A DNA stretch of 64,000 nt from Chloroflexota bacterium (GCA_030607875.1 JAUWJD010000015.1:731-64730), one strand, 5' to 3'. Counted from the stretch's first letter, positions 1-64,000 are shown. Translations and numbers: made by a program. Notes: generated from the letters alone by a model not told the origin.

Positions 1-2
1 TA

Positions 3-2183
3 GCCATCTCCAATACGAGCAGTGGGGCTACCGTCAACGAGGACTATAACCTGTTCTGGCCGACGAGCATGGTCAGCGGAACGGGCAGCATCAACCACGG
101 CGGCAATAGCTTCTACGGCGACCCGGCCTTTGTCAACCCGGCCAACGACGATTACCACTTGACCGCCGCCAGCCAGGCGCTGGACAACGCCCAGAACCTC
201 GGCGTCGCCGACGACCTGGACGGCAACCCGCGCCCACAGGACGCTGGCTATGATATCGGCGCCTATGAGGGAGCGGTGGCTGCCGGCGATCTATCGGTCT
301 CGAAGACGGTGGAACCCAACCTGGTGTACCCACAGGATGTGCTCACCTACACCCTCAGCTACACCAATACCGGCCCCGGCCCGGCCATGGAGGTGTACAT
401 CACGGACACGCTGCCCGGAGGCACCAGCTACAACAGCGTCGTCTCCGTGCCAGCAGGCTGGAGCGGCCCGACCGTTCTCGGCCAGGACGTCGGCTGGTAC
501 ACGCCCACGCTGGAAGCGGACGCCAGCGGGCAGATCGTCTTCACCGCCATCGCTGACATGGCCACCCCCGTCAGCAGCGACTGGGTCTTGACCAATACGG
601 TGGAGATCACCGGCACGGGAGACAACGATCCGGTGAATAACAGCGCCGACGCTACAAGCTATCTGCAACATGGCGACGCTTCAATCGCCAAGAGGGCGGA
701 GCCGGAGCTGGTCTACGCTGGCGACTTGATCACCTACACAGTGAGCTATACCAACACAGGCCCGGATGCGTTGGTGGACGTGTACATCACCGATACGCTG
801 CCCGGAGGCACCAGCTACAACAGCGTCGTCTCCGTGCCAGCAGGCTGGAGCGGCCCGACCGTTCTCGGCCAGGACGTCGGCTGGTACACGCCCACGCTGG
901 AAGCGGATTCCAGCGGACAGATCGTCTTCAGCGCCATCGCCGACATGGCCACCGCGGTCAGCAGCGACTGGGTGCTGACCAATACAGTGGAGATCACCGG
1001 CACGGGCGACATCACGCCGACCAACAACAGCAGCGCCGCCAGCAGCGTGCTGCAAGGCCTGGAAATCAGCAAGGTGCGCCCGCACGGCGAGATCTGTGCC
1101 GGCTGGAACTTTTGGTACTATATCTATGTCTCTAACACCGCTTCCTCACCAGCCACCGGCCTGGTGATCAGCGATACGCTGCCCGCCGAGGTCGCACCCT
1201 ACTCGGTGCTCGTCAGCCCGGGCGGTGTCTTTGACGGCGCCAACACCGTCACCTGGAATGTGGGCACCCTGGCGCCAAACTCCAGCACCCACGTCTGGAT
1301 CCGCGCCAGGACATACTCCTGGGCCGTGGGTGAGTGCATCACCAACCTGGCCCAGGCCGACAGCCTGCAAGCTGCTCCGCCTGTCACCGCCACCGACACC
1401 GCCTGCATCCGCGACTGCGCAACGCCGACCGGTACGCCCACGAGCACCGCCTCGCCTACGACGAGACCTACGGCTACACCGACGGCCACGCCTACCGACA
1501 CTGCGACACCGACGGCTACACCGACGGCCACGCCTTCCGACACTGCGACACCGACGGTAACGCCCACCGGCACTCCGTCGGAACCGCTGGCCATCTGGAA
1601 GTTCCGCCCCCACGGCGACGTGGTGGCTACCTACACCTTCTGGTACTACATCTACGTCTACAACAACACCGCTTCCCCCATGCACGACATCGTGGTCACC
1701 GACATGCTGCCCCAGGGCATCGCCCCCTACTCCGTCGCGGTCAGCGAAGGCGGCGTGTACAACCAGGCCACAGGCACGGTGACCTGGGAGCTGGGCACCC
1801 TGGAGGCAGGTGAGGGCATCTACCTGTGGATCAGGGCCAATACGTACTCCTGGTCTGCTGGCACAACCCTGCACAACGTGGCCATGGCACAGGCTCCGGG
1901 ACTGCCCACGGCCTACGCCGAGGACGTGGCCGTGGTGGTCGCTGCGCCCGTACCCACGGCGACACCGACCGCTACGCCGACGCCCACCTTCACACCGACG
2001 CCTACGGCGACAGCGACGGCCACAGCGACCGCCTCGCCGACGGCTACAGCAACGAATACCCTGCCGCCTGGGGTCACGCCGACGGAGACGCCGATACCAA
2101 CACCGACCCCGACGGGGACCAGGGTAGGGCCTGTGATCACCTACTACGCCTACCTGCCGGTGATCACGCACAACGTGCCATAG
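3..2183 (+). CDS. Secreted repeat protein, 5'-truncated at the window edge: tail of a right-handed beta-helix module, then four DUF11-type Ig-like repeats joined by Pro/Thr linkers
   Basis: The frame is open from nt 3 with no upstream stop, so the ATG at 69 is probably internal. The motif DDYHLT..DLDGNPRPQDAGYDIGAYE is typical of the end of beta-helix/choice-of-anchor modules. The DUF11 signature 'LtYTlsYTNTGP..vyItDtLP' recurs, with TPTATPT linkers. TAG at 2181-2183 is followed by a terminator hairpin. Confidence 0.8.
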   Translation, partial: AISNTSSGATVNEDYNLFWPTSMVSGTGSINHGGNSFYGDPAFVNPANDDYHLTAASQALDNAQNLGVADDLDGNPRPQDAGYDIGAYEGAVAAGDLSVSKTVEPNLVYPQDVLTYTLSYTNTGPGPAMEVYITDTLPGGTSYNSVVSVPAGWSGPTVLGQDVGWYTPTLEADASGQIVFTAIADMATPVSSDWVLTNTVEITGTGDNDPVNNSADATSYLQHGDASIAKRAEPELVYAGDLITYTVSYTNTGPDALVDVYITDTLPGGTSYNSVVSVPAGWSGPTVLGQDVGWYTPTLEADSSGQIVFSAIADMATAVSSDWVLTNTVEITGTGDITPTNNSSAASSVLQGLEISKVRPHGEICAGWNFWYYIYVSNTASSPATGLVISDTLPAEVAPYSVLVSPGGVFDGANTVTWNVGTLAPNSSTHVWIRARTYSWAVGECITNLAQADSLQAAPPVTATDTACIRDCATPTGTPTSTASPTTRPTATPTATPTDTATPTATPTATPSDTATPTVTPTGTPSEPLAIWKFRPHGDVVATYTFWYYIYVYNNTASPMHDIVVTDMLPQGIAPYSVAVSEGGVYNQATGTVTWELGTLEAGEGIYLWIRANTYSWSAGTTLHNVAMAQAPGLPTAYAEDVAVVVAAPVPTATPTATPTPTFTPTPTATATATATASPTATATNTLPPGVTPTETPIPTPTPTGTRVGPVITYYAYLPVITHNVP
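285..1058 (+). repeat. Tandem duplication (2 x 387 bp = 2 x 129 codons) of one DUF11 repeat inside the CDS
   Basis: Unit 1 is 285-671 and unit 2 is 672-1058. A 110-nt core (411-520 vs 798-907, ctgcccggaggcaccagctacaac...ctggaagcgga) is identical by eye; the flanks diverge. Confidence 0.85.
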
Positions 2184-2212
2184 CGCGACAGAGACCCCAA
2201 TTGGCACGCCTG

Positions 2213-2253
2213 AGACCCGAAAGGTTTTCGAAACCTTTCGGGTCTTTCTGTTC
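2213..2253 (+). terminator. Rho-independent terminator after the DUF11 protein gene
   Basis: Perfect 15-bp stem AGACCCGAAAGGTTT (2213-2227), loop tcg, AAACCTTTCGGGTCT (2231-2245), then a T-rich tail ttctgttct. Confidence 0.8.
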
Positions 2254-2458
2254 TCAAGCGCCGGTCGAGTAGGATTGAGGCGCTTCGCCCCGCCGACCTG
2301 ATGGCGAGACGCTTCGCAGCCTCGCCCTACTGCGGCGAGACGCTTCGCAGAGTCCTATCGAGACCAAGCGTGGCAGCATATGTCGCTTACGCTGGCCTCG
2401 ACACTCGGCCGCCGTTCGCTCCGACTCTGGCAAAGCCCTGCGCTCACTTCCATCGCAG

Positions 2459-2488
2459 TTGACTCCACGCGCATTCTCGTGCTACAAT
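2459..2488 (+). promoter_or_regulatory. Sigma-70-like promoter (TTGACT-18-TACAAT) for the WbaP-type gene
   Basis: TTGACT at 2459-2464 and TACAAT at 2483-2488, about 45 nt upstream of the ATG at 2532. Confidence 0.45.
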
Positions 2489-2531
2489 TGCTGCGAGCTA
2501 CACAGCAGTTCGATTTTTGGGAGATTGGCAG

Positions 2532-3926
2532 ATGCAGCGTAAGACGAACTGGATCTTGAACCTCATCACCGTCGCAATGGATGCAGTGATGATCGGCGCG
2601 GCCTTTTTTGCTGCCTACTCGCTGCGCCGTGTCACGGAATACCCACGTCCGCTCAATCCTCGGCCATTCAGCTATTACGGCGGCATGCTGCTGATCCACG
2701 TGGCTACCCTCTTGGTCACGTTCTCCTTCTACCGGCTGTACCATTTCAAACGCGGCCTCTCCCAGATTGACAAGACCTACGCCATCATGACTGCCGTCTC
2801 CTTCGGAGCCGTAGCCTCGGTGGCCTTGACCTCTTTCATCTACAAAAATGAGCTAGACTACCCGCGGGCTATGGTGATCTATGCCTGGATTCTGAACATT
2901 CCGTTTGTGGTCGTGGGACGGCTGCTCACCGACTACCTCCATGCCCGATACCGCATGGCTAATCCCACCCGGGTGCTGATCGTGGGTGCGGGCGATGTCG
3001 GACGGATGCTGCTGCAGAAAATCGACCAGTCACCCGGCCTGGGATACGAGCCAGTAGGCTTTGCCGACGATACGCCAGGGCGCACGGAGGTCGCCGGCCT
3101 GCCCATCCTGGGCAATACTGCCCAGGTCGGATTCCTGATTCGTGAGCACGATGTCCAGGAGGTGATCCTCGGCCTGCCCGAGGCCAGCGACGAGGATACT
3201 CTGGGACTCATTTCGCAGTGTGAACGGGAAAAGGCGACCGTCCGCATCTTCCCCAATGTGTTTCAAATCATTGCTTCGGAGATCAGCATCGACGACTTGA
3301 ATGGCCTGCCACTGCTCACTGTGCGTGACGTGGCACTGCGCGGTTGGCGATCAGCCTTGAAGCGCACCACGGATCTGGCTGTCAGCGCAGTCACTCTGAT
3401 CCTGCTCTCGCCTTTCATGCTCCTGATGGCACTCTTGATCAAACTGGATTCGCCAGGACCGGTATTCTTTGCCCAGGAGCGCATGGGTCTGGATACACGG
3501 CCATTTCAGATGCTCAAGTTCCGTTCCATGCGTGCTGATGCTGAAAAGGAAACCGGGCCAGTGTGGGCTACGAAGGACGACCCACGCCGCACGCGCTTCG
3601 GCACCCTCATTCGTCGCTATTCCCTCGACGAAGTGCCGCAGTTCATCAACGTTCTTCTAGGGGACATGAGCTTGGTGGGGCCACGGCCAGAGCGCCCCAT
3701 CTTCGTTGAGCAGTTTCGGCAGATGGTTCCCCGCTACATGGAGCGGCACAAAGAAAAGGCTGGCATCACCGGTTGGGCCCAGATCAATGGGCTGCGTGGA
3801 GACACGTCCATCGTGGAACGCACCAAGTACGACCTGTGGTACATCGAAAACTGGTCACTGCTTCTGGATATCAAGATCATACTCAGGACGGTGTTCAGCG
3901 CCTTCTACGATGAGAACGCCTATTAG
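2532..3926 (+). CDS. Polyprenyl-phosphate glycosyl-1-phosphate transferase, large WbaP/EPS-priming type (bacterial sugar transferase family)
   Basis: N-terminal TM helices, a Rossmann-like [10 protein letters not shown] segment, and the C-terminal catalytic signature [37 protein letters not shown] lies 7 nt upstream of ATG 2532. The track start TTG 2517 is an alternative. Confidence 0.88.
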   Translation: [464 protein letters not shown]

Positions 3927-4145
3927 CCACAACGCTTGACAGCGAGGCCCTGCCACAAAGGCCATTTCTACAGTTGCCCCAATGCTTCCGGGGTCCAAGA
4001 GACACCGAAGGCCTCACCATTTCCTCCTTCGCACTAAATCCTGTCCCTCCTGAGCTATTCAAGCCCCTCTCCCGACATCTGTCTGGCGGGAGTATGGGGC
4101 GAGAGCCTCCAACGTTAGACTTTTATATGAAGTGGCTCAATCATC

Positions 4146-4174
4146 TTGACAAGACGCGTGTATCATGGTATGAT
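4146..4174 (+). promoter_or_regulatory. Near-consensus sigma-70 promoter (TTGACA-17-TATGAT) of the hrcA operon
   Basis: TTGACA at 4146-4151 and TATGAT at 4169-4174, abutting the CIRCE operator. Confidence 0.7.
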
Positions 4175-4175
4175 C

Positions 4176-4202
4176 TTAGCACTCGATTGGCAAGAGTGCT
4201 AA
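4176..4202 (+). promoter_or_regulatory. CIRCE operator (HrcA binding site)
   Basis: TTAGCACTC-gattggcaa-GAGTGCTAA is a perfect match to the CIRCE consensus TTAGCACTC-N9-GAGTGCTAA. It starts 2 nt after the -10 box. Confidence 0.95.
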
Positions 4203-4242
4203 CCGCATTTGACAATCGCGTTTGGAAAGCGAGCTTTGCAGC

Positions 4243-5283
4243 ATGGATGACTTGACGGACAGGCAACGAAAGATCTTTGGCATTGCCGTACGTGAATACA
4301 TCAGGACGGCCAGGCCAATTGGCTCAGTCGCGATCTGCCGCCGCTATGGCCTGGGTGTGAGTTCAGCCACGATTCGCAATGAATTCGTGGCCCTGGCCGA
4401 AGCAGGCTACCTGATACAACCGCACACATCCGCTGGTCGTGTGCCAACCGCCAAAGGCTATCGCTTTTTTGTCGAGCAACTAATGGAAGAGGTGGAGCTG
4501 CCCTTGTCGGAACAGTTGCTAATACGCCACCAGTTCCATCAGGTCACCCGCGATCTGGACGAGTGGATGAAACTCGCGGCTGCGGTGCTGGCGCGTGTTT
4601 CGCAGAGCGCATCGCTGATTGCCGCGCCCCAGGCGCGCCAAGTCCGCTTTCGGCACGCCGAACTCATCTCCATCAGCGAACTCACGGGGTTGATGATCCT
4701 GGTGCTGCAAGACAGCTCAGTGCACCAGCAGATGATGGTGTTTACGCGCCCTGTGTTTCAAGAAGAGCTGAGCCTGCTGTCCAATAAGCTAAACGCGCTG
4801 TTCGCCAATCTCAACACCGACGATATGCGCGCCAAGATGCACACGGAGCCAGGCGCGCAGCCAGATACGCTCGAGGCGGAAGTGACCCAGCGCCTGTTTG
4901 AACTGACAAGTGCGTACGAGACGCAGAGCAGTCGCGAGATCTACCGCGATGGCCTCGTGCACATCCTCCGTCAACCTGAATTCGACGAGATTGAGCGCGC
5001 GCGACAGATCGTCCAAGTGCTGGAACAGAACAGTGCCCTGGAGGCGATTTTTAGTCAGGCTGAGCTAGCCAATGGCGTTCAGGTCATCATTGGCGGTGAA
5101 GGCAGGTGGGATGAGATCAGGGATTGCACCCTGATACTCTCGGGCTATGGCCTGCCTGGCGAAGCGAAAGGCGTGCTGGGCGTGCTCGGGCCAATGCGTA
5201 TGCCCTATAGACGCGCGATCCCTGCCGTGCGCTATGTGGCAGCGCTGATGAGTGATCTGGTGTACCGCCTGTACGGAGAGTAG
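4243..5283 (+). CDS. hrcA: Heat-inducible transcription repressor HrcA
   Basis: Winged-helix N-terminus RQRKIFGIAVREYIRTARPIGS and SSATIRNEFVALAEAGYLIQPHTSAGRVPTAKGYRFFV. CIRCE lies upstream and grpE/dnaK follow. Start taken at ATG 4243 (MDDLTDRQ); the track start TTG 4222 is an alternative. Confidence 0.93.
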   Translation: MDDLTDRQRKIFGIAVREYIRTARPIGSVAICRRYGLGVSSATIRNEFVALAEAGYLIQPHTSAGRVPTAKGYRFFVEQLMEEVELPLSEQLLIRHQFHQVTRDLDEWMKLAAAVLARVSQSASLIAAPQARQVRFRHAELISISELTGLMILVLQDSSVHQQMMVFTRPVFQEELSLLSNKLNALFANLNTDDMRAKMHTEPGAQPDTLEAEVTQRLFELTSAYETQSSREIYRDGLVHILRQPEFDEIERARQIVQVLEQNSALEAIFSQAELANGVQVIIGGEGRWDEIRDCTLILSGYGLPGEAKGVLGVLGPMRMPYRRAIPAVRYVAALMSDLVYRLYGE

Positions 5284-5302
5284 CGTGGGAGGCACAGACA
5301 CG

Positions 5303-5974
5303 ATGTCCAAAGATGAGCAGAAGCACGTGACAACCGATGAGCAAAAGGCCAAGTCCGAGAGCAATTCGGACTCTGTAGACACGGCCGAGGAGAGGGCTGA
5401 ACCGGTAGACGTTGAGGCGCTACAGCAAGAAATCGAGGACCTGAAGGAACAGTCCAAGCATCATCTTGACCAGTGGAAACGTGCTGCTGCAAATCTGGAG
5501 AACTACCGCAAGCGTGTGGAAAAGGAACGCGGGGAGCTGCTTCAGCTAGGACAGGCAACCTTGATCGCCCAACTGCTACCCGTGCTGGATGACCTAGAGC
5601 GAGCGTTTCTAACTCTGCCACCATCGCTTCGCAGCTTCACCTGGACCGAAGGCATGGCCCTGATTGAGCGCAAATTGGATGTGATTCTGGAGCGGCATGG
5701 GCTGAAGGAAATCGAGGCCCTTGGCAAGCCATTTGCTCCTATGCTGCATCAGAGCATACTGCAAGAAGAAACGACTGCGTACCCCGATGGTCATGTCACA
5801 GCCATATTGCAGAAGGGGTACATGCTGCATGACAAGGTGCTGCGTCCAGCGATAGTAAAGATAGCGCGGAACAAAGGGAGCGAGGAAGTCTCGTCGGAGG
5901 CGGAGCAAACCGAAGCAGGCGCAGCAGAAGAAACTGAGGCGAAAGACAACTCGCCGAGCAACGATCAACACTGA
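5303..5974 (+). CDS. grpE: Nucleotide exchange factor GrpE
   Basis: Coiled-coil N-terminus, then a GrpE core (LPVLDDLERA, HQSILQEE..GYMLHDKVLRPAIV). GGGAGG lies upstream of ATG 5303. The track start at 5252 overlaps the hrcA 3' end. Confidence 0.92.
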   Translation: MSKDEQKHVTTDEQKAKSESNSDSVDTAEERAEPVDVEALQQEIEDLKEQSKHHLDQWKRAAANLENYRKRVEKERGELLQLGQATLIAQLLPVLDDLERAFLTLPPSLRSFTWTEGMALIERKLDVILERHGLKEIEALGKPFAPMLHQSILQEETTAYPDGHVTAILQKGYMLHDKVLRPAIVKIARNKGSEEVSSEAEQTEAGAAEETEAKDNSPSNDQH

Positions 5975-6011
5975 ATCAGAAATCAAATAAACCTTTCCTG
6001 GGAGGACGTAC

Positions 6012-7904
6012 ATGAGCAGAATAATCGGCATTGACTTGGGAACCACTTTCTCTGTGGCTTCGGTAATGGAAGGCGGCGAACCGGTGATCATCCCCACGTC
6101 AGAGGGAGAAAGGCTGATGCCCTCCGTGGTGGCGGTGAACCCCAAGACTGGGGAGCGCATGGTGGGATGGGTGGCCCGTCGCCAAGCGGTCACCAATCCG
6201 GAGAACACCATCTTCTCCATCAAGCGCCTCATGGGCCGCAAGTTCAAGGACCCTGAAGTGCAGAGAGCTATGAAACGTCTGCCGTACAAAGTCGTCGAGG
6301 CCAAGAACGGCGACGCATGGGTGGAGATGGCTGGCAAACAGTACTCACCACCTGAGATTTCAGCCATGATTCTGCAGAAGCTCAAGACTGACGCGGCAGC
6401 GTACCTGGGCCAACCAGTCAAGCAGGCAGTGATCACCGTGCCGGCCTACTTCAACGATTCGCAGCGACAGGCGACCAAGGATGCCAGCAGAATCGCCGGT
6501 CTCGAGGTTCTGCGCATCATCAACGAACCTACTGCATCCGCGCTGGCGTACGGCTTGGACAAGAAAAAGGACGAACAGATCGCCGTCTATGACTTGGGCG
6601 GCGGCACCTTCGACATCTCGATTCTGAGCCTAGGCGATGGCGTGTTCGAGGTCATTTCCACCAATGGTAACACGTATCTGGGTGGCGACGACTTTGACCT
6701 GCGCGTCCTCGACTGGATCGCCGACGAGTTCAAGAGGGAGCAGGGCATTGACCTGCGGCAGGACCGCATGGCCCTTCAGCGTCTCAAGGAGGCAGCCGAG
6801 AAGGCCAAGAAGGAACTCTCCACACTGATGCAGACAGATATCAACCTGCCCTTCATCACCGCCGATCAGACTGGTCCCAAGCACCTGGTGATGACACTCA
6901 CGCGGGCCAAGCTGGAACAGCTCGTGGGCGACCTGGTGGAAAAGTCACTGGGCCCGTGCGAGCAAGCGCTGAAAGATGCCAAGCTTTCGACGTCTGACAT
7001 CGACGAGGTGGTCTTGGTCGGCGGCCAGACGCGTATGCCGCTGGTGCAGGAGACGGTGCGCAAGTTCTTTGGCAAAGAACCCAACAAGACCGTCAATCCA
7101 GATGAGGTGGTATCCGTCGGGGCGGCCATCCAGGCTGCTGTACTCGGTGGTGAGGTTACAGACGTATTGCTTCTCGACGTCACGCCGTTGACACTGGGCA
7201 TCGAGACGCTGGGCGGTGTTGCCACACCGATCATCGAGCGTAACACGACCATTCCGACAAAGAAGACTCAGATCTTCTCCACCGCGGCCGGTGGTCAGAC
7301 CAGCGTGGAGATCCACGTAGTACAGGGTGAGCGCCCAATGGCTACAGACAACAAGACACTGGGGCGATTCATCCTGGATGGCATCCCAGCAGCACCGCGC
7401 GGTATACCGCAGATCGAGGTCGGCTTTGACATCGACGCCGACGGCATCCTGCACGTCAATGCCAAGGATAAGGCTACCGGCCGTGAGCAGAAGATTACCA
7501 TTACCGCCTCCAGCGGGCTGAGCAAAGAAGAAGTGGATCAGATGGTGCATGAGGCCAAGCAGCACGCCGAAGACGACCGCAAGCGCAAGGAGGAAGTCGA
7601 GGCACGCAACAACGCCGACTCCATGGCCTATAGTGCGGAAAAGACCCTTCGCGAACTGGGCGACAAAGTGCCTGCTGACGCCAGGAACGAAGTTGAGGGC
7701 AAGATCGCTGCCGTTCGTTCGGCACTGCAAGGACAGGACGTCCATCCCATCCGCACTACGACACAGGAGCTCAGCGAGGCCTTGCAGCGCGTCGGCGCCA
7801 GCATGTACCAGCAGGCTGGCCCCACTCAGCCACCACCAGGAGACCAGGGTGGGCAAGAGCCAACCGACGAAGGCACGGTCGAGGGCGAGTTCCGCGAAGT
7901 ATAG
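6012..7904 (+). CDS. dnaK: Chaperone DnaK (Hsp70)
   Basis: [26 protein letters not shown] and [10 protein letters not shown] signatures; 630 aa; GGAGG SD upstream. Confidence 0.98.
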
Positions 7905-7929
7905 AGCAAGTCGTTGGGTGCATGAACGA

Positions 7930-7965
7930 GGAGGGGGCACTGCTCGTATCCCCCTCCTTTCGTTT
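7930..7965 (+). terminator. Hairpin terminator/attenuator between dnaK and dnaJ
   Basis: GGAGGGGG (7930-7937) pairs with CCCCCTCC (7950-7957), followed by tttcgttt. Confidence 0.6.
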
Positions 7966-7992
7966 GGCTCTGACCCAGCATTGATGTATACT
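7964..7992 (+). promoter_or_regulatory. Internal promoter-like site (TTGGCT-17-TATACT) upstream of dnaJ
   Basis: TTGGCT at 7964-7969 and TATACT at 7987-7992, 37 nt before the dnaJ ATG. Confidence 0.45.
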
Positions 7993-8028
7993 AGTTTCCG
8001 AATGCAGAGCGAAAAGCGATAGCAGACG

Positions 8029-9147
8029 ATGGTCATGAGTGCCAAACGTGATTACTATAAAGTGATAGGCGTGGGGCGGGAAGCCAACAGCGATGAAATT
8101 CGCAGTGCGTACCGCCAGTTGGCCCGCCAGTATCACCCTGATGTAAATAGAGACCCGGACGCCGGAGACCGCTTCAAAGAGATCAATGAGGCCTACGAGG
8201 TTCTCAGCGATCGAGAGAAACGCGCTGCTTATGACCGTTTCGGCCACGCAGGAGTGGAGGGCAGCCTGGGTGGGTTCTCGGGATTCCCTGATTTCAACGA
8301 CATCTTCGAGAGCTTCTTCGGCAGCTTTGCCGGTACACGCACACAGACAGGACCACGCCCAGGCGAGGATCTGCGCGCCAGCCTGACCTTGTCGTTCGAG
8401 GAGGCTGTCTTCGGAGTGGAGAAGGAACTGGAAGTGGAGCAGCTTGTGACCTGCCCAACTTGCGACGGTAGCGGCGCCGAGCCAGGCTCTCATCCCATCC
8501 GCTGTGCTGAGTGTGGTGGCACGGGCCGGGTGCGGCGCGTACGATCCTCGATTTTTGGCTCTTTCGTCAATGTCTCCACCTGTCGAAGATGCAATGGAAC
8601 AGGGCAAATCATATCCAATCCTTGTCACGAATGCCGAGGACAGCAGAGGGTACGTGCCCGGAAACGCATCAAGGTGACTGTCCCACCTGGCGTGGATAGC
8701 GGCACACGTATTCGTCTGGCTCGCGAAGGCAACGCAGGCATGGACGGCGGTCCGCTAGGACACTTGTATGTCCTTCTTTCGGTGAAGCCGCACCGCTATT
8801 TCAAGCGCAAGGCCAACGACATCTACCTGACTATTAACATCAACCTTGCGCAGGCCGCTTTGGGTGATGAGATAACGATCCCTACCCTCGACGGCGAGGC
8901 CAAACTGACCATTCCAGCCAGCACCCAAACTGGACAGACTTTTAGGCTCAAAGACCACGGAGTGCCCTATCTGCGCCACAATGGTCGTGGAGACCAACTG
9001 GTCACCGTCTTCGTTGCCACGCCCACCAAGCTGAGTGCAGAGCAGAAGGGGCTGCTCCGCGAACTGGGCAAAACCCTGGGCAGAGAACCCATCCCACAAG
9101 AGGAGCGAGGCTTTATTGACAAGCTCAAGGACGCCTTTGGCCTGTAG
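8029..9147 (+). CDS. dnaJ: Co-chaperone DnaJ (type I: J-domain, G/F region, 4 x CxxCxGxG zinc finger)
   Basis: DYYKVIGV..YRQLARQYHPDVN, then CPTCDGSG, CAECGGTG, CRRCNGTG and CHECRGQQ. Confidence 0.97.
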   Translation: MVMSAKRDYYKVIGVGREANSDEIRSAYRQLARQYHPDVNRDPDAGDRFKEINEAYEVLSDREKRAAYDRFGHAGVEGSLGGFSGFPDFNDIFESFFGSFAGTRTQTGPRPGEDLRASLTLSFEEAVFGVEKELEVEQLVTCPTCDGSGAEPGSHPIRCAECGGTGRVRRVRSSIFGSFVNVSTCRRCNGTGQIISNPCHECRGQQRVRARKRIKVTVPPGVDSGTRIRLAREGNAGMDGGPLGHLYVLLSVKPHRYFKRKANDIYLTININLAQAALGDEITIPTLDGEAKLTIPASTQTGQTFRLKDHGVPYLRHNGRGDQLVTVFVATPTKLSAEQKGLLRELGKTLGREPIPQEERGFIDKLKDAFGL

Positions 9148-9161
9148 GAAAACGGCTTCGA

Positions 9162-10124
9162 ATGCCCATGAAATGCATTGAGATCAGTATCGAGACAGAC
9201 AACGAGGCAGCAGAGGCCGTGTGCGCCCTATTCAATGAATACAGTCAGGGCGGGGCTATTATCGAGGAGCTATGGAACGGCACGGCTAAGCCTTCCATCA
9301 TCAGAGTAAAAACTTTTCTGTCACCTCAGCACAGTGCCACATTGCCCAGGATTGAAGAGGCTCTATGGCATCTTGGGCAAATCTATCCCATCCCATCCCC
9401 ATCGGTACGCTGGCTTTCCGAAGCAGACTGGATGGACAAATGGAAAGCAGGGTATGAGCTGCAGCGCATTGGGCACCGTATCGTGATCAGACCATCGTGG
9501 CAGCCATACACTGCGGCCCAAGGTGAGATCGTGATCCAACTCGATCCTGGCATGGCCTTTGGAACTGGCTTGCATCCCTCGACCCGGCTCTGTCTGGCGG
9601 CTCTGGAAGACTATGTGCAGCCAGGGGTTCGTGTGTTGGATGTCGGCACTGGCTCCGGCATTCTTGCCATCGCCGCTGCTAAACTGGGTGCGGCTAGCGT
9701 TGTCGCCCTAGACGTCGATCCCGTGGCGTTAGAGGTCGCGCGGGAGAACGTTGTAGGCAACAACGTGGAAGAAACGGTGTCGCTGGAGAGAGCTTCGCTA
9801 CACTCACTGTCATCCTATGGCCTCCTTGATGACCTAGCTGGTCACGACGTACAGGTTTTCAACGCCCTGGGGAACTGGAACGGGACCTTTGATCTGCTGT
9901 TGATGAACATATTAGCCAAGATCATTGCACAATTGGCAAGAGCAATCGCCTCATGCCTGACTGCCAAGGGGTCATTTGTGGTATCGGGAATCATACAGCC
10001 CCAAGAAGATGAGGTGCGCCAGGCACTCACTGCCGCGGGTTTGAAGGTCGAAGAGCGCCGTGTGCACACAGATTGGGTTGCATTGATCGGTGGAAAGGAG
10101 AGTAGACAGAGCGACCACGGATGA
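9162..10124 (+). CDS. prmA: Ribosomal protein L11 methyltransferase PrmA
   Basis: PrmA N-terminal domain (IEISIETDNEAAEAV), FGTGLHPSTRLCL, and SAM motif VLDVGTGSGILAIAAAKLGA. It sits after dnaJ as in Bacillus-type dnaK operons. ATG 9168 is an alternative start. Confidence 0.9.
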   Translation: MPMKCIEISIETDNEAAEAVCALFNEYSQGGAIIEELWNGTAKPSIIRVKTFLSPQHSATLPRIEEALWHLGQIYPIPSPSVRWLSEADWMDKWKAGYELQRIGHRIVIRPSWQPYTAAQGEIVIQLDPGMAFGTGLHPSTRLCLAALEDYVQPGVRVLDVGTGSGILAIAAAKLGAASVVALDVDPVALEVARENVVGNNVEETVSLERASLHSLSSYGLLDDLAGHDVQVFNALGNWNGTFDLLLMNILAKIIAQLARAIASCLTAKGSFVVSGIIQPQEDEVRQALTAAGLKVEERRVHTDWVALIGGKESRQSDHG

Positions 10125-10174
10125 GCGTAGAACTGCCTGAAGAGGGCTGATTCGGGTCTCTCTGTCCAGTTGAG

Positions 10175-10954
10175 ATGCATCGCTTTTTTGTCCCCCCATC
10201 CTCGCTCCAAGATAATACAGTAACGCTGACTGGCCCAGTAGTACATCAGATCAGAAACGTGTTGCGCCTTCGGCCAGGTGATCCAATCATGGTGCTGGAC
10301 GACGCAGGCTGGCAGTATCAGGTGCAGCTCACTGTCGTCGGGCAGCAAGAGATCAAGGGTGAGATAGAGCGCAAGACGCTTGCTCGCACCGAACCCAGGG
10401 CCAAGCTGACCCTATACCAGAGCCTGCTCAAGGGTGACAAGTTCGAGTGGGTGCTACAAAAAGGCACCGAACTGGGCATTGTGGAATTTGTGCCCACCGT
10501 CGCCAACCGCTGTGTGATCGGCAGTGTGGATGACGTGGGCCAGGCGAAACTAGAGCGCTGGCAAAGAATCATGCTGGAGGCAGCAGAGCAGTCACACCGT
10601 GGGCGCTTGCCGCGCCTGCACGCGCCATTGCTCTTTGCCCAGGCTTGCGAAAGAGCACGCCGTGCTGAGCTAGCCTTGTTGCCGTGGGAAGGCGAGAGAA
10701 TGAGATCCATCCGTTCCATGTTGACATTCTCGTCCTCCACGCCAGTCACAGTGCAGGGGAAAACCTCGTTCATTCATCGGCCGTTTTCCATCAGCATCTT
10801 CATTGGCCCTGAGGGAGGCTTCACAACTCGCGAAGTTGACCAGGCTCGCCGCTACGGCATCATCCCGGTCAGTCTGGGACCGCGCATCCTACGTGCCGAG
10901 ACTGCAGCGCTGGTTGCCGCAACGATCATTCTGTATCAACTGGAAGATATTTGA
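10175..10954 (+). CDS. rsmE: 16S rRNA (uracil1498-N3)-methyltransferase RsmE
   Basis: MHRFFV start, PUA-like N-terminus, and C-terminal SPOUT knot (IGPEGGFTTREV...SLGPRILRAETAA). Confidence 0.9.
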   Translation: MHRFFVPPSSLQDNTVTLTGPVVHQIRNVLRLRPGDPIMVLDDAGWQYQVQLTVVGQQEIKGEIERKTLARTEPRAKLTLYQSLLKGDKFEWVLQKGTELGIVEFVPTVANRCVIGSVDDVGQAKLERWQRIMLEAAEQSHRGRLPRLHAPLLFAQACERARRAELALLPWEGERMRSIRSMLTFSSSTPVTVQGKTSFIHRPFSISIFIGPEGGFTTREVDQARRYGIIPVSLGPRILRAETAALVAATIILYQLEDI

Positions 10955-11053
10955 CACATCGGATGGGACATCCGCCCTCCCGACACGAGTCGGCCCTGCC
11001 ATCACCCAGGCAGGGCCATGTGCTGCCGTTGTTCAGGAAGAGATTGGAGTTCT

Positions 11054-13924
11054 ATGGGCCGCGTTTATGTCGCCTTGGACATTGAGACCACCGGTCTGGA
11101 CAGCAAGCGCGATGCGATCATCGAAGTGGGCGCTGTCAAGTTTCGTGACGGCACAGTATTGGATACTTGGTCTACTCTGGTCAACCCCAAGCGTCCTCTG
11201 CCCTACAAGATACAATTGCTGACCGGCATTCAAGCCGAAGAGGTACAGCACGCGCCCAGCATTCATGCCGTTATCGCTCCGCTGGCCCGGTTCGCTCAAA
11301 ACCATCCCATCATTGGTCACAATATCGGCTTTGACCTGTCCTTCCTCAGACAGCATGGTGCTTTGGTGAGGAACCCAAGCATCGACACCTACCAACTGGC
11401 CATCATCCTGCTTCCAGAAGCCAGCAGCTATAGCCTGGGCGTTCTAACAGAGGCCCTGGATATCAAACTGGAACGTCACCACCGCGCCCTCGCGGACGCT
11501 CTAGCCACCAAAGACCTTTTCCTGGCTCTAGTAGACCGCGGACTGCAGATGGACCTCGCCGTTCTGCAAGAAATCAACCGCCTGGCCGCTCGCAGCAACT
11601 GGCCTCCAAGGCCGTTCTTCCGAGACCTTGAGCGTGAGCGGGCGCGCACCGCTTTCACCAGCACTGTGCGGGAACAACTGCGGAGCAAGGGGGACTTGGA
11701 TCATGCCGCACTGGGCTTGGTACTGAATCGCAGAGACACAACAGAGCCACTACGCCCCACAGAGAGCAAACAGTTGCTCGATGAGCAGGAGCTGACCGCC
11801 CTGCTCGCTCCCGGAGGACTGCTGGCGGAGCGCTTCCCAGGGTACGAGTACCGGCCCCAACAGATAGAGATGCTGCAGGCCGTCACCCGCACCTTTAATG
11901 ACGGGGGGCAAATCCTTGCGGAGGCAGGCACCGGTACTGGCAAGTCTCTGGCCTACTTGCTGCCTGCCATTCACTTCACAGTGAACAATGGCCGTTCTGT
12001 CGTCGTATCTACGAATACGATCAACCTGCAGGATCAGCTCTCTAACAAAGATATCCCAGATCTTCAGCGCATCCTGCCCCTGAAGTTCAAAGCAGCCCTG
12101 CTGAAAGGCCGCAATAACTACCTCTGCTTGCGCCGGCTGGCAATCTTCAGGCGCAGGCAATCGCTGGCGGCGGAGGAGATGCAGGTGCTGGCCAAGATTC
12201 TCGCCTGGCTTCCTGGGACCGAAACGGGCGACTCGGCCGAACTGTCCCTCCGTGATCAGGAATTTGCCGTGTGGCGCCAAGTGCAGGCGGAACAGGAAAC
12301 CTGCCTGGGCGAAAGGTGTCCACACCGCAGAAAGGGACGCTGCTTCCTATATCGAGCCCGCCACAGCGCGGAGGCTGCCCATATCATCGTGGTGAACCAT
12401 TCCCTGCTGCTGTCAGATATGCTGGTCTCGAACCGAGTCCTGCCCGAGTATCACCATTTGATCATCGACGAAGCACATCACTTGGAAGCCCGAGCAACAG
12501 AACAGTTAGGCTTTGCCGTGAACCGAGGCCAGGCGCGTTCTCTCCTGGCAGGCCTCTATCAACGAACCGATGCAGGCCGCCCCAGAGGATTGTTGCCCTC
12601 AATACCACAACACTTCCGCAGCAGCACCGTAAGCGCCGGAGTTCAGAAGCAGGCCAGTGCCTACCTGATCAAACTGCAGGGCCAAGTCGAAGAAGCCCAA
12701 CACGTTGCGGATCGCTTCTTCGACATACTGCAGGCTTTTGTTGATGATGCGATTGTGCCCGCAGCGCGCCTCAAGAGCGGCTATGACCTGCGAGTTGAAC
12801 TCACCAGCGGCACGAGAGTTCAGCCGGCCTGGTCTGAACTGGAGATCCTCGCCGACGATCTTGACCAGGTGTTGCTCACGGTGGAAAAGGGTCTGCAGGG
12901 TCTGCACACAAGTTTTACAGATTTGGAAGACCAGAACATTCTGAACTACGACGACTTGCTGCAAGACATCTGGTTCCGCCTGGATCATGTGAGAATGCTG
13001 CGAGAGCAGTTGAGAGAGATGATTAACGAACCGCAGCCAGCAAGAATCTATTGGTTCCGCATAGGGGCTAGGGACCACGAGATTACCTTGCAGTCCGCGC
13101 CTCTGCACGTGGGGTCATTGCTCGCAGAGAACCTTTTCCCAGAACTGGAGACGCTGATTCTGACGTCTGCAACCCTTTCCACAGCCAAGAAGTTCGACTA
13201 CATCCGCGACCGTCTGAGTCTGCACGACGCTGACGAACTGAGGGTGGACTCTCCGTTTGATTATGCGCAGTCTACTCTGCTGTACCTGCCAACAGACATC
13301 CCCGAACCTGCTCAACCCAACTACCAGAAGGCCGTAGCCAAGTCCATTCGGGACCTGTGTCTGGCGACGCAAGGACGAGCACTGCTTCTATTCACCTCGC
13401 ACCGTCAATTGAGATCAACCTACTACGCCATCGCCAGGCCGCTGGAGGAAGCGAATATCGTCATCTACGGACAGGGACTGGATGGCTCACGACGGCAGTT
13501 GCTTCAGCGCTTTAGAACGACTCCCCGTTGCGTGTTGCTGGGCACAAGGAGTTTCTGGGAGGGCATTGACGTTGTCGGTCCGGCGCTGAGCTGCCTGGTC
13601 ATCACTCGCCTGCCTTTCTCGGTGCCCTCCGATCCCGTTTTCGCTGCGCGAAGCAGGACTTTTGAGGATCCGTTTGGCCAATATGCAGTACCAGAGGCAG
13701 TGCTGCGTTTTCGCCAAGGCTTTGGCCGCTTGATCCGCAGTTGCACCGACCGCGGCGTGGTTGTTGTGCTCGACAAACGTGTTCTGAGCAAAAGATACGG
13801 TTCGACCTTCCTCGACTCACTGCCAGATTGCACCGTGTATCGTGGTCCAGTCAGTGAGTTACCGGCGAAGGCTGTACACTGGATTGAGGAAAGCCAGACC
13901 TCGAAGCCTGGCCAAGGACTATAG
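11054..13924 (+). CDS. dinG: DinG-family ATP-dependent helicase with N-terminal DnaQ-like 3'-5' exonuclease domain
   Basis: Exo motif VALDIETTGL..IIEVGAVKF..HNIGFDLSFL..HRALADA, then helicase motifs AEAGTGTGKS, DEAHHLE and SFWEGIDV. ATG 11054 is preferred over the track start 11018. Confidence 0.9.
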   Translation: MGRVYVALDIETTGLDSKRDAIIEVGAVKFRDGTVLDTWSTLVNPKRPLPYKIQLLTGIQAEEVQHAPSIHAVIAPLARFAQNHPIIGHNIGFDLSFLRQHGALVRNPSIDTYQLAIILLPEASSYSLGVLTEALDIKLERHHRALADALATKDLFLALVDRGLQMDLAVLQEINRLAARSNWPPRPFFRDLERERARTAFTSTVREQLRSKGDLDHAALGLVLNRRDTTEPLRPTESKQLLDEQELTALLAPGGLLAERFPGYEYRPQQIEMLQAVTRTFNDGGQILAEAGTGTGKSLAYLLPAIHFTVNNGRSVVVSTNTINLQDQLSNKDIPDLQRILPLKFKAALLKGRNNYLCLRRLAIFRRRQSLAAEEMQVLAKILAWLPGTETGDSAELSLRDQEFAVWRQVQAEQETCLGERCPHRRKGRCFLYRARHSAEAAHIIVVNHSLLLSDMLVSNRVLPEYHHLIIDEAHHLEARATEQLGFAVNRGQARSLLAGLYQRTDAGRPRGLLPSIPQHFRSSTVSAGVQKQASAYLIKLQGQVEEAQHVADRFFDILQAFVDDAIVPAARLKSGYDLRVELTSGTRVQPAWSELEILADDLDQVLLTVEKGLQGLHTSFTDLEDQNILNYDDLLQDIWFRLDHVRMLREQLREMINEPQPARIYWFRIGARDHEITLQSAPLHVGSLLAENLFPELETLILTSATLSTAKKFDYIRDRLSLHDADELRVDSPFDYAQSTLLYLPTDIPEPAQPNYQKAVAKSIRDLCLATQGRALLLFTSHRQLRSTYYAIARPLEEANIVIYGQGLDGSRRQLLQRFRTTPRCVLLGTRSFWEGIDVVGPALSCLVITRLPFSVPSDPVFAARSRTFEDPFGQYAVPEAVLRFRQGFGRLIRSCTDRGVVVVLDKRVLSKRYGSTFLDSLPDCTVYRGPVSELPAKAVHWIEESQTSKPGQGL

Positions 13925-14034
13925 GGGCCTTCGAACAGCAAGAGAGGAACGCTTCGAGGCGGGCATAGCCTCGGAGGGTACGAGTGGGGCATTAGGATGA
14001 TGAAACTTGTGGTGTGCCCCGATTAAGCCTTCAG

Positions 14035-15572
14035 CTAGGGTACGGCTGGGTTAGCCTGGCAAGTGCCGATCTGCCGATGGGCGGAGGCAACAACCTGCAT
14101 CGCGTCCGTCCGTCCGTCCTCTAGGACCCTGCACAAGCGAGATTGCCTCCCTGAACTGGCCCTGAAAACGCAATACGGCGCTCTTCTCCACCAGTGTTCG
14201 AGCCTGTCCCAACCGATTGCCACTGCGAGCAAATTCCGCGTATGCACGATCAAAGAGAGCCGTCGCCTGTTCCAACTCACCGATTTCGAGATGCACTTTT
14301 GCTCTAGACCACAATAGACGCGGGCAGCGGTCAACCATGTTCGAGGGCAACGCATCGATCCACCGGGCGACCGTTGCCAATCTACCAGCATCGTAGGTCT
14401 CCTGTGCTATCTCGAGCACAGCCTGCATGGCACTGTCATAGTCCTCGATCGTCAAGTAGTATTCGATAGCTTGTTCTACGGCACCGCTTTCGCGTAACAG
14501 TTCCGCAGCTCGCTGCTGCAGCGGGCGAACCTGCTCTGGATGTTCTTCCTGTAGCTTGGTCAAAAGGAACTCACGAAACAGATGGTGATACCTGTACCAC
14601 CTTTCTTCCCCCCGCTCCAGCCGACTGATGAATAAGTTTGTGTCTTCCAGCTGTTTCAGTGTCTTGCGCGAGCTGCTAACTGTGAGAAGTTCATCACATA
14701 ACAGAGGGCTCATTTCTTCCTGTATGGAAGTGGACAGCAAAAAGATCTGCAAGGCAGCAAGCTGTAGATTGAACACTTCGTTAACCAAGTAGTCATAGAC
14801 CTTGCTGTCAGAACCTTGGACACGAATTATGTCCTCGAAGAGACCTTTCCACATGGTGTGAGTCGTTAGCAAAATGCCAGTGATTCAGCCCTCGGACTTC
14901 TCCGCAAGCTGTGTGGCTGCCTCGCTGGAAAAGCTCTGGTCATAGTTTTGCAGCAGCAAGGCTTGAATTTCCTCCGGCGTAAACCAAGTCCTTGACGCCC
15001 AAGCCAGCAATCTCCTGGTGGGCAGTGAGCAGCGCTAGTCCACGAGGGGTCAACGTGGGCACGGTACGGCTGGAGATGATGAAATGAAAGTTCTCGGGCA
15101 GATGCTGGATCAAGGTATCCAGCATCACATTGACCGCTCGGCTGCCGTCAACGAGGTGATAATCGTCAAGTACGACGACAAAGCAGTCAGGAATCGTCTC
15201 GTAAATCTCATTAACGAGTGTGCCAACGAACAGGGTGGGGTCGGAAAGTGTTTTACTGCCCTGGAGCACTCGGCGCGAGGTTTGCCCAAACTGAGGGAAA
15301 TGAAGGTTTATGGCCGCAATCAGGTAGTCCAAGAAGACACGCGGGTCGCGAGCAGATTCAACTATCGAAAGCCAGCACACAGGCAAGTCAGTATCGTGAA
15401 CATAATCAACAAGCAGGGATGTCTTGCCGTAACCGGCCGCGGACGAGATCAGCAACAGCTTGCGGTCAATGTGTTCGTGGATAAAGTCAACGAGCCGTGG
15501 CCGATGCAGCAGGTCGGGACGCTCTTTGGGAGTCAGTATCTGAGTCATGATTACCGGCGAAGGAATGACCAC
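14035..15572 (-). pseudogene. Decayed MalT/LuxR-type STAND regulator (P-loop NTPase + TPR); C-terminal part including the HTH is missing
   Basis: The N-terminal piece carries Walker A SSAAGYGKTSL and Walker B VVVLDDYH. The frame is lost near 14985 (the expected ..DLrFTPEEIQALLLQNY.. continues in another frame). An in-frame TGA at 14885-14887 sits where SEG-W-ITGILL expects Trp. A second frame change occurs at a (GTCC)4 run, and the ORF ends after about 500 codons with no LuxR HTH. Confidence 0.75.
14104..14119. repeat. Tetranucleotide repeat (GTCC)4 at a frameshift point of the MalT-like pseudogene
   Basis: gtccgtccgtccgtcc. Translations on the two sides fit different frames (..ISLVQG.. vs ..MQVVASAHRQIGTCQ..). 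Confidence 0.7.
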
Positions 15573-16127
15573 ATACTCTCCTAGTGTGCGACGGACTCTG
15601 CACAGCTTGCACCACAGCTACTGCTTCGTGTACAGATTGCTAGACGTATCTCACTGAATTATGGTCTGAGAAGAACCATTTGAGTTCAGCAATTGACGCA
15701 GTACTCTGTAACTATAGCACACTACGTCGAAAAGGCGGCAGAGAGTTATGCCTATAGTATCGGACACGACAACAGGGTACTGTGTCAACCGTTCGATCTC
15801 TGCATGTGCTCTGCATGCCCCGTGGGCACCTGCGGGCAACGGCCGAAGGTCTCGCTACGGGTGACGGCTCGACGGGATTGCTGAACTTAGGCAGTCGTTT
15901 TCACGTGACAATCGAGCCAAAGGGGCTCTGCAATTCCGTCAACGCGGGACCCTTCGGCTGTTGATGCACGAAACAGTGAATTGGACTCGGTTTCAAAGTG
16001 TGTTGGTCCGTTCTTGTGGCAGAATAACCTACTATCCGTAGTTATAGTCGACGTTGCTCGCATACTATCCCTGGCACCGCGAAACTGCCGCATAGCCGAC
16101 CAACACAATCCGGAACCGAATCGTGAA

Positions 16128-16155
16128 TTGACACACCCTACCTTCGGCGTATAAT
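16128..16155 (+). promoter_or_regulatory. Consensus sigma-70 promoter (TTGACA-16-TATAAT) giving a near-leaderless DUF2085 mRNA
   Basis: TTGACA at 16128-16133 and TATAAT at 16150-16155. The ATG at 16165 is only 9 nt after the -10 box and has no SD. Confidence 0.6.
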
Positions 16156-16164
16156 GCGGACACT

Positions 16165-16902
16165 ATGGAATCCCCATTCCTAGAAGCACACGGCCTGCTG
16201 AAGTACATCGGCTTGTTCCTAGGCGGCGTTTGCCACCAATTCCCAGAGCACTCGATTTCCATTGCCGGTGTGCAACTGCCACTTTGCGCGCGCTGCACAG
16301 GGACCTACCTGGGAACCGTGATAGGACTGGTCAACTTCTGGTGGAGAGGCCGTTCCCGCGCCAGTTGGCTACCGCCGATGAGAGTGCTGGCCGTCCTGGT
16401 CCTGTTCTTTGCCTTCTGGGCCATAGATGGTGTCAACTCGTACTTCAACTACCTCAGTGGGCGTGTAATCCTATATGTCCCCAGCAACTTGCTGCGCTTG
16501 ACATCGGGTATGGTCAACGGCCTTTCCTTGAGCATCCTCATCTTCCCCATGTTCAACTTCATCCTCTGGCGAAAGCCCGAGAGACAACGCGTTGTGCGTG
16601 GCTTCAGAGAACTGACAGCGATTCTGTTGCAGGTTGTGGCACTTGTGCTGGTGCTACGAGCCGATATCGGGATATTGCTTTACCCTTTCGCCTTGCTGAA
16701 CCTTGTCGGAGTCTTGTGGATGCTCACCACAGTGAACAGCATGATCGTCATGATCCTCCTCCGGCGAGAGAACTGTGCCGAGAGATGGCACCAAGCTCTC
16801 CTCCCTCTCAGCCTTGGGCTACTCCTGTCCATTGCAGAGGTGGGTAGTATAGCCATACTCAGATACGTGCTCGCCCCTGCACTGGTACCGCCCACCCTGT
16901 GA
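16165..16902 (+). CDS. DUF2085-family integral membrane protein
   Basis: CHQFPEHSISIAGVQLPLCARCTGTYLG is the DUF2085 Cys signature as I recall it. It is followed by about 6 hydrophobic helices. Confidence 0.75.
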   Translation: MESPFLEAHGLLKYIGLFLGGVCHQFPEHSISIAGVQLPLCARCTGTYLGTVIGLVNFWWRGRSRASWLPPMRVLAVLVLFFAFWAIDGVNSYFNYLSGRVILYVPSNLLRLTSGMVNGLSLSILIFPMFNFILWRKPERQRVVRGFRELTAILLQVVALVLVLRADIGILLYPFALLNLVGVLWMLTTVNSMIVMILLRRENCAERWHQALLPLSLGLLLSIAEVGSIAILRYVLAPALVPPTL

Positions 16903-16971
16903 ATACCACAGCAAACTCCGTTTGGAGAGCATGGGTTCCCCTCGGTCGCTGGTCTACTGTTCCCTGCAGGT

Positions 16972-17000
16972 TTGAACCAATCCCGATTCTGTAGTATACT
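16972..17000 (+). promoter_or_regulatory. Promoter-like site (TTGAAC-17-TATACT) upstream of dnaN
   Basis: TTGAAC at 16972-16977 and TATACT at 16995-17000. Confidence 0.45.
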
Positions 17001-17034
17001 AACGTCAGCCCATACCAGAAGCAAGGAGGTCCCG

Positions 17035-18168
17035 ATGAAATTTTCCTGTCTGCAAGAGAACTTGGCCAAGGGCCTGGCGATTGTCGGGCGAGCAGTGGCT
17101 ACCCGCAGCACGCTGCCGGTCCTCTCCAACATCCTCATGGCCACGGACGAAGGCCGGCTGAAACTATCGGCAACCAATCTGGAGGTAGGAATCAGTTGTT
17201 GGATCGGGGCCAAGGTGGAGGAGGATGGCGCAACTACTGTGCCCGCACGCCTTCTCACCGACTTTGTCAATTCCCTGCCGCCAGAGCGTATCGACGCGGA
17301 ATTGGTGACACGCACGCAGACGCTCAATCTCAAATGTAGCAACTACGAGGCAAACGTCAAGGGAATTGATGCACAAGAGTTTCCCATAATCGTAGCGTTG
17401 AGTGAGGATACCGGCATCTCCCTGGAGCCAGCGACACTGCGGGAGATGATCAATCAGGTGTCGTTTGCCGCTGCCGTAGATGAGAGCCGGCCCGTATTGA
17501 CGGGGGTACTCGCGGAGATCTCTGGCACCAACTTGACCATGGCCGCTGCTGATGGCTTTCGACTCTCGGTACGCAAAACCGAGCTCTCCGAGGCAGCCCT
17601 ATCATCTACCAGTGTGATCATCCCGGCCAGGGCATTGCAGGAGTTGGCACGCGTCAGCGCGGAGGAAGACGAGCCCATACGCATGACCATAGCCCCCAAT
17701 CGCAGCCAGGTCTATTTCCGCATGACCAACATCGACCTTGTATCCCAACTGGTCGAAGGGAACTTCCCCGACTATAAGCAGATCATCCCCAAGGGTTATG
17801 CCACGCACATGGTGGTCGATGCGGCCGAACTGCTCAAAGCCGTCAAGATTGCCTCCTTTTTCGCACGCGACGCAGCGAACGTCATACGGATGCGCATCAC
17901 GCCAGGAGATCAGGGCATGGGTGGCAGGCTAACCGTGATGGCCACCAGCGCAGAATTGGGCGACAATGTGACTGAGATCGATGCTGCCGTGGACGGCGAG
18001 CCAATTGAGATCGCCTTTAACGCCAAGTATCTCGCAGAAGTACTCAGCGTAATCAACACCCCTCAGGTCGCGATAGAGACTTCCAGCCCCTCCAGCCCGG
18101 GCGTAATCCGGCCTATAGACGATGAGAGCTTTGTGCACGTCATCATGCCCATGCACATTGCACGATGA
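17035..18168 (+). CDS. dnaN: DNA polymerase III beta sliding clamp
   Basis: MKFSCLQENLAKGL..LPVLSNILM..LKLSATNLEV is the typical DnaN N-terminus, and the length (377 aa) fits three domains. AAGGAGG lies 5 nt upstream of ATG 17035. The track start 16972 falls in the promoter. Confidence 0.95.
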   Translation: MKFSCLQENLAKGLAIVGRAVATRSTLPVLSNILMATDEGRLKLSATNLEVGISCWIGAKVEEDGATTVPARLLTDFVNSLPPERIDAELVTRTQTLNLKCSNYEANVKGIDAQEFPIIVALSEDTGISLEPATLREMINQVSFAAAVDESRPVLTGVLAEISGTNLTMAAADGFRLSVRKTELSEAALSSTSVIIPARALQELARVSAEEDEPIRMTIAPNRSQVYFRMTNIDLVSQLVEGNFPDYKQIIPKGYATHMVVDAAELLKAVKIASFFARDAANVIRMRITPGDQGMGGRLTVMATSAELGDNVTEIDAAVDGEPIEIAFNAKYLAEVLSVINTPQVAIETSSPSSPGVIRPIDDESFVHVIMPMHIAR

Positions 18169-18196
18169 ATGAACCGCCAGACCCTTTAGGACGACG

Positions 18197-18236
18197 AGAA
18201 TGGGGATGCTTCCACGGGAGCATCCCCATTCTTTAT
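18197..18236. terminator. Bidirectional hairpin between convergent dnaN and the GH1 gene
   Basis: Perfect 14-bp stem AGAATGGGGATGCT (18197-18210) / AGCATCCCCATTCT (18219-18232), then tta. Confidence 0.65.
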
Positions 18237-18282
18237 GACACAAGGCTGCCAAGAGTAAAGCCCGCATCGAGTGATCGCAGCG

Positions 18283-19617
18283 CTAGCCAGGAGAGAAAAT
18301 CTGATCCTCAACCTCTGGGGCATAGCGTTTCACCATGTCCGCAGTGATGGCCCCAGTTCGGCTTATCTCCTCGTATAGCTGACCACTGCGTTTCACAGTG
18401 CGCTGCCCCGTCGCCAAGTCGAGACCAATCAGACCAAACCGCGCACTGAATCCGTCCGCCCACTCAAAGTTGTCCACCAACGACCAGAAGTAGAACCCCT
18501 TAACCAGCACGCCTTCTCCCAACGCACGGTGCACCGCAGCCAGGTGCGTGAGCAGAAAGCGCGGCCGCTTCGAGTCGTCGTTGTCGGGGACACCGGTTTC
18601 GGTCACGTAGATCGGCTTGCCGCAGCGCTCTAGGCGCTTGAGCACGCGGTACAGGCCCTGGGGATAGGTTTCCCCCCAACCCTCCATGCTGAACTCGGCC
18701 CCTGGCATGACCGAGCGCCGTCCAAAGAGCAAGCCGGGCTGGGTAATATCGAAACTGACCATGCTGCGGGAGTAGTAATTCAACCCGATGTAGTCCTGTG
18801 AATCCACCAACTCGGGTATCCGGGTGTTCAAGCTCAGGGGAAAGCGCAGCACACCATCCACCGGCGGGTCAAGCACCAACCCATTGAAGAGGGAATCCTG
18901 CATCCCTGCTGCCCAACGATCCAGTGGCGACTTGGGTCTCATGGGATCAAAGATATGCAGATGCTGCGCCAGCCCTACTCTGGCCGAGGACTGCAAGCGG
19001 TGGATCGCGCGATAGGCACAGGCATGTGCCAGCAGTTGATTGTGTACCACCCGGAAGAACTGTCGGACATCCTGTTTCTGCGGCGGCCAGAAACCCAGTA
19101 GATAGGAATAGGCCCCATACACATTGGGCTCGTTGATGGTGCACCACAGATCGACCCAATCACCCAACTCCTCGACTACCTTGGCCGCAAAGCGCTCAAA
19201 GTAGCGCACCACGCCTTCGCTCTGCCAGCCGCCCTTTTCGACCAACCACGACGGGCTGACGAAATGAAAGAGGGTCACCATTGGCTCGATTTCGCGCTCG
19301 CGCAACGCGCTCAACATCTGCCGATAGCGGGCAAACGCTTCGGGATCCCACTTGCCCTCGCGAGGCTCGATACGGCCCCAATCAACGGAGAGCCGCAGTG
19401 CATTCTGGCCCATCGCGCGGGCCAAGTCGAAATCTTGGGCATAGCGGCCTGCCCACCATTCGCAAGAACGGCGGGCATCGGTGCCGTCCCTGACGTGGCC
19501 GGGCACCTGCTCCCATTCCCACCAATCGGTGTCGGCCGGCTCTCCCTCCACTTGATGAGCGGCCGTGGCAGTGCCCCAGCGAAAGTCGGGCGGAAAGCGG
19601 AGACCGTCGGCTGGCAC
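18283..19617 (-). CDS. GH1 family beta-glucosidase
   Basis: FRWGTATAAHQVEG, acid/base TINEPNVY and nucleophile YVTETG motifs. The proposed GTG start at 19617 overlaps the asnS stop by 1 nt (TAGTG). The track start 19689 would overlap asnS by 73 nt. Confidence 0.9.
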   Translation of the reverse strand: MPADGLRFPPDFRWGTATAAHQVEGEPADTDWWEWEQVPGHVRDGTDARRSCEWWAGRYAQDFDLARAMGQNALRLSVDWGRIEPREGKWDPEAFARYRQMLSALREREIEPMVTLFHFVSPSWLVEKGGWQSEGVVRYFERFAAKVVEELGDWVDLWCTINEPNVYGAYSYLLGFWPPQKQDVRQFFRVVHNQLLAHACAYRAIHRLQSSARVGLAQHLHIFDPMRPKSPLDRWAAGMQDSLFNGLVLDPPVDGVLRFPLSLNTRIPELVDSQDYIGLNYYSRSMVSFDITQPGLLFGRRSVMPGAEFSMEGWGETYPQGLYRVLKRLERCGKPIYVTETGVPDNDDSKRPRFLLTHLAAVHRALGEGVLVKGFYFWSLVDNFEWADGFSARFGLIGLDLATGQRTVKRSGQLYEEISRTGAITADMVKRYAPEVEDQIFSPG

Positions 19618-20912
19618 TAGGGATAGATCCTGTCCAACATGCGGGGGAAGGCGATGGTCTCGCGGATGTGATGAATGCGGCATATCCACGTCACGGTGCG
19701 TTCCACGCCCAAGCCAAAGCCCGAGTGCGGCACTGAGCCATAGCGCCGCAAATCAAGGTACCACTCATAGGCCTGGCGAGGCAAGTTGTGCTCCTTGATG
19801 CGCCGCTCCAGCAACTCGTAACTGGCAGTGCGCTGCCCGCCGCCGATGATCTCGCCGTAGCCTTCCGCAGCCAGGAGATCCACCGACAGGCAAACTTCGG
19901 GGCGTGAGGGGTCTTCTTCCATGTAGAAGGCCTTGACAGCAGTTGGATAGTGATGTATGAACACAGGCTTCTCAAAGCTCTCGCCTATCACTGTCTCATG
20001 CGGTGCGCCAAAGTCATTGCCCCATTCAAAGGCCAATCCCTTCTTGTTCAACAGCTCCACTGCCTCATCGTAGGTAATGCGCGGGAAAGGGGGTACCACC
20101 TTCTCCAAGCGTGACGTGTCGCGATCCAGCGCCTCAAGCTCCACAGCACGGTTCTGGAGCACCGTCTGCACAATGTAGCTCACGAACTGCTCCTCCACTT
20201 CCATGCAGCCTTCCAGGTCCACGTAGGCCATCTCCGGCTCCACCATCCAGAACTCGGTCAGGTGCCGCCTCGTCTTGGATTTCTCAGCGCGGAATGTTGG
20301 CCCGAAGCAGTAGACCTTACCAAAAGCGCCGATGGTAGCCTCGTTGTACAACTGTCCACTTTGCGTCAGATAAGCCTGCTCGCCAAAGTAGTCGGTCCCG
20401 AACAATGTGGTGCTGTCCTCGCACGACGACGGAGTCAAAATAGGGGTATCTACGTTCACGAACCCATGGCTATCCAACCAATCCCGAATAGCCTTGACCA
20501 CCTCGGCGCGAATGCGCAGAATCGCATGCTGGCGCGAGGAGCGAAGCCACAGGTGACGATTTTCCATCAGGAAAGCAATGCCATGCTCCTTTGGGGTGAT
20601 GGGATAGTCCTGGGTGAGCTGCACAGTCTGCAGGTTATTCACCAGCAACTCGTACCCACCGGGAGCACGCTTGTCCGCCCGCACCTGGCCCGTGACGATG
20701 ACCGATGATTCCTGCGTCAGGTGCTGTGCATCGCTAAAGACCTGCGAGCTCACGTCCTTCCGCGAGACCACACCCTGCACGACCCCAGTGCCATCACGCA
20801 GTAACAAAAACTGCACCTTGCCCTTGTCAGTACTGTTGTAGAGCCAGCCCTTGATAGTAACCTGCTTGCCCTCGTAGGCAGCGATATCCTTGATATAGAC
20901 CCATTCACCCAT
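19617..20912 (-). CDS. asnS: Asparaginyl-tRNA synthetase
   Basis: OB-fold N-terminus ([26 protein letters not shown]) and class II motifs ([31 protein letters not shown]). AGGAGG lies 6 nt upstream of ATG 20912. Confidence 0.94.
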
Positions 20913-21035
20913 CACAAACCTCCTGGATGCCACAAACGACCACAACCACAGTCAACAAGAAGCCTGATTTCCAAACGTCCTTAGGGACACCAGTGCGGCT
21001 TGGTGGCCTGTCGGCACGCCACAGGCAATTGTCCA

Positions 21036-21064
21036 ATTCTAGCCGCAAGAGTCTACGGCGTCAA
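21036..21064 (-). promoter_or_regulatory. Promoter-like site (TTGACG-17-TAGAAT, minus strand) for asnS, overlapping the 3' end of the upstream CDS
   Basis: The reverse complement reads ttgacg ccgtagactcttgcggc tagaat. It predicts a 5' UTR of about 115 nt. Confidence 0.4.
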
Positions 21065-24000
21065 GAATGGCAGGCGTTCTCGCAAGCGGGCTGGCAACAA
21101 TCCCATGACCAATCCTACGTCGGGCTGGCGCAAAGTGCCCAGCGCAACGAGTGCAACGAGGTAAGTTGCTGTTGCCACGGGGATGGTGAGCAGAATCGTC
21201 GTGCTGCGCAGCAACCACAGTACTACTGCCATCAAAGCAGCGGCCACGCCTGGCCGCCAGAACATCTCCACCCACGGCAATGTGGTCAGGTTCTTACGCA
21301 CGCAGTAATAGAAGGGAATCAGCAGGGCCACTTCCGACAGCGCAGTGATCGCAGAGGCAGCCACATAGCCGTATCGCGGGATCAAAAGCAGGTTGCTCAA
21401 GATGTTGAAAGCCGCGCCGAACAGGAAGGCCCGTGTCAAGAAGCGCTGTTGATCGATGGCGATCAGCACATATTGGGTAACACTGTTGATGAAACCAATG
21501 GGCATATACCAGATAAGAAGCTGTAAGGAAATCATTGATTGGGGCAAGAAATCCGGCCCGGCCAGTATCAGAATGAGCTCACGGGCGATAAACGTTGTGC
21601 CCACAGCAACCGGCAGAGCGACCATGAGCAACAGCTTGATCGACAGAATGTAGGCCCGCACTAGCGAATCGCGCTGGGACTCGGCAAAGCGCGAAATGAG
21701 CGGGAAAATGGCCAGAGTGAAGTACGAAGGAATCACGTCCAAGCCACGAATATAGCGGTAGGCTGCGTTGTAGTAGCCAACTTCTGCGTCTCCCCGCAAG
21801 GGCTTGAGCAAGAGCACGTCCGACATGAAGAACACTTTGGACAGCAGGTTGTTGAGCATCAGCGGGAAGGAGGCTTGCAGCATGGTTCGAGCAAAAGCAG
21901 ACTCGAACTCTAGCTTCGGGCGGAAGAAGAGGCGTGCGGCCAGGATACCGAGAATCACAGCAGTGCTGAGATTGACCAACAGCGATGTAGCCGCCAACCC
22001 GACAAACCCGTAACCCAGCAACAGTGCCAGTGTGCCCAGGATAACGCGCAAGACCGTTGTGACCGATGAAACGGCTGCCGGATACTCCATCCTCTCGTGG
22101 GCATAGAAGGCAGCGCTGAAGGAGTCGGAAACTAACTCAGGAATCAGCGCAACAGCGAATAGCGCAATGGCCAATACTGTGTCTGTGGTCAAGGCCGAAA
22201 AGCGCACGTAAGTGTAGATGATCACCCCAATCACCGGCAGATAGGCCAGCCACAGCAGAAACCGCAGAATCACGCTGTTGCTCCAGTACCGACTGGCCTG
22301 TTGTCTGTGTTTAGACATCTCACGGGTGATCCATGTACCCAGACCAAAGAGAACTGCGGTCTCGAAATAGCCTATGAAGTTGATCGCAAACCCGTAACGT
22401 CCCGCGCCGACTGGAGCCAGTATGCGCAGAGTAAGCATGGCAAAGGCCATGTCAATGACGCGGTTGAGCAAGTTGAGCAGCATGGGCGTCAGGGCATTCT
22501 TGGCCACGCGCTTGACGGCCGAATCACTTGCATCTTCACTGTAAAAGCGCCGCCAGAGCCAATAGCTGAGGATCAGAATCAGGATCACGCCAGCCAGGAA
22601 ACTGACGAACAGACCCAACTTGAAGGAAAAGGGAGTATACTTGAAGCGTACTGTGTGCTGTCCAGGTGGCAGGCTCACAGCACGGAAGGTGCCATTGGCC
22701 CGATAAATGGGTATCTCCTGCTCATTTTGTCCTGGCTGGGTGTCGTAGGCTTTCCATCCAGAGGAGTAGGTGTCCGCCAATACCAGGTACCCACCGCTTG
22801 GCAGATCTGCCTCGATGAGCACCTCATTTAGATCGTAGTGCACAATACGCACCGCCTGCCATTCGCCACCCCTTGGCATCCCTCCCTCCGGCATTTCCTC
22901 CAGAATGACCTCCTGTCGGGGGTTCAATTGGCGCAGGGCACCTGCTCTAGCAGCTGCGTCCGGGATGACTCGGGCCTGATGCACGACAAAGGCGCGCGGC
23001 AGGTAGTCCTCGTTGCGGTAAACCCGTAGTTCTTGGTCGTAGACGAGTGTATAGTTATCGTTTTCTATGGTTTGCGTGGTCAGAACGTACTTGACGTTCA
23101 GCAGATCGAGCAGCGGAGAATCCAACGAGCTACGCTCACTCAGCGGCGCGATGCGGTTGTAGAGCAATTCCCCCTGAGGCTCAATGAGTTGCATGTAGTC
23201 TACGTACTGCTTGGCGATGATTGAGTCGTAGCCCCGCACATCTTCCCAGTCGTAGAACATGCCCACATTAGCGTTGACGGTTTTCTCACCCGGCATGTTA
23301 AGCGTAGTGAAACGCCACAAGCCTTCATCTTGTCGAAGGAAAGAAACCACTGGCGGCTCAAATGACAGAATGGCGGGGTCCGCCGCTGGATTGAATCCCA
23401 TGCCAATGACGAACACCTCGGCAACGATAACCACCAATGCCGAGAACTGCCACAATGCAATACCACGCAAGCGCGTTCGAACACTGGTCAAGAGAAGCGT
23501 CACGCCAGCACCACACAGCGCCAGGAAAAAGATCAGGAAATTGCGGAACTGGTACGAGTAAAAGGCCCGACCATCCGCAAAGTCCTCGGGGGCTTGCGCC
23601 AAGGAAAGCATCACCCGTTCCGCCAACGCACTCACCACCTGCGGGAAGCGAAGGCTGCCCCCCAGCACCCCCAGCCCCAGCAGCCCCAGGAGAAAAACAA
23701 GGGTGCCTGCCAGGCGAACGGAGCGTGTGTTGGTTCGAGAGCCGCTAGTGGCCAGCCACGATGCCCCGCAGCCAGCGAGAATGGAGACGCTCAACGTGTA
23801 TGGGAATATCCAGCGAAAAGGTGAATGCAGTTGTTTGATGCCCGGCAGAAGGTAGTAGAGGAAAGCGTAGAGTGGTGTGCCAAAGACGAACAGCAAAGAG
23901 ACGACCGCCAGCAGAAGGAATATCCAAACGTACTTGGTTCGTGATTTCCAGACAGCTATGAACCCCAGCAATAGCGGAAGGAGGCCGACATAGCTGCTGC

Positions 24001-25090
24001 CTTCCACGTAATTCTTGATGCCCCAGTAGATGGTCTGGATGGGCTCGCCCTGCGCATTGCGCAGGTCGGTGATCACTTGGCGACTGAACACATCCAGGTA
24101 GCTGTGATGTGTCGGATTGCCAAAGAAATCGGGCACCCAAAATGCAACCAATCGCCGCCAGCGATAGGCCCACTCTATGATCTGTTGGTATGTGGCCGAT
24201 TCCTGGCGAAAGTTCTCTCTGACCAGTTCGTACAGGGGAATTACTTGTATCGCAGCCAGGCCAACGCCAAGGCCGATCAGCAAGACCACCGCCAGGCCCA
24301 ATTTCCCGGCCTGCACCCAACTGCGCGTTCGGTGCCAGTAGATCGCTATGCGGCAGGCAGCGTAGAAAACAGTTACCAGGACGACGTAGTAGGCAATCTC
24401 CACGTGCCCTGCCAAGAATTGTACGCACATGGCTGCCGCACCCACAGCAATCCACGGGATATACGACACGGCTTTGGGTTTCTGGCCTGGCACTTGCTCC
24501 TCCTGTGTACGCACGAGGCGCTCAACGACGGCCAGCAGCAAGGGCAGCCAGGAGGCAGCAGCGATGATCATGGGATGCACAACGCTGACAATCATGAAAC
24601 CGCTAAAGGTGAACGTGATGGCGGCAATCAGGCTGCCCACGCGGTCCAAGCGGATGGTCCGGGCATAGACATACATGAACGCGCCGGCCAGCAGCAACTG
24701 CAAAACGGTGTAGTAGCCATAGGCGCGCACCAGGGGCAGCGCGTAGAAGATCAGGCTCAGCGGATACAGTGCCGAGTGCTGGCCCGCAGCCAGAAACGGT
24801 TGCCCAGCCAGGATGTGAGGATTCCAGAGGGGAAGTTGCCTGCTCTTAAGCGCCTGTACGACCAAGCGCTTCCAAACATAGTTCTCCAGAATAAGGTCAT
24901 TCAGCAGGTCATTGTGCGGCACGTCAACGCCAAACTGAGCTGCAAAGCTTTGCCATGGTTGAAAGGCGAACAGGTTATCCAAAGGCAAAAGCGTCCTGCC
25001 TCCCAAGATGACCGGGCGAAAGAACACAATCAAGAGAGCGAGCAGGCCAAGGACAACAAGCAGATTCAGTAGCAGAGTTCTTCTAGTCAA
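21053..25090 (-). CDS. Fusion membrane protein: N-terminal YfhO-like GT-C glycosyltransferase domain (about 855 aa) + C-terminal MOP/Wzx-type oligosaccharide flippase domain (about 490 aa)
   Basis: One uninterrupted 1345-codon ORF. The N-terminal part has LPLWNPHILAGQPFLAAGQHSALYPL and many TM helices, ending in a terminal TM (GLFVSFLAGVILILILSYWLW). The junction is ..RRFYSEDASDSAVKRV|AKNALTPMLLNLLNRVIDMAF.., after which a typical polysaccharide-biosynthesis/flippase 12-14 TM domain runs to the end. Confidence 0.75.
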   Translation of the reverse strand: MTRRTLLLNLLVVLGLLALLIVFFRPVILGGRTLLPLDNLFAFQPWQSFAAQFGVDVPHNDLLNDLILENYVWKRLVVQALKSRQLPLWNPHILAGQPFLAAGQHSALYPLSLIFYALPLVRAYGYYTVLQLLLAGAFMYVYARTIRLDRVGSLIAAITFTFSGFMIVSVVHPMIIAAASWLPLLLAVVERLVRTQEEQVPGQKPKAVSYIPWIAVGAAAMCVQFLAGHVEIAYYVVLVTVFYAACRIAIYWHRTRSWVQAGKLGLAVVLLIGLGVGLAAIQVIPLYELVRENFRQESATYQQIIEWAYRWRRLVAFWVPDFFGNPTHHSYLDVFSRQVITDLRNAQGEPIQTIYWGIKNYVEGSSYVGLLPLLLGFIAVWKSRTKYVWIFLLLAVVSLLFVFGTPLYAFLYYLLPGIKQLHSPFRWIFPYTLSVSILAGCGASWLATSGSRTNTRSVRLAGTLVFLLGLLGLGVLGGSLRFPQVVSALAERVMLSLAQAPEDFADGRAFYSYQFRNFLIFFLALCGAGVTLLLTSVRTRLRGIALWQFSALVVIVAEVFVIGMGFNPAADPAILSFEPPVVSFLRQDEGLWRFTTLNMPGEKTVNANVGMFYDWEDVRGYDSIIAKQYVDYMQLIEPQGELLYNRIAPLSERSSLDSPLLDLLNVKYVLTTQTIENDNYTLVYDQELRVYRNEDYLPRAFVVHQARVIPDAAARAGALRQLNPRQEVILEEMPEGGMPRGGEWQAVRIVHYDLNEVLIEADLPSGGYLVLADTYSSGWKAYDTQPGQNEQEIPIYRANGTFRAVSLPPGQHTVRFKYTPFSFKLGLFVSFLAGVILILILSYWLWRRFYSEDASDSAVKRVAKNALTPMLLNLLNRVIDMAFAMLTLRILAPVGAGRYGFAINFIGYFETAVLFGLGTWITREMSKHRQQASRYWSNSVILRFLLWLAYLPVIGVIIYTYVRFSALTTDTVLAIALFAVALIPELVSDSFSAAFYAHERMEYPAAVSSVTTVLRVILGTLALLLGYGFVGLAATSLLVNLSTAVILGILAARLFFRPKLEFESAFARTMLQASFPLMLNNLLSKVFFMSDVLLLKPLRGDAEVGYYNAAYRYIRGLDVIPSYFTLAIFPLISRFAESQRDSLVRAYILSIKLLLMVALPVAVGTTFIARELILILAGPDFLPQSMISLQLLIWYMPIGFINSVTQYVLIAIDQQRFLTRAFLFGAAFNILSNLLLIPRYGYVAASAITALSEVALLIPFYYCVRKNLTTLPWVEMFWRPGVAAALMAVVLWLLRSTTILLTIPVATATYLVALVALGTLRQPDVGLVMGLLPARLRERLPFLTP

Positions 25091-25180
25091 AGAATGGGTC
25101 GCCTTTCCGCGAATGGCTGCGCGTGATTATACTGAGAGAGCAGGGGAAGGTCAACAAGCCTTTTGCCTTTTTGAGGAATA

Positions 25181-25189
25181 TGCTATAAT
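25181..25189 (+). promoter_or_regulatory. Extended -10 promoter element (TGcTATAAT) for the small sugar transferase gene
   Basis: tgctataat at 25181-25189. It overlaps the track's TTG start at 25189, which argues for ATG 25306. Confidence 0.4.
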
Positions 25190-25305
25190 TGCACCTATCG
25201 TACGACGAGTCGTTAACGACAGGCGGAGAAATCTTGGTCATAGTCACGAAAGACACTACCTCTCGTGTTCAATCAGAGCCCAAGCGTGTCAGGGCTCTGT
25301 ACCTT

Positions 25306-25971
25306 ATGAGCCTGGCACAACCACAGGTGACGTGCAGCAGAAAGTGGTACGCCCTGGCTAAACGAATGCTTGACCTCGTTACTGCCACATTGCTTCTGCT
25401 ACTGCTTGCGCCGTTCATGTTGGCCATCGCCATCCTGATCAAGGTCACCTCTTCTGGCCCAGCCATCCTGCTCCAAGAGAGAGTGGGCAGGGGTGGCAAG
25501 ATCTTTGCCTTTTACAAGTTCCGTTCCATGTATGACAACCCCGACCGCTCTGCAGACATCAAGTTCGCCCGGGAGTATATCAATGGCAAACACCTCGCCA
25601 CGACTACCTGGAACGGAGTCTTTAAGCCAGCTAACGATAAACGGGTGACGCCAGTCGGCAGGTTCCTGCGCAAGACCAGCCTGGACGAGCTGCCTCAACT
25701 CTTCAACGTGGTGAAGGGGGACATGAGCCTCGTCGGGCCTCGGCCCTCAATGCCCTATGAGGTAGATGTCTACAAGCCCTGGCATTTCAGACGCCTGGAA
25801 GTGTTGCCAGGCATCACGGGTCTGGCGCAGATTAAAGGCAGAAGCAGTTTGACCTTCAGGGACATCGTGAAGATTGACATTGAGTACATCGGGCAGCGTT
25901 CGCTGATGTTGGATCTCAAGGTCCTTTTCAAAACCATGCCGGTAGTACTCTCGGGGCATGGTGCCCGATAA
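25306..25971 (+). CDS. Small monotopic phosphoglycosyltransferase (PglC/WcaJ-C-terminal-like bacterial sugar transferase)
   Basis: [72 protein letters not shown]. Confidence 0.88.
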   Translation: [221 protein letters not shown]

Positions 25972-26018
25972 CAGAACCTCTCACAGCATCTCCCCACACG
26001 AACAGCGGCAGGAACTGC

Positions 26019-27764
26019 ATGAGCAAGCCACTCCACAAACGTTTAACCCAGACAGCGATTCTCTACTCCAGGCCCGTCCGTCTTCGCGCGCTGCTTCTGC
26101 TGTGCCTGACGCTTGGCTTGCTCCCTGCTAGTGGGACCAGAGCCGCATTGCCTAACAAGGAGTTGCCCCCATTTCGCATCGACCCCGACTTGCCGCCCCC
26201 AATTGTGCTGAATGCGGAACAGGGTCTGGGGCAGTGCCACTGGCTGGATTCGAAAATCCTGTCCACACCCTACGTTGGTTGGGCCTACGATGCCAGTGAG
26301 GCTAGCAGCGGTTGGAAGACCATTGAGCCCCAGGATGGTATCTTCAACTGGGCACTGCTGGACGCGCAGATCGGCAAAGCACGCAACCTGGAAAAGCGTA
26401 TTTGGCTGGAATTGCTTACGACCGAAGGCCAGACACCGCAGTGGGCCAGAGATGCGGGAGTGTCCGTCATCGGTTCACGCGGTGGGACGCCTGCACCGTG
26501 GAATGAGACCTACCAACGGCTTCTGCGCTGTGCGGTACATGTCATGGCCGCCCGCTACGATGACAACCCCACGGTAGACGCCATCAATCTGATGGCCGGC
26601 GGCTGCTACGGTGAGATGGTCATTTGCGCTCCCCGAGTAGATCGTCGAATCTGGGAACAGGCAGGATACACTGATGAGCGATTCATCGAGGCCGTAAAAC
26701 GGATCATAGACATCTACCTAGAAGAGGAATACGTATGGGAGGACGGCAGCAAGAGCCATGGCTTCCTGAAAACTCCCGTCGTGCTGCAGGTGGGATCAGG
26801 GCTGTACGGGCATACCACAGCCGTCATCCGGCCAGTGGTAGAGTACGCCATGTCCAAATACGGCATGCGTGTGTGGCTCAAGTACAATGGTTGGGGCGGT
26901 AGTTACGACATGGGATGGCTCTACCAAGACTACGACACCGTCACCAGAGTAGGCTATGAGCCTGCGGGAAACAGCTTGGATTTCCTAAACAGGCCCAAGG
27001 TATACGTACGGACAGCACTTGAGCAGCACGCAAGCTACCTCTGCTTGCAAGAGACATACTTCGATATTGTGGATCCCAAGTGGCAAGAAGCACGCGAGAT
27101 GGCAGCGTGCTATCTCGGCGCTCAGATCGTCCATCAAGGCACCCAGGCTCCGGATTCGATTGTGGTCGGCCAAGAGTACACCTTCATCACCAACTGGGTG
27201 AACAGGGGAACAACACCACTGATGCGTCCCAAACGGCAGGGAGTGAAAGACATCCCTGCCTCGTACCACGTCACCATTGCCTTCGTTGACGCTGCCAGTG
27301 GCTCGCCTGTGTTCGAGCACAGTTTTGCCCCCGCTGTACCTACTACAAAGTGGTACAGCGCACAGCCCGTACGCATCGAAGAAGTCATCCTCATCCCCGC
27401 CTCCGTGCCAGCAGGAAAATACGACCTGGGGATCGCCCTGCTCAATCCAAACCTGTCCACGCATGATGAGCACCGGTACTTCCGTCTTACTAACGTGGAC
27501 CTGCACGATGGTAGTGGCCGATACACTGTGGGACAGGTTACGGTGCGCAACCAAAGTACGACCACAGCGACAGCCAAGCCCAGACCCGAACCCACACCTC
27601 CCCCTACCGCAGGCCAAGATGAGACAGGGAACTGGCTTACTAGAATTCTACGCGCTCTCTGGGAATGGTTGCGCGGTCTATTCTCAAGGCTGCGGTACTT
27701 TGCACTCGTCAGCCAGGGTATCGAGATACTTGCCTGTGGCACTTGCTTGCAGTACTATAGCTGA
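26019..27764 (+). CDS. Secreted glycoside-hydrolase-like protein (GH42/GHL-type TIM-barrel signature + beta-sandwich), paralog of the N-terminal module of the 29306 giant; the C-terminal about 40 codons appear to be read-through into a yedF remnant
   Basis: Signal-peptide-like N-terminus. The motif WKTIEPQDGIFNWALLDAQIGKARNLEKRIWLEL..TPQWA resembles GH42/GHL barrels. About 460 aa are collinear with 29492-30875. A PT-type linker follows, then ..GIEILACGTCLQYYS*. Confidence 0.7.
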   Translation: MSKPLHKRLTQTAILYSRPVRLRALLLLCLTLGLLPASGTRAALPNKELPPFRIDPDLPPPIVLNAEQGLGQCHWLDSKILSTPYVGWAYDASEASSGWKTIEPQDGIFNWALLDAQIGKARNLEKRIWLELLTTEGQTPQWARDAGVSVIGSRGGTPAPWNETYQRLLRCAVHVMAARYDDNPTVDAINLMAGGCYGEMVICAPRVDRRIWEQAGYTDERFIEAVKRIIDIYLEEEYVWEDGSKSHGFLKTPVVLQVGSGLYGHTTAVIRPVVEYAMSKYGMRVWLKYNGWGGSYDMGWLYQDYDTVTRVGYEPAGNSLDFLNRPKVYVRTALEQHASYLCLQETYFDIVDPKWQEAREMAACYLGAQIVHQGTQAPDSIVVGQEYTFITNWVNRGTTPLMRPKRQGVKDIPASYHVTIAFVDAASGSPVFEHSFAPAVPTTKWYSAQPVRIEEVILIPASVPAGKYDLGIALLNPNLSTHDEHRYFRLTNVDLHDGSGRYTVGQVTVRNQSTTTATAKPRPEPTPPPTAGQDETGNWLTRILRALWEWLRGLFSRLRYFALVSQGIEILACGTCLQYYS

Positions 27765-27840
27765 TGGACAAGGTGGGCGTGGAGTAAACAGTGTAGCGTT
27801 GCTGGGACGCAATTGCAGGCTGACAGCATCGTCTCGACCT
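27640..27840 (+). pseudogene. Probable 3' remnant of a yedF-like (TusA/DsrE-like selenium metabolism) gene
   Basis: GIEILACGTCLQYY (27717-27758) matches the conserved G[VI]EIL.CGTCL..Y block of long-form YedF as I remember it. Possible continuations (LMDKVGV.., ..LQADSIVST*) lie in other frames. No space or N-terminal TusA-like part remains. DUF3343 and selD follow directly. Confidence 0.45.
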
Positions 27841-27849
27841 AGGAGTGCA

Positions 27850-28077
27850 ATGACAGAGACAGGCTATGCCGTGGTGCTTTTCCATTCGACGCAGGGCGCG
27901 ATCAAGGACGAGCAGGCGCTGATGCGAGCGGGATTTGCGGCAAAATTGATTCCGACACCTCGCCAGTTCAGCTCAGATTGCGGCACAGCTCTGCGTTGCT
28001 CATCGGAAGACGTGAATGCAGTCCGCGTAGCACTCTCAACGCTGGCGGCGTTGAGTACCACAGCGTCCACAGGGTGA
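27850..28077 (+). CDS. DUF3343 family protein (putative Se/S carrier-like)
   Basis: YAVVLFHSTQGAIKDEQALMRAGFAAKLIPTPRQFSSDCGTALRC matches the DUF3343 pattern (conserved Cys). AGGAG lies 4 nt upstream of ATG 27850. The rest of the 266-aa track ORF overlaps the upstream CDS out of frame. Confidence 0.75.
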   Translation: MTETGYAVVLFHSTQGAIKDEQALMRAGFAAKLIPTPRQFSSDCGTALRCSSEDVNAVRVALSTLAALSTTASTG

Positions 28078-28114
28078 CCGTACTAAGTATCAGAGAGATT
28101 GGGAGGTACTGATT

Positions 28115-29167
28115 GTGTCAGAGGCATGTGAGGTCAAGCGCCTGACGGCCATGACTTCGGCGGCCGGCTGAGCGGCCAAGCGCGGCCCCGCGGCTTTGGC
28201 GCAGGTTCTGCGCCCTTTGAAAGACATGTTCACCAGCGCCGACTATCCCAATCTATTGGTCGGACTGGAAGTCAGCGACGACGCTGCGGTGTACAAAGTC
28301 AGCGATGAACTGGCAATCATCCAGACGCTCGACTTTATCACACCGATAGTGGACGACCCGTACACTTACGGGGCCATTGCTGCCGCCAACTCCATGAGCG
28401 ACGTCTATGCCATGGGCGGGAAGGTCGTCCTGGCATTGAACATCACCTGCGTTCCCGCGGACCTTCCACCCGGTATGGTAACGGAAATCCTACGCGGCGG
28501 AGCAGAAAAGGTCCGTGAAGCGGGTGGTGTTATTGCCGGCGGCCATACCATAGATGACGATGAACCCAAATACGGGATGGCAGTAATAGGCCTTGCACAT
28601 CCCGAGCACATCGCCACCAAATCTGGTGCACGCCCTGGGGATGTGTTGCTGCTGACCAAACCTCTTGGCATAGGCATGATTACCACGGCGGCGAAGAGCG
28701 ATGTAGCTGAAGCAGAGCACTTGCAGGCCGCTATCGAGGTCATGCTCCAACTGAACCGTATCGGGGCAGAAATCGTTCCCCGGTTCAGTCTGAAGGGCAT
28801 GACGGACATCACCGGTTTTGCTCTGTTGGGCCATGCCCAGGAAATGGCGGAGAGCAGCAATGTGCGTCTGCGCATCCACTCTAAACGAGTACCATTGCTA
28901 CCAGGGGCGCGGGAATACGCTGAACAGTGCCTCTTCCCAGGCGGCAGCAACCGCAATCATGACTATTTCGAACAATGGGTTCGTGCTGCGCCCCACATCA
29001 CCGAAGAGCTGTTGATGCTGCTCTATACACCAGAAACCTCTGGCGGACTTTTGGTCGCTGTCCCCCAGCAGGAGCTTGAGGGCGTAGAAGCTTGTCTGCA
29101 CGCAGCCGAGCAAGCCTACTGGATCATCGGTGAGGTCGAGGCTGGGACTGGAATCGAGTTGGACTGA
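28115..29167 (+). CDS. selD: Selenide, water dikinase SelD, itself a selenoprotein (Sec at codon 19)
   Basis: The track ORF (28196) lacks the catalytic N-terminus. Reading in frame from GTG 28115 (GGGAGG 8 nt upstream) gives VSEACEVKRLTAMTSAAG-U-AAKRGPAALAQVLRPL, which matches the SelD glycine-rich loop G(C/U)GxK with UGA at 28169-28171. Downstream motifs are DDAAVY and the AIR-synthase fold. Confidence 0.88.
28169..28200 (+). other. UGA(Sec) recoding site in selD with GC-rich stem-loop candidate (bacterial SECIS-like)
   Basis: tga at 28169-28171. GCCAAG (28175-28180) can pair with TTTGGC (28195-28200) around a GC-rich internal segment. The structure was judged by eye only. Confidence 0.5.
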
Positions 29168-29187
29168 GGGGATGTTGGCTCGTTTCT

Positions 29188-29216
29188 TTGACAGAAACTC
29201 ATTTCAAACATATACT
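29188..29216 (+). promoter_or_regulatory. Promoter (TTGACA-17-TATACT) of the giant lipoprotein gene
   Basis: TTGACA at 29188-29193 and TATACT at 29211-29216. Confidence 0.55.
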
Positions 29217-29305
29217 ATACTGAACCAGTACGTTCACCTCTTTCTGTCCGTCCAGCATGTTTGTCAGCCCGTTCAATTCGCGGCACTTGCAGGAGGAACC
29301 ATCCA

Positions 29306-32300
29306 GTGATAGAAGACAACTCTCGCACGTTGCGCGGTCACCGACGGTTGTGGTCCTCCGTGGTTGTGCTGCTTGTCACCGTATTCATCTTGCTGAGCCC
29401 GGCACTCACGTCGTGCGGCATCGCCACGCCCACGCCGACCACTGCGCCACCATCCCCACGCGAGCCAGCACCAGCGTTGGAGGAAGACCGACTGCCGCCG
29501 TTTGTCCTCGACCTCAGCCTGCCGTCTGACATCGTGCTAAATGCCGGCCAGGGCCTGGGGCAGTGCCATTGGCTGGACCCAGACATCATCGCCAATCCGC
29601 TCGTTAGCTGGGCGTACGATACTGGCCAGGCGAGCGCCGGTTGGGACAGCATTGAACCAGAGCCTGGCGTGTTCCATTGGGAGGCACTCGATGCGGAAAT
29701 TGCCAAGGCGCGCAGCCTGGGCAAGCGGATCTGGATCGAAGTACACACTACCGAAGGCCGCACACCGCAGTGGGCTAGAGATGCTGGAGTGGAGCTTGTC
29801 GGTTCGCGCGGCGGGACGCCCGTGCCATGGAATGAGACCTACCACCGCTTGCTGCGACGCGTTGTTCATGCCATGGCCGCCCGTTATGACGGCAACCCGA
29901 CCGTGGATGCTGTCAATGTGATGGCTGGGGGCTGTTATGGCGAGATGGCCATCTGCGCGAAAAACTTTGACCTGGATGCCTGGGAAGATGCCGGATACAC
30001 CGACGAGAAATACATAGAGGCCGCGAAGCAATTCATCAACATCTATCTTGAAGAAGAACACACCTGGGAGGACGGTACCACGACCCACGGTTTCCTTGAG
30101 ACTCCCGTTGTTGTTCAGCTTGGCGCGGGACTGTACGAGCGTACCTTACCCGTCATCCAGCCAGTCGTCCAGCACGCCATGTCCAATTACGGTATGCGCG
30201 TGTGGCTCAAGTACAACGGCCTGGGCGGTGGGTACGAAATGCGCTGGGTCTACCAGGACACTGATACGCTCACCAGAGGTGGCTATGAGCCAATGGGCAA
30301 CAGCCCGGATTTCCTGGACAGGCCAAAGTACTACGTGCGGATGGCACTCGACCACCACTCGAGCTACCTGTGCCTGCAATCGCCCTACTTCGATATTGAT
30401 GATCCCGAGTGGCGAGAAGCTCGTGAGATGGCAGCGCGCTACCTGGGCGCCCAGATCGTCCACCTAGGCATTGACGCTCCTGACACAGTTCTGCTTGGCC
30501 ACCAGTACACCCTCACCACCCAGTGGGTGAACAGGGGCACCGTTCCCTTGATGCGCCCTGAGCGGCAGGGAATCAAAGACGTTCCTGCCTCGTATGACAT
30601 CCAGATTGCTTTTGTTGATTCCGCCACAGGCGTGTCTGTATTCGAGCACACCTTCACCCCTGCCGTGCCCACTACACAGTGGTACAGCGCCCAGCCAGTG
30701 GTCATCGAACAACTCGTTCCCATCCCAGTCACTGTTCCGGTTGGGACATATGATCTGCGGCTCGCACTGGTAAACCCCAACCTGCCTGCGGAGTATGGGC
30801 ACCGCTACTTCCGCTTTGTCAACACAGACCTGCACGATGGCAGCGGCAGATACACCGTGGGACAGATCACGGTGGGCACCGCAACCGCGCCGACTGCGAC
30901 CCCGACGCCCTCATCAGGTCAGACTCCCAGCGGGCCCAACCTGCCGCCAGTCATCTTTGTCATGCTCGACTGGTTCAACGGCGACTGGGGGAACCCAGAT
31001 TACCATTTCTCCTACATAGACAAGTGGGGCTACCGGCAGGAGTATCGCGGTCACCCCGAATACGGAGCCTTGGGTGGCTGGGCAGCCTTCCACTGGAACG
31101 ATCTCAATCCAGAGAAAGGCTTCTACGACTGGTCAAAAACTGACAAATACATCAGGGACGCGCAGGCAATGCAGGTTACGCTGCCCGATGGCAGCGTGAT
31201 CGCCAAGCCGGTAGGCATTGCCATAGAGACCTGGGCCATGGAAGAATTGGACAACCAGATTGGCATCAACTACACGCCCTACTGGGTGGCTGCGCAAGGA
31301 GGCGGCAGCACAGGCTCGTGCTATGATCCCGACGGCTCAGGGCCCTGCAAACCATTCTGCACCCCTCGCTTCAGCAGCCTGGTATGGCAGTATTGGTTGG
31401 ACCAGTTCATCCTGGCCATGGGGCAGCATTACGACAACAATCCCGAGTTCTACAATCTCGCCTTCGTGTTAATCGCTACTGGCGCTGATCAAGAAACGAG
31501 CGAGCGCAAGAGCTTTGGCGACTGCGCCTACAATCCCGGAGGCAATACTCGGGCCTTTGATGATTGGGTTTTCCATGTGATGGGAACCCACAACATTGCT
31601 TTCCCCAACACGCCTCATTTCATTCAGTCCACCCTACATGGTATTCATTACCACGCCCAGCATGCGGCGACATTCCCTTCCAAGATGACCGGCGTCAAGG
31701 TTAATGGCCTGGAAGTGGACGTGCCCAGCGCCGAGATTCGCTTCGACGGGGTGTTGGTAGGTGGAGTCACGGGGTTCTCTGAGGTTTGGCATGAGAGCAT
31801 TCCTACTGGCTTCGAACCGAAGCACGGCAATGGGATAAAGGGCTCCTATTGGTTCTACATGCAAGGCCTCTCCGTGTACCCGTATATGTTCGACATCCAG
31901 TTGCCCAATATCAAGGACGCCTACTTATCCGCACAGCAGATTGGCTTTCCAATCCAGGATTTTGTGCGTACCCACCTAGGAAAGTCTGTGCACAATACCC
32001 CGGACGTATGGATCGTGCTGCGCAAGAGCTACTTCCAGGACAGCAGCTGGACAGGCAGCGACGGAATCGTCCGCACCTATGGCCCTCACCACGAAGACTT
32101 TGAGTTCTACTTGTATCGCCGAGACAGCGCTCCGGGCAGCCGCACTGTGCCGCTGCGAGCGGAGCTAATAAGCAGGGAGCTGCCCGACCCAGCACGCGGA
32201 CACATATATGCCTGGCAGAGCACGCGGCGCACCAATCAGGGCACAGGCAATCCGTACATGTCTTTCGACGTGGACGATCGCTACCCACACGTAGGCCAGG

Positions 32301-35251
32301 TACCCGAGGCTGCTGGTGGGCAAGTGTCGTGGCACATCACCGTAACCTTAGTCAACGAAGGAACCGATACGTTCTCATTAGAGTACACGGACTATTATGG
32401 AAACGTTGTGGAACGCCAAGTCACCAAGGGCACTGCACTTGGCACAGTCAACCAATGGGTTGACTACACCTGGAACGTGAATGATGCCTACTTCAACAAC
32501 GGCTTGCCCGGTGGGATGGATTTCCGCATCGACTGCAACAACGACGGCAACGAGATCATCCACCGTCTGATCGTGCGCGCGGAGGGTCCTCCGCCCCCGA
32601 CACCCACGGTAACACTGACCAGGCCGCCGACAAGAACGCCAACTCGCACCACCACGCCGGCAACGCCAACGCCCACTGGCACGCGTACACCAACCAGCGC
32701 CCCATCGCCTACGCGCACTAATACGCGTCCGCCTTCGCCCACCGTGACGACAGGACCGAGTCCCACACCAACAATCACGCCCACGCTCTTCCCACCTGGG
32801 CCCAACACAATCACGCTGCAACAACACCTGCAGGGTTACCGGGGCACCAATGACACATCTGTCCGGGCCGGGGAGCCCGCACAGAACTTTGGCAATCAGG
32901 CCAATATCCAGGTCAAGAACGACAGCATCTATTCTGGTCTGCTGCGTTTTGATCTAGGCAGCATGCCGCCGGGTTCCACGATTAACCAGGCCACTCTCGC
33001 GCTATATACCTACAATCGTGACAAGATACAGGCATTTGAGCTTCAGGCATATCGTGTCCTCCGTCCGTGGATCGATTCGCAGGCCACCTGGGAAAGGGCT
33101 TCCATTGGCAATCCATGGGCTGCGCCAGGCATCAACGACACAACTACAGATCGGGCTGCCGAACCTGCGGCTGGGCAGACGGTATCCCTGCTCAATACCT
33201 GGTACGAGCTGGACATTACCGAGCTGGTGAGGGATTGGAGCACCGATCCACAAAACAACCATGGAGTCGTCTTGCGGGGTTCGGGAGACATATCGGTGGT
33301 CTACCACTTTGCCAGCGCTAACCATGCGACCAAGTCGCTGCGCCCAATCCTGGTGATTGACTACACGGCTCCGGAAGCGCCCGTCACGGCGACTCCAACT
33401 GCACCGGCCACGGAAACGCCGCCGCCCTCTGGCACGCCGGAAGCTTCGGCGACGCCTACAGAGGGCGTTTCCCAGACCAGCACGAATACACCACGGCCTT
33501 CGCCTACTCCGACGGCAAGTCTCACGCCAACAATCACACCCACGCCATTCCCTGGTGGGCCCAACACAGTGACGCTGCAACAAGACCTGCAAGGCTACCG
33601 GGGCACCAAGGACACGACTGTCCTGGCCTGGGCTCCTGCACAGAACTTTGGCAACCAGGCCAGTATCCAGGTCAAGAACGACAGTGTCTATTCCGGCCTG
33701 CTGCGCTTTGATCTGGGCAGCATACCGCTAGGTTCGACGATCAACCAGGCCACTCTCGCGCTATATACCTACAACCGCGACAAGACACAGGGATTCGATC
33801 TCGAGGCCTATCGCGTGCTCCGTCCGTGGGTCGATTTGCAGGCCACCTGGGAAAGGGCCTCTATAGGCAATCCATGGGCTGCACCAGGCATCAACGACAC
33901 AACTACAGATCGGGCTGCCGAACCCGCGACCAGGCAGACGGTATCCCTGCTCAATACCTGGTACGAGCTGGACATCACCGAACTGGTGAGGGATTGGAGC
34001 ACCGATCCACAAAGCAACCATGGAGTCGTCTTGCGGGGTTCGGGAGACATATCGGTGGTCTACCACTTTGCCAGCGCTAACCATACCACAAAGTCGCTGC
34101 GCCCAATGCTGGTGATTGATTACACGGCGCCGGAAGTGCCGGCTACAGCAACTCCAACTGCACTAGCCACGGAAACGCCGACGCCCTCTGACACACCGGA
34201 GGCTTCGGCGACGCCTACAGAGGTCGTCTCTCCGACCAGCACGAACACACCATGGCCCTCGCCTACTCCGACCAGCACGAATACACCACGTCCCTCGCCC
34301 ACTCCGACAGCAAGTCTCACCCCAACAATCACACCTACGCCATTCCCTGGTGGGCACAACGTCGTGACTCTGCAGCAGGGCGTGGCGGGATACCAGGGCA
34401 CGAACGACACCTACATGGCAGCCTGGAACCCGTCAGGCAATTTCGTGCATCAGGCCAACATTGTGGTTAAGAACGACACTGCATACTCTGGCTTGCTGCG
34501 CTTTGACCTGGGCAGCATGCCTCTTGGTTCTACGATCAACCAGGCTATCCTCAGATTGTACGCTTATAACCGCGACAAGGCGAGGACGTTCGACCTGGAG
34601 GTGTATCGTTTGCTCAGGCTCTGGGTAGATACGGAAGCCAACTGGGACCAGGCATTCCTGGGCAATCCATGGGGTGTGCCAGGCGCTAATGACACAGTTA
34701 CAGACCGGCAAGCTGATCCAGTGGCTGTGCAGGCGATACCTACACTCAACGTGTGGTACGAATTCGATATCACAGAACTGGTGAGAGATTGGACTGCCAA
34801 TCCGCAAACAAACGATGGCGTCCTTCTGCGTGGCTTTGGGCAGCTGTCACTGGTATACCACTTTGCCAGCTCCAACCATCCGATCATTTCACTGCGCCCA
34901 CAATTGGTGATTGACTACACAGCTCCAGAGGTGCCCACCCCCACTCCCGGGACACCAACTGCCACGGCAACAACAACCCGGACGCCTTCCGCCACGCCAG
35001 CGGTTTCGCCCACAGCTACTCCATCGCCCACGCCGGAGGCTTCGCCCACAGTGACGGCCACCGCGCCGGGCACGCCGACCGTTTCACCGACTCCTGTGCC
35101 GACCCTCAGCCCAACACCAACAGCACTGCTGACGCCGACACCAGGATTTGAAGATCACGTGGAGGACATGGAAAGGCGGGTGGGGATCCTGGCACAACTG
35201 ATACGGGCGATCATTGACATTCTCAAGCGAGCTGGTAGGATTGGACGCTGA
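29306..35251 (+). CDS. Giant (1981 aa) lipoprotein-type exoprotein: two GH-like TIM-barrel modules + three tandem DNRLRE/'LRFDL'-type beta-sandwich modules separated by Pro/Thr linkers, with an amphipathic C-terminal helix
   Basis: AGGAGG lies 9 nt before GTG 29306. The signal peptide has a lipobox (LLSPALTS|C). Module 1 is a paralog of 26019. Module 2 has FHWNDLNPEKGFYDWSKTDKYI. There are three copies of ..YSGLLRFDLGS.P.GSTINQA.L.LY.YN..VLRPW...ATW... The tail is ..DMERRVGILAQLIRAIIDILKRAGRIGR*. Confidence 0.85.
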   Translation: MIEDNSRTLRGHRRLWSSVVVLLVTVFILLSPALTSCGIATPTPTTAPPSPREPAPALEEDRLPPFVLDLSLPSDIVLNAGQGLGQCHWLDPDIIANPLVSWAYDTGQASAGWDSIEPEPGVFHWEALDAEIAKARSLGKRIWIEVHTTEGRTPQWARDAGVELVGSRGGTPVPWNETYHRLLRRVVHAMAARYDGNPTVDAVNVMAGGCYGEMAICAKNFDLDAWEDAGYTDEKYIEAAKQFINIYLEEEHTWEDGTTTHGFLETPVVVQLGAGLYERTLPVIQPVVQHAMSNYGMRVWLKYNGLGGGYEMRWVYQDTDTLTRGGYEPMGNSPDFLDRPKYYVRMALDHHSSYLCLQSPYFDIDDPEWREAREMAARYLGAQIVHLGIDAPDTVLLGHQYTLTTQWVNRGTVPLMRPERQGIKDVPASYDIQIAFVDSATGVSVFEHTFTPAVPTTQWYSAQPVVIEQLVPIPVTVPVGTYDLRLALVNPNLPAEYGHRYFRFVNTDLHDGSGRYTVGQITVGTATAPTATPTPSSGQTPSGPNLPPVIFVMLDWFNGDWGNPDYHFSYIDKWGYRQEYRGHPEYGALGGWAAFHWNDLNPEKGFYDWSKTDKYIRDAQAMQVTLPDGSVIAKPVGIAIETWAMEELDNQIGINYTPYWVAAQGGGSTGSCYDPDGSGPCKPFCTPRFSSLVWQYWLDQFILAMGQHYDNNPEFYNLAFVLIATGADQETSERKSFGDCAYNPGGNTRAFDDWVFHVMGTHNIAFPNTPHFIQSTLHGIHYHAQHAATFPSKMTGVKVNGLEVDVPSAEIRFDGVLVGGVTGFSEVWHESIPTGFEPKHGNGIKGSYWFYMQGLSVYPYMFDIQLPNIKDAYLSAQQIGFPIQDFVRTHLGKSVHNTPDVWIVLRKSYFQDSSWTGSDGIVRTYGPHHEDFEFYLYRRDSAPGSRTVPLRAELISRELPDPARGHIYAWQSTRRTNQGTGNPYMSFDVDDRYPHVGQVPEAAGGQVSWHITVTLVNEGTDTFSLEYTDYYGNVVERQVTKGTALGTVNQWVDYTWNVNDAYFNNGLPGGMDFRIDCNNDGNEIIHRLIVRAEGPPPPTPTVTLTRPPTRTPTRTTTPATPTPTGTRTPTSAPSPTRTNTRPPSPTVTTGPSPTPTITPTLFPPGPNTITLQQHLQGYRGTNDTSVRAGEPAQNFGNQANIQVKNDSIYSGLLRFDLGSMPPGSTINQATLALYTYNRDKIQAFELQAYRVLRPWIDSQATWERASIGNPWAAPGINDTTTDRAAEPAAGQTVSLLNTWYELDITELVRDWSTDPQNNHGVVLRGSGDISVVYHFASANHATKSLRPILVIDYTAPEAPVTATPTAPATETPPPSGTPEASATPTEGVSQTSTNTPRPSPTPTASLTPTITPTPFPGGPNTVTLQQDLQGYRGTKDTTVLAWAPAQNFGNQASIQVKNDSVYSGLLRFDLGSIPLGSTINQATLALYTYNRDKTQGFDLEAYRVLRPWVDLQATWERASIGNPWAAPGINDTTTDRAAEPATRQTVSLLNTWYELDITELVRDWSTDPQSNHGVVLRGSGDISVVYHFASANHTTKSLRPMLVIDYTAPEVPATATPTALATETPTPSDTPEASATPTEVVSPTSTNTPWPSPTPTSTNTPRPSPTPTASLTPTITPTPFPGGHNVVTLQQGVAGYQGTNDTYMAAWNPSGNFVHQANIVVKNDTAYSGLLRFDLGSMPLGSTINQAILRLYAYNRDKARTFDLEVYRLLRLWVDTEANWDQAFLGNPWGVPGANDTVTDRQADPVAVQAIPTLNVWYEFDITELVRDWTANPQTNDGVLLRGFGQLSLVYHFASSNHPIISLRPQLVIDYTAPEVPTPTPGTPTATATTTRTPSATPAVSPTATPSPTPEASPTVTATAPGTPTVSPTPVPTLSPTPTALLTPTPGFEDHVEDMERRVGILAQLIRAIIDILKRAGRIGR
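32771..34936 (+). repeat. Three tandem units (759, 795 and about 610 bp) encoding linker + DNRLRE-type module
   Basis: Units start with acaatcac(g/a)cc at 32771, 33530 and 34325. Units 1 and 2 are nearly identical in their 3' halves (about 33081-33360 vs about 33841-34120) and clearly more diverged in their 5' halves. Unit 3 is the most divergent. Confidence 0.85.
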
Positions 35252-35299
35252 ATACCCAAACCCCCAGACTGCCTGCTTGTGCAGGCGAAGGAGGACACA

Positions 35300-36181
35300 G
35301 TGAAGAGAGCAATCCTGATCTTGATAGTGGTAATATGTGCGATTGTAATTGGCATGCGGGTATTGGGAGCCAGCAGTGAGCAACCGTCGTCAGATGCGCC
35401 CGCCATGCAGAATCTTCCTGCCTCCCAACCAGATCTGCAGACGGGAAGAACCTTTACTGTTGTTAGTTACCAGGCTGTCCCCACCCGCAGCCTGTATTGC
35501 ACGCGGTTGACCAGTCCCCCGACCATAGACGGCAACTTGAACGACTGGCCGATTGGTCAGAGCATTGACTTGAACAGGGACACTGCCTTCTCCTTCCAGG
35601 GCGGAATCGCTTCTCATGCTGACCTGAGTGCCATCGTTCGTAGCGGGTGGGATGAGGAGACCCTGTACTTTGCCATCCAAGTGTACGATGACATCCTGGT
35701 AGTGGATAGCGACGATGTGTGGCGTGATGACGGAGTAGAGATCGGCCTTGATGGGCTGTACGACAAATACGCCTGGGGTACAGATGACCATCAATACACC
35801 GTCGTGGCCGACGGCCGCACGACGGACCGTGGTGTATCAGCAACCGACATTACCGCTAACATCGTGGCGCACGAAGGCGGATACAATATCGAAGTCGCTA
35901 TCCCCATGTCCAAGCTCCTACCCGGCGTCCCCATATCTGGCACTGTGATGGGGTTCACCATCGGCCTGCACGACGATGATGACGGTGGCAGCTGGGACGC
36001 CTATTTGATCTGGGAAGGGACAAATACAAGCACTAAACCTGAGGAATTCGGCAGTCTGGTTTTCAGTGAACGCCTCGATGATCGCATTGTTGCTTTAGAG
36101 GACAAGATTGCCCAACTTGAAAGGCGCACACAGGAGTTGCTGGAAATCTTGAGTGAATTTGAGCAATTGACGCCGCCGTAG
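35300..36181 (+). CDS. Membrane-anchored CBM9/DOMON-like carbohydrate-binding protein with C-terminal coiled coil
   Basis: AAGGAGG precedes GTG 35300, followed by an N-terminal TM (AILILIVVICAIVIG). PPTIDGNLNDWP..GWDEETLYFAIQVYDD..DDGVEIGLDG is a CBM9-like signature. Heptad tail IVALEDKIAQLERRTQELLEILSEF. Confidence 0.7.
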   Translation: MKRAILILIVVICAIVIGMRVLGASSEQPSSDAPAMQNLPASQPDLQTGRTFTVVSYQAVPTRSLYCTRLTSPPTIDGNLNDWPIGQSIDLNRDTAFSFQGGIASHADLSAIVRSGWDEETLYFAIQVYDDILVVDSDDVWRDDGVEIGLDGLYDKYAWGTDDHQYTVVADGRTTDRGVSATDITANIVAHEGGYNIEVAIPMSKLLPGVPISGTVMGFTIGLHDDDDGGSWDAYLIWEGTNTSTKPEEFGSLVFSERLDDRIVALEDKIAQLERRTQELLEILSEFEQLTPP

Positions 36182-36207
36182 AATCGTCACTTCCAGCACC
36201 AATGTCA

Positions 36208-36249
36208 GGGGAGGATGAACTAGGTTTCATCCTCCTCTGTTTGTTTGTC
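36208..36249 (+). terminator. Rho-independent terminator after the CBM9-like gene
   Basis: GGGGAGGATGAA (36208-36219), loop ctaggt, TTCATCCTCCTC (36226-36237), then tgtttgtttgt. Confidence 0.75.
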
Positions 36250-36349
36250 AGGAACGTGACACCAGTATCTACGCTCTCAGCAAGAAGACCTTGCCCGCCA
36301 AAGCCCCCTCTTCTCAGCACTCACATGAAGAGCACGGCCCCTCCACACC

Positions 36350-39300
36350 TCATTGGGCATCGCCGCGGGACCACACCACAGGCTCGTCTTGGGGGTAAGT
36401 GGCGGGGTGCACACTGTAGCCCTGCTCCCCAAGTACTCCGTTGGAAGACACTGCAGCACTACTCTCAACCCTGCGGATGACCGGCAGAAATGCCTCGTAG
36501 TGACTAGGCATTGTGTGCGTCGGTGTAGCAGTCCTAGTGGGCGTATTGGTCCGCGTAGGTACAGGCGTGAAGGTACGCGTAGGTGTAGCAGTCGGTGTAG
36601 GAGTGGGAGGCTGGAGATAGAAACTAACGCTCAGCCTAGGACGCTGCGCTGGATCCCGCATGCTCTGAGACGAATACAAGGTCCACCACTGTCTGAGACT
36701 GCCCGGCAAAGCGGCAAGCGCCACACCGTAGTTCGTGGTTGGCGCAGAAACCCAGCGTTGCACCAACTCAGTCAGCTCCTGGCCTTCCCAAACCTGCCAC
36801 TGTTGCGTGTAGTGGAACCTGGCTACCGCAGCAGGGTCGGATGCTCTGTCGTCAACTCCCTTGCATCCGGCCAACTGCCAAGGCTCGCCGGGTGCAGCAT
36901 CGTTCCAGGTAGCGCCATCCTCTGTCCAGGGACGGAGCACCTCATGGACACCTATCAAGGTGCTGATTCCGCCAATCCCTCTGTAGTAAGCGTAGAGCTC
37001 AAGTCTCGCTCCGGTGACCACGGCATTGCTGGGTATGTAATGTGCCACGTCGAAACGCAGCAGTATCTTCTGCCGGCCATCGTAGTAGACTCTCAGTTCA
37101 TACCCCTGCCCAATGTTAGCGTCGACCCTGTGGCCATCGATGTAGGTGTCTGACACCCCGGCGTAGGAGGGCTCCGGCCAGACCCCGTTCTGGAATAGCG
37201 AAATAAACGGTGTGCTGTGCGGGAACGGCGTCCCCGTTGGCGTAGGCGTCGATGTTGGAGTGCTTGTTGGCATCGGCGTGCCCGTTGGTGTCTGTGTCTG
37301 TGTCAGTGTTGTGGTGGCTGGCGTCGTGGTCGTTGGCGTCAAGGTTTCCGCCGGGGTTGACGTGATCGTCGGCGTCAAGGCCTCGGTCGGGGTTGGTGTG
37401 ATCGTCGGCGTCAAGGTCTCCGTTGACGTGGCGGTCGGCGTTAAGGTTTCAGTAGGTGTCGGGCTGATCGTCGGTGTCAACGTATCTGTCGGAGTTTGAG
37501 TGATCGTTGGCGTCTGCGTCCGCGTTGGCGTGGCCGTCGGCGTTAAGGTTTCGGTCGGGGTCGGGGTGACCGTCGGCGTCAACGTATCTGTCGGAGTTGG
37601 GCCAATCGTCGGCGTCAGCGTGTCAGTTGGCGTCCGAGTGATCGTTGGGCTTGGCGTCGAGGTAGGTGTTGGTGTCCACGTATTCGTCGGTGCAGACGTA
37701 CTGGTGCGGCTGGGAGTGGAGCTCACCGTGCCCGTCGGTGTAGGAGTAGGCGTGTGAGTCAAGGTTGGCGTAGAAGTAGGTGTGCGACTCGGAGTCACGG
37801 TTCTCGTAGGTGTGGACCCAGGCCCACTAGACTCGTAGACGACGAGCAGTTCTGGCCGCAGGCTAATATCTGGATGCTCGCTAGAGGCGAATTCGTAGTA
37901 GCCAGGGCTGAGATAGCCGGAACACTTGAGCACCACTCCATGATTGCTGGCCGGATCGTCCAGCCACTCCTGCAACACCGTGGTGACATCAAAACTGCTC
38001 CAAACACCTATGCCCTGGATCTCGTAGCTGCTGCAGGCCTCGGCATCCCTATCTGCCGGGACGCCACGGCAGCCCTGCATGGCCCAGTTCACTCCGCTTC
38101 GAGCCTGATAGTAGCTTGCCTGGCTGTCTATCCACGTCCTGTTGACCTTGTAGGCATTCACCTGCAGGCTCTCCGGCGGGTCATTCCGCGCAGCATCTAC
38201 GTAGAGCCTGATTGCCGCTGACAGGATATCGGCAGCTGCTGGAAGGTCAGCGAGGTCAAACTGGATCAGCGGCGAGAAGACATCATCTTTGCGCAGCTTC
38301 AATTGCTGCTCTTGATAGGGGCGGCTCAGGGGGCTCCATGCATCCAGATAGGTATCCTGGGCCTGCTCCAGGATGCTGACTCGTCTGTGCGGCGTTTCCG
38401 GGTAGACGTACAGATGGTGTTCGCCACCACTACTGGTAGAGACGGCAAGTACTCCGTCCACCGGCAGCGAATGGCTCAGCGCAAAGGCGCCACTCTGCAG
38501 ATCTTGCTCTTCGACGACGTATCTGGCTGCAGGGGCGAGCCCCATCTCTAGCAGGTTGAAGCGCAAAGCCGTGCGCAACGTATCGGTCACCGTGGCATCT
38601 ATGGTCCCGGTTCTTGGGTCATAAGAGACCTCTGTGGCTGTCCATGGGTTGCTCTCCGCCCCACCCGGCCTCGGCTCCTGGTCGATGTGCAGCCAGTAGT
38701 AGCCCTTGGACTCGTCCGTCTTGATGCTCAAACTCAGATAGGGATCATCCACGTTCAGGTGTTGAGCGGCCAGCCAGTCCATCAGGTCTGCCTGGTCAGC
38801 GGCTGGCGGGTCGGTCCCATGACCACCTGGGAACTCACGATAGAAGAGCTCATGGTCACTATCCCAGTGCTGGATAGCATCCCGCAAGTCCCTGGCATGG
38901 TGTTTGGGGACGATAGAGTACGTTTCGTTGCTGGGATCTTCGGGATCAGGATCGAAACCCGTGTTGTGCAGGATGGCCACCGGCACGTGTTTCAGGTTCC
39001 GCACCAACCCATCGTTATGGGGGTACTGACAACTGTAGCGTTCGTACTGCGGGCCGCCGGTCAGCCCGGTCGGCGGCCCTGCGCCAGTGTCCCAGCACAG
39101 CCACTGGCCGTGATTGCCGCTGCAATCCACGCCAGGAAAGCCAGAGTGATCCTCCCAATACCAGTCCCTCAGGTTGGTGAACCCCTTCACGTCCACCGCG
39201 GCAGCGATCAAGTCCGGATACTTCTCGGCCATGAGGATCGCTCTGTAGCCGCCACCGGACACACCGATCAGGTAGATGCGCGAGTCATCCACACCGTATT

Positions 39301-40588
39301 CGCTGCGCACCTTGTTCACCATCTCCATGATGCGATGCTGCACGTCCAGCACCGCCACGTGCCAGGGCTTGCTCAGGCGGTATAGATCTGGAGCCAGCAA
39401 CAGCCATCCCCGTTCCGTGACCGCGTTGGCGTAGAAAACCCCCTGGCCATTGTTGCCGTACAGCACTTCCTCCGCAAAGCCGCCCCAGGAATGCAGTGCC
39501 ACTACCAGTGGCACTGGCTCTGCCGGGGGGTAGCCTGTTGGCAGGCGCAGGTAGGCCCAATTCTCCAGGCCATCAACCTCGCTGGTGGGGATGGTGATCC
39601 TGAGGATGGTCGGGGCAGTGACGCGCGTTGGTGTCAGGGTGATCGTTGCAGTTGATGTGTGGGTCGGTGTTCGGGTCGGCGTGCGCGTGTTGGTGGGCGT
39701 GCTTGTATAGGTAGGCGTGCGCGTACGTGTCGGCGTGAACGTGGGGGTCGAGGTATTTGTCGGCGTTCGGGTAGGGGTGTTCGTACTGGTTGGCGTGAAC
39801 GTAGGCGTGGGCGTATCAGTCGGCGTGTTGGTCGGCGTAGGCATGGGGGTGTAGATGGGAGCTGGTCCCTGGTAGGTTACCACCAACTTGGGGCGGTGAG
39901 CGAGCGCGGCCTCACTGCTGCTAAAGTTGATGTATCCACTACTGAAGGCGCTGTCTCCGCGCAACAATACGCCGCTATTAGGCAAACTCTGGTTGACCCA
40001 GCCCTGGACCACCGATGTCAGATCGAACTCGTACCACCTGAGAATGGAGTTGATGATCCCTCCAGCCTCAGGAGAAGTGCGCCGGTCGGTTTCAGTGTCC
40101 TCGCAGCCGGGCTGGCCCCAGGGCTGTGTTGCGGAAGCCACGTTCCAGGTTACCTCGGAAATGACGTTGGTGCGGGTGATGTAATACACAGACATCGCCG
40201 AGCCGCTGCCACTCCAGCCAGACGCATACAACTGGAGAGTGGCAGACACAATCACTGCTTCGGACGGGATGGGGGCCAGGTTGAACTTGACAATGCTGGC
40301 CCGCCGCTGTTTGTATCCCACGCGGATCGCTGCCTCTGCAGAGTAATTGCGGTGTGGCGCATAAGCATACATGTGGGTATCCTCAGCGCCGGAGTAACCG
40401 TTGAGGCCTTCCTGAAAGACAACGGTGTATTCGTCCCAATCTGCAGCAGCCAAGGGCACCCCCTGTTCCGTGCCCCTGTCGTCACCAACAGGGGCTATCT
40501 CCTGAGCTGAACTTACTCCCAGGAACAGCAAGGCAATAGAGAGGCCCAGCAGGGCTACGATGGTTACTGCGGTGTATAATCTATTCAT
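36350..40588 (-). CDS. Giant (about 1412 aa) secreted protein: DNRLRE-type module, alpha/beta-hydrolase (esterase/peptidase S9-like) domain, two more DNRLRE-type modules, long Pro/Thr linkers
   Basis: Signal peptide MNRLYTAVTIVALLGLSIALLFLGVSSAQE (ATG 40588; TTG 40606 is an alternative). Nucleophile elbow IGVSGGGY within VVALHSWGG.. context. Three 'L(V/I)(K/Q/R)F(N/D)L' modules. A TPT-repeat linker of about 200 aa. The C-terminal region carries YEAFLPVIRR. Confidence 0.82.
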   Translation of the reverse strand: MNRLYTAVTIVALLGLSIALLFLGVSSAQEIAPVGDDRGTEQGVPLAAADWDEYTVVFQEGLNGYSGAEDTHMYAYAPHRNYSAEAAIRVGYKQRRASIVKFNLAPIPSEAVIVSATLQLYASGWSGSGSAMSVYYITRTNVISEVTWNVASATQPWGQPGCEDTETDRRTSPEAGGIINSILRWYEFDLTSVVQGWVNQSLPNSGVLLRGDSAFSSGYINFSSSEAALAHRPKLVVTYQGPAPIYTPMPTPTNTPTDTPTPTFTPTSTNTPTRTPTNTSTPTFTPTRTRTPTYTSTPTNTRTPTRTPTHTSTATITLTPTRVTAPTILRITIPTSEVDGLENWAYLRLPTGYPPAEPVPLVVALHSWGGFAEEVLYGNNGQGVFYANAVTERGWLLLAPDLYRLSKPWHVAVLDVQHRIMEMVNKVRSEYGVDDSRIYLIGVSGGGYRAILMAEKYPDLIAAAVDVKGFTNLRDWYWEDHSGFPGVDCSGNHGQWLCWDTGAGPPTGLTGGPQYERYSCQYPHNDGLVRNLKHVPVAILHNTGFDPDPEDPSNETYSIVPKHHARDLRDAIQHWDSDHELFYREFPGGHGTDPPAADQADLMDWLAAQHLNVDDPYLSLSIKTDESKGYYWLHIDQEPRPGGAESNPWTATEVSYDPRTGTIDATVTDTLRTALRFNLLEMGLAPAARYVVEEQDLQSGAFALSHSLPVDGVLAVSTSSGGEHHLYVYPETPHRRVSILEQAQDTYLDAWSPLSRPYQEQQLKLRKDDVFSPLIQFDLADLPAAADILSAAIRLYVDAARNDPPESLQVNAYKVNRTWIDSQASYYQARSGVNWAMQGCRGVPADRDAEACSSYEIQGIGVWSSFDVTTVLQEWLDDPASNHGVVLKCSGYLSPGYYEFASSEHPDISLRPELLVVYESSGPGSTPTRTVTPSRTPTSTPTLTHTPTPTPTGTVSSTPSRTSTSAPTNTWTPTPTSTPSPTITRTPTDTLTPTIGPTPTDTLTPTVTPTPTETLTPTATPTRTQTPTITQTPTDTLTPTISPTPTETLTPTATSTETLTPTITPTPTEALTPTITSTPAETLTPTTTTPATTTLTQTQTPTGTPMPTSTPTSTPTPTGTPFPHSTPFISLFQNGVWPEPSYAGVSDTYIDGHRVDANIGQGYELRVYYDGRQKILLRFDVAHYIPSNAVVTGARLELYAYYRGIGGISTLIGVHEVLRPWTEDGATWNDAAPGEPWQLAGCKGVDDRASDPAAVARFHYTQQWQVWEGQELTELVQRWVSAPTTNYGVALAALPGSLRQWWTLYSSQSMRDPAQRPRLSVSFYLQPPTPTPTATPTRTFTPVPTRTNTPTRTATPTHTMPSHYEAFLPVIRRVESSAAVSSNGVLGEQGYSVHPATYPQDEPVVWSRGDAQ

Positions 40589-40946
40589 TCTCCGGTCTAC
40601 TCCCAACGATAATAGTCCTTAATGCTAACTCTCGACGCTCCGTCTGTATTGGACCCATAGCCCGCCATTACACCTGGATCCCCTTCCCAGGCGGACGGCA
40701 AGAACCTCGTTTCACGCTGAGTGAGGTCCTACCGCTTCGTCCACCGAAGGTTGCCAAACCCCCTCTGACTCGCTCATCATGTGAAACGACTGCCTGAGTC
40801 TAGCAATCCCATCGAGCGGGACGAACTGTCGACGCAGTACTCTGTAACAATGAATGCAAACTTCTGTAACTTTTCGTGCATTCTGTGGAAGAATCTTGGG
40901 CTGGCGCATAGGGCGCGGTACATAAGCCATGCCTGGGGTAAACACC

Positions 40947-43172
40947 CTACTCTGGCCTGCTAAGCCGCTTCAGGCCAGCAAAACCAGCCATCAGACGCTT
41001 GATTCCTGACTTGCCGGCAAAGGCAACGATCACTTGCTCATCCCCGCCGCGTCCTTGGCTGTTGACTACGATGCCCTCTCCAAAGCGGGGATGCTGAACG
41101 CGATCTCCTGGCGCAAAGGATCCCTCCCTCGGCGCGGCCCTCCTGGATGGTGCTGCCTTTGGCTCAGCCTTTCGCCTGGCTGGGGCACGACCTCCCACAC
41201 CTTGGATCAGGCGGCTGGGAATATCCCGCAGAAAGCGGGATGGCTCACTGAGCGCCTGGTTGCCAAAACGCGTTCGTCGGAAGGTGTGGATCAGATGCAA
41301 GCTGCGCTTGGCTCGCGTCATGCCTACGTAGCACAAGCGGCGTTCTTCTTCCATCTCGTCCGGTTCTCCCAGCGAGCGGCTATGTGGCAGGATTCCTTCC
41401 TCCAGTCCGGCGATAAAGACGGTATCGAACTCCAGGCCCTTGGCCGTGTGCAGCGTAAGCAGCGTGGCGGCGTCTACCTCTTCTCGAAGATTGTCCACAT
41501 CAGAGACCAAAGCTACGTCTTCGAGAAAGGTAGTCAAGGCAGAGTCGGTTGGCAGGCCGTCACGATCCTGAGCCACCGTGCGTAACTCCTGGATGTTCTC
41601 CCAGCGCTCCTCACCCTCCTCCGTACCATCTCGCACGTAGTCAGCGTACCCCGAATCCGCCAGAACTAGATCCATAAGTTCAAGCACTCTGCTGGCGTCA
41701 CGTGCTGCTATCCAGCGATCCACTATGGTCAGGAAAGCGAGCAAAGCCTTTGAGGCTCTGCTGTCGAAACTGGGAACCAGATGAGAGGCAACAGACTTGG
41801 CACCATCCGCCGTCTGAGCCGGGTTTGCCTGCGCTATGCTGTCCTTGAGCAACTGCAGCGCAGTGTACAGAGGAACACCTTGTCTCTGCGCCCAACCTTC
41901 CAGCGCCTTTCGCGTCCTGGCGCCGATACCACGCGGCGGCACATTCAGGATGCGTTTCAAGCTGACATCGTCGTAAGGGTTGTGGATCAGGCGCAGGAAA
42001 GCCACCACATCTCGGATCTCGCGCCGCTCGTAGAAACGCGTGGCACCGACCAGTTTGTAAGGCAAACCGTGACGGACAAACGCGTCTTCGAGCACGCGGG
42101 ACTGGGCATTGGTGCGATACATCACGGCGCAGCCACGCAGGCGACAGACCCCTTCCGCCACAAGCCTCTCGATTTCCCTCGCAATGTACTCTGCCTCTTC
42201 CTGCTCATCGTAGGCCTCAAAAACGGTGACCGGTAAACCTTGCGGGTTTTTGGTCCACAACCGCTTGTGCGTACGCCAGGTGTTCAGTGAGATAACATGT
42301 CTCGCTGCCTCCAGGATGTTTTGTGTCGAACGATAGTTCTGCTCTAGCAACACAACTCGGGCCTCTGGATAGTCTTCACGAAATCGTCGTATGTTGCGAT
42401 AGTCAGCCCCTCGCCAGCCATAGATGCTCTGATCCTCGTCACCGACTACAAAGAGGTTCTTCCGTCCAGCGGTCAGCATTTTCACCAACTGATACTGCGC
42501 ACTGTCTGTATCCTGGAATTCGTCCACGAGCACGTAGACATAGCGTCGCTGATATTTCCGCAGGACGTCCTCGCACTCGTTGAGCAAGCGCACTGCCAGC
42601 ATCAGCAGATCATCAAAGTCCAGGGCACTGTTCGCCCTCAGCAATTGCTGGTAGCGGCTGTATACCCGGGCGGCTACCTCGTGCCAGTAGGTAGGCGGGT
42701 TATACTCTTCAGGCGTGAACAGAGAACGCTTGGCCTTGGAAATGGCTGCCTGAATCGCTGTAGGACGGTACATCTTATCGTCCAGGTTGAGTTCCCTCAG
42801 GGCTTGCTTGATAAGGCCAAGCTGGTCATCCCTGCCGTATATGACGAAATTCGATGGCAAACCTATCGCCTGTGCCTCACGGCGCAACAGCCGCGCGCAG
42901 ATGGCATGGAAAGTGCCCATGGTGAGGTGCTGCAGCCGTTGCTGTCCTATCAGGCGGTCCAGGCGACTGCGCATCTCCCGTGCAGCCTTGTTGGTGAAGG
43001 TGACCGCCATGATATTGTAGGGATCGATAGCGCATTCCTTGACCAGGTACGCGATGCGGTATGTGAGCACGCGAGTCTTGCCTGAACCAGGGCCTGCCAG
43101 CACCAAGACCGGGCCGTCCAGGATCTCTACCGACGTTCGCTGTGCAGGATTCAATTGAGTCAACAAGTCCAC
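40947..43172 (-). CDS. pcrA: ATP-dependent DNA helicase PcrA/UvrD (SF1)
   Basis: LNPAQRTSVE..VLAGPGSGKTRVLT, VDEFQDTD, YRS, TLHTAKGLEF, VGMTRAK, and a C-terminal Tudor-like GDRVQHPRFGEGIV. Confidence 0.95.
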   Translation of the reverse strand: MDLLTQLNPAQRTSVEILDGPVLVLAGPGSGKTRVLTYRIAYLVKECAIDPYNIMAVTFTNKAAREMRSRLDRLIGQQRLQHLTMGTFHAICARLLRREAQAIGLPSNFVIYGRDDQLGLIKQALRELNLDDKMYRPTAIQAAISKAKRSLFTPEEYNPPTYWHEVAARVYSRYQQLLRANSALDFDDLLMLAVRLLNECEDVLRKYQRRYVYVLVDEFQDTDSAQYQLVKMLTAGRKNLFVVGDEDQSIYGWRGADYRNIRRFREDYPEARVVLLEQNYRSTQNILEAARHVISLNTWRTHKRLWTKNPQGLPVTVFEAYDEQEEAEYIAREIERLVAEGVCRLRGCAVMYRTNAQSRVLEDAFVRHGLPYKLVGATRFYERREIRDVVAFLRLIHNPYDDVSLKRILNVPPRGIGARTRKALEGWAQRQGVPLYTALQLLKDSIAQANPAQTADGAKSVASHLVPSFDSRASKALLAFLTIVDRWIAARDASRVLELMDLVLADSGYADYVRDGTEEGEERWENIQELRTVAQDRDGLPTDSALTTFLEDVALVSDVDNLREEVDAATLLTLHTAKGLEFDTVFIAGLEEGILPHSRSLGEPDEMEEERRLCYVGMTRAKRSLHLIHTFRRTRFGNQALSEPSRFLRDIPSRLIQGVGGRAPARRKAEPKAAPSRRAAPREGSFAPGDRVQHPRFGEGIVVNSQGRGGDEQVIVAFAGKSGIKRLMAGFAGLKRLSRPE

Positions 43173-43326
43173 CTATACTCCTTGCCGGGGCAAATACAGT
43201 CCCCCTATTCTAGCAACGTTTGCGTTTTTTGACCAATCCACGCAGCTTGGCGTCGTTTGCACTTCCCGATTGCCTGCACTAGAATTGACCCGTCCGCCAT
43301 TTACCTGAAGAAAAGGAGTGCAACCG

Positions 43327-44724
43327 ATGGACTGGAACAGACTGCCACCAGAGCTGGGCGAGGCGAGCGAAGGCCTGTCCACTTTGGTCACCGCAATGGA
43401 GACCAGAGTGCCCTACGCCGCTGCCCTGCTGACCCGCAACAGCGGGCTGCAGATTGGGGTTAACCACCGTGAGCAGCAAGTGACCGAAATCCGGCCCAGC
43501 CAGGGTCTGGTGCTGACTGCCTGGAACGGCACGTATTTTGAGGAGGCAGCGACCGCCGCTCTGACAAAGAAGCACATGTTTGATCTGGCTCGGGAATTTG
43601 CCAGCACCGTTGATATGTCCCCGTCATCCGAGGCTATAGACCCCGGCCCACCTCTCAAGCAGCACTTTGCGACCGCGTGTGACCAGGATCCTACCTTGCT
43701 CTCGGCGAAGAACAAGCTGGATTTTTGCCTCGAACTGCACAGCAAGGCGAAGGAGCTGGATCCACGTATCGTCAACGTGCAGGTGCGTTACCGAGAGACC
43801 CAGGAATCGAAAGCCTTTGCCAATCGGACGAAGCAGTTGTCGCAGAATGTGCTGCGCTTACGCCTGGTCGTACAGATCTTTGTCAGCGACGGAAAGCAAC
43901 TGCGATACAACTGGATGACCAAGGATGGCACTGGCGGGCTGGAACTGGTTCAATTCACCGACCAGGAGTTGCGTGAACTGTGCGATACGGCTGTAGCTCT
44001 GCTTTCGGCCGAGAAGGTGCCACCGGGCATGTACGACGTGATCTGCACGCCCGAAATCTCTGGAGTCATTGCTCACGAGGCCTTTGGGCACGGCGTCGAG
44101 CTGGACATGTTCCTCAAGGACCGCGCACGGTCCGAACAGTACTTGGGCAAGCTCATTGCGTCACCACTGGTGAGCATTGTTGACGCCCCCTCTTATCCTG
44201 GCGGACACGGCTCCTACTTCTTTGATGACGAGGGACAGCTTGCCTCACCTACGTGCATCATCCGCGATGGAGTGTTCGAGCGTGGGCTGTCCGACCTGTT
44301 CTCGGCACACAGCCTGCGCATGCCGCGCAGCGCCAACGGACGCCGGGAGAGCTTTGAACGCAAGATCTACGCGCGCATGTCCAATACGTTCTTCGCGCCT
44401 GGAGAGCCACCTGTTCCCTCCATGATCGAAAGCGTGGAGCGAGGAGTCTACCTGAAAAAGGTCTCCAGCGGAATGGAAGACCCCAAGGGCTGGGGCATGC
44501 AGGTCACCAGTCATTACGGCGAGGAGATCCGCGACGGCAAGCTCACCGGACGGCTCTTCGCCCCGGTGGGCATTACTGGATATGTTCCGGACATCCTGCA
44601 GAGCGTCAGTGCCGTTGGTGATGACTTTGCCTTAAGCGGCGGAACGTGCGGCAAGGGCCATAAGGAGTGGGCGCCAGTGTCAGACGGCGGCCCTCATCTC
44701 AAATTGAAAGCGAGGCTGGGCTGA
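43327..44724 (+). CDS. tldD: TldD-family metalloprotease/peptidase U62
   Basis: HEAFGHGVE zinc motif and C-terminal GG.CGKG. AGGAG lies 8 nt before ATG 43327 (track start GTG 43318). Confidence 0.88.
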   Translation: MDWNRLPPELGEASEGLSTLVTAMETRVPYAAALLTRNSGLQIGVNHREQQVTEIRPSQGLVLTAWNGTYFEEAATAALTKKHMFDLAREFASTVDMSPSSEAIDPGPPLKQHFATACDQDPTLLSAKNKLDFCLELHSKAKELDPRIVNVQVRYRETQESKAFANRTKQLSQNVLRLRLVVQIFVSDGKQLRYNWMTKDGTGGLELVQFTDQELRELCDTAVALLSAEKVPPGMYDVICTPEISGVIAHEAFGHGVELDMFLKDRARSEQYLGKLIASPLVSIVDAPSYPGGHGSYFFDDEGQLASPTCIIRDGVFERGLSDLFSAHSLRMPRSANGRRESFERKIYARMSNTFFAPGEPPVPSMIESVERGVYLKKVSSGMEDPKGWGMQVTSHYGEEIRDGKLTGRLFAPVGITGYVPDILQSVSAVGDDFALSGGTCGKGHKEWAPVSDGGPHLKLKARLG

Positions 44725-46049
44725 TGTTGCAGCAAGTAGTACGGGCATTGCGCAAACAGGATGGGGTAGACGACTGGCTGGTGCGTCACATTCTCAAGAC
44801 CAGCACCCAGTATTATGTCATCGGCTTGCAGCCGGAGAATCGACGCAAGGTCAACACTGAGCAGGTGGTGGTGACGGTGATGAACGATCACGCCCCAGCC
44901 AAAGGCGGCGAGGGGCGTATGCGCGGCGAAGCAGAAGTCACCTTACTGCCTACCGATCTGCAGCACCTACCGCAGAAGCTGAGCCAAGCTGTCTTCATGG
45001 CCACTTTGACCGACAACCCGCCGTACGATCTGGCAGGCGCTGTAGAGTATCCAGAGGTGGGCCTGGCTGACCCGGAGATGCAGGCCGCACCACGGCAGGT
45101 TGCTGAGCGTTTGGTACAGCAATTGACCGAGGCTCTGACAGAGGAGCGCGATGTTCGTCTGTCGAGCGCTGAGGTCTTTGTCGAGCAAAGCCAAGTCGCC
45201 ATCCAAAACAGCAGGGGCGTACGCGGCGACAAGGTGGAAACCGAGATGCTGCTGGACTTTGTGCTGCTGGCATCCGGCCAAGAAGACGAGATGGAATCGC
45301 ACATCGCTGTCAAACGCCGGCGAGCGGCAGACCTCGATGTGCCAGCGCTGGCTCGACGACAGGCGCAGTATGCGTGCGACGCCATCGCTGCCAGTACCCC
45401 AAGGACGGGTACCTTCCCTGTTGTGGTCAGCGATAATGCTCTGGTGGAACTGCTGATGAGTGAAGGTTACTCCCCGCTCATCCTGCGCTCTTCAGCCCGA
45501 TTGAAGTATCAGCGCATGACCACCTGGGACATCGGGGAGAGCATTTTCCCTGGTGAATCCAGTGGTGACCCAGTCATCATGTACTCGAATGCCCTGTTGC
45601 CATTCGGCACCCGCAGCAGCAGCTTCGACGGCGAGGGGCTGCCGGGGCAGAGGACGTTGATCATCGATAACGGTGTCCTGTCGCGCTTTTGGGCCCGACA
45701 GCGCTACGCCCAGTACCTCCAAGTCCCGGCAACAGGGAGCTTCGGCAACATGGAAATCGCGGCGGGCAGCGTCCCGTTTGCCTCCCTGCTGGACGACGGG
45801 CCTCTGTATCACATCGTTGCCTTCTCGGCGATGAGTCCCGATCCTATCACCGGTGACTTTGTGGGAGAGATCCGCCTGGGCTACGAGATCGATAAGGGAC
45901 AGACACGGCCGATCAGAGGCGGATCGATCAGCGGCAATCTCTTTGCTGCCCTGGCTATGGCCAGGTTGTCACAGGAAACCATCTTCCTGGGGGACTACCG
46001 GGGGCCACGCGGTATGTGCTTCCCAGAAGTCACTGTAGCCGGTGCCTGA
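44724..46049 (+). CDS. pmbA: PmbA/TldE-family protein (TldD partner, no HExxxH)
   Basis: U62-family C-terminal pattern (..GDFVGEIRLGYEIDKG..). The ATG at 44724 overlaps the tldD TGA (cTGATG). Confidence 0.8.
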   Translation: MLQQVVRALRKQDGVDDWLVRHILKTSTQYYVIGLQPENRRKVNTEQVVVTVMNDHAPAKGGEGRMRGEAEVTLLPTDLQHLPQKLSQAVFMATLTDNPPYDLAGAVEYPEVGLADPEMQAAPRQVAERLVQQLTEALTEERDVRLSSAEVFVEQSQVAIQNSRGVRGDKVETEMLLDFVLLASGQEDEMESHIAVKRRRAADLDVPALARRQAQYACDAIAASTPRTGTFPVVVSDNALVELLMSEGYSPLILRSSARLKYQRMTTWDIGESIFPGESSGDPVIMYSNALLPFGTRSSSFDGEGLPGQRTLIIDNGVLSRFWARQRYAQYLQVPATGSFGNMEIAAGSVPFASLLDDGPLYHIVAFSAMSPDPITGDFVGEIRLGYEIDKGQTRPIRGGSISGNLFAALAMARLSQETIFLGDYRGPRGMCFPEVTVAGA

Positions 46050-46147
46050 GGAAGACGCAAGGCCCATCAGAGACCTGACAAGTATGCCATTTGGAGGTAT
46101 GGGTCATCACAGGTCAGGGATTCAGATCCTCGACCTCGACAAGGCAC

Positions 46148-46175
46148 TTGCGTTTCTTGGGAGTTGTATTATAAT
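46148..46175 (+). promoter_or_regulatory. Promoter (TTGCGT-16-TATAAT) about 310 nt upstream of the moaD-like/aor operon
   Basis: TTGCGT at 46148-46153 and TATAAT at 46170-46175. No better candidate lies closer to 46488. Confidence 0.45.
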
Positions 46176-46487
46176 TCGAAACTACCTGGGTTGGGAGATC
46201 GCGACGGTGTGCAGAGGGCCTTGCGACAGACACGACACTTGTGTCTGGCCTCGCACTGTTGTTCTCTTGGCATGGATCTATTCCCACCACTGCCTGGCTT
46301 TGTCTCCTGGCGTGCCGGGGGTGTTTGTGCGACTGGTGCAAGCACGCTCAGCACGTCTCAGAAACCATCCCAATGGTACGTTTTCGGTACCTTGCCCGCT
46401 GCAGTTTTGAGAATCGGGCAATCCACAGTAAGATGATGATGTAACTCCAGTATCCCGCGAGAGAATTTGGCAAACGATCAAGTGGCA

Positions 46488-46766
46488 ATGGAATTCACTG
46501 TAGAGTTTTTCGGCCTTCCACGACGCTTGAGTGGAGCCAAAGAGACAACCGTCCAGGTCAAGCTGGAAGCTACCCTGCGCGACGTCGTCAAGGCGCTGGC
46601 AGAGCGGTTTCCGGCTTTCTTGGGCAACCTCGTTGACCCCAAGACCTACGACCTGGAAGAGCCTTATTTCTTCAACATCAATGCACGCTTTGTTCCACGT
46701 AGTTTGGAGCACCACCCCATAGAAGGGGATAGACTATTGTTACTATTCTTGGAGGCAGGAGGCTAA
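46488..46766 (+). CDS. MoaD/ThiS-family ubiquitin-like beta-grasp protein with C-terminal Gly-Gly
   Basis: 92 aa ending ..LLLLFLEAGG*. The MoaD-like pattern (V.FFG.lr...g....v......tl.dv...L) is present. The gene stops 3 nt before aor. TTG 46467 is an alternative start. Confidence 0.7.
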   Translation: MEFTVEFFGLPRRLSGAKETTVQVKLEATLRDVVKALAERFPAFLGNLVDPKTYDLEEPYFFNINARFVPRSLEHHPIEGDRLLLLFLEAGG

Positions 46767-46769
46767 AAC

Positions 46770-48605
46770 ATGTATTGGGGCAAGATTCTGCACATTGACG
46801 TATCAAAACGCAAGTCACGCGTGCAGCGCGTCAGCAAGAAGTGGTTGAAGAAGTACGTCGGCGGTGTGTGCATGGCATCACGGCTGGCCTACGACAACAT
46901 CCCCAAGGGAGCAGATCCGCTGGGGCCTGAGAATGCCGTGTGCTTTGCCAACAGCGCCTTCTCTGGCACTATGGTCCCTGTAGGCACCAAGTACGCGGTT
47001 GCTCACAAATCCCCGCTGACGGGCTTCCTGGGCGATTGCCTGGCCGGCAGCTACTTCGCCGCAGCGTTCAAGCGTGCCGGCTACGACGGCATTGTGATCA
47101 AAGGCAAGTCAGATAGTCCCATCTGGGTCTTTGTCGATGACGACATGGTCTCCTTCGAGGACGCCTCAGACTTGATGGGACTGGAGACCTTTGAGACCGA
47201 GGAGGCCATCCGCGCCAAGGTTGGCGACCAGCGAGTTCGTGTCTGCACCGTCGGGCCAGGCGGTGAGCGACTGGTTCGCTTTGCCAACCTGACCAATGAC
47301 CGAGGCCGCCAGGCGGGACGGACCGGACCTGGTGCGAGCCTGGGCGCCAAGCTGGTCAAGGCCTTGGCCATCCGCGGCACCCACTCCGTCAAAGTAGCCG
47401 ACCCGGAGAACCTGCTCAAGGTGTGTAAGAAGCTGGGCGAGCTGGCCCAGACCACCAAGACGGAGAAATACCGCATCCTGGGCACACCAGCGAATGTGCT
47501 GGCCATGAACCGCCTGGGCGTTCTCCCCACGCGCAACTATCAGAACGGTGAGTTCGAAGGCGCGGAGAAGATCAGCGGTGAGGTCTTGCACGAACGCCAT
47601 ACGGAGAAGGCTGTGGCCTGTGTCGGTTGTCCCATCGGTTGTGAGCAGGTCGCCCGGGTGAGAGAGGGAATCTATGAGGGTGCCAGAACCTCGATCGACT
47701 ACGAATCCCTCTTCGCGCTGGGGCCCAACTGCGGCATCGCCTACCTGCCAGGCATCATCGAAGCGATCCACCGCTGCGACAGGTGGGGCATAGACACTAT
47801 GAGCACTGGCGTGACCATCTCCTGGGCGATGGAGTGCTACCAGCGAGACATCCTCACCAAAGACGACTTTGACGGGTTGGAGCCTGAATGGGGCAACCAC
47901 GAGGCAGTCGTTGAGCTGGTGCGGCGGATTGCCTACCGCGAAGGCATCGGCGACCTGCTCGCTGAAGGCACCAAGCGTGCTGCCGACAAGGTGGGCAAGG
48001 GCTCTGAGCATTTTGCCATGAACGTGAAGGGACTGGAGTGCGCTGGCTACGATGGGCGTGGTTTCCAGACCTTTTCTCTGGGCTGCGCCGTCGGCACGCG
48101 CGGGCCTTGCCACAACCGCTCACTGGCCTACGAGCCAGATGCCAAAGGCAAGGTGGATCGCCTTTCAGCCGGACCAGAACGAGGGATGCTGGCCAAAGAA
48201 GCGGAAGAGTTCGCCGGAGTCTTGGACATCATGATGTTCTGCAAGTTCATCCGTGGCTGTTTCGACGACATGTGGACGGATGCTCCTGAAATCTGGAAAT
48301 ACAGCACGGGGTTCGATATGACCAGCGAGGAATTGCACCAGTTGACTGAGCGATCATGGAACCTGAAAAAGTCCTTCAACATACGCGAAGGTTGGACGAG
48401 GGAGGACGACTGGGTTCCGCCGCGCTGGCTCAAAGACCCCCTGCCTTCAAAGGGTTCGAAGGGAGCCGTCATTAAGCCTGAAGATATGCGCATGATGCTG
48501 GATGCCTACTACGAGGCACGCGAATGGACTCCCGAGGGCCTCATCCCCAAGAAAAAACTGATCGCCCTCGGTCTGGACGACATTGCTGAGGATATAGGAG
48601 TCTAA
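46770..48605 (+). CDS. aor: Aldehyde:ferredoxin oxidoreductase family tungsto/molybdopterin enzyme
   Basis: AOR N-terminal domain (GKILHIDVS..), pterin/FeS motifs NDRGRQAGRTGPGASLGAK, CVGCPIGC, DYESLFALGPNCG and GLECAGYDGRG; 611 aa. Confidence 0.93.
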   Translation: MYWGKILHIDVSKRKSRVQRVSKKWLKKYVGGVCMASRLAYDNIPKGADPLGPENAVCFANSAFSGTMVPVGTKYAVAHKSPLTGFLGDCLAGSYFAAAFKRAGYDGIVIKGKSDSPIWVFVDDDMVSFEDASDLMGLETFETEEAIRAKVGDQRVRVCTVGPGGERLVRFANLTNDRGRQAGRTGPGASLGAKLVKALAIRGTHSVKVADPENLLKVCKKLGELAQTTKTEKYRILGTPANVLAMNRLGVLPTRNYQNGEFEGAEKISGEVLHERHTEKAVACVGCPIGCEQVARVREGIYEGARTSIDYESLFALGPNCGIAYLPGIIEAIHRCDRWGIDTMSTGVTISWAMECYQRDILTKDDFDGLEPEWGNHEAVVELVRRIAYREGIGDLLAEGTKRAADKVGKGSEHFAMNVKGLECAGYDGRGFQTFSLGCAVGTRGPCHNRSLAYEPDAKGKVDRLSAGPERGMLAKEAEEFAGVLDIMMFCKFIRGCFDDMWTDAPEIWKYSTGFDMTSEELHQLTERSWNLKKSFNIREGWTREDDWVPPRWLKDPLPSKGSKGAVIKPEDMRMMLDAYYEAREWTPEGLIPKKKLIALGLDDIAEDIGV

Positions 48606-48607
48606 GA

Positions 48608-49099
48608 ATGGAAAAACAATATGCCCACATCGTTTGCGATCCGGTCAAATGTGTCGGGTGCGGAGACTGCGAACTGATCTGCTCCATGGTCAAACACGGA
48701 GTTTTTGACCCGTCTCTGTCGCTCATTCGCACCGTGCGCATCGAACCCATCGTAATGCTGGCAGTCAACTGTCGGAACTGTGCCGACGCCCCCTGTGTCC
48801 TGTCCTGTCCACGCAACGCGCTCACCCAGGATCCAGAGAAGGGCATCATCCTGGTGGATACGGACCTGTGCGACGGCTGCGGCTGGTGCATCGAGGCCTG
48901 TGAGTTTGGCGCGATCCTGCTCAACCCCAGCACGAAGAGGGTAGAGATATGTGACCTGTGCGCCGAATTCGACGAGCCGCAGTGCGTCGTCTATTGCGAG
49001 AAGGATGCGCTATCTCTGAGCGTGCCAGACGTCATTGCGCAAAAGACCAGGCGTGATGTCGTCAGCAAGTTGCTCCGGGAACTGGTGGCGCCAAGCTAA
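48608..49099 (+). CDS. Multi-[4Fe-4S] electron-transfer subunit (AorA/BamC/HybA-like)
   Basis: Cys clusters CVGCGDCELIC, CRNCADAPCVLSCP, CDGCGWCIEAC and CDLC...CVVYC. It starts 2 nt after the aor stop. Confidence 0.85.
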   Translation: MEKQYAHIVCDPVKCVGCGDCELICSMVKHGVFDPSLSLIRTVRIEPIVMLAVNCRNCADAPCVLSCPRNALTQDPEKGIILVDTDLCDGCGWCIEACEFGAILLNPSTKRVEICDLCAEFDEPQCVVYCEKDALSLSVPDVIAQKTRRDVVSKLLRELVAPS

Positions 49100-49119
49100 G
49101 CAACAGTAGGAGTGGAACA

Positions 49120-49154
49120 ATGGCGGATGAGGCGCATCCCGCCTCATCCGCCAT
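49120..49154 (+). other. Perfect 15-bp intercistronic hairpin between the Fe-S gene and hdrA
   Basis: aaTGGCGGATGAGGCG catcc CGCCTCATCCGCCAtt-like palindrome (49120-49154) with no U-tract. Confidence 0.7.
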
Positions 49155-49205
49155 GTCCTGTAGAAAGGCATACACATGCCTACAACGTCTACGCAGGAGA
49201 AGTAC

Positions 49206-51674
49206 ATGAGCGAAAACGATGATCTGAGGATTGGAGTCTATGTCTGCCACTGTGGCTCCAACATCGAAGGTGTCATTGACACCAAGGCAGTAGCGGAGTA
49301 TGCATCCACGTTGCCAGGTGTGGCTTGGGCCACAGATTCTCTGTACTGCTGTGCTGACTCGGGTCAGAACGAGATCGAACAGGACATTAACGAACACAAC
49401 TTGAACCGTGTGGTGGTGGCAGCCTGTTCCGTGCGCCTGCATGAGCCTACCTTTCGAGCTTGCGTATCGAGGGCCGGCATGAATCCCTTCCTGTTCGAGA
49501 TGGCCAATATCCGCGAACAGGACACGTGGGTGCACTCACACGAGCCAGAAGCCGCCCAGGAGAAGGCAAAAGACCTGATCGCTGCTGCAGTAGCAAAGGC
49601 CCGTTTTCTAACGCCGTTGGACATGATCGAGGTGCCGGTGACCAAGGCAGCGATGGTGATCGGCGGCGGCATCGCCGGAATTAGCGCGGCACTCGACCTG
49701 GCTGACATGGGCATCAAGACCTACCTCGTAGAAAAGGAGCCCAGCATCGGGGGAAGGATGGCACAACTGAACAAGACCTTCCCTACGATGGACTGTAGCA
49801 TCTGAATACTTGCCCCCAAGATGGTTGACGCGTCGCGTCACCCCAACATCGAACTCCTCACCTACACCGAGGTGAAGAGAGTCGAAGGTTTTGTCGGCAA
49901 CTTTAAGGTCTTGGTGGAGCAAAAGCCCCGCTACGTGATCACAGATCACTGCAATGGTTGTGGCGACTGTGCACCGGTATGCCCCATCGAGGTGCCCAAC
50001 GAGTTTGAAGAAGGGATTGCCCCGCGCAAGGCGATCTATATCCCGCACAGCCAGGCCGTACCACTGGTATATACCATCGACCTCGACAACTGCATCAAGT
50101 GCTACAAATGCGTCGATGCCTGCGGCAAGCTGGACGCCATTGACTTTGGCCAGCAGCCCCAGCAAAAGTGGCTGGATGTCGGGAGCCTCATCGTCGCCAC
50201 TGGCTTTGATAGCTTCGATCCTTCTGAGATAACAGAATACGGCTACGGCCGCTACGAAAACGTCATCACCACGCTGGAACTGGAGCGCATCAACAACACG
50301 GCCGGGCCCACCACTGGTCAGATTATGCGGCCCTCGGACAAGAAGATGCCTCAGAGCGTGGCCTTTATCCAGTGCGTCGGCTCCCGCGACGAGCGCTACA
50401 ACATCTACTGTTCTGGCTTCTGCTGCATGTATACCATCAAGAACGCCCTGCAGTGGAAGCAGACCCACCCCGATAGCGACGTTACCATCTTCTACATGGA
50501 CATCCGCACGCCGTCCAAAGGCTATGAGGAGTTCTACCGGCGGGCGCGTGAGATGGGCATTCGTTTCATCCAGGGACGTCCATCCATCATCACCGAGGAT
50601 CCCAACAGCGGCAATCTGTTCATCCAGGCCGAGGATGTTGGTCTGGGCCAAGTAATCGAACTCGAGTCCGAGTTGGTGGTGCTCTCCACAGCAGCTGTGC
50701 CGCGCGCCGATACTGACGAAATGGGCTCTGTCCTGAACATCAGCCGCAGCCCAAGCGGGTTCTTCATGGAATACCATCCCAAGCTGCGGCCCGTGGACTC
50801 GCCCACAGACGGCATCTTCCTGGCAGGCGCCGCCCAGGGCCCCAAGGACATTCCGGCCAGTGTGGCACAGGGCAGTGGCGCAGCCTCGCGTGCGACGCGC
50901 ATCCTCAACTCCGACACCTGGGAGATTGAGCCCATCATAGCCCACGTCTGGGAGGATCGCTGCATTTCAGCCAAGGGCAAAAAGTGCGGCATCTGTGCGA
51001 CCAAATGCCCGTACAATGCCATCATCGTGGAGCAGGGCAAGGCGGCAGAGATAACCCCGGCCAAATGCCACGGCTGCGGCGCCTGTGTGGCCGAGTGCCC
51101 GCACAACGCCATCACCCAGTTGCATTTCACTGATGCCCAGATCATTGCCCAGTTGCACGCACTGCTGGCTCACGAGCCAGAGAAAAAGATCCTGGCCTTT
51201 ATGTGCCACTGGTGCAGCTACGGCGGTGCAGACAACGCCGGAACCAGCCACTTTGAGTACCCGGCATCTTCGCGCGGCATCCGCGTGATGTGCTCAGCGC
51301 GCATGGACCAGGACTTTATCTTCGAAGCGTTCCGGCTGGGAGCCGGGATGGTGCTGGTGTCCGGCTGCCACCCCCAGGACTGCCATTACATCAGCGGTCA
51401 GCAAGTAGGCGCAGCACGGTTCGACAAGTTGGCCAAGCGGCTTGAGAAAATGGGCATCTCGCCAGAAAGGTACCGTGTGGAGTGGATCTCGGCGGCAGAA
51501 GGCGCCAAATACGCGCGGGTGATCAAGGAGATGGACGAGACTCTGAAATCACTCGATCCCAAGGCGTTGAAGGAAGAAATTGAAAGGACGCGCCCTGAGT
51601 TTGAGCGACGTCTTCGTCGTTTGCCCGAGATTCCGGATGTGGCTGAAGCTCTTGAAATGACTGTGCCTGCATAG
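49206..51674 (+). CDS. hdrA: Heterodisulfide reductase subunit A-like flavoprotein fused to a C-terminal MvhD domain; selenoprotein (Sec at 49803-49805)
   Basis: Track ORFs 49176-49805 and 49821-51674 are in the same frame, separated only by TGA. Read-through gives [36 protein letters not shown], matching the HdrA motif ..FPT.DCS(M/I)C(I)L.PKM.. where Cys/Sec alternate in known HdrA proteins. N-terminal [13 protein letters not shown] motif [12 protein letters not shown], two ferredoxin inserts, and an MvhD-type tail [31 protein letters not shown] precedes ATG 49206. Confidence 0.9.
49803..49842 (+). other. UGA(Sec) recoding site in hdrA with downstream hairpin (SECIS candidate)
   Basis: tga at 49803-49805. 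The hairpin GG(T)TGACG-cgtcg-CGTCACC at 49823-49842 starts 18 nt after the UGA. Confidence 0.55.
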
Positions 51675-51686
51675 AGAGGTGTCTGC

Positions 51687-52274
51687 GTGCAACGCCTGAA
51701 CCAATTTGATCCAACATTCAAAGACGAAGTCATGGCTGAACCTGGCGGCGAGCACCTGCTGCGCTGTTATTCATGCGGCACGTGCATGGCCACTTGCCTG
51801 GTCCGTCGCCAGTATCCTGACTATAACCCACGCCGCATCATGCACATGGTGATGCTTGGCCTGCGAGACGAGGTGCTGGGCAGCCATGTCATCTGGCGTT
51901 GCTCTGCCTGCGATGATTGCTACGAGCACTGTCCGCAGGGCATCCACATTTCGGACTTATTCAAGGCCTTCCGCAGCATCGCCTTGCGCGAGGGCCGCTC
52001 TCCGCCTGGTCCCACAGCCCGCGTCAACGAGCGTACCTGTGTGGCTTGCGGCCTGTGCGTGGAAGGCTGTCCTTACGACGCGGTGGAACTGGTACAGAAG
52101 CGGGTTCTTGGCCATGAGAAGACCGTTGCTCAGGTGAACGCGGCGCTGTGCATGAGCTGTGGCGTATGCGCTGCTTCCTGCCGCTCGGCTTCCATTGACT
52201 TGGTGGACCATAGCGATGCCATCCTGTTCGAGTGCATGCAACAGGAGCTGCTGGGTGCGGAGGTGGCTGCATGA
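51687..52274 (+). CDS. HdrC-like Fe-S protein fused to a 2x[4Fe-4S] ferredoxin domain
   Basis: CYSCGTCMATC...CSACDDCYEHCP (HdrC/SdhB-like pair), then CVACGLCVEGCP and CMSCGVCAASC. GTG start 12 nt after hdrA. Confidence 0.75.
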   Translation: MQRLNQFDPTFKDEVMAEPGGEHLLRCYSCGTCMATCLVRRQYPDYNPRRIMHMVMLGLRDEVLGSHVIWRCSACDDCYEHCPQGIHISDLFKAFRSIALREGRSPPGPTARVNERTCVACGLCVEGCPYDAVELVQKRVLGHEKTVAQVNAALCMSCGVCAASCRSASIDLVDHSDAILFECMQQELLGAEVAA

Positions 52275-52708
52275 GCAAATGGCAACCCAAGATCGTTGTC
52301 TTTCTCTGCCAATGGGCCCTCAAGTCCGACTCGGAATGGGCCAGACGCCACGAGCTACCGCAAAACGTGCATGTCGTAGAGGTCCCGTGCTCAGGGCGCC
52401 TCAACCCGCTGCTCCTGATGTCGGCACTCCAGCATGGCGCAGATGGCCTGCTTGTCATCGGTTGCGAACCAGGACACTGCCACTACAAGGAGGGCAACTA
52501 CTTGGCACAGCGCAAGTTCGCCACGCTGAAGAGTTTCCTGAAGACACTAGGATTGGAAGAAAGCCGTGTGCGCTTCGCCTGGTTGGGTGAGACAGAGTCC
52601 GGAACGTTCCCCAGCGTAGTTGAGGGCCTGATCAGTGAGGTGCAACGGTTGGGTCCAGCTCATGAGCTGGCTACGCGCGAGACCGTGCCCTGTGTGGTGA
52701 AGGCCTGA
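52271..52708 (+). CDS. mvhD: Stand-alone MvhD/FlxD-like protein (methyl-viologen-reducing hydrogenase delta subunit family)
   Basis: KIVVFLCQWALKSD..VEVPCSGRLNP..GADGLLVIGCEPGHCHY. The ATGA overlaps the upstream stop. The usual second Cys of the F.C.WC motif is Ala here. Confidence 0.75.
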   Translation: MSKWQPKIVVFLCQWALKSDSEWARRHELPQNVHVVEVPCSGRLNPLLLMSALQHGADGLLVIGCEPGHCHYKEGNYLAQRKFATLKSFLKTLGLEESRVRFAWLGETESGTFPSVVEGLISEVQRLGPAHELATRETVPCVVKA

Positions 52709-53676
52709 TGGGAGCAAAAGGACTAATAATGCAGGAACTTGCGGAGGCAATTCGGGAAGAAGGAAAGCGCCTGTTGGAGAGTGGCGAAGTCGACCTGGTA
52801 ATTGGCTTCACAGTAGGGACTCTGCCACTGCGCGCTGCCCCAGTATTTGTCCGCAGAGCAGAGGATGCCGAGCAACTGGTGTGGAACTCGTTCTGCGAGA
52901 ACAACCTGGCCGTCTACCTGCGAGACATCAGGGACAAAAGAATAGCCGTGGTGGCCAAAGGCTGCGACACACGCGCCATCGTTGCCTTGATCAACGAACA
53001 CCAGTTGGACCGGGACAAGATTCACATCATCGGTGTGCCGTGTCACGGCATGGTCGACCGCCGCACCGTGGCGCGTCGGGCTCCGGGCCAAGTCCTCGCT
53101 GTACGCGAGGAAGGTGAGGAAATCGTGGCCGAAGGAGAGAGCTTTTCCATTCGCCTGCCCCGCTCCAAAGCCCTCTACCGCTCTTGTGCAGCTTGCACCC
53201 ACCCCAACCCAGTGATTTACGATATACTTCTGGGAGAAGAGGTAGCGGTGTGGGCCGAGGACCCCTATGCGCATGTCCGCGAAATCGAGCTAAAGCCCGC
53301 CGCCGAACGGGCCGCCTACTTCGCCACCGAAGCACAGAGATGCATACGCTGTTACGCCTGTCGTCAGGCCTGCCCGATGTGCTACTGCGAAGAGTGCTTC
53401 GTCGACCATACGACACCGCGCTGGATCGAATCGGGAGTCACGCCAGCAGGCCTGCAAGGCTGGCAGATCGGCCGTGCCTATCATTTGACGGGACGGTGTG
53501 TGGCTTGCGGAGCTTGCGAACGTTCGTGCCCGATGGAGATCGACCTCGTGTACCTCAACGGCAAGTTACGCAAGGAGGTATGGGAACTCTACGGATTCCA
53601 GACGGGGCTCATTGTGGGAGAACTGCCTCCGCTGGCCGTTTTTCAGCCGGACGAAGGATCGGATTCCACGCCCTAG
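52708..53676 (+). CDS. Fe-S oxidoreductase subunit (FrhB-like N-terminus + 2x[4Fe-4S]; FlxC-like position)
   Basis: VVAKGCDTRAIVAL..IIGVPCHG, then CIRCYACRQACPMCYC and CVACGACERSCP. The start overlaps the mvhD stop (TGATG). Confidence 0.65.
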   Translation: MGAKGLIMQELAEAIREEGKRLLESGEVDLVIGFTVGTLPLRAAPVFVRRAEDAEQLVWNSFCENNLAVYLRDIRDKRIAVVAKGCDTRAIVALINEHQLDRDKIHIIGVPCHGMVDRRTVARRAPGQVLAVREEGEEIVAEGESFSIRLPRSKALYRSCAACTHPNPVIYDILLGEEVAVWAEDPYAHVREIELKPAAERAAYFATEAQRCIRCYACRQACPMCYCEECFVDHTTPRWIESGVTPAGLQGWQIGRAYHLTGRCVACGACERSCPMEIDLVYLNGKLRKEVWELYGFQTGLIVGELPPLAVFQPDEGSDSTP

Positions 53677-53729
53677 TCATGCATGTTTGCAGCCGTTGAC
53701 TTTCCAGCGCGGCCTATGATGGGGTATCG

Positions 53730-54752
53730 ATGACCAAGAAAAGGATCGCCAAAGAACATATCAACGCCTTTCTCGCACGGCTGCTGGAAGATTATATCGT
53801 CTATGCTCCGGCAGAGGAGGCTAACTACGTCACCTTCCGCCAGATCACAGCGCCTGAAGAAGTGGTCTGGGACTGCCTGGTGACACGCAAGCCGCCGAAA
53901 GACGTCGTCTTCCCCCAGACGGAAACGCTTTTCACCTACACCAAAGACGCGGACGTGCTGCGGCTGCAGTCTATGGAAGCGGTCGAAAAGGAGCGCATCC
54001 TGTGGGGCGTGCGGCCATGTGATGCGCAGGCCATGCTCATTCAGGATGCCGTGTTTGACACGCCAGAGGACCGCGACGTCTACTACACCAACAAACGCGA
54101 GAAGACGTGGTTGATCGGCATCGGCTGCAACCAACCGCTGAGCACATGCTTCTGCACCTCGGTAGGAGGAGGGCCCTTCAAGAAGGATGGGATGGATCTC
54201 TTCCTCACAGACATTGGAGAGGCCTATCTGGCAGAAGCCTTGACCGCCAAAGGTAAGAGGCTTTTGCACGGAAGAGGCTTCCGCCGAGCGACGAAAGCAG
54301 ACTTAAAAGCGTCCGATGCTGCAGAGCAGACGGCACTGCAACGCTTGCCAGCACCCATGAGCATGGACATCATCAAGCAGCATCTGGACGGGATGATGGA
54401 CAGTCCCTTCTGGGATGAGATACAAGCCACCTGTCTGGGGTGCGGCATCTGTACACTACTTTGCCCAGTCTGCTACTGCTTCGATATTGTGGACGAGGGC
54501 ACCACGACTTGCGGCCAGCGGGTGCGCAACTGGGATACCTGCCAGTACAGCATCTATACACTAGAAGCATCGGGGCACAACCCTCGGCCCGGCGGGCGGC
54601 AGCGGGTGCGCCAACGGCTGATGCACAAGTTCAACTACCACCTGGTCAACCAAAACCTGGTCGGCTGTGTGGGCTGCGGGCGCTGCGTGCAGTTGTGCCC
54701 TGTGAATATAGATCTCCGCCAACTACTGGCTGAGATTGGAGCGGCTGAATGA
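53730..54752 (+). CDS. Sulfhydrogenase beta / AsrA-like Fe-S subunit (FlxB-like)
   Basis: 340 aa with a C-terminal CLGCGICTLLCPVCYCFD ... CVGCGRCVQLCP, an organisation typical of HydB/AsrA. Confidence 0.7.
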   Translation: MTKKRIAKEHINAFLARLLEDYIVYAPAEEANYVTFRQITAPEEVVWDCLVTRKPPKDVVFPQTETLFTYTKDADVLRLQSMEAVEKERILWGVRPCDAQAMLIQDAVFDTPEDRDVYYTNKREKTWLIGIGCNQPLSTCFCTSVGGGPFKKDGMDLFLTDIGEAYLAEALTAKGKRLLHGRGFRRATKADLKASDAAEQTALQRLPAPMSMDIIKQHLDGMMDSPFWDEIQATCLGCGICTLLCPVCYCFDIVDEGTTTCGQRVRNWDTCQYSIYTLEASGHNPRPGGRQRVRQRLMHKFNYHLVNQNLVGCVGCGRCVQLCPVNIDLRQLLAEIGAAE

Positions 54753-55630
54753 CAACTAGAACCCAGTCACCTAAGATATCCGTCAACTCTGTACCCAATC
54801 CCTACCTGCCGCTTCCAATGCGCATCGAGCGCATACACGTTGAGACCGATGACGAAATGCTCAAGACGTTCGATCTTGCTTTTGCCCGGGAGGAGGACGC
54901 CGCTGGTTTTGATTTCCGGCCCGGCCAGTTCTGCGAGATTTCGGTGTTCGGCAAAGGGGAAGCGCCTTTCGGCATCGCGTCATCCCCCACTGAGACAGGG
55001 CCTCTGAGATTCACGGTGAACAAGGTTGGTGTAGTGACCACAGCTCTGCACAACATGAACGAGGGGGAGCTTGTTGGCCTGCGCGGGCCGCTAGGAAACG
55101 GTTATCCTCTGGAGCAATTTGAAGGGCACAACGTTGTGATTGTCGGTGGCGGCTTTGCCTTCACGACGTTGCGTTCATTGACCCACTACCTGTTGGATCC
55201 AGGCAATCGCTCGCGATTCGGGGAGATCATCATCATCTATGGAGCTCGGCGGCCCGGCCTGCTGCTGTACAAGGAAGACCTGGCAGCATGGGAGCGCCGC
55301 GAAGACATCAGTGTGCACCTGACGATTGACAGAGAAGCACCCGGGTGGACAAAGCACGTAGGTTTTGTGCCAGACGTAGTAGAGAGGGTCGCGCCAAGTG
55401 CCGAGAGCACCTATGCAGTGATCGTCGGCCCGCCAGTCATGATCCGTTTCACACTGCCCAAGCTCAGGGCACTCGGCTTTCCACCCGAGCAAGTTTTTTC
55501 GTCTTTGGAGCGGCGTATGAAATGTGGCATAGGCAAGTGTGGACGCTGCAACATCGGCCCCTACTATGTCTGCAAAGATGGCCCTGTTTTCAGCCTTGCT
55601 CAACTGGAAAGCTTGCCTCAAGAATACTAG
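54749..55630 (+). CDS. FAD/NAD(P)H-binding [2Fe-2S] subunit (sulfhydrogenase gamma / AsrB / PyrK-like; FlxA-like)
   Basis: FNR-like fold (FRPGQFCEISVFG..PFGIAS, VVIVGGGFAFTTL) and C-terminal MKCGIGKCGRCNIGPYYVCKDGPVF. ATGA overlap with the upstream gene. Confidence 0.8.
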   Translation: MTTRTQSPKISVNSVPNPYLPLPMRIERIHVETDDEMLKTFDLAFAREEDAAGFDFRPGQFCEISVFGKGEAPFGIASSPTETGPLRFTVNKVGVVTTALHNMNEGELVGLRGPLGNGYPLEQFEGHNVVIVGGGFAFTTLRSLTHYLLDPGNRSRFGEIIIIYGARRPGLLLYKEDLAAWERREDISVHLTIDREAPGWTKHVGFVPDVVERVAPSAESTYAVIVGPPVMIRFTLPKLRALGFPPEQVFSSLERRMKCGIGKCGRCNIGPYYVCKDGPVFSLAQLESLPQEY

Positions 55631-55659
55631 GGACACGTCACCACATTCCGGAGGAAGAC

Positions 55660-56553
55660 ATGAAACGCGGTACCACACGCAAACAATCGACATCAGAGGC
55701 TCTGGTCCTGGACCGCAGGATGATCACTCGCCACCAGCGGCTGGAGTTGGACCGCATCAAATGTGTGGGATGCGAGTTGTGCGTTGCCGTTTGTCCTCCC
55801 GAGGCCATCGAGTTCGTTCCTGGCGCAGTGGAGGAAGGACAGCTCGTGCAGCGCCCCACGGTGGACATCGATGCACGGAAATGCCACTTTTGCGGGGAGT
55901 GTGTAATCATCTGCCCGGTCAATGCCTTGAGCATAATCATCGATGGCGAGGAGCGCATCCTAGTTTGGGAGTACGAGGTCTTTCCCATACTGACCAAGGA
56001 AATCACCTGGGACGCCTCCAAGCTGCCCAAGGACAAGGCAGACGCCGTGGTCAAGGCCTGTCCCACGGAGGTCATCACGGTGGAGGTGACGCGCACCAAG
56101 ACAGGCAAGGTGCGGAGGGTCAAAGACGTTCAAGTGGATGAGAGCGACTGCATCTATTGCAGACAGTGCGAGGCTACCAGCCCCGAAGCCTTCTCGGCGA
56201 CACACCCGTTCGAGGGCATCATCCGCCTGAACGCCAGCCTGTGCCCATCGGGCTGCCAGGCCTGCGCGGACATCTGCCCCACCGATGCGCTGCTCATGAG
56301 TGACGGGCAACTGGTCCTCGACGATCGCTTTTGCCTGTACTGCGGTGCTTGCACGCAGGTTTGCCCGGTGCCGGAGGCGCTGCTAGTGCGGCGGCATCGG
56401 ATACGTCACACACCGATCAAATCTGGAGCCTGGACCTATGCGGTGGAGAAGCTGGTTTCCATGGAACTGGCTGCGGAGGAGATGGAACTCAAGTCCCAGG
56501 CCAAACGCCGCAGCGTCCTCAACTATATGCCTGGGGTGAAGAAACAGGAATAG
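55660..56553 (+). CDS. Polyferredoxin (multiple 4Fe-4S dicluster domains)
   Basis: CVGCELCVAVCP, CHFCGECVIICP, CIYCRQCE, CPSGCQACADICP and CLYCGACTQVCP. GGAGGA precedes ATG 55660. The 5' 315 nt of the track ORF overlap the previous gene out of frame. Confidence 0.8.
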   Translation: MKRGTTRKQSTSEALVLDRRMITRHQRLELDRIKCVGCELCVAVCPPEAIEFVPGAVEEGQLVQRPTVDIDARKCHFCGECVIICPVNALSIIIDGEERILVWEYEVFPILTKEITWDASKLPKDKADAVVKACPTEVITVEVTRTKTGKVRRVKDVQVDESDCIYCRQCEATSPEAFSATHPFEGIIRLNASLCPSGCQACADICPTDALLMSDGQLVLDDRFCLYCGACTQVCPVPEALLVRRHRIRHTPIKSGAWTYAVEKLVSMELAAEEMELKSQAKRRSVLNYMPGVKKQE

Positions 56554-56587
56554 CCGATAGGCCGAAGAGCTTTGCCACCCATGCACA

Positions 56588-56625
56588 AGAGCCACCAGGG
56601 AAATCCCCTCTGGTGGCTCTTTGCT
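56588..56625 (+). terminator. Hairpin terminator closing the redox operon (convergent with the GT-C gene)
   Basis: AGAGCCACCAG (56588-56598), loop of 11 nt, CTGGTGGCTCT (56610-56620), then ttgct. Confidence 0.6.
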
Positions 56626-56868
56626 GACCTGGCGGTAGGTCTGTGCTCCCCTAACGTGGGAAGGGGACTGGGCCACTCTGCGATCTGGGCAGACGCACTC
56701 TTGCATCCGGAGGCCAACGTATCCTGTTATCAGGCAAGTTCGAACGTTCTGGGGCAACAGGGCTCTGAGCTTTGCCCACACCAAGTTTTCGAGCGCGCCC
56801 AGGGACACTGGCTCGATGGATCGGCCAGCCAGAGAGCCAGCTAGCGTCTCGGAGATCCGGACGTTGCT

Positions 56869-58665
56869 TCAGGAGGGTTTGCTTACCGCGGAATGGAAGT
56901 GTACCCCGATGGTTCTGCTCCTGAGAACGAGCCAACCGCTAATCCCGGCGCATGATTCCGCAGCGCCTGCACAGGAGGCGCCTCTTTGCTTCCCACCACG
57001 CCAACTTGTCTCAAAACAGCATCGGGGGTTGCGGTACATAGTACACCAGCCTGTACTGCGCACCGGTTCCATGTGTTGCTGCACATACGTCTCGAGCAAT
57101 ACTGGAGCAAAGCTGTGTGAACCCAGAGGGCTTAGACAGACCCAGCAAAACTCACCCCTCTCAAGAGCCTCAATGCCCTCGGCTTGCCCGTGGAGGCCAA
57201 ACGCTGTCGACAGGGGGAAATCGAAAGGCGTGGGGTTCCTTAGCCCTGTAACGTGATAGTAGAAGGCAGCGGGCGGACTCAAGATGAATACCTCTTGGCT
57301 AGCAGCGCTTGCTTTCAGCATCTCTGCCTGAGTCTCCGCGTCCTCAATGAAGTCAGATAGCAGAAAGACTCCGTGGAAGCCCGGCCAGGGAGCGAACTGG
57401 TACTTACCAGACCGGATACCATATGCCATCCATCTCACGGAGCCAACGACTTCATAGGCCAGCCGAACCCCTAACCCCAGCAGAATGGCCATGCGCGCCA
57501 GAGGAATCCAGAACGTGTTCACGCTGAAGTCGATGTTGGGATAGGCCCATACGAATCCAAGCAGGAGGGCCGGCACTGCGCAAATCATATGAGCGGTGTC
57601 CACACGCGGGAACACGCCAGCGAAGGCCGCGGCAACGAAGACAAGCACGATGGTCGCCAATCCGCGTTTGTCAGAGCTCGCCCGCACCCATGACCATAGC
57701 AGCGCCGCAAATGCCGGAATGGGGAGTATGAACTGCAGTTGTCGGTAAAGAGCGCCGAGTTTCCTCAGGGAAACCGCATCGCGTGTGAGGCTCACAAATG
57801 CCCCCAGCTGAGTTCGGTACCCTATCTGTGCATACCGCATGTAGCTACCTTGATCGAAGAACCCATAGTCGAGTAACTTGACACCTGCCCCACTCAGCCA
57901 AACTGGCAGCAGAATCACGCCAGCGGCAAGCGAAAATGCGGCCAGAACCAGCGCGAAAGCCCTTGACCTATGGGGCACACTCGCCCGTACGTCTCGACAT
58001 ACAACCACCACGGCCAGGCAGAGTGCTGCCAGTGTATAGAGTCCCAAGTTCTGCTTGCCTGCAAAACAGAACCCGGCACTGATGCCAGCGGCAACCAAGT
58101 CGCGCGTGGCGCTGCGCGCGGCGGCATGTCTTACCGCCCGCACGCTCTTCCTCCAGGACAGCACAGCACTGAAGCTTGCTAGCATGAAAACATAGCCCAT
58201 TGGCGTATAGGGCACGTTGTACCCCGGCATCCAGGACGGGTAATAGATGAGAAGTATCATCACCATCAAGACCGCCGAGAAGCGACTTTGGCCGAGCTGT
58301 AGGGCGATGCGATAGGATAACAAGCAGGTGGAGGCAAAACAGAGCGCCATGACCGCTTTGATGACCAGGATCTCGTTTCCGAACAAGGCAGCAAAGGCTG
58401 TGGTGATGTAGATCGAAAGCGGAGTGGCAACAAACCACACATCACGATAGAGGACATCGCCTGTGAGAAGCCGATGCACGACTTGGAGGAACCAGTTTTG
58501 GTCCCAGCTAATAGGACCGTGGCTGGAATTCGTGAAGAAACCGTAGGCAAATAGCAACAGGCCACCGACGAGACTGCCACCATACTTCTTTGTGGCCTTG
58601 GACCATCGCTTGGAAGAACTGACCCGTCCCTCCCCACGCAGACGCTCTTTCGCACACGCAGACAT
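56869..58665 (-). CDS. GT-C fold membrane glycosyltransferase (PMT_2/ArnT-like, GT39/GT83-type)
   Basis: About 12 TM helices; first loop ..WDQNWFLQVVHRLLTGDVLYRDVWFVATPL.. resembles PMT_2/ArnT-type proteins. Start chosen at ATG 58665 (MSACAKERL.., just before the first TM). The upstream 184 codons of the track ORF are Arg-rich and overlap other genes. Confidence 0.65.
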   Translation of the reverse strand: MSACAKERLRGEGRVSSSKRWSKATKKYGGSLVGGLLLFAYGFFTNSSHGPISWDQNWFLQVVHRLLTGDVLYRDVWFVATPLSIYITTAFAALFGNEILVIKAVMALCFASTCLLSYRIALQLGQSRFSAVLMVMILLIYYPSWMPGYNVPYTPMGYVFMLASFSAVLSWRKSVRAVRHAAARSATRDLVAAGISAGFCFAGKQNLGLYTLAALCLAVVVVCRDVRASVPHRSRAFALVLAAFSLAAGVILLPVWLSGAGVKLLDYGFFDQGSYMRYAQIGYRTQLGAFVSLTRDAVSLRKLGALYRQLQFILPIPAFAALLWSWVRASSDKRGLATIVLVFVAAAFAGVFPRVDTAHMICAVPALLLGFVWAYPNIDFSVNTFWIPLARMAILLGLGVRLAYEVVGSVRWMAYGIRSGKYQFAPWPGFHGVFLLSDFIEDAETQAEMLKASAASQEVFILSPPAAFYYHVTGLRNPTPFDFPLSTAFGLHGQAEGIEALERGEFCWVCLSPLGSHSFAPVLLETYVQQHMEPVRSTGWCTMYRNPRCCFETSWRGGKQRGASCAGAAESCAGISGWLVLRSRTIGVHFHSAVSKPS

Positions 58666-58967
58666 GCTCTGGCAAAGACGACGAACGCGTACAGCTCTCC
58701 TCTGCCTTATGGACAGGATACGACATGGTTCCGGCCAGGAGGGTGCAGAAGCCGCGAGTTGCCTCGAATGCGATGCACTTCCTGCACCAACAAGCAAGCG
58801 GCTTGGATACATGGTACCTCCGTGTGACGAACGCGGCACCCATCGAAGTCGGCGAACTCGAAGTGAGCATGAGTGTGCAGGCCGCCAGGGCAACTGGGCA
58901 AGCGCACACAACCCCAGTAACGCAGCTTCTTGTAAGCCGTGTTGCTCAGTCCCGCACAGCGCCCTGT

Positions 58968-59147
58968 CTAGAACAAGGCGTAGATGAATGGTCCGATGCC
59001 CGTCGCCTGGCCAAAAGCCATCAATAAACCAAAAGCGACCAGGATAAAGACCATGGGCATCAGCCACCAAAGCTTCCGCTTCCACAGAAACGAGAACATC
59101 TCTCCTACCACGCGAAAGCGGGAGAGGATGCCTCTTAAAGTTTTCAT
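58968..59147 (-). CDS. DUF5989 (SxtK-like) small membrane protein
   Basis: ..FLWKRKLWWLMPMVFILVAFGLLMAFGQATGIGPFIYALF* matches the DUF5989 pattern (..RKKFWL.P....L...G.L......aPFIYtLF). The ATG at 59147 overlaps the SGNH stop (ATGA). Confidence 0.75.
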   Translation of the reverse strand: MKTLRGILSRFRVVGEMFSFLWKRKLWWLMPMVFILVAFGLLMAFGQATGIGPFIYALF

Positions 59148-60310
59148 TTGCCAACTCCGTTCCAATACGTGAGCGTGTAGCTGCGGTCTTGTCGCGACGT
59201 CTCTGCAAGCGGTTCAAACGTGGCCAGAAACGCGCTGATTGCTGCTGCAGCTACGTGGTGTCCTCTTGCGTTAGGATGATCGGCGTCGAGAAAGAGAGTG
59301 CGCTGCTCCTGCGCCATCGCCTCTTGGAAAGCCGGCAACAGATCCAGGTAAGCGATTCCTCGCTCGTGACAAAGCCGGACAATGATGTCTTGGTAGTTCC
59401 CCTGCGGGTTTTCTCCTAATGCGCGATCATAGTATCCAGGCTCGGAGGTTGGCTCAACCTGCAATCTCATGGGAAAAGCCGCCAGCGTCAGTGCACTCCC
59501 CAACCTCTGACTCTGTGTCACCAATCCATCCAGAAGAGTCTCCGTCTCATTCCAGCAGTTGGGGCCCTGGCAGGGCTGCAGGTTTCTGAGCCTGAACTCC
59601 AACGCCTGGTTGCGCACGAAACACAGAAGCGCGCTTTTCCTCGTGAGCCAGGTGAAAGCCTTGGCGGCCACTCCCATCCCCAAGGGCTGCTTGTGAACCG
59701 CTTCGTTGTTCCCATCTACGTCGTTGAAGAGAAAGGCAACCAGGATCAAGTCAGGATCGAAGGCTTTTCCCTTTTCCAGCAGATATTGCACTTCATGCCA
59801 CGTTGCGTAGCCCGGCACACCAGCATTCCACACTTCGAAGCGCGTGCCCGTGTCGAGCTGGTCGAGCCCTTGCTGCAACTGGTGCACGAGGCTGTCTCCC
59901 TCCTCGACCCCCCAGCCGAAAGCTACGGAATCACCCAGCACCAGAATGCGAACGGTGTCCGCTGGCTTCCCTGCGCTGGCTTCCGATCCACGCAAGCCCA
60001 GTGAATTGATGCGATAGGTGATGCGCTCCCAGGTATCCAGATAATCCGGGCTCAGATTGTGCCGGATAGCAGCTTCCCGGTCGAAGGTGAAGGTGGCGCC
60101 AGGCACCAGCTCGTACTGTCGCAGGGAATGGGAACGAACCTTGGTCTCCGCACCCTCAGCCTGAGCCGTCGGGTTCAGACAAGGCCGCTGCCCGCCCAGA
60201 CGCGCCATCCCTTCGAGCGCCCCCAGGAAGAAGACAGTGCTGGCGAAAGCAAGCAGCAGGTTCAGGGCCAGGTCTCTCCAGTTGCTGGGAGCGGCTTCGC
60301 CCCGTGTCAT
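59144..60310 (-). CDS. SGNH/GDSL-type hydrolase/acyltransferase-like protein with N-terminal TM anchor
   Basis: Block I ILVLGDSVAFGWG, then WNAGVPGYAT, and a C-terminal DADHPNARGH (block V D..H). ATGA overlap with the carbamoyltransferase stop. Confidence 0.78.
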   Translation of the reverse strand: MTRGEAAPSNWRDLALNLLLAFASTVFFLGALEGMARLGGQRPCLNPTAQAEGAETKVRSHSLRQYELVPGATFTFDREAAIRHNLSPDYLDTWERITYRINSLGLRGSEASAGKPADTVRILVLGDSVAFGWGVEEGDSLVHQLQQGLDQLDTGTRFEVWNAGVPGYATWHEVQYLLEKGKAFDPDLILVAFLFNDVDGNNEAVHKQPLGMGVAAKAFTWLTRKSALLCFVRNQALEFRLRNLQPCQGPNCWNETETLLDGLVTQSQRLGSALTLAAFPMRLQVEPTSEPGYYDRALGENPQGNYQDIIVRLCHERGIAYLDLLPAFQEAMAQEQRTLFLDADHPNARGHHVAAAAISAFLATFEPLAETSRQDRSYTLTYWNGVGK

Positions 60311-62091
60311 CCCCTGTCCTTCTCTACCAAGTACTGCCCGTAGACCACGGCATCCATCCCGCTGTGGGAATAGGTATGGAAAGCATCAGCCGGCGAGTTT
60401 ACGATGGGTTCACCGCGCAGATTGTAGGACGTGTTCAGCAGGACTGGCACGCCGGTTGCCTCACCGAACCTGCGAATGATCTCGTAGTAGCGCGGATTCC
60501 ACTCGCGCCGTATGGTCTCTAGCCGTGCTGTCCCACCGACGTGCGTGACCGCTGGAATGACGTCCCATTTGTCCTCGTGAACCGGCGTGACCACCAACAT
60601 GTAGCGAGCAGGGTAGCACTGCTCTGGATTCTCAAGCTCGAAGAACTCTTGTGTCCTCTCCTCCAGCACCACTGGCGCGAAGGGGCGGAAGGGTTCTCGG
60701 AACTTGATCTTGCGGTTCACGATGTCTTTCATCTCTTCACGACGGGGGTCGGCCAGGATGCTGCGGTTGCCCAAGGCACGAGGGCCCCACTCGAAACGTC
60801 CCTGGTACCAGCCAACTACTTTGCCTTGCAACAGCAGGTCCGTAACACGATCCATGAGTTGGTCGTCGTTTTTGAAGTACTGGTAGCGGATGCCATTGGC
60901 ATCGAGAAAAGCCTGCACCTGTTCTTCGCTATACTCCTGACCCCAGTAGGCATGTTCAAGCACAAAGCGACGCGGCTGCTGCAGCAAGGTATGGTACACA
61001 TGCAGCGCTGCGCCCAATGCGCATCCCGAGTCACCAGCCGCCGGCTGGATGAACAGGTTCTTGAACGGTGTCTCGCGCAGGATTCTGCCGTTGGCGACGC
61101 TGTTGAGGGCTACGCCCCCCGCCATGCACAACGTATCTAAACCTGTTTGATTGTAAGCCTCATTGGCCAGCTTGAGCAAGACGTCTTCCGTCACAGCCTG
61201 AATACTGGCCGCAACGTCTGCATAGTATTGATTCTGATCCGCCTCTGCCTCGCAGCCAGGCTTGAAGCCGTATTCGCGGGTGAAGAACTCGGACTTGTTA
61301 TCGCGCTTCTGGCCAAAAAGCTCCGCGAACTTAAGGTTGTAGGTACGTTCTGTAGATTGGTGGAACGCGAAATAGTCCATGTTGAGGCGAAAGCTGCCGT
61401 CATCGGCGACGTCCACCACTCTTCTGATCCGGTCAACGTAGCGTGGCTGTCCATACGGAGCCATGCCCATCACCTTGTACTCGCCGTTGTTCACTCTGAA
61501 ACCCAGGAAGGCGGTAAAGGCCGAATACAGCAGCCCGAGTGAGTTCGGAAAGCGAATCTCTCGCGACAGCACGATTTCATTTCTTTGCTGCGCGTCCCAC
61601 GCAGCTTTGCCACGCCCAATTGCCGCTGTGGTCCACTCCCCCCCGCCATCTATGGTCAGGATAGCCGCTTCCTTGAACGGAGAGCTGTACAGCGCGCTGG
61701 CCGCATGGGACATGTGGTGGTCGGCAAAGAGCACTTTGGCCTCTGCGACGTCGAGCTCTCTCACGATGTGGCTCTTGATCCACAGCTTCTCTGAAAACCA
61801 ATTGAGCATGGCCTCTCGGAACACACGCCAGGACTTGGGGTACGTGCTGAGCGTAGTCATCAGGATGCGCTCGAATTTGATCAAGGGCTTTTCGTAAAAG
61901 ACTACATAGTCCAGATCTTGGCCTGTGATGCCCGCCTGTCGCAGGCAAAACTGAATGGCCCGCGTAGGAAATCCAAAGTCATGCTTCTTGCGGGAAAAAC
62001 GCTCCTCCTCTGCAGCGGCGACCAACTGGCCGTCTTTGAGCAGCGCCACAGCAGAGTCGTGATAGAAGCAAGAGATGCCAAGTATGTACAT
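60307..62091 (-). CDS. NodU/CmcH-family carbamoyltransferase
   Basis: MYILGISCFYHDSAVALLKDG..EERFSRKKHD, HHMSHAASA, and a C-terminal YrdC/Kae1-like part with NTSYNLRGEPIV; 594 aa. Confidence 0.92.
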   Translation of the reverse strand: MYILGISCFYHDSAVALLKDGQLVAAAEEERFSRKKHDFGFPTRAIQFCLRQAGITGQDLDYVVFYEKPLIKFERILMTTLSTYPKSWRVFREAMLNWFSEKLWIKSHIVRELDVAEAKVLFADHHMSHAASALYSSPFKEAAILTIDGGGEWTTAAIGRGKAAWDAQQRNEIVLSREIRFPNSLGLLYSAFTAFLGFRVNNGEYKVMGMAPYGQPRYVDRIRRVVDVADDGSFRLNMDYFAFHQSTERTYNLKFAELFGQKRDNKSEFFTREYGFKPGCEAEADQNQYYADVAASIQAVTEDVLLKLANEAYNQTGLDTLCMAGGVALNSVANGRILRETPFKNLFIQPAAGDSGCALGAALHVYHTLLQQPRRFVLEHAYWGQEYSEEQVQAFLDANGIRYQYFKNDDQLMDRVTDLLLQGKVVGWYQGRFEWGPRALGNRSILADPRREEMKDIVNRKIKFREPFRPFAPVVLEERTQEFFELENPEQCYPARYMLVVTPVHEDKWDVIPAVTHVGGTARLETIRREWNPRYYEIIRRFGEATGVPVLLNTSYNLRGEPIVNSPADAFHTYSHSGMDAVVYGQYLVEKDRG

Positions 62092-62318
62092 CAGAACTGC
62101 CTCCTCGCTTCCTCAAGCGTAGGCTCTGGCAATATCTTGAGTTGCCAGAACGTAGTTCCGTTGTGACGCTTGAGTTGCAGCGGATCGGATAACAACCGCA
62201 CACCCAGCCCAAACGGCGTCACAATCAGAAAATAGAAGAGCGAGAAAACGATTCGAGCCCAGACATTGCCAATCCGGGTGATGATGACTTTCCACTTGGA
62301 CCAGAGCTGCTTGAACAA
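62091..62318 (-). CDS. Short SxtJ-like membrane protein (matches the C-terminal half of the SxtJ family)
   Basis: ..ARIVFSLFYFLIVTPFGLGVRLLSDPLQLKR....FWQ......TLEEARRQF* follows the SxtJ tail pattern (..FF.vvTP.gl..R..gkDPL.l......syW......p....m.nQF). TTG start with GGAGG 6 nt upstream. Its stop overlaps the carbamoyltransferase ATG (TGATG-type, 1 nt). Confidence 0.65.
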   Translation of the reverse strand: MFKQLWSKWKVIITRIGNVWARIVFSLFYFLIVTPFGLGVRLLSDPLQLKRHNGTTFWQLKILPEPTLEEARRQF

Positions 62319-62688
62319 CGTCCACCTCCCAGTATGTGATCGCAGGAACTATGCAGCACAAAGGTGAAAACAGGATGAAAAGGGATTGAGAGCATGGAGA
62401 CCATCCCCAAACGCCGGGCAGCGTCTGCCCGTTCAGGCACTAGCGACCCGGGACGCTCTGCACTGAGCAATCCATACGACTTGGCGATAGTGTGTGCCTG
62501 ACACTCACAGCGCAGAGCCGAACGCTCTCCACTTCCCAAACCGATCGCCATTCAAACAGGCAGATTGTGATACAGCCTGCCCCCGTCACTCCCCATATCC
62601 GAGCCGGATTGTACAGCAACAGCAGGCCAATCGCCAAACGTCGATTGGCGCGTTCCTGTTCTGGTACGCGCTGGTGCTGGTGCTGTGC

Positions 62689-62717
62689 TTGACTCTCAGT
62701 CCATGTTGTGATACAAT
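62689..62717 (+). promoter_or_regulatory. Promoter (TTGACT-17-TGaTACAAT) driving the TPP riboswitch transcript
   Basis: TTGACT at 62689-62694 and TACAAT at 62712-62717, with TG at -15/-14. Confidence 0.55.
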
Positions 62718-62740
62718 GTCAACGTAATCAAATACGACAG

Positions 62741-62835
62741 TTGCTAGGGGAGCCCCATAAGGCGGGCTGAGAGGGTGGCCGGGAAGCCATCGACTCCTTG
62801 AACCTGACCTAGGTAATGCTAGCGCAGGGAAGCAA
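62741..62835 (+). promoter_or_regulatory. TPP (THI-box) riboswitch aptamer
   Basis: UUGC-UAGGGGAGCC..GGCUGAGAGG..GGC-CGGGAA-GCC..ACUCCUUGAACCUGACCUAGGUAAUGCUAGCGCAGGGAA-GCAA. It contains the invariant CUGAGA and ACCUGA..GGUAAUGC..GCG.AGGGA blocks and a closing P1 (UUGC/GCAA). Confidence 0.9.
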
Positions 62836-62852
62836 TCCTTGTATCCAAGAGC

Positions 62853-62881
62853 CGCCGGCCTTTATCTGGGTCGGCGCTTTT
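62853..62881 (+). terminator. Intrinsic terminator forming the riboswitch expression platform
   Basis: CGCCGGCC (62853-62860), loop tttatctg, GGTCGGCG (62869-62876, one G-U pair), then cTTTTgtg. Confidence 0.7.
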
Positions 62882-62905
62882 GTGCTGTAGGGGATAGAAG
62901 AGGGA

Positions 62906-63601
62906 ATGTCAACATCGCCAAGACCCCCATCAGAGCATGCCTTCAATGCTGTGGCCTCGCTCTACGATTGGTGGTTCGAAACCCCGCTGGGTCATACCAC
63001 CGATGAATTGGAAAAAGATCTGCTCTACCACCTGGCCAGGCTGCGCCACGGGGAACGCGGGCTGGACGTGGGCACCGGCAGCGGCCACTTTGCCGTTGAT
63101 CTGGCGGCACATGGGCTCACCGTGGTAGGCGTGGACCTGTCGGCCCCCATGCTGGCCGTGGCGCAGAGCAAAGTCTCTGCGGTGCACTTGGTTCGAGGAG
63201 ATGCAGCCACATTGCCGCTGGCCGCCGGTGCGTTCGACCTGGTGCTTTCGGTGACGACGTTGGAGTTTGTGGCTCACCCAGAGCAAGCCATCGACGAGAT
63301 GTGGCGCGCGGTGCGCCCAGGCGGGCGGCTGGTAGTCGGAGTGCTCAATGCACTCAGCCCCTGGGCCTGGGCACGACGACGCGAGAGCAGGAAACAAGAG
63401 ACGCCGTTCTCCCATGCGCACTTTTTCTATCCTTGGCAGTTCGTCGGGCTGTTGCGCCAGTTAGGGCCAGTCCAGTGGAGCAGCTCGGTCTTTATCGGGC
63501 CGAACGGCAGGGGGCTGCGCTGGGCCTGGGGACTTGAGCGGCTCGGGCGCGCCCTGTTCAGACCATTCGGTGCATTGTTGGTAGGGAGGGTAACGAAATG
63601 A
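62906..63601 (+). CDS. Class I SAM-dependent methyltransferase (Methyltransf_11-like)
   Basis: Motif I LDVGTGSGHFAVDLA, acidic loop VVGVDLSAPML, and post-I/II motifs DLVLSVTTLEFV and LRPGGRLVV-type (VRPGGRLVVGV). Confidence 0.85.
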   Translation: MSTSPRPPSEHAFNAVASLYDWWFETPLGHTTDELEKDLLYHLARLRHGERGLDVGTGSGHFAVDLAAHGLTVVGVDLSAPMLAVAQSKVSAVHLVRGDAATLPLAAGAFDLVLSVTTLEFVAHPEQAIDEMWRAVRPGGRLVVGVLNALSPWAWARRRESRKQETPFSHAHFFYPWQFVGLLRQLGPVQWSSSVFIGPNGRGLRWAWGLERLGRALFRPFGALLVGRVTK

Positions 63602-63873
63602 CAGTGAGCGCCCAGGTGAGCATCTACCCACTCGGTCAAAGTGACCTCGCGCCCGCCATCGAGGCAGCTTGGAAGGCATTTGAGGCTCGTGGGCTTGCCT
63701 ACCGGCCTGGATCGATGAGCACGCTGCTGGAAGGGGAGGAAGCGGTGGTATTTGCCGCACTGCGCGACGCCTTCCGGGCAGCCAGTGAGCATGGGGGCAC
63801 GGTGATGGTGGTCACCGTATCCAACGCCTGCCCGCCAATGCCACCACGGAAGCCGGAGGTGGGCCATGCCTGA
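63598..63873 (+). CDS. MTH1187/YkoF-family (DUF77) thiamine-binding-like protein, single domain
   Basis: VSAQVSIYPLGQSDLAPAIEAAWKAFEARGLAYRPGSMSTLLEGE.. fits the YkoF/MTH1187 ferredoxin-like repeat. ATGA overlap with the methyltransferase. Confidence 0.7.
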   Translation: MTVSAQVSIYPLGQSDLAPAIEAAWKAFEARGLAYRPGSMSTLLEGEEAVVFAALRDAFRAASEHGGTVMVVTVSNACPPMPPRKPEVGHA

Positions 63874-64000
63874 CCTATTGAAGCAGCGCGCCAGAGCAGC
63901 AGTCCAGAACTCTTTGCCACCCTTGATCCTCATCGCCCTGTTCCTGGCAGTGTGGCAGTGCGCGACCTGGTTGTGGCATATCGAGGCCTATCTGCTGCCT
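63866..64000 (+). CDS. ABC transporter permease (NitT/TauT/ThiX-type), 3'-truncated by the window end
   Basis: MPDLLKQRARAAVQNSLPPLILIALFLAVWQCATWLWHIEAYLLP.. has the typical N-terminus ending in the yLLP(sP) motif. The ATG overlaps the upstream stop region by 8 nt. Confidence 0.6.
   Translation, partial: MPDLLKQRARAAVQNSLPPLILIALFLAVWQCATWLWHIEAYLLP

Follow-up and report, generated by a model that had tools for sequence, protein, structure and literature searches.

What an AOR-family pterin enzyme may be doing beside a selenoprotein HdrA, and what partners such an HdrA would exchange electrons with where no HdrB is encoded, are the questions raised by ten plus-strand genes of an uncultured Chloroflexota bacterium (Table 1). 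These genes lie within a 64,000-nt stretch of DNA, here ‘the window’. All ten were confirmed to possess their claimed domains (Pfam and NCBIfam), such that every annotation made in a first pass from the raw sequence held, as did the range of junctions between genes, −4 to +106 nt, and the claim that HdrB is missing, i.e., a Pfam search of the ten proteins found no CCG (HdrB) domain. The same gene order is repeated in about 80 distinct lineages, far above chance, and a single operon is the best explanation for the block.

The first-pass annotation had bounded this block with a promoter and a hairpin terminator. Of the promoter, as read directly from the sequence, the TATAAT is present and perfect, but the −35 element is weak (3/6), the site fails the criteria of a consensus scan and was not called by it, and promoter-like matches in the region are by that scan no commoner than in shuffles; as evidence the site is weak. 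The downstream hairpin, standing ahead of a convergent gene, is also present, but was not called by a terminator scan because only UUU follows its stem.

Table 1. Features of the operon and its flanks (positions counted from the first nucleotide of the window).
Feature	Position	Strand	Details
Promoter-like site	46148-46175	+	TTGCGT, 16-nt spacer, TATAAT; within the 417-nt PmbA/WorX intergenic region
ThiS/MoaD-like protein ending GG, ‘WorX’ equivalent	46488-46766	+	Pfam ThiS, E 3.7e-6
AOR-family pterin catalytic subunit (WorL)	46770-48605	+	AFOR_N + AFOR_C (Pfam)
WorS/AorA-type small subunit, 4x[4Fe-4S]	48608-49099	+	Fer4_11 (Pfam)
Intercistronic worS-hdrA stem-loop	49120-49154	+	Perfect 15-bp stem, no U-tract; dG −38 kcal/mol, z −5.6
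HdrA-MvhD fusion (HdrA2-type), selenoprotein	49206-51674	+	NCBIfam HdrA2, 1104 bits
In-frame TGA (Sec)	49803-49805	+	Motif DCSI-U-ILAPK
SECIS-like hairpin	49823-49842	+	GGU(U)GACGC-loop-GCGUCACC; 20-nt palindrome
HdrC-like N-domain (2x[4Fe-4S]) + polyferredoxin-like 2x[4Fe-4S] domain, ‘HdrC*Fd’	51687-52274	+	TIGR03290 HdrC, 1.4e-20; QmoC N-terminus
Second MvhD-type [2Fe-2S] protein, FlxD-like, free MvhD/FlpD	52271-52708	+	FlpD 2e-36 (Pfam)
FlxC/FdhB-position Fe-S adaptor	52708-53676	+	Fer4_8, weak FrhB_FdhB_C match
HydB/AsrA/FlxB-like Fe-S subunit	53730-54752	+	Fer4_22, 9e-30
HydG/AsrB/PyrK/FlxA-like NAD(P)H-binding FAD/[2Fe-2S] subunit	54749-55630	+	FAD_binding_6, NAD_binding_1, DHODB_Fe-S_bind
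FmdF/FwdF/MvhB-like polyferredoxin, last gene	55660-56553	+	NCBIfam FwdF, 2e-40
Terminator-like hairpin	56587-56621	+	14-bp stem, z −3.5; 34 nt past last stop codon

The WorX equivalent (WorX as defined in PMC13328260) is presumed to be a pterin-cofactor maturation factor rather than a subunit; its 92-aa form agrees with relatives, among which the gene is conserved immediately 5' of the AOR. Compared with solved structures, the AOR matches PfAOR (1aor, 1e-118) and AmWOR1 WorL (9mqx_D, 1.5e-109), versus only 1e-53 for BamB (4z3w). It retains CxxCxxxC plus the fourth Cys, as well as equivalents of the active-site residues Thr243, Glu313, Tyr427, and His448. Its active site is of the canonical aldehyde-oxidising type, as had been claimed earlier in distinguishing this enzyme from BamB. 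The closest solved relatives of the small subunit are WorS (9mqx_E, 3e-25), AorA (8c0z_C, 1e-20), and the small subunit of WOR5.

The HdrA-MvhD fusion matches 5odc_A along its whole length (840 bits), with its C-terminal domain matching MvhD. In 90 of 90 relatives that MvhD domain keeps the Cys16/His68/Asp71 triad, which feeding of the FAD requires. The TGA is indeed in frame, as the designation of this protein as a selenoprotein had implied, and of 96 loci, 92 carry TGA here and the remaining 4 a Cys codon. The Sec lies opposite the second Cys in the CSIC pair of 5odc_A (here CSI-Sec); judging by that motif, its number would be equivalent to Cys205 of M. marburgensis, and the Cys-x-x-Sec pair would adjoin the bifurcating FAD (PMC13580544 describes what the Cys pair does). 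The nearby SECIS-like palindrome is preserved down to its wobble positions in 85 of the 92 loci with TGA and in none of the 4 with Cys; folded from the single sequence, it gives no significant result (z −0.4). A SelD gene also is present within the window. Given this gene, the CSI-Sec motif, and the full-length match to a solved HdrA, the protein is predicted to be competent as an HdrA.

What follows HdrA is an HdrC-like protein, HdrC*Fd, residues 5-109 of which match HdrC (8rvv_C, 4e-18) and residues 114-183 MvhB/FwdF; it stands in for HdrC-HdrB. In the loci compared it always comes with the second MvhD, and in that protein Ala/Glu/His replace the triad (alignment with 5odc_D and 9sw2_D). The complete triad is found in just 5 of about 73 second MvhDs. 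The second MvhD is fused to HdrC*Fd in Mvh and Fdh variants, as well as in some variants with no cassette, and is absent where HdrC-HdrB directly follows HdrA (L007, L008, L086, L111); both sets, i.e., HdrC-HdrB plus HdrC*Fd/second MvhD, are present in L076 and L081.

An exchangeable cassette site separates the second MvhD from the polyferredoxin; here it holds an NAD(P)H unit of the FNR type (FlxCBA-like). Over 66 classifiable lineages this one position holds a Flx-like cassette (23), a group-3c [NiFe] hydrogenase (26), a Sec-formate dehydrogenase (7), HdrC-HdrB (6), or none (4). The earlier annotation of a sulfhydrogenase-type NAD(P)H module thus held, but the module is an interchangeable cassette rather than a fixed part. 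Its Fe-S adaptor is homologous to the 263-aa protein which precedes Sec-FdhA in the Fdh variant (28% identity, E 2e-30). The HydB/AsrA-like subunit matches sulfhydrogenase HydB (3e-54) and AsrA (1e-45), both under equivalog cut-offs (NCBIfam), and the HydG/AsrB/PyrK-like subunit matches PRK08345 (1.6e-66) and AsrB (1.6e-54; NCBIfam).

An NAD(P)-binding FAD subunit encoded in the operon is what would be expected of a non-bifurcating NAD(P)+-dependent aldehyde oxidoreductase, AorABC-like (Class III WOR), with HdrA and the Fe-S proteins doing no more than conduct electrons from W over a long distance to the FNR-type subunit; Class III WORs do reduce NAD+ via WorS nanowires. This would leave unexplained, however, both the variants without an NAD(P)H unit and the strong conservation of a complete HdrA, its Sec-containing Cys pair, the MvhD triad, and the HdrC-like arm, and we consider it very improbable.

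Does this AOR clade instead normally occur alone? It does not. The AOR-HdrA core is kept by 81 distinct lineages. In 38 metagenomic loci the sequence reaches 3 kb or more upstream, and in 36 of these AOR-WorS is directly upstream of this operon's HdrA clade, the exceptions being an AOR/WorS deletion remnant (L041) and a rearranged contig (L082). Eight related genomic contigs carry an AOR relative at 51% or higher identity and continue sufficiently far downstream of AOR-WorS; the AOR is HdrA-linked in seven of these, all but L004. AOR relatives at 30-37% identity are not HdrA-linked. Identities co-vary as well, AOR with HdrA (rho 0.89, n=55) and AOR with polyferredoxin (rho 0.82, n=32). It is because of this adjacency, co-variation, and breadth of lineages that AOR and HdrA are viewed as functionally linked. 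Fifty loci with an assignable cassette, or with none, extend past the polyferredoxin, and in 48 of them it is the last gene. The canonical W/Mo-pterin AOR (WorL), its 4-cluster WorS, the ThiS-like gene, the methanogen-type Sec-HdrA-MvhD fusion, HdrC*Fd plus second MvhD, and the polyferredoxin are thereby shown to be inherited as a unit.

Co-inheritance is not proof of a physical complex, and the worS-hdrA hairpin could uncouple expression of the two halves. In a 14-sequence alignment, its members chosen partly by motif, 91% of the cells are paired, compensatory change is seen at 9 of the 15 pairs, and none of 500 shuffles does as well; over 61 distinct loci the junction has a median z of −3.3, with three other junctions near 0. 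Such a strong, conserved hairpin counts against joint action, as do AOR-WorS without HdrA in L004 and, in L041, HdrA-Flx kept after loss of most of AOR-WorS. There might, that is, be no joint complex, with AOR-WorS an ordinary ferredoxin-dependent Class II WOR and HdrA/Flx/polyferredoxin a separate ferredoxin:NAD(P) (or H2, formate) redox balancer, the two solely co-transcribed or co-regulated through a common ferredoxin pool. We regard this as improbable given near-obligate adjacency, parts which co-vary over about 80 lineages despite cassette swaps, and a polyferredoxin of the FmdF-like wiring type; an HdrA without a low-potential catalytic partner or HdrB, moreover, likewise would be short of a third substrate.

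Related kinds of known system are class II benzoyl-CoA reductase (BCR II), the methanogen Hdr-Fmd supercomplexes, and WorABCSL. The Bam complex had already been named as precedent, to which the methanogen Mvh/Fdh-Hdr-Fmd supercomplexes can now be added, as the operon's last gene finds its closest solved relative in their FmdF/MvhB polyferredoxin: FmdF of the Fdh-Hdr-Fmd supercomplex (7bkb_K, 8.5e-42), then FwdF (5t5i_F) and MvhB (9sw6_G). In the methanogen supercomplexes that polyferredoxin connects HdrA to the W/Mo enzyme, and in solved precedents the pterin enzyme is joined to the inserted ferredoxin domain of HdrA via polyferredoxin or BamC. BamBC in BCR II and Fmd in the supercomplexes are found on the low-potential arm of HdrA, the same attachment as is proposed here for the AOR. 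WorABCSL, the one characterised bifurcating AOR, is instead of the Bfu class, with aldehyde donating to ferredoxin plus NAD+.

What we tentatively propose, as a possibility to which we would give less than even weight, is an HdrA-class electron-bifurcating aldehyde/carboxylate oxidoreductase which is as yet uncharacterised. We infer a physical complex, including its wiring, direction, and arm assignment, that would couple RCHO/RCOOH, NAD(P)(H), and probably ferredoxin. The AOR would be on the low-potential arm (inserted ferredoxin domain to polyferredoxin to WorS to W-pterin), because of the closeness of the polyferredoxin to FmdF, the solved precedents, and the low potential of the acid/aldehyde couple, which is as low as the couples of the Fmd and BCR reactions. 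The Flx cassette would be on the HdrC arm, in the usual place of HdrB, via HdrC*Fd and the second MvhD, since the latter is tied or fused to HdrC*Fd, is absent with HdrC-HdrB directly after HdrA, and has lost its triad. Net, and reversibly, this would be RCOOH + NAD(P)+ + 4 Fd(red) <-> RCHO + NAD(P)H + 4 Fd(ox). By standard potentials the scheme balances: −580 and −320 mV average to −450 mV, near ferredoxin, and for cassettes using H2 or formate the average comes to about −500 mV. Oxidatively, the surplus reducing power of aldehyde oxidation would raise electrons of NAD(P)H (or H2, formate) to the level of ferredoxin; reductively, an unactivated acid would be reduced without ATP. The HdrA-fused MvhD, its triad intact, would be the mid-potential port, exchanging electrons with ferredoxin, because ferredoxin dependence is reported for the HdrA2 enzyme, an HdrA-MvhD fusion (PMC5296606). 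The earlier expectation of ferredoxin and NAD(P)(H) as partners rather than a heterodisulfide is compatible with this scheme, there being no HdrB in the window, and stays equally conditional.

Every arm is filled in every variant under the proposed scheme. Against it, the HdrC*Fd-MvhD gene fusion is no proof of serial electron transfer, Cys16 is retained in about half of the second MvhDs, the HdrC-like domain may be away from the HdrC site, and L053 has no recognisable polyferredoxin within 3 kb. We also know of no solved case of free ferredoxin docked on an MvhD domain.

Flx, Mvh, and Fdh, furthermore, donate in all characterised Hdr complexes, to our knowledge always as mid-potential donors via MvhD and never on the HdrC arm. 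If so here, as in BCR II and Mvh-Hdr-Fmd, then the Flx unit (Mvh or Fdh in relatives) would feed the FAD of HdrA, the low-potential electron would travel via polyferredoxin and WorS to the AOR and reduce RCOOH to RCHO, and the high-potential electron would exit via the HdrC-like protein to an acceptor that the operon does not encode, near −60 mV for NAD(P)H (e.g., ETF, a thiol/disulfide protein, or a quinone-linked partner). BCR II has exactly such logic, with external ETF as high-potential acceptor; the polyferredoxin link to a W enzyme is already established; the hydrogenase variant (B) reproduces the order mvhD-G-A-B; and the relatives with HdrC-HdrB (L007, L008, L076, L081, L086, L111) provide a disulfide-type high-potential arm within the family. 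On this reading, nevertheless, about 56 of the 66 classifiable lineages would have no acceptor for the high-potential arm, and the HdrCB variants would have no donor. Nor does it explain why a triad-less second MvhD should be tied or fused to HdrC*Fd beside an intact HdrA-fused MvhD. It strikes us as rather unlikely, if a serious contender.

The second-MvhD evidence fits equally well with an HdrA-class analogue of the Bfu-class WOR, a different wiring which the WorABCSL analogy would favour over the proposed one. Electrons would pass from aldehyde to AOR to WorS (plus polyferredoxin) to the HdrA-fused MvhD to FAD, there to be split between ferredoxin, at the inserted ferredoxin domain, and the HdrC-arm sink, NAD(P)+ (H+, CO2, or disulfide in relatives). 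The overall reaction has been demonstrated for WorABCSL, every HdrA arm would preserve its canonical role, and fermentation commonly uses NAD(P)H, H2, and formate as electron sinks. Aldehyde at −580 mV, however, can reduce ferredoxin without bifurcation; the scheme approaches equilibrium only where the aldehyde:acid ratio is very low; and in both solved HdrA/pterin-enzyme assemblies the pterin enzyme is on the low-potential arm rather than at the donor port, a placement with which the FmdF-like polyferredoxin agrees. We consider this wiring doubtful.

An AOR-HdrA-cassette complex is absent from accessible classifications of WORs and of bifurcation. A core which is kept while its NAD(P)H unit is exchanged for hydrogenase, formate dehydrogenase, or HdrBC suggests a hitherto undescribed class of energy-splitting redox complexes.

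The ten genes of the operon run along the + strand from 46488 to 56553, and Pfam and NCBIfam find in them the domains that a first-pass annotation had assigned, with junctions that indeed range from -4 to +106 nt (see table). Start codons were set by the lengths of relatives' products, i.e., 92, 199+617, 195, 145, and 297 aa. The lack of HdrB that had been claimed is seen as well. Pfam detects no CCG domain in the ten proteins, and HdrB, with its two CCG domains, was found neither in the cluster nor among the scanned ORFs of the window; it is present in two related loci, L007 and L008 (PF02754, 1e-26).

Features of the operon and of the surrounding window
Feature	Position	Strand	Description
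g01 (WorX)	46488-46766	+	ThiS/MoaD-like, C-terminus GG
g02 (WorL)	46770-48605	+	AOR (AFOR_N + AFOR_C)
g03 (WorS)	48608-49099	+	4x[4Fe-4S] protein
g04 (HdrA)	49206-51674	+	HdrA-MvhD fusion, in-frame TGA
g05 (HdrC*Fd)	51687-52274	+	HdrC-like domain + two-cluster ferredoxin domain
g06 (second MvhD)	52271-52708	+	free MvhD/FlpD protein
g07	52708-53676	+	Fe-S protein
g08	53730-54752	+	HydB/AsrA-like protein
g09	54749-55630	+	FNR-type FAD/NAD(P)H/[2Fe-2S] protein
g10 (polyferredoxin)	55660-56553	+	polyferredoxin
promoter-like site	46148-46175		5' of the operon
junction hairpin	49120-49154		worS/hdrA junction
3' hairpin	56587-56621		3' of the operon
in-frame TGA	49803-49805	+	within g04
selD	28196-29167	+	selenide, water dikinase
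large ORF	21053-25090	-	1345 aa
large ORF	29261-35251	+	1996 aa
large ORF	36350-40606	-	1418 aa
TPP riboswitch	62736-62847	+	RF00059
ORF	62906-63601		directly 3' of the riboswitch

The signals that had been proposed to bound the operon fare less well. The promoter-like site does have a perfect -10 box, but its -35 box is poor and the site is statistically not meaningful, with promoter-like matches no more numerous than in shuffles. What had been described as a hairpin terminator is real as a stem (z -3.5) but is without a proper U-tract, and the scan called neither this terminator nor the promoter. The hairpin at the worS/hdrA junction (z -5.6) likewise is not followed by a proper U-tract, both hairpins being far more stable than shuffles. 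The 417-nt leader has no Rfam match to a riboswitch, even at E up to 1. The sole Rfam match in the window is instead a TPP riboswitch (65.9 bits), and the ORF which follows it is no thiamine gene but has its best matches among SAM-dependent methyltransferases (UbiE/MenG/DVU_1556 family), so that either the gene under its control is mis-called or the combination is an unusual one. The source is an uncultured bacterium of Chloroflexota/Anaerolineae type. Apart from selD, the rest of the window is housekeeping, that is, a dnaK operon, dnaN, uvrD, tldD/pmbA, and a class II aminoacyl-tRNA synthetase of the D/K/N type. The three very large ORFs lie near genes with CBM9 and DUF11 domains, and their products are probably surface or secreted proteins.

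The putative catalytic subunit, g02, matches AFOR_N (9e-67) and AFOR_C (4e-122) of Pfam across its full length. Its closest solved relatives are P. furiosus AOR (1aor, 1e-118), with an alignment spanning residues 3-603, and WorL of the A. mobile bifurcating WOR (9mqx_D, 1.5e-109). As aligned to 1aor, g02 keeps every [4Fe-4S] ligand (CxxCxxxC and a further, distal Cys), the pterin-binding motifs, and Thr243, Glu313, Tyr427, and His448 (PfAOR numbering), i.e., the residue set that defines aldehyde-oxidising WORs (PMC13328260). The earlier reading of g02 as a canonical AOR rather than a BamB-type protein thus is borne out, a BamB identity being ruled out by these aldehyde-type residues together with a match to BamB (4z3w_A) which is both weaker, at 1e-53, and partial, covering residues 4-418 only. 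GAPOR is ruled out as well (NCBIfam, 46 bits vs a cut-off of 1300). Going by sequence, g02 is a predicted member of the WOR/AOR family, of the aldehyde-oxidising, PfAOR-like type. No tungstate transporter is encoded within the 64-kb window.

The gene that follows, g03, encodes a WorS/AorA-type subunit (9mqx_E, 3e-25; 8c0z_C, 1e-20). The gene that precedes, g01, corresponds to the ThiS-like ‘WorX’ that adjoins many WOR genes (PMC13328260). In two related loci WorX-AOR is directly preceded by a GAPDH gene (Gp_dh_N/Gp_dh_C; L029, 8611-9621; L030, 1-438), which may be a hint of a glyceraldehyde-type substrate or may be coincidence. Two loci with the window's type of redox module also carry, after the polyferredoxin gene and before an alpha/beta-hydrolase gene, a second, shorter AOR paralogue of 576 aa which has no WorS of its own (L030, 10720-12450; L112, 10407-12137).

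Residues 16-663 of g04 are a full-length HdrA of the methanogen type (5odc_A, 840 bits), to which an MvhD domain is then joined, and with 1104 bits the protein scores above the cut-off of 1100 that NCBIfam sets for HdrA2. The MvhD domain has its [2Fe-2S] ligands. The FAD and cluster motifs of HdrA are retained, as is its Cys pair, the latter however as Cys-x-x-Sec: the in-frame TGA interrupts HdrA within DCSI-U-ILAPK, and in the alignment to 5odc_A selenocysteine (Sec) takes the place of the second Cys of the CSIC pair. In solved HdrA complexes that pair sits between the [2Fe-2S] cluster of MvhD and the bifurcating FAD (PMC13580544). That the operon should encode simply a non-bifurcating, NAD(P)-linked AOR, with g04 nevertheless so complete, is considered highly improbable.

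Of 96 related loci, 92 have the TGA at this codon and 4 have TGC or TGT instead. A 20-nt palindrome, GGT(T/G)GA(C/T)GCGnCGCGTCA(C/T)C, follows 19-40 nt 3' of the TGA in 85 of those 92 loci but in none of the 4 Cys loci, and where present it is conserved at wobble positions too. This is good comparative evidence for what would be a bacterial SECIS. The case rests on comparative conservation because the fold of the single sequence 3' of the TGA is unremarkable (z -0.4, not significant). Among the bacterial-selenoprotein features tested, g04, as a predicted selenoprotein, has both the UGA and a SECIS-like hairpin. Of the Sec machinery the window holds selD only, 18 kb upstream of the operon (TIGR00476, 354 bits vs a cut-off of 125); selA, selB, and tRNA-Sec were not found within the window.

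The remaining Fe-S proteins also have counterparts in HdrA systems. Thus g05 begins with an HdrC N-domain (8rvv_C, 4e-18) and continues as an MvhB/FwdF-like two-cluster domain, while g10 is of the FmdF/FwdF/MvhB type (7bkb_K, 8.5e-42; 5t5i_F, 2.4e-32; NCBIfam FwdF, 2e-40), with MvhB matching as well. The domain architecture of Flx (FNR-type NAD(P)H/FAD/[2Fe-2S] FlxA, the Fe-S proteins FlxB and FlxC, and MvhD-like FlxD) is matched by genes of the window, this match being one of domains only. The best NCBIfam matches of g08 and g09, to HydB/HydG and AsrA/AsrB, are below those families' cut-offs.

There are, in addition, two MvhDs, one fused to HdrA and one free (g06). [quoted passage not shown] The fused domain has this triad in all of 90 relatives and in the window too, vs only 5 of ~73 for the second MvhD, which in the window has A/E/H at these positions. 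Cys16 by itself was tried as a discriminator and proved ambiguous (33 Cys vs 28 non-Cys), and so was replaced by the triad. The second MvhD always accompanies HdrC*Fd, the g05-type protein, being free with Flx but covalently fused in the Mvh, Fdh, and some no-cassette variants, and it is absent where HdrC-HdrB directly follows HdrA. From these sequence patterns the fused MvhD is predicted to be the canonical feeder of the flavin, and the second MvhD to be a [2Fe-2S] relay under relaxed constraint that goes with the HdrC arm.

Are the AOR and HdrA parts of one thing? The earlier reading was to be given up if synteny were not kept and this AOR clade were normally found alone, and neither is the case. 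Using the AOR to scan genomes, 8 contigs with an AOR of at least 51% identity reach far enough downstream of AOR-WorS, and 7 of these have WorX-AOR-WorS-HdrA; the exception, L004, truly is without HdrA downstream. Where the AOR is 30-37% identical, HdrA is missing and WorS lies upstream of the AOR. Using HdrA to scan metagenomes, 80 loci were found with HdrA of at least 67% identity, of which 38 have at least 3 kb upstream, and in 36 of the 38 AOR-WorS is immediately upstream. In one of the two exceptions, L041, an in-frame-like deletion (8841-9360) has fused AOR residues 1-106 with WorS residues 119-163 and left HdrA-Flx-polyferredoxin intact; this is a deletion derivative, from either a decaying operon or an assembly artefact. 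The other, L082, was rejected as a true exception, being a low-quality, rearranged contig with toxin-like insertions. Altogether 94 loci form 81 clusters at <97% nucleotide identity.

Loci whose AOR is closer to that of the window also tend to have a closer HdrA (Spearman 0.89, n=55) and a closer polyferredoxin (0.82, n=32). Conserved adjacency together with co-varying identities argues that the core is inherited as a unit. We consider it probable that AOR-WorS and HdrA form one electron-bifurcating complex, and quite improbable that these are two separate enzymes which are co-transcribed and nothing more, a reading that would have to accommodate that inheritance. A complete operon with the Flx-like module is found also in L112 (GCA_052745275.1, JBRALA010000077.1), a MAG labelled Candidatus Zipacnadales (Armatimonadota), and is nearly collinear with the Chloroflexota locus L030; this may be either horizontal transfer or a problem of mis-binning or labelling.

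The strong stem-loop at the worS/hdrA junction is itself conserved in this operon type. Its median z is -3.3, with z below -3 in 33 of 61 distinct loci, vs median z near 0 at three other junctions of the same operons. Homologous junctions with the stem-loop are those of L001, L003, L026, L033, L037, L038, L040, L042, L043, L046, L049, L068, L084, and others, with a short TCCTGT motif following in many loci. Within the sub-family which shares the GGCGGATGAG arm, compensatory changes occur in 9 of 15 pairs, a count that is biased upward because a motif partly guided the choice of sequences. In L050, L054, L056, L059, L064, L066, L067, and L071 the junction holds hairpins of a second family (GGATGAAACGGATCGG...). 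As it lacks a U-tract, the junction hairpin resembles a full terminator less than it does a partial attenuator or an element for processing or stabilisation. It is speculation, though it would fit, that the hairpin lets WorLS be made in excess of the Hdr core, a stoichiometry like that of (WorSL)3:WorABC and Bam(BC)4.

The sulfhydrogenase-type NAD(P)H module that had been described is present in the window, but it is not a fixed part of the operon; it is, rather, one of several cassettes which occupy the same position. An FlxCBA-like cassette between the second MvhD and the polyferredoxin, i.e., the window's type, is found in 23 lineages, while 26 have the small and large subunits of a Vhu/Mvh-type group 3c [NiFe] hydrogenase, with the methanogen gene order mvhD-G-A-B recurring in this variant. 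A g07 homologue plus a Sec-containing FdhA is found in 7 lineages, HdrC-HdrB with two CCG domains in 6, and no module in 4. In L007, L008, L086, and L111, HdrC-HdrB stands directly in the place of HdrC*Fd and the second MvhD; in L076 and L081 it comes after the polyferredoxin. When ordered by identity, Flx and Mvh variants are intermingled, the clearest case being L040, whose AOR is 85% identical to the window's and whose tldD/pmbA flank is the same, yet whose cassette is the hydrogenase. Cassette exchange therefore is both recurrent and recent. In L008, of the HdrC-HdrB variant, ORFs resembling complex I membrane subunits (nuoA/H/J/K-like by eye) directly follow the operon (17785-20202), and could link it to a ferredoxin- or quinone-dependent respiratory complex.

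The operon combines features of BCR II, the Hdr-Fmd supercomplexes, WorABCSL, and FlxABCD-HdrABC/HdrA2, and it departs from each in at least one defining feature. With class II benzoyl-CoA reductase (BCR II, BamBCDEFGHI) of Geobacter metallireducens it shares genes for an AOR-family enzyme of the W-pterin type and a small Fe-S subunit next to that for an HdrA-type flavoprotein of the bifurcating kind, as well as an MvhD-type adaptor and selenocysteine. The window's catalytic subunit is however a canonical aldehyde-type AOR rather than BamB, its HdrA is a single methanogen-type unit rather than the duplicated or fused double unit of BamE, and its Sec is in the HdrA Cys pair rather than in the MvhD-like subunit. 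Domain scans of the ten proteins find neither BamD (CCG) nor BamGHI (Bfu/NuoEFG-type), whereas the operon does have an FmdF-like polyferredoxin and a cassette that is subject to exchange.

With the Mvh/Fdh-Hdr-Fmd(Fwd) supercomplexes (7bkb, 9sw6; PMC13580544) the likeness is in HdrA, whose similarity (840 bits) is about that seen from one methanogen to another, in an MvhD with the Cys16/His68/Asp71 triad, in the HdrC-type arm, in interchangeable H2 and formate modules along with the mvhD-G-A-B order of the hydrogenase variant, and in an FmdF/MvhB-type polyferredoxin, which in those complexes links HdrA to a W/Mo-pterin enzyme whose reaction lies below -500 mV. The differences are that the hosts here are bacterial (Chloroflexota MAGs), that AOR/WorS stands in place of formylmethanofuran dehydrogenase, with no Fmd catalytic subunits by Pfam or NCBIfam, that MvhD is fused to HdrA (HdrA2 type), and that most variants are without HdrB, having instead a ferredoxin domain and a second, degenerate MvhD.

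WorABCSL, the Class IV WOR of Acetomicrobium mobile and Eubacterium limosum, has WorL, WorS, and ThiS-like WorX in common with the operon, and in it a bifurcating module couples NAD and ferredoxin to aldehyde chemistry. The operon might be an HdrA-class copy of that reaction, with aldehyde donating to both ferredoxin and the cassette, though we think this unlikely. The window's module is HdrA-class (FAD), whereas WorABCSL uses BfuABC (FMN, NuoEFG-like), and the ten proteins have no WorABC-type domains. FlxABCD-HdrABC of Desulfovibrio has, by domains, the same FNR-type subunit for NAD(P)H, pair of Fe-S subunits, and MvhD-like FlxD beside hdrA, and HdrA2B2C2 of Methanosarcina acetivorans the same HdrA-MvhD fusion, the window's being above the NCBIfam HdrA2 cut-off. 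From both the operon differs in having no HdrB, in an HdrC that is truncated and extended, and in the addition of AOR-WorS and polyferredoxin.

In Desulfobacterium autotrophicum HRM2, genes for Aor5 (a tungsten aldehyde oxidoreductase), a ferredoxin, and an Fe/S protein are drawn beside hdrA/hdrL-mvhD loci (PMC2702500), a likeness that comes from a figure legend only and not from comparison of sequences. In full-text searches of the literature that legend is the sole trace found of an aldehyde-type AOR coupled to HdrA, with no description found, though the HdrA review of Appel et al. 2021 may mention one. The June 2026 classification of WORs has five classes and recognises a WOR as bifurcating only if it has BfuABC-type subunits or is a BCR (PMC13328260). 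By these criteria the operon would be filed as plain Class II.

In the wiring that we favour, albeit tentatively, the AOR would be on the low-potential arm of HdrA, reached via polyferredoxin and WorS, the Flx cassette would be on the HdrC arm, in HdrB's place, and ferredoxin would exchange electrons at the fused-MvhD port. The net reaction would be RCOOH + NAD(P)+ + 4 Fd(red) <-> RCHO + NAD(P)H + 4 Fd(ox), and all three arms of HdrA would be filled in every variant. In the solved assembly of BCR II, low-potential electrons likewise reach a tungsten pterin enzyme on the low-potential arm, via the inserted ferredoxin domain of HdrA and then BamC. The pterin enzyme of Hdr-Fmd also is on that arm, via the FmdF/MvhB polyferredoxin (PMC13580544), and HdrA2-type enzymes are ferredoxin-dependent (PMC5296606). 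Under canonical wiring, by contrast, Flx, Mvh, or Fdh would serve as mid-potential donors and the AOR as low-potential acceptor, leaving a high-potential acceptor which the operon does not encode. BCR II likewise needs an external acceptor, ETF. We regard this reading as rather doubtful.

The favoured wiring can be considered in terms of standard potentials, which are ~-580 mV for acid/aldehyde, -320 for NAD(P), -414 for H2, ~-430 for formate, and -450 to -500 mV for ferredoxin. The mid-point would be -450 mV with the Flx cassette and ~-500 mV with the Mvh and Fdh cassettes, that is, close to ferredoxin, and the reaction therefore would be near equilibrium. Bifurcating enzymes usually operate near equilibrium. 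It is possible, though with considerable doubt, that the operon represents a sixth, so far unrecognised class of WOR, this being an HdrA-centred supercomplex with the acid/aldehyde couple (-580 mV) on its low-potential arm and with Flx, Mvh, or Sec-Fdh re-plugged on the HdrC arm in place of HdrB, resulting in RCHO + NAD(P)H (or H2, formate) + 4 Fd(ox) <-> RCOOH + NAD(P)+ + 4 Fd(red). We know of no enzyme for which such a reaction, with NAD(P)H, H2, or formate, is known. It would amount to either ATP-independent reduction of unactivated acids or a doubled ferredoxin yield from aldehyde oxidation.

To our knowledge only four families of electron-bifurcating enzymes are known, and coupling of HdrA to a pterin enzyme is known from only two assemblies, the Hdr-Fmd of methanogens and BCR II. 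The operon's system would be the third. We rate it as a widespread, modular system, probably an HdrA-class bifurcating complex with a wired pterin enzyme, one that is bacterial, occurs in 81 lineages of sediment, digester, and subsurface Chloroflexota, and has a constant core with plug-and-play modules for NAD(P)H, H2, formate, and disulfide. If this is true, then the WOR classification of 2026 would be extended, and the pairing of a canonical with a degenerate MvhD, along with Cys-x-x-Sec, would be a natural experiment on [2Fe-2S] feeding of the bifurcating flavin, a step which recent structural papers flag as an open problem. There would be, too, a template for biocatalytic reduction of carboxylic acids as linked to H2, formate, or NAD(P)H. 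For the organisms themselves it would show how fermenters draw on or attain the acid/aldehyde couple of -580 mV with no expenditure of ATP.
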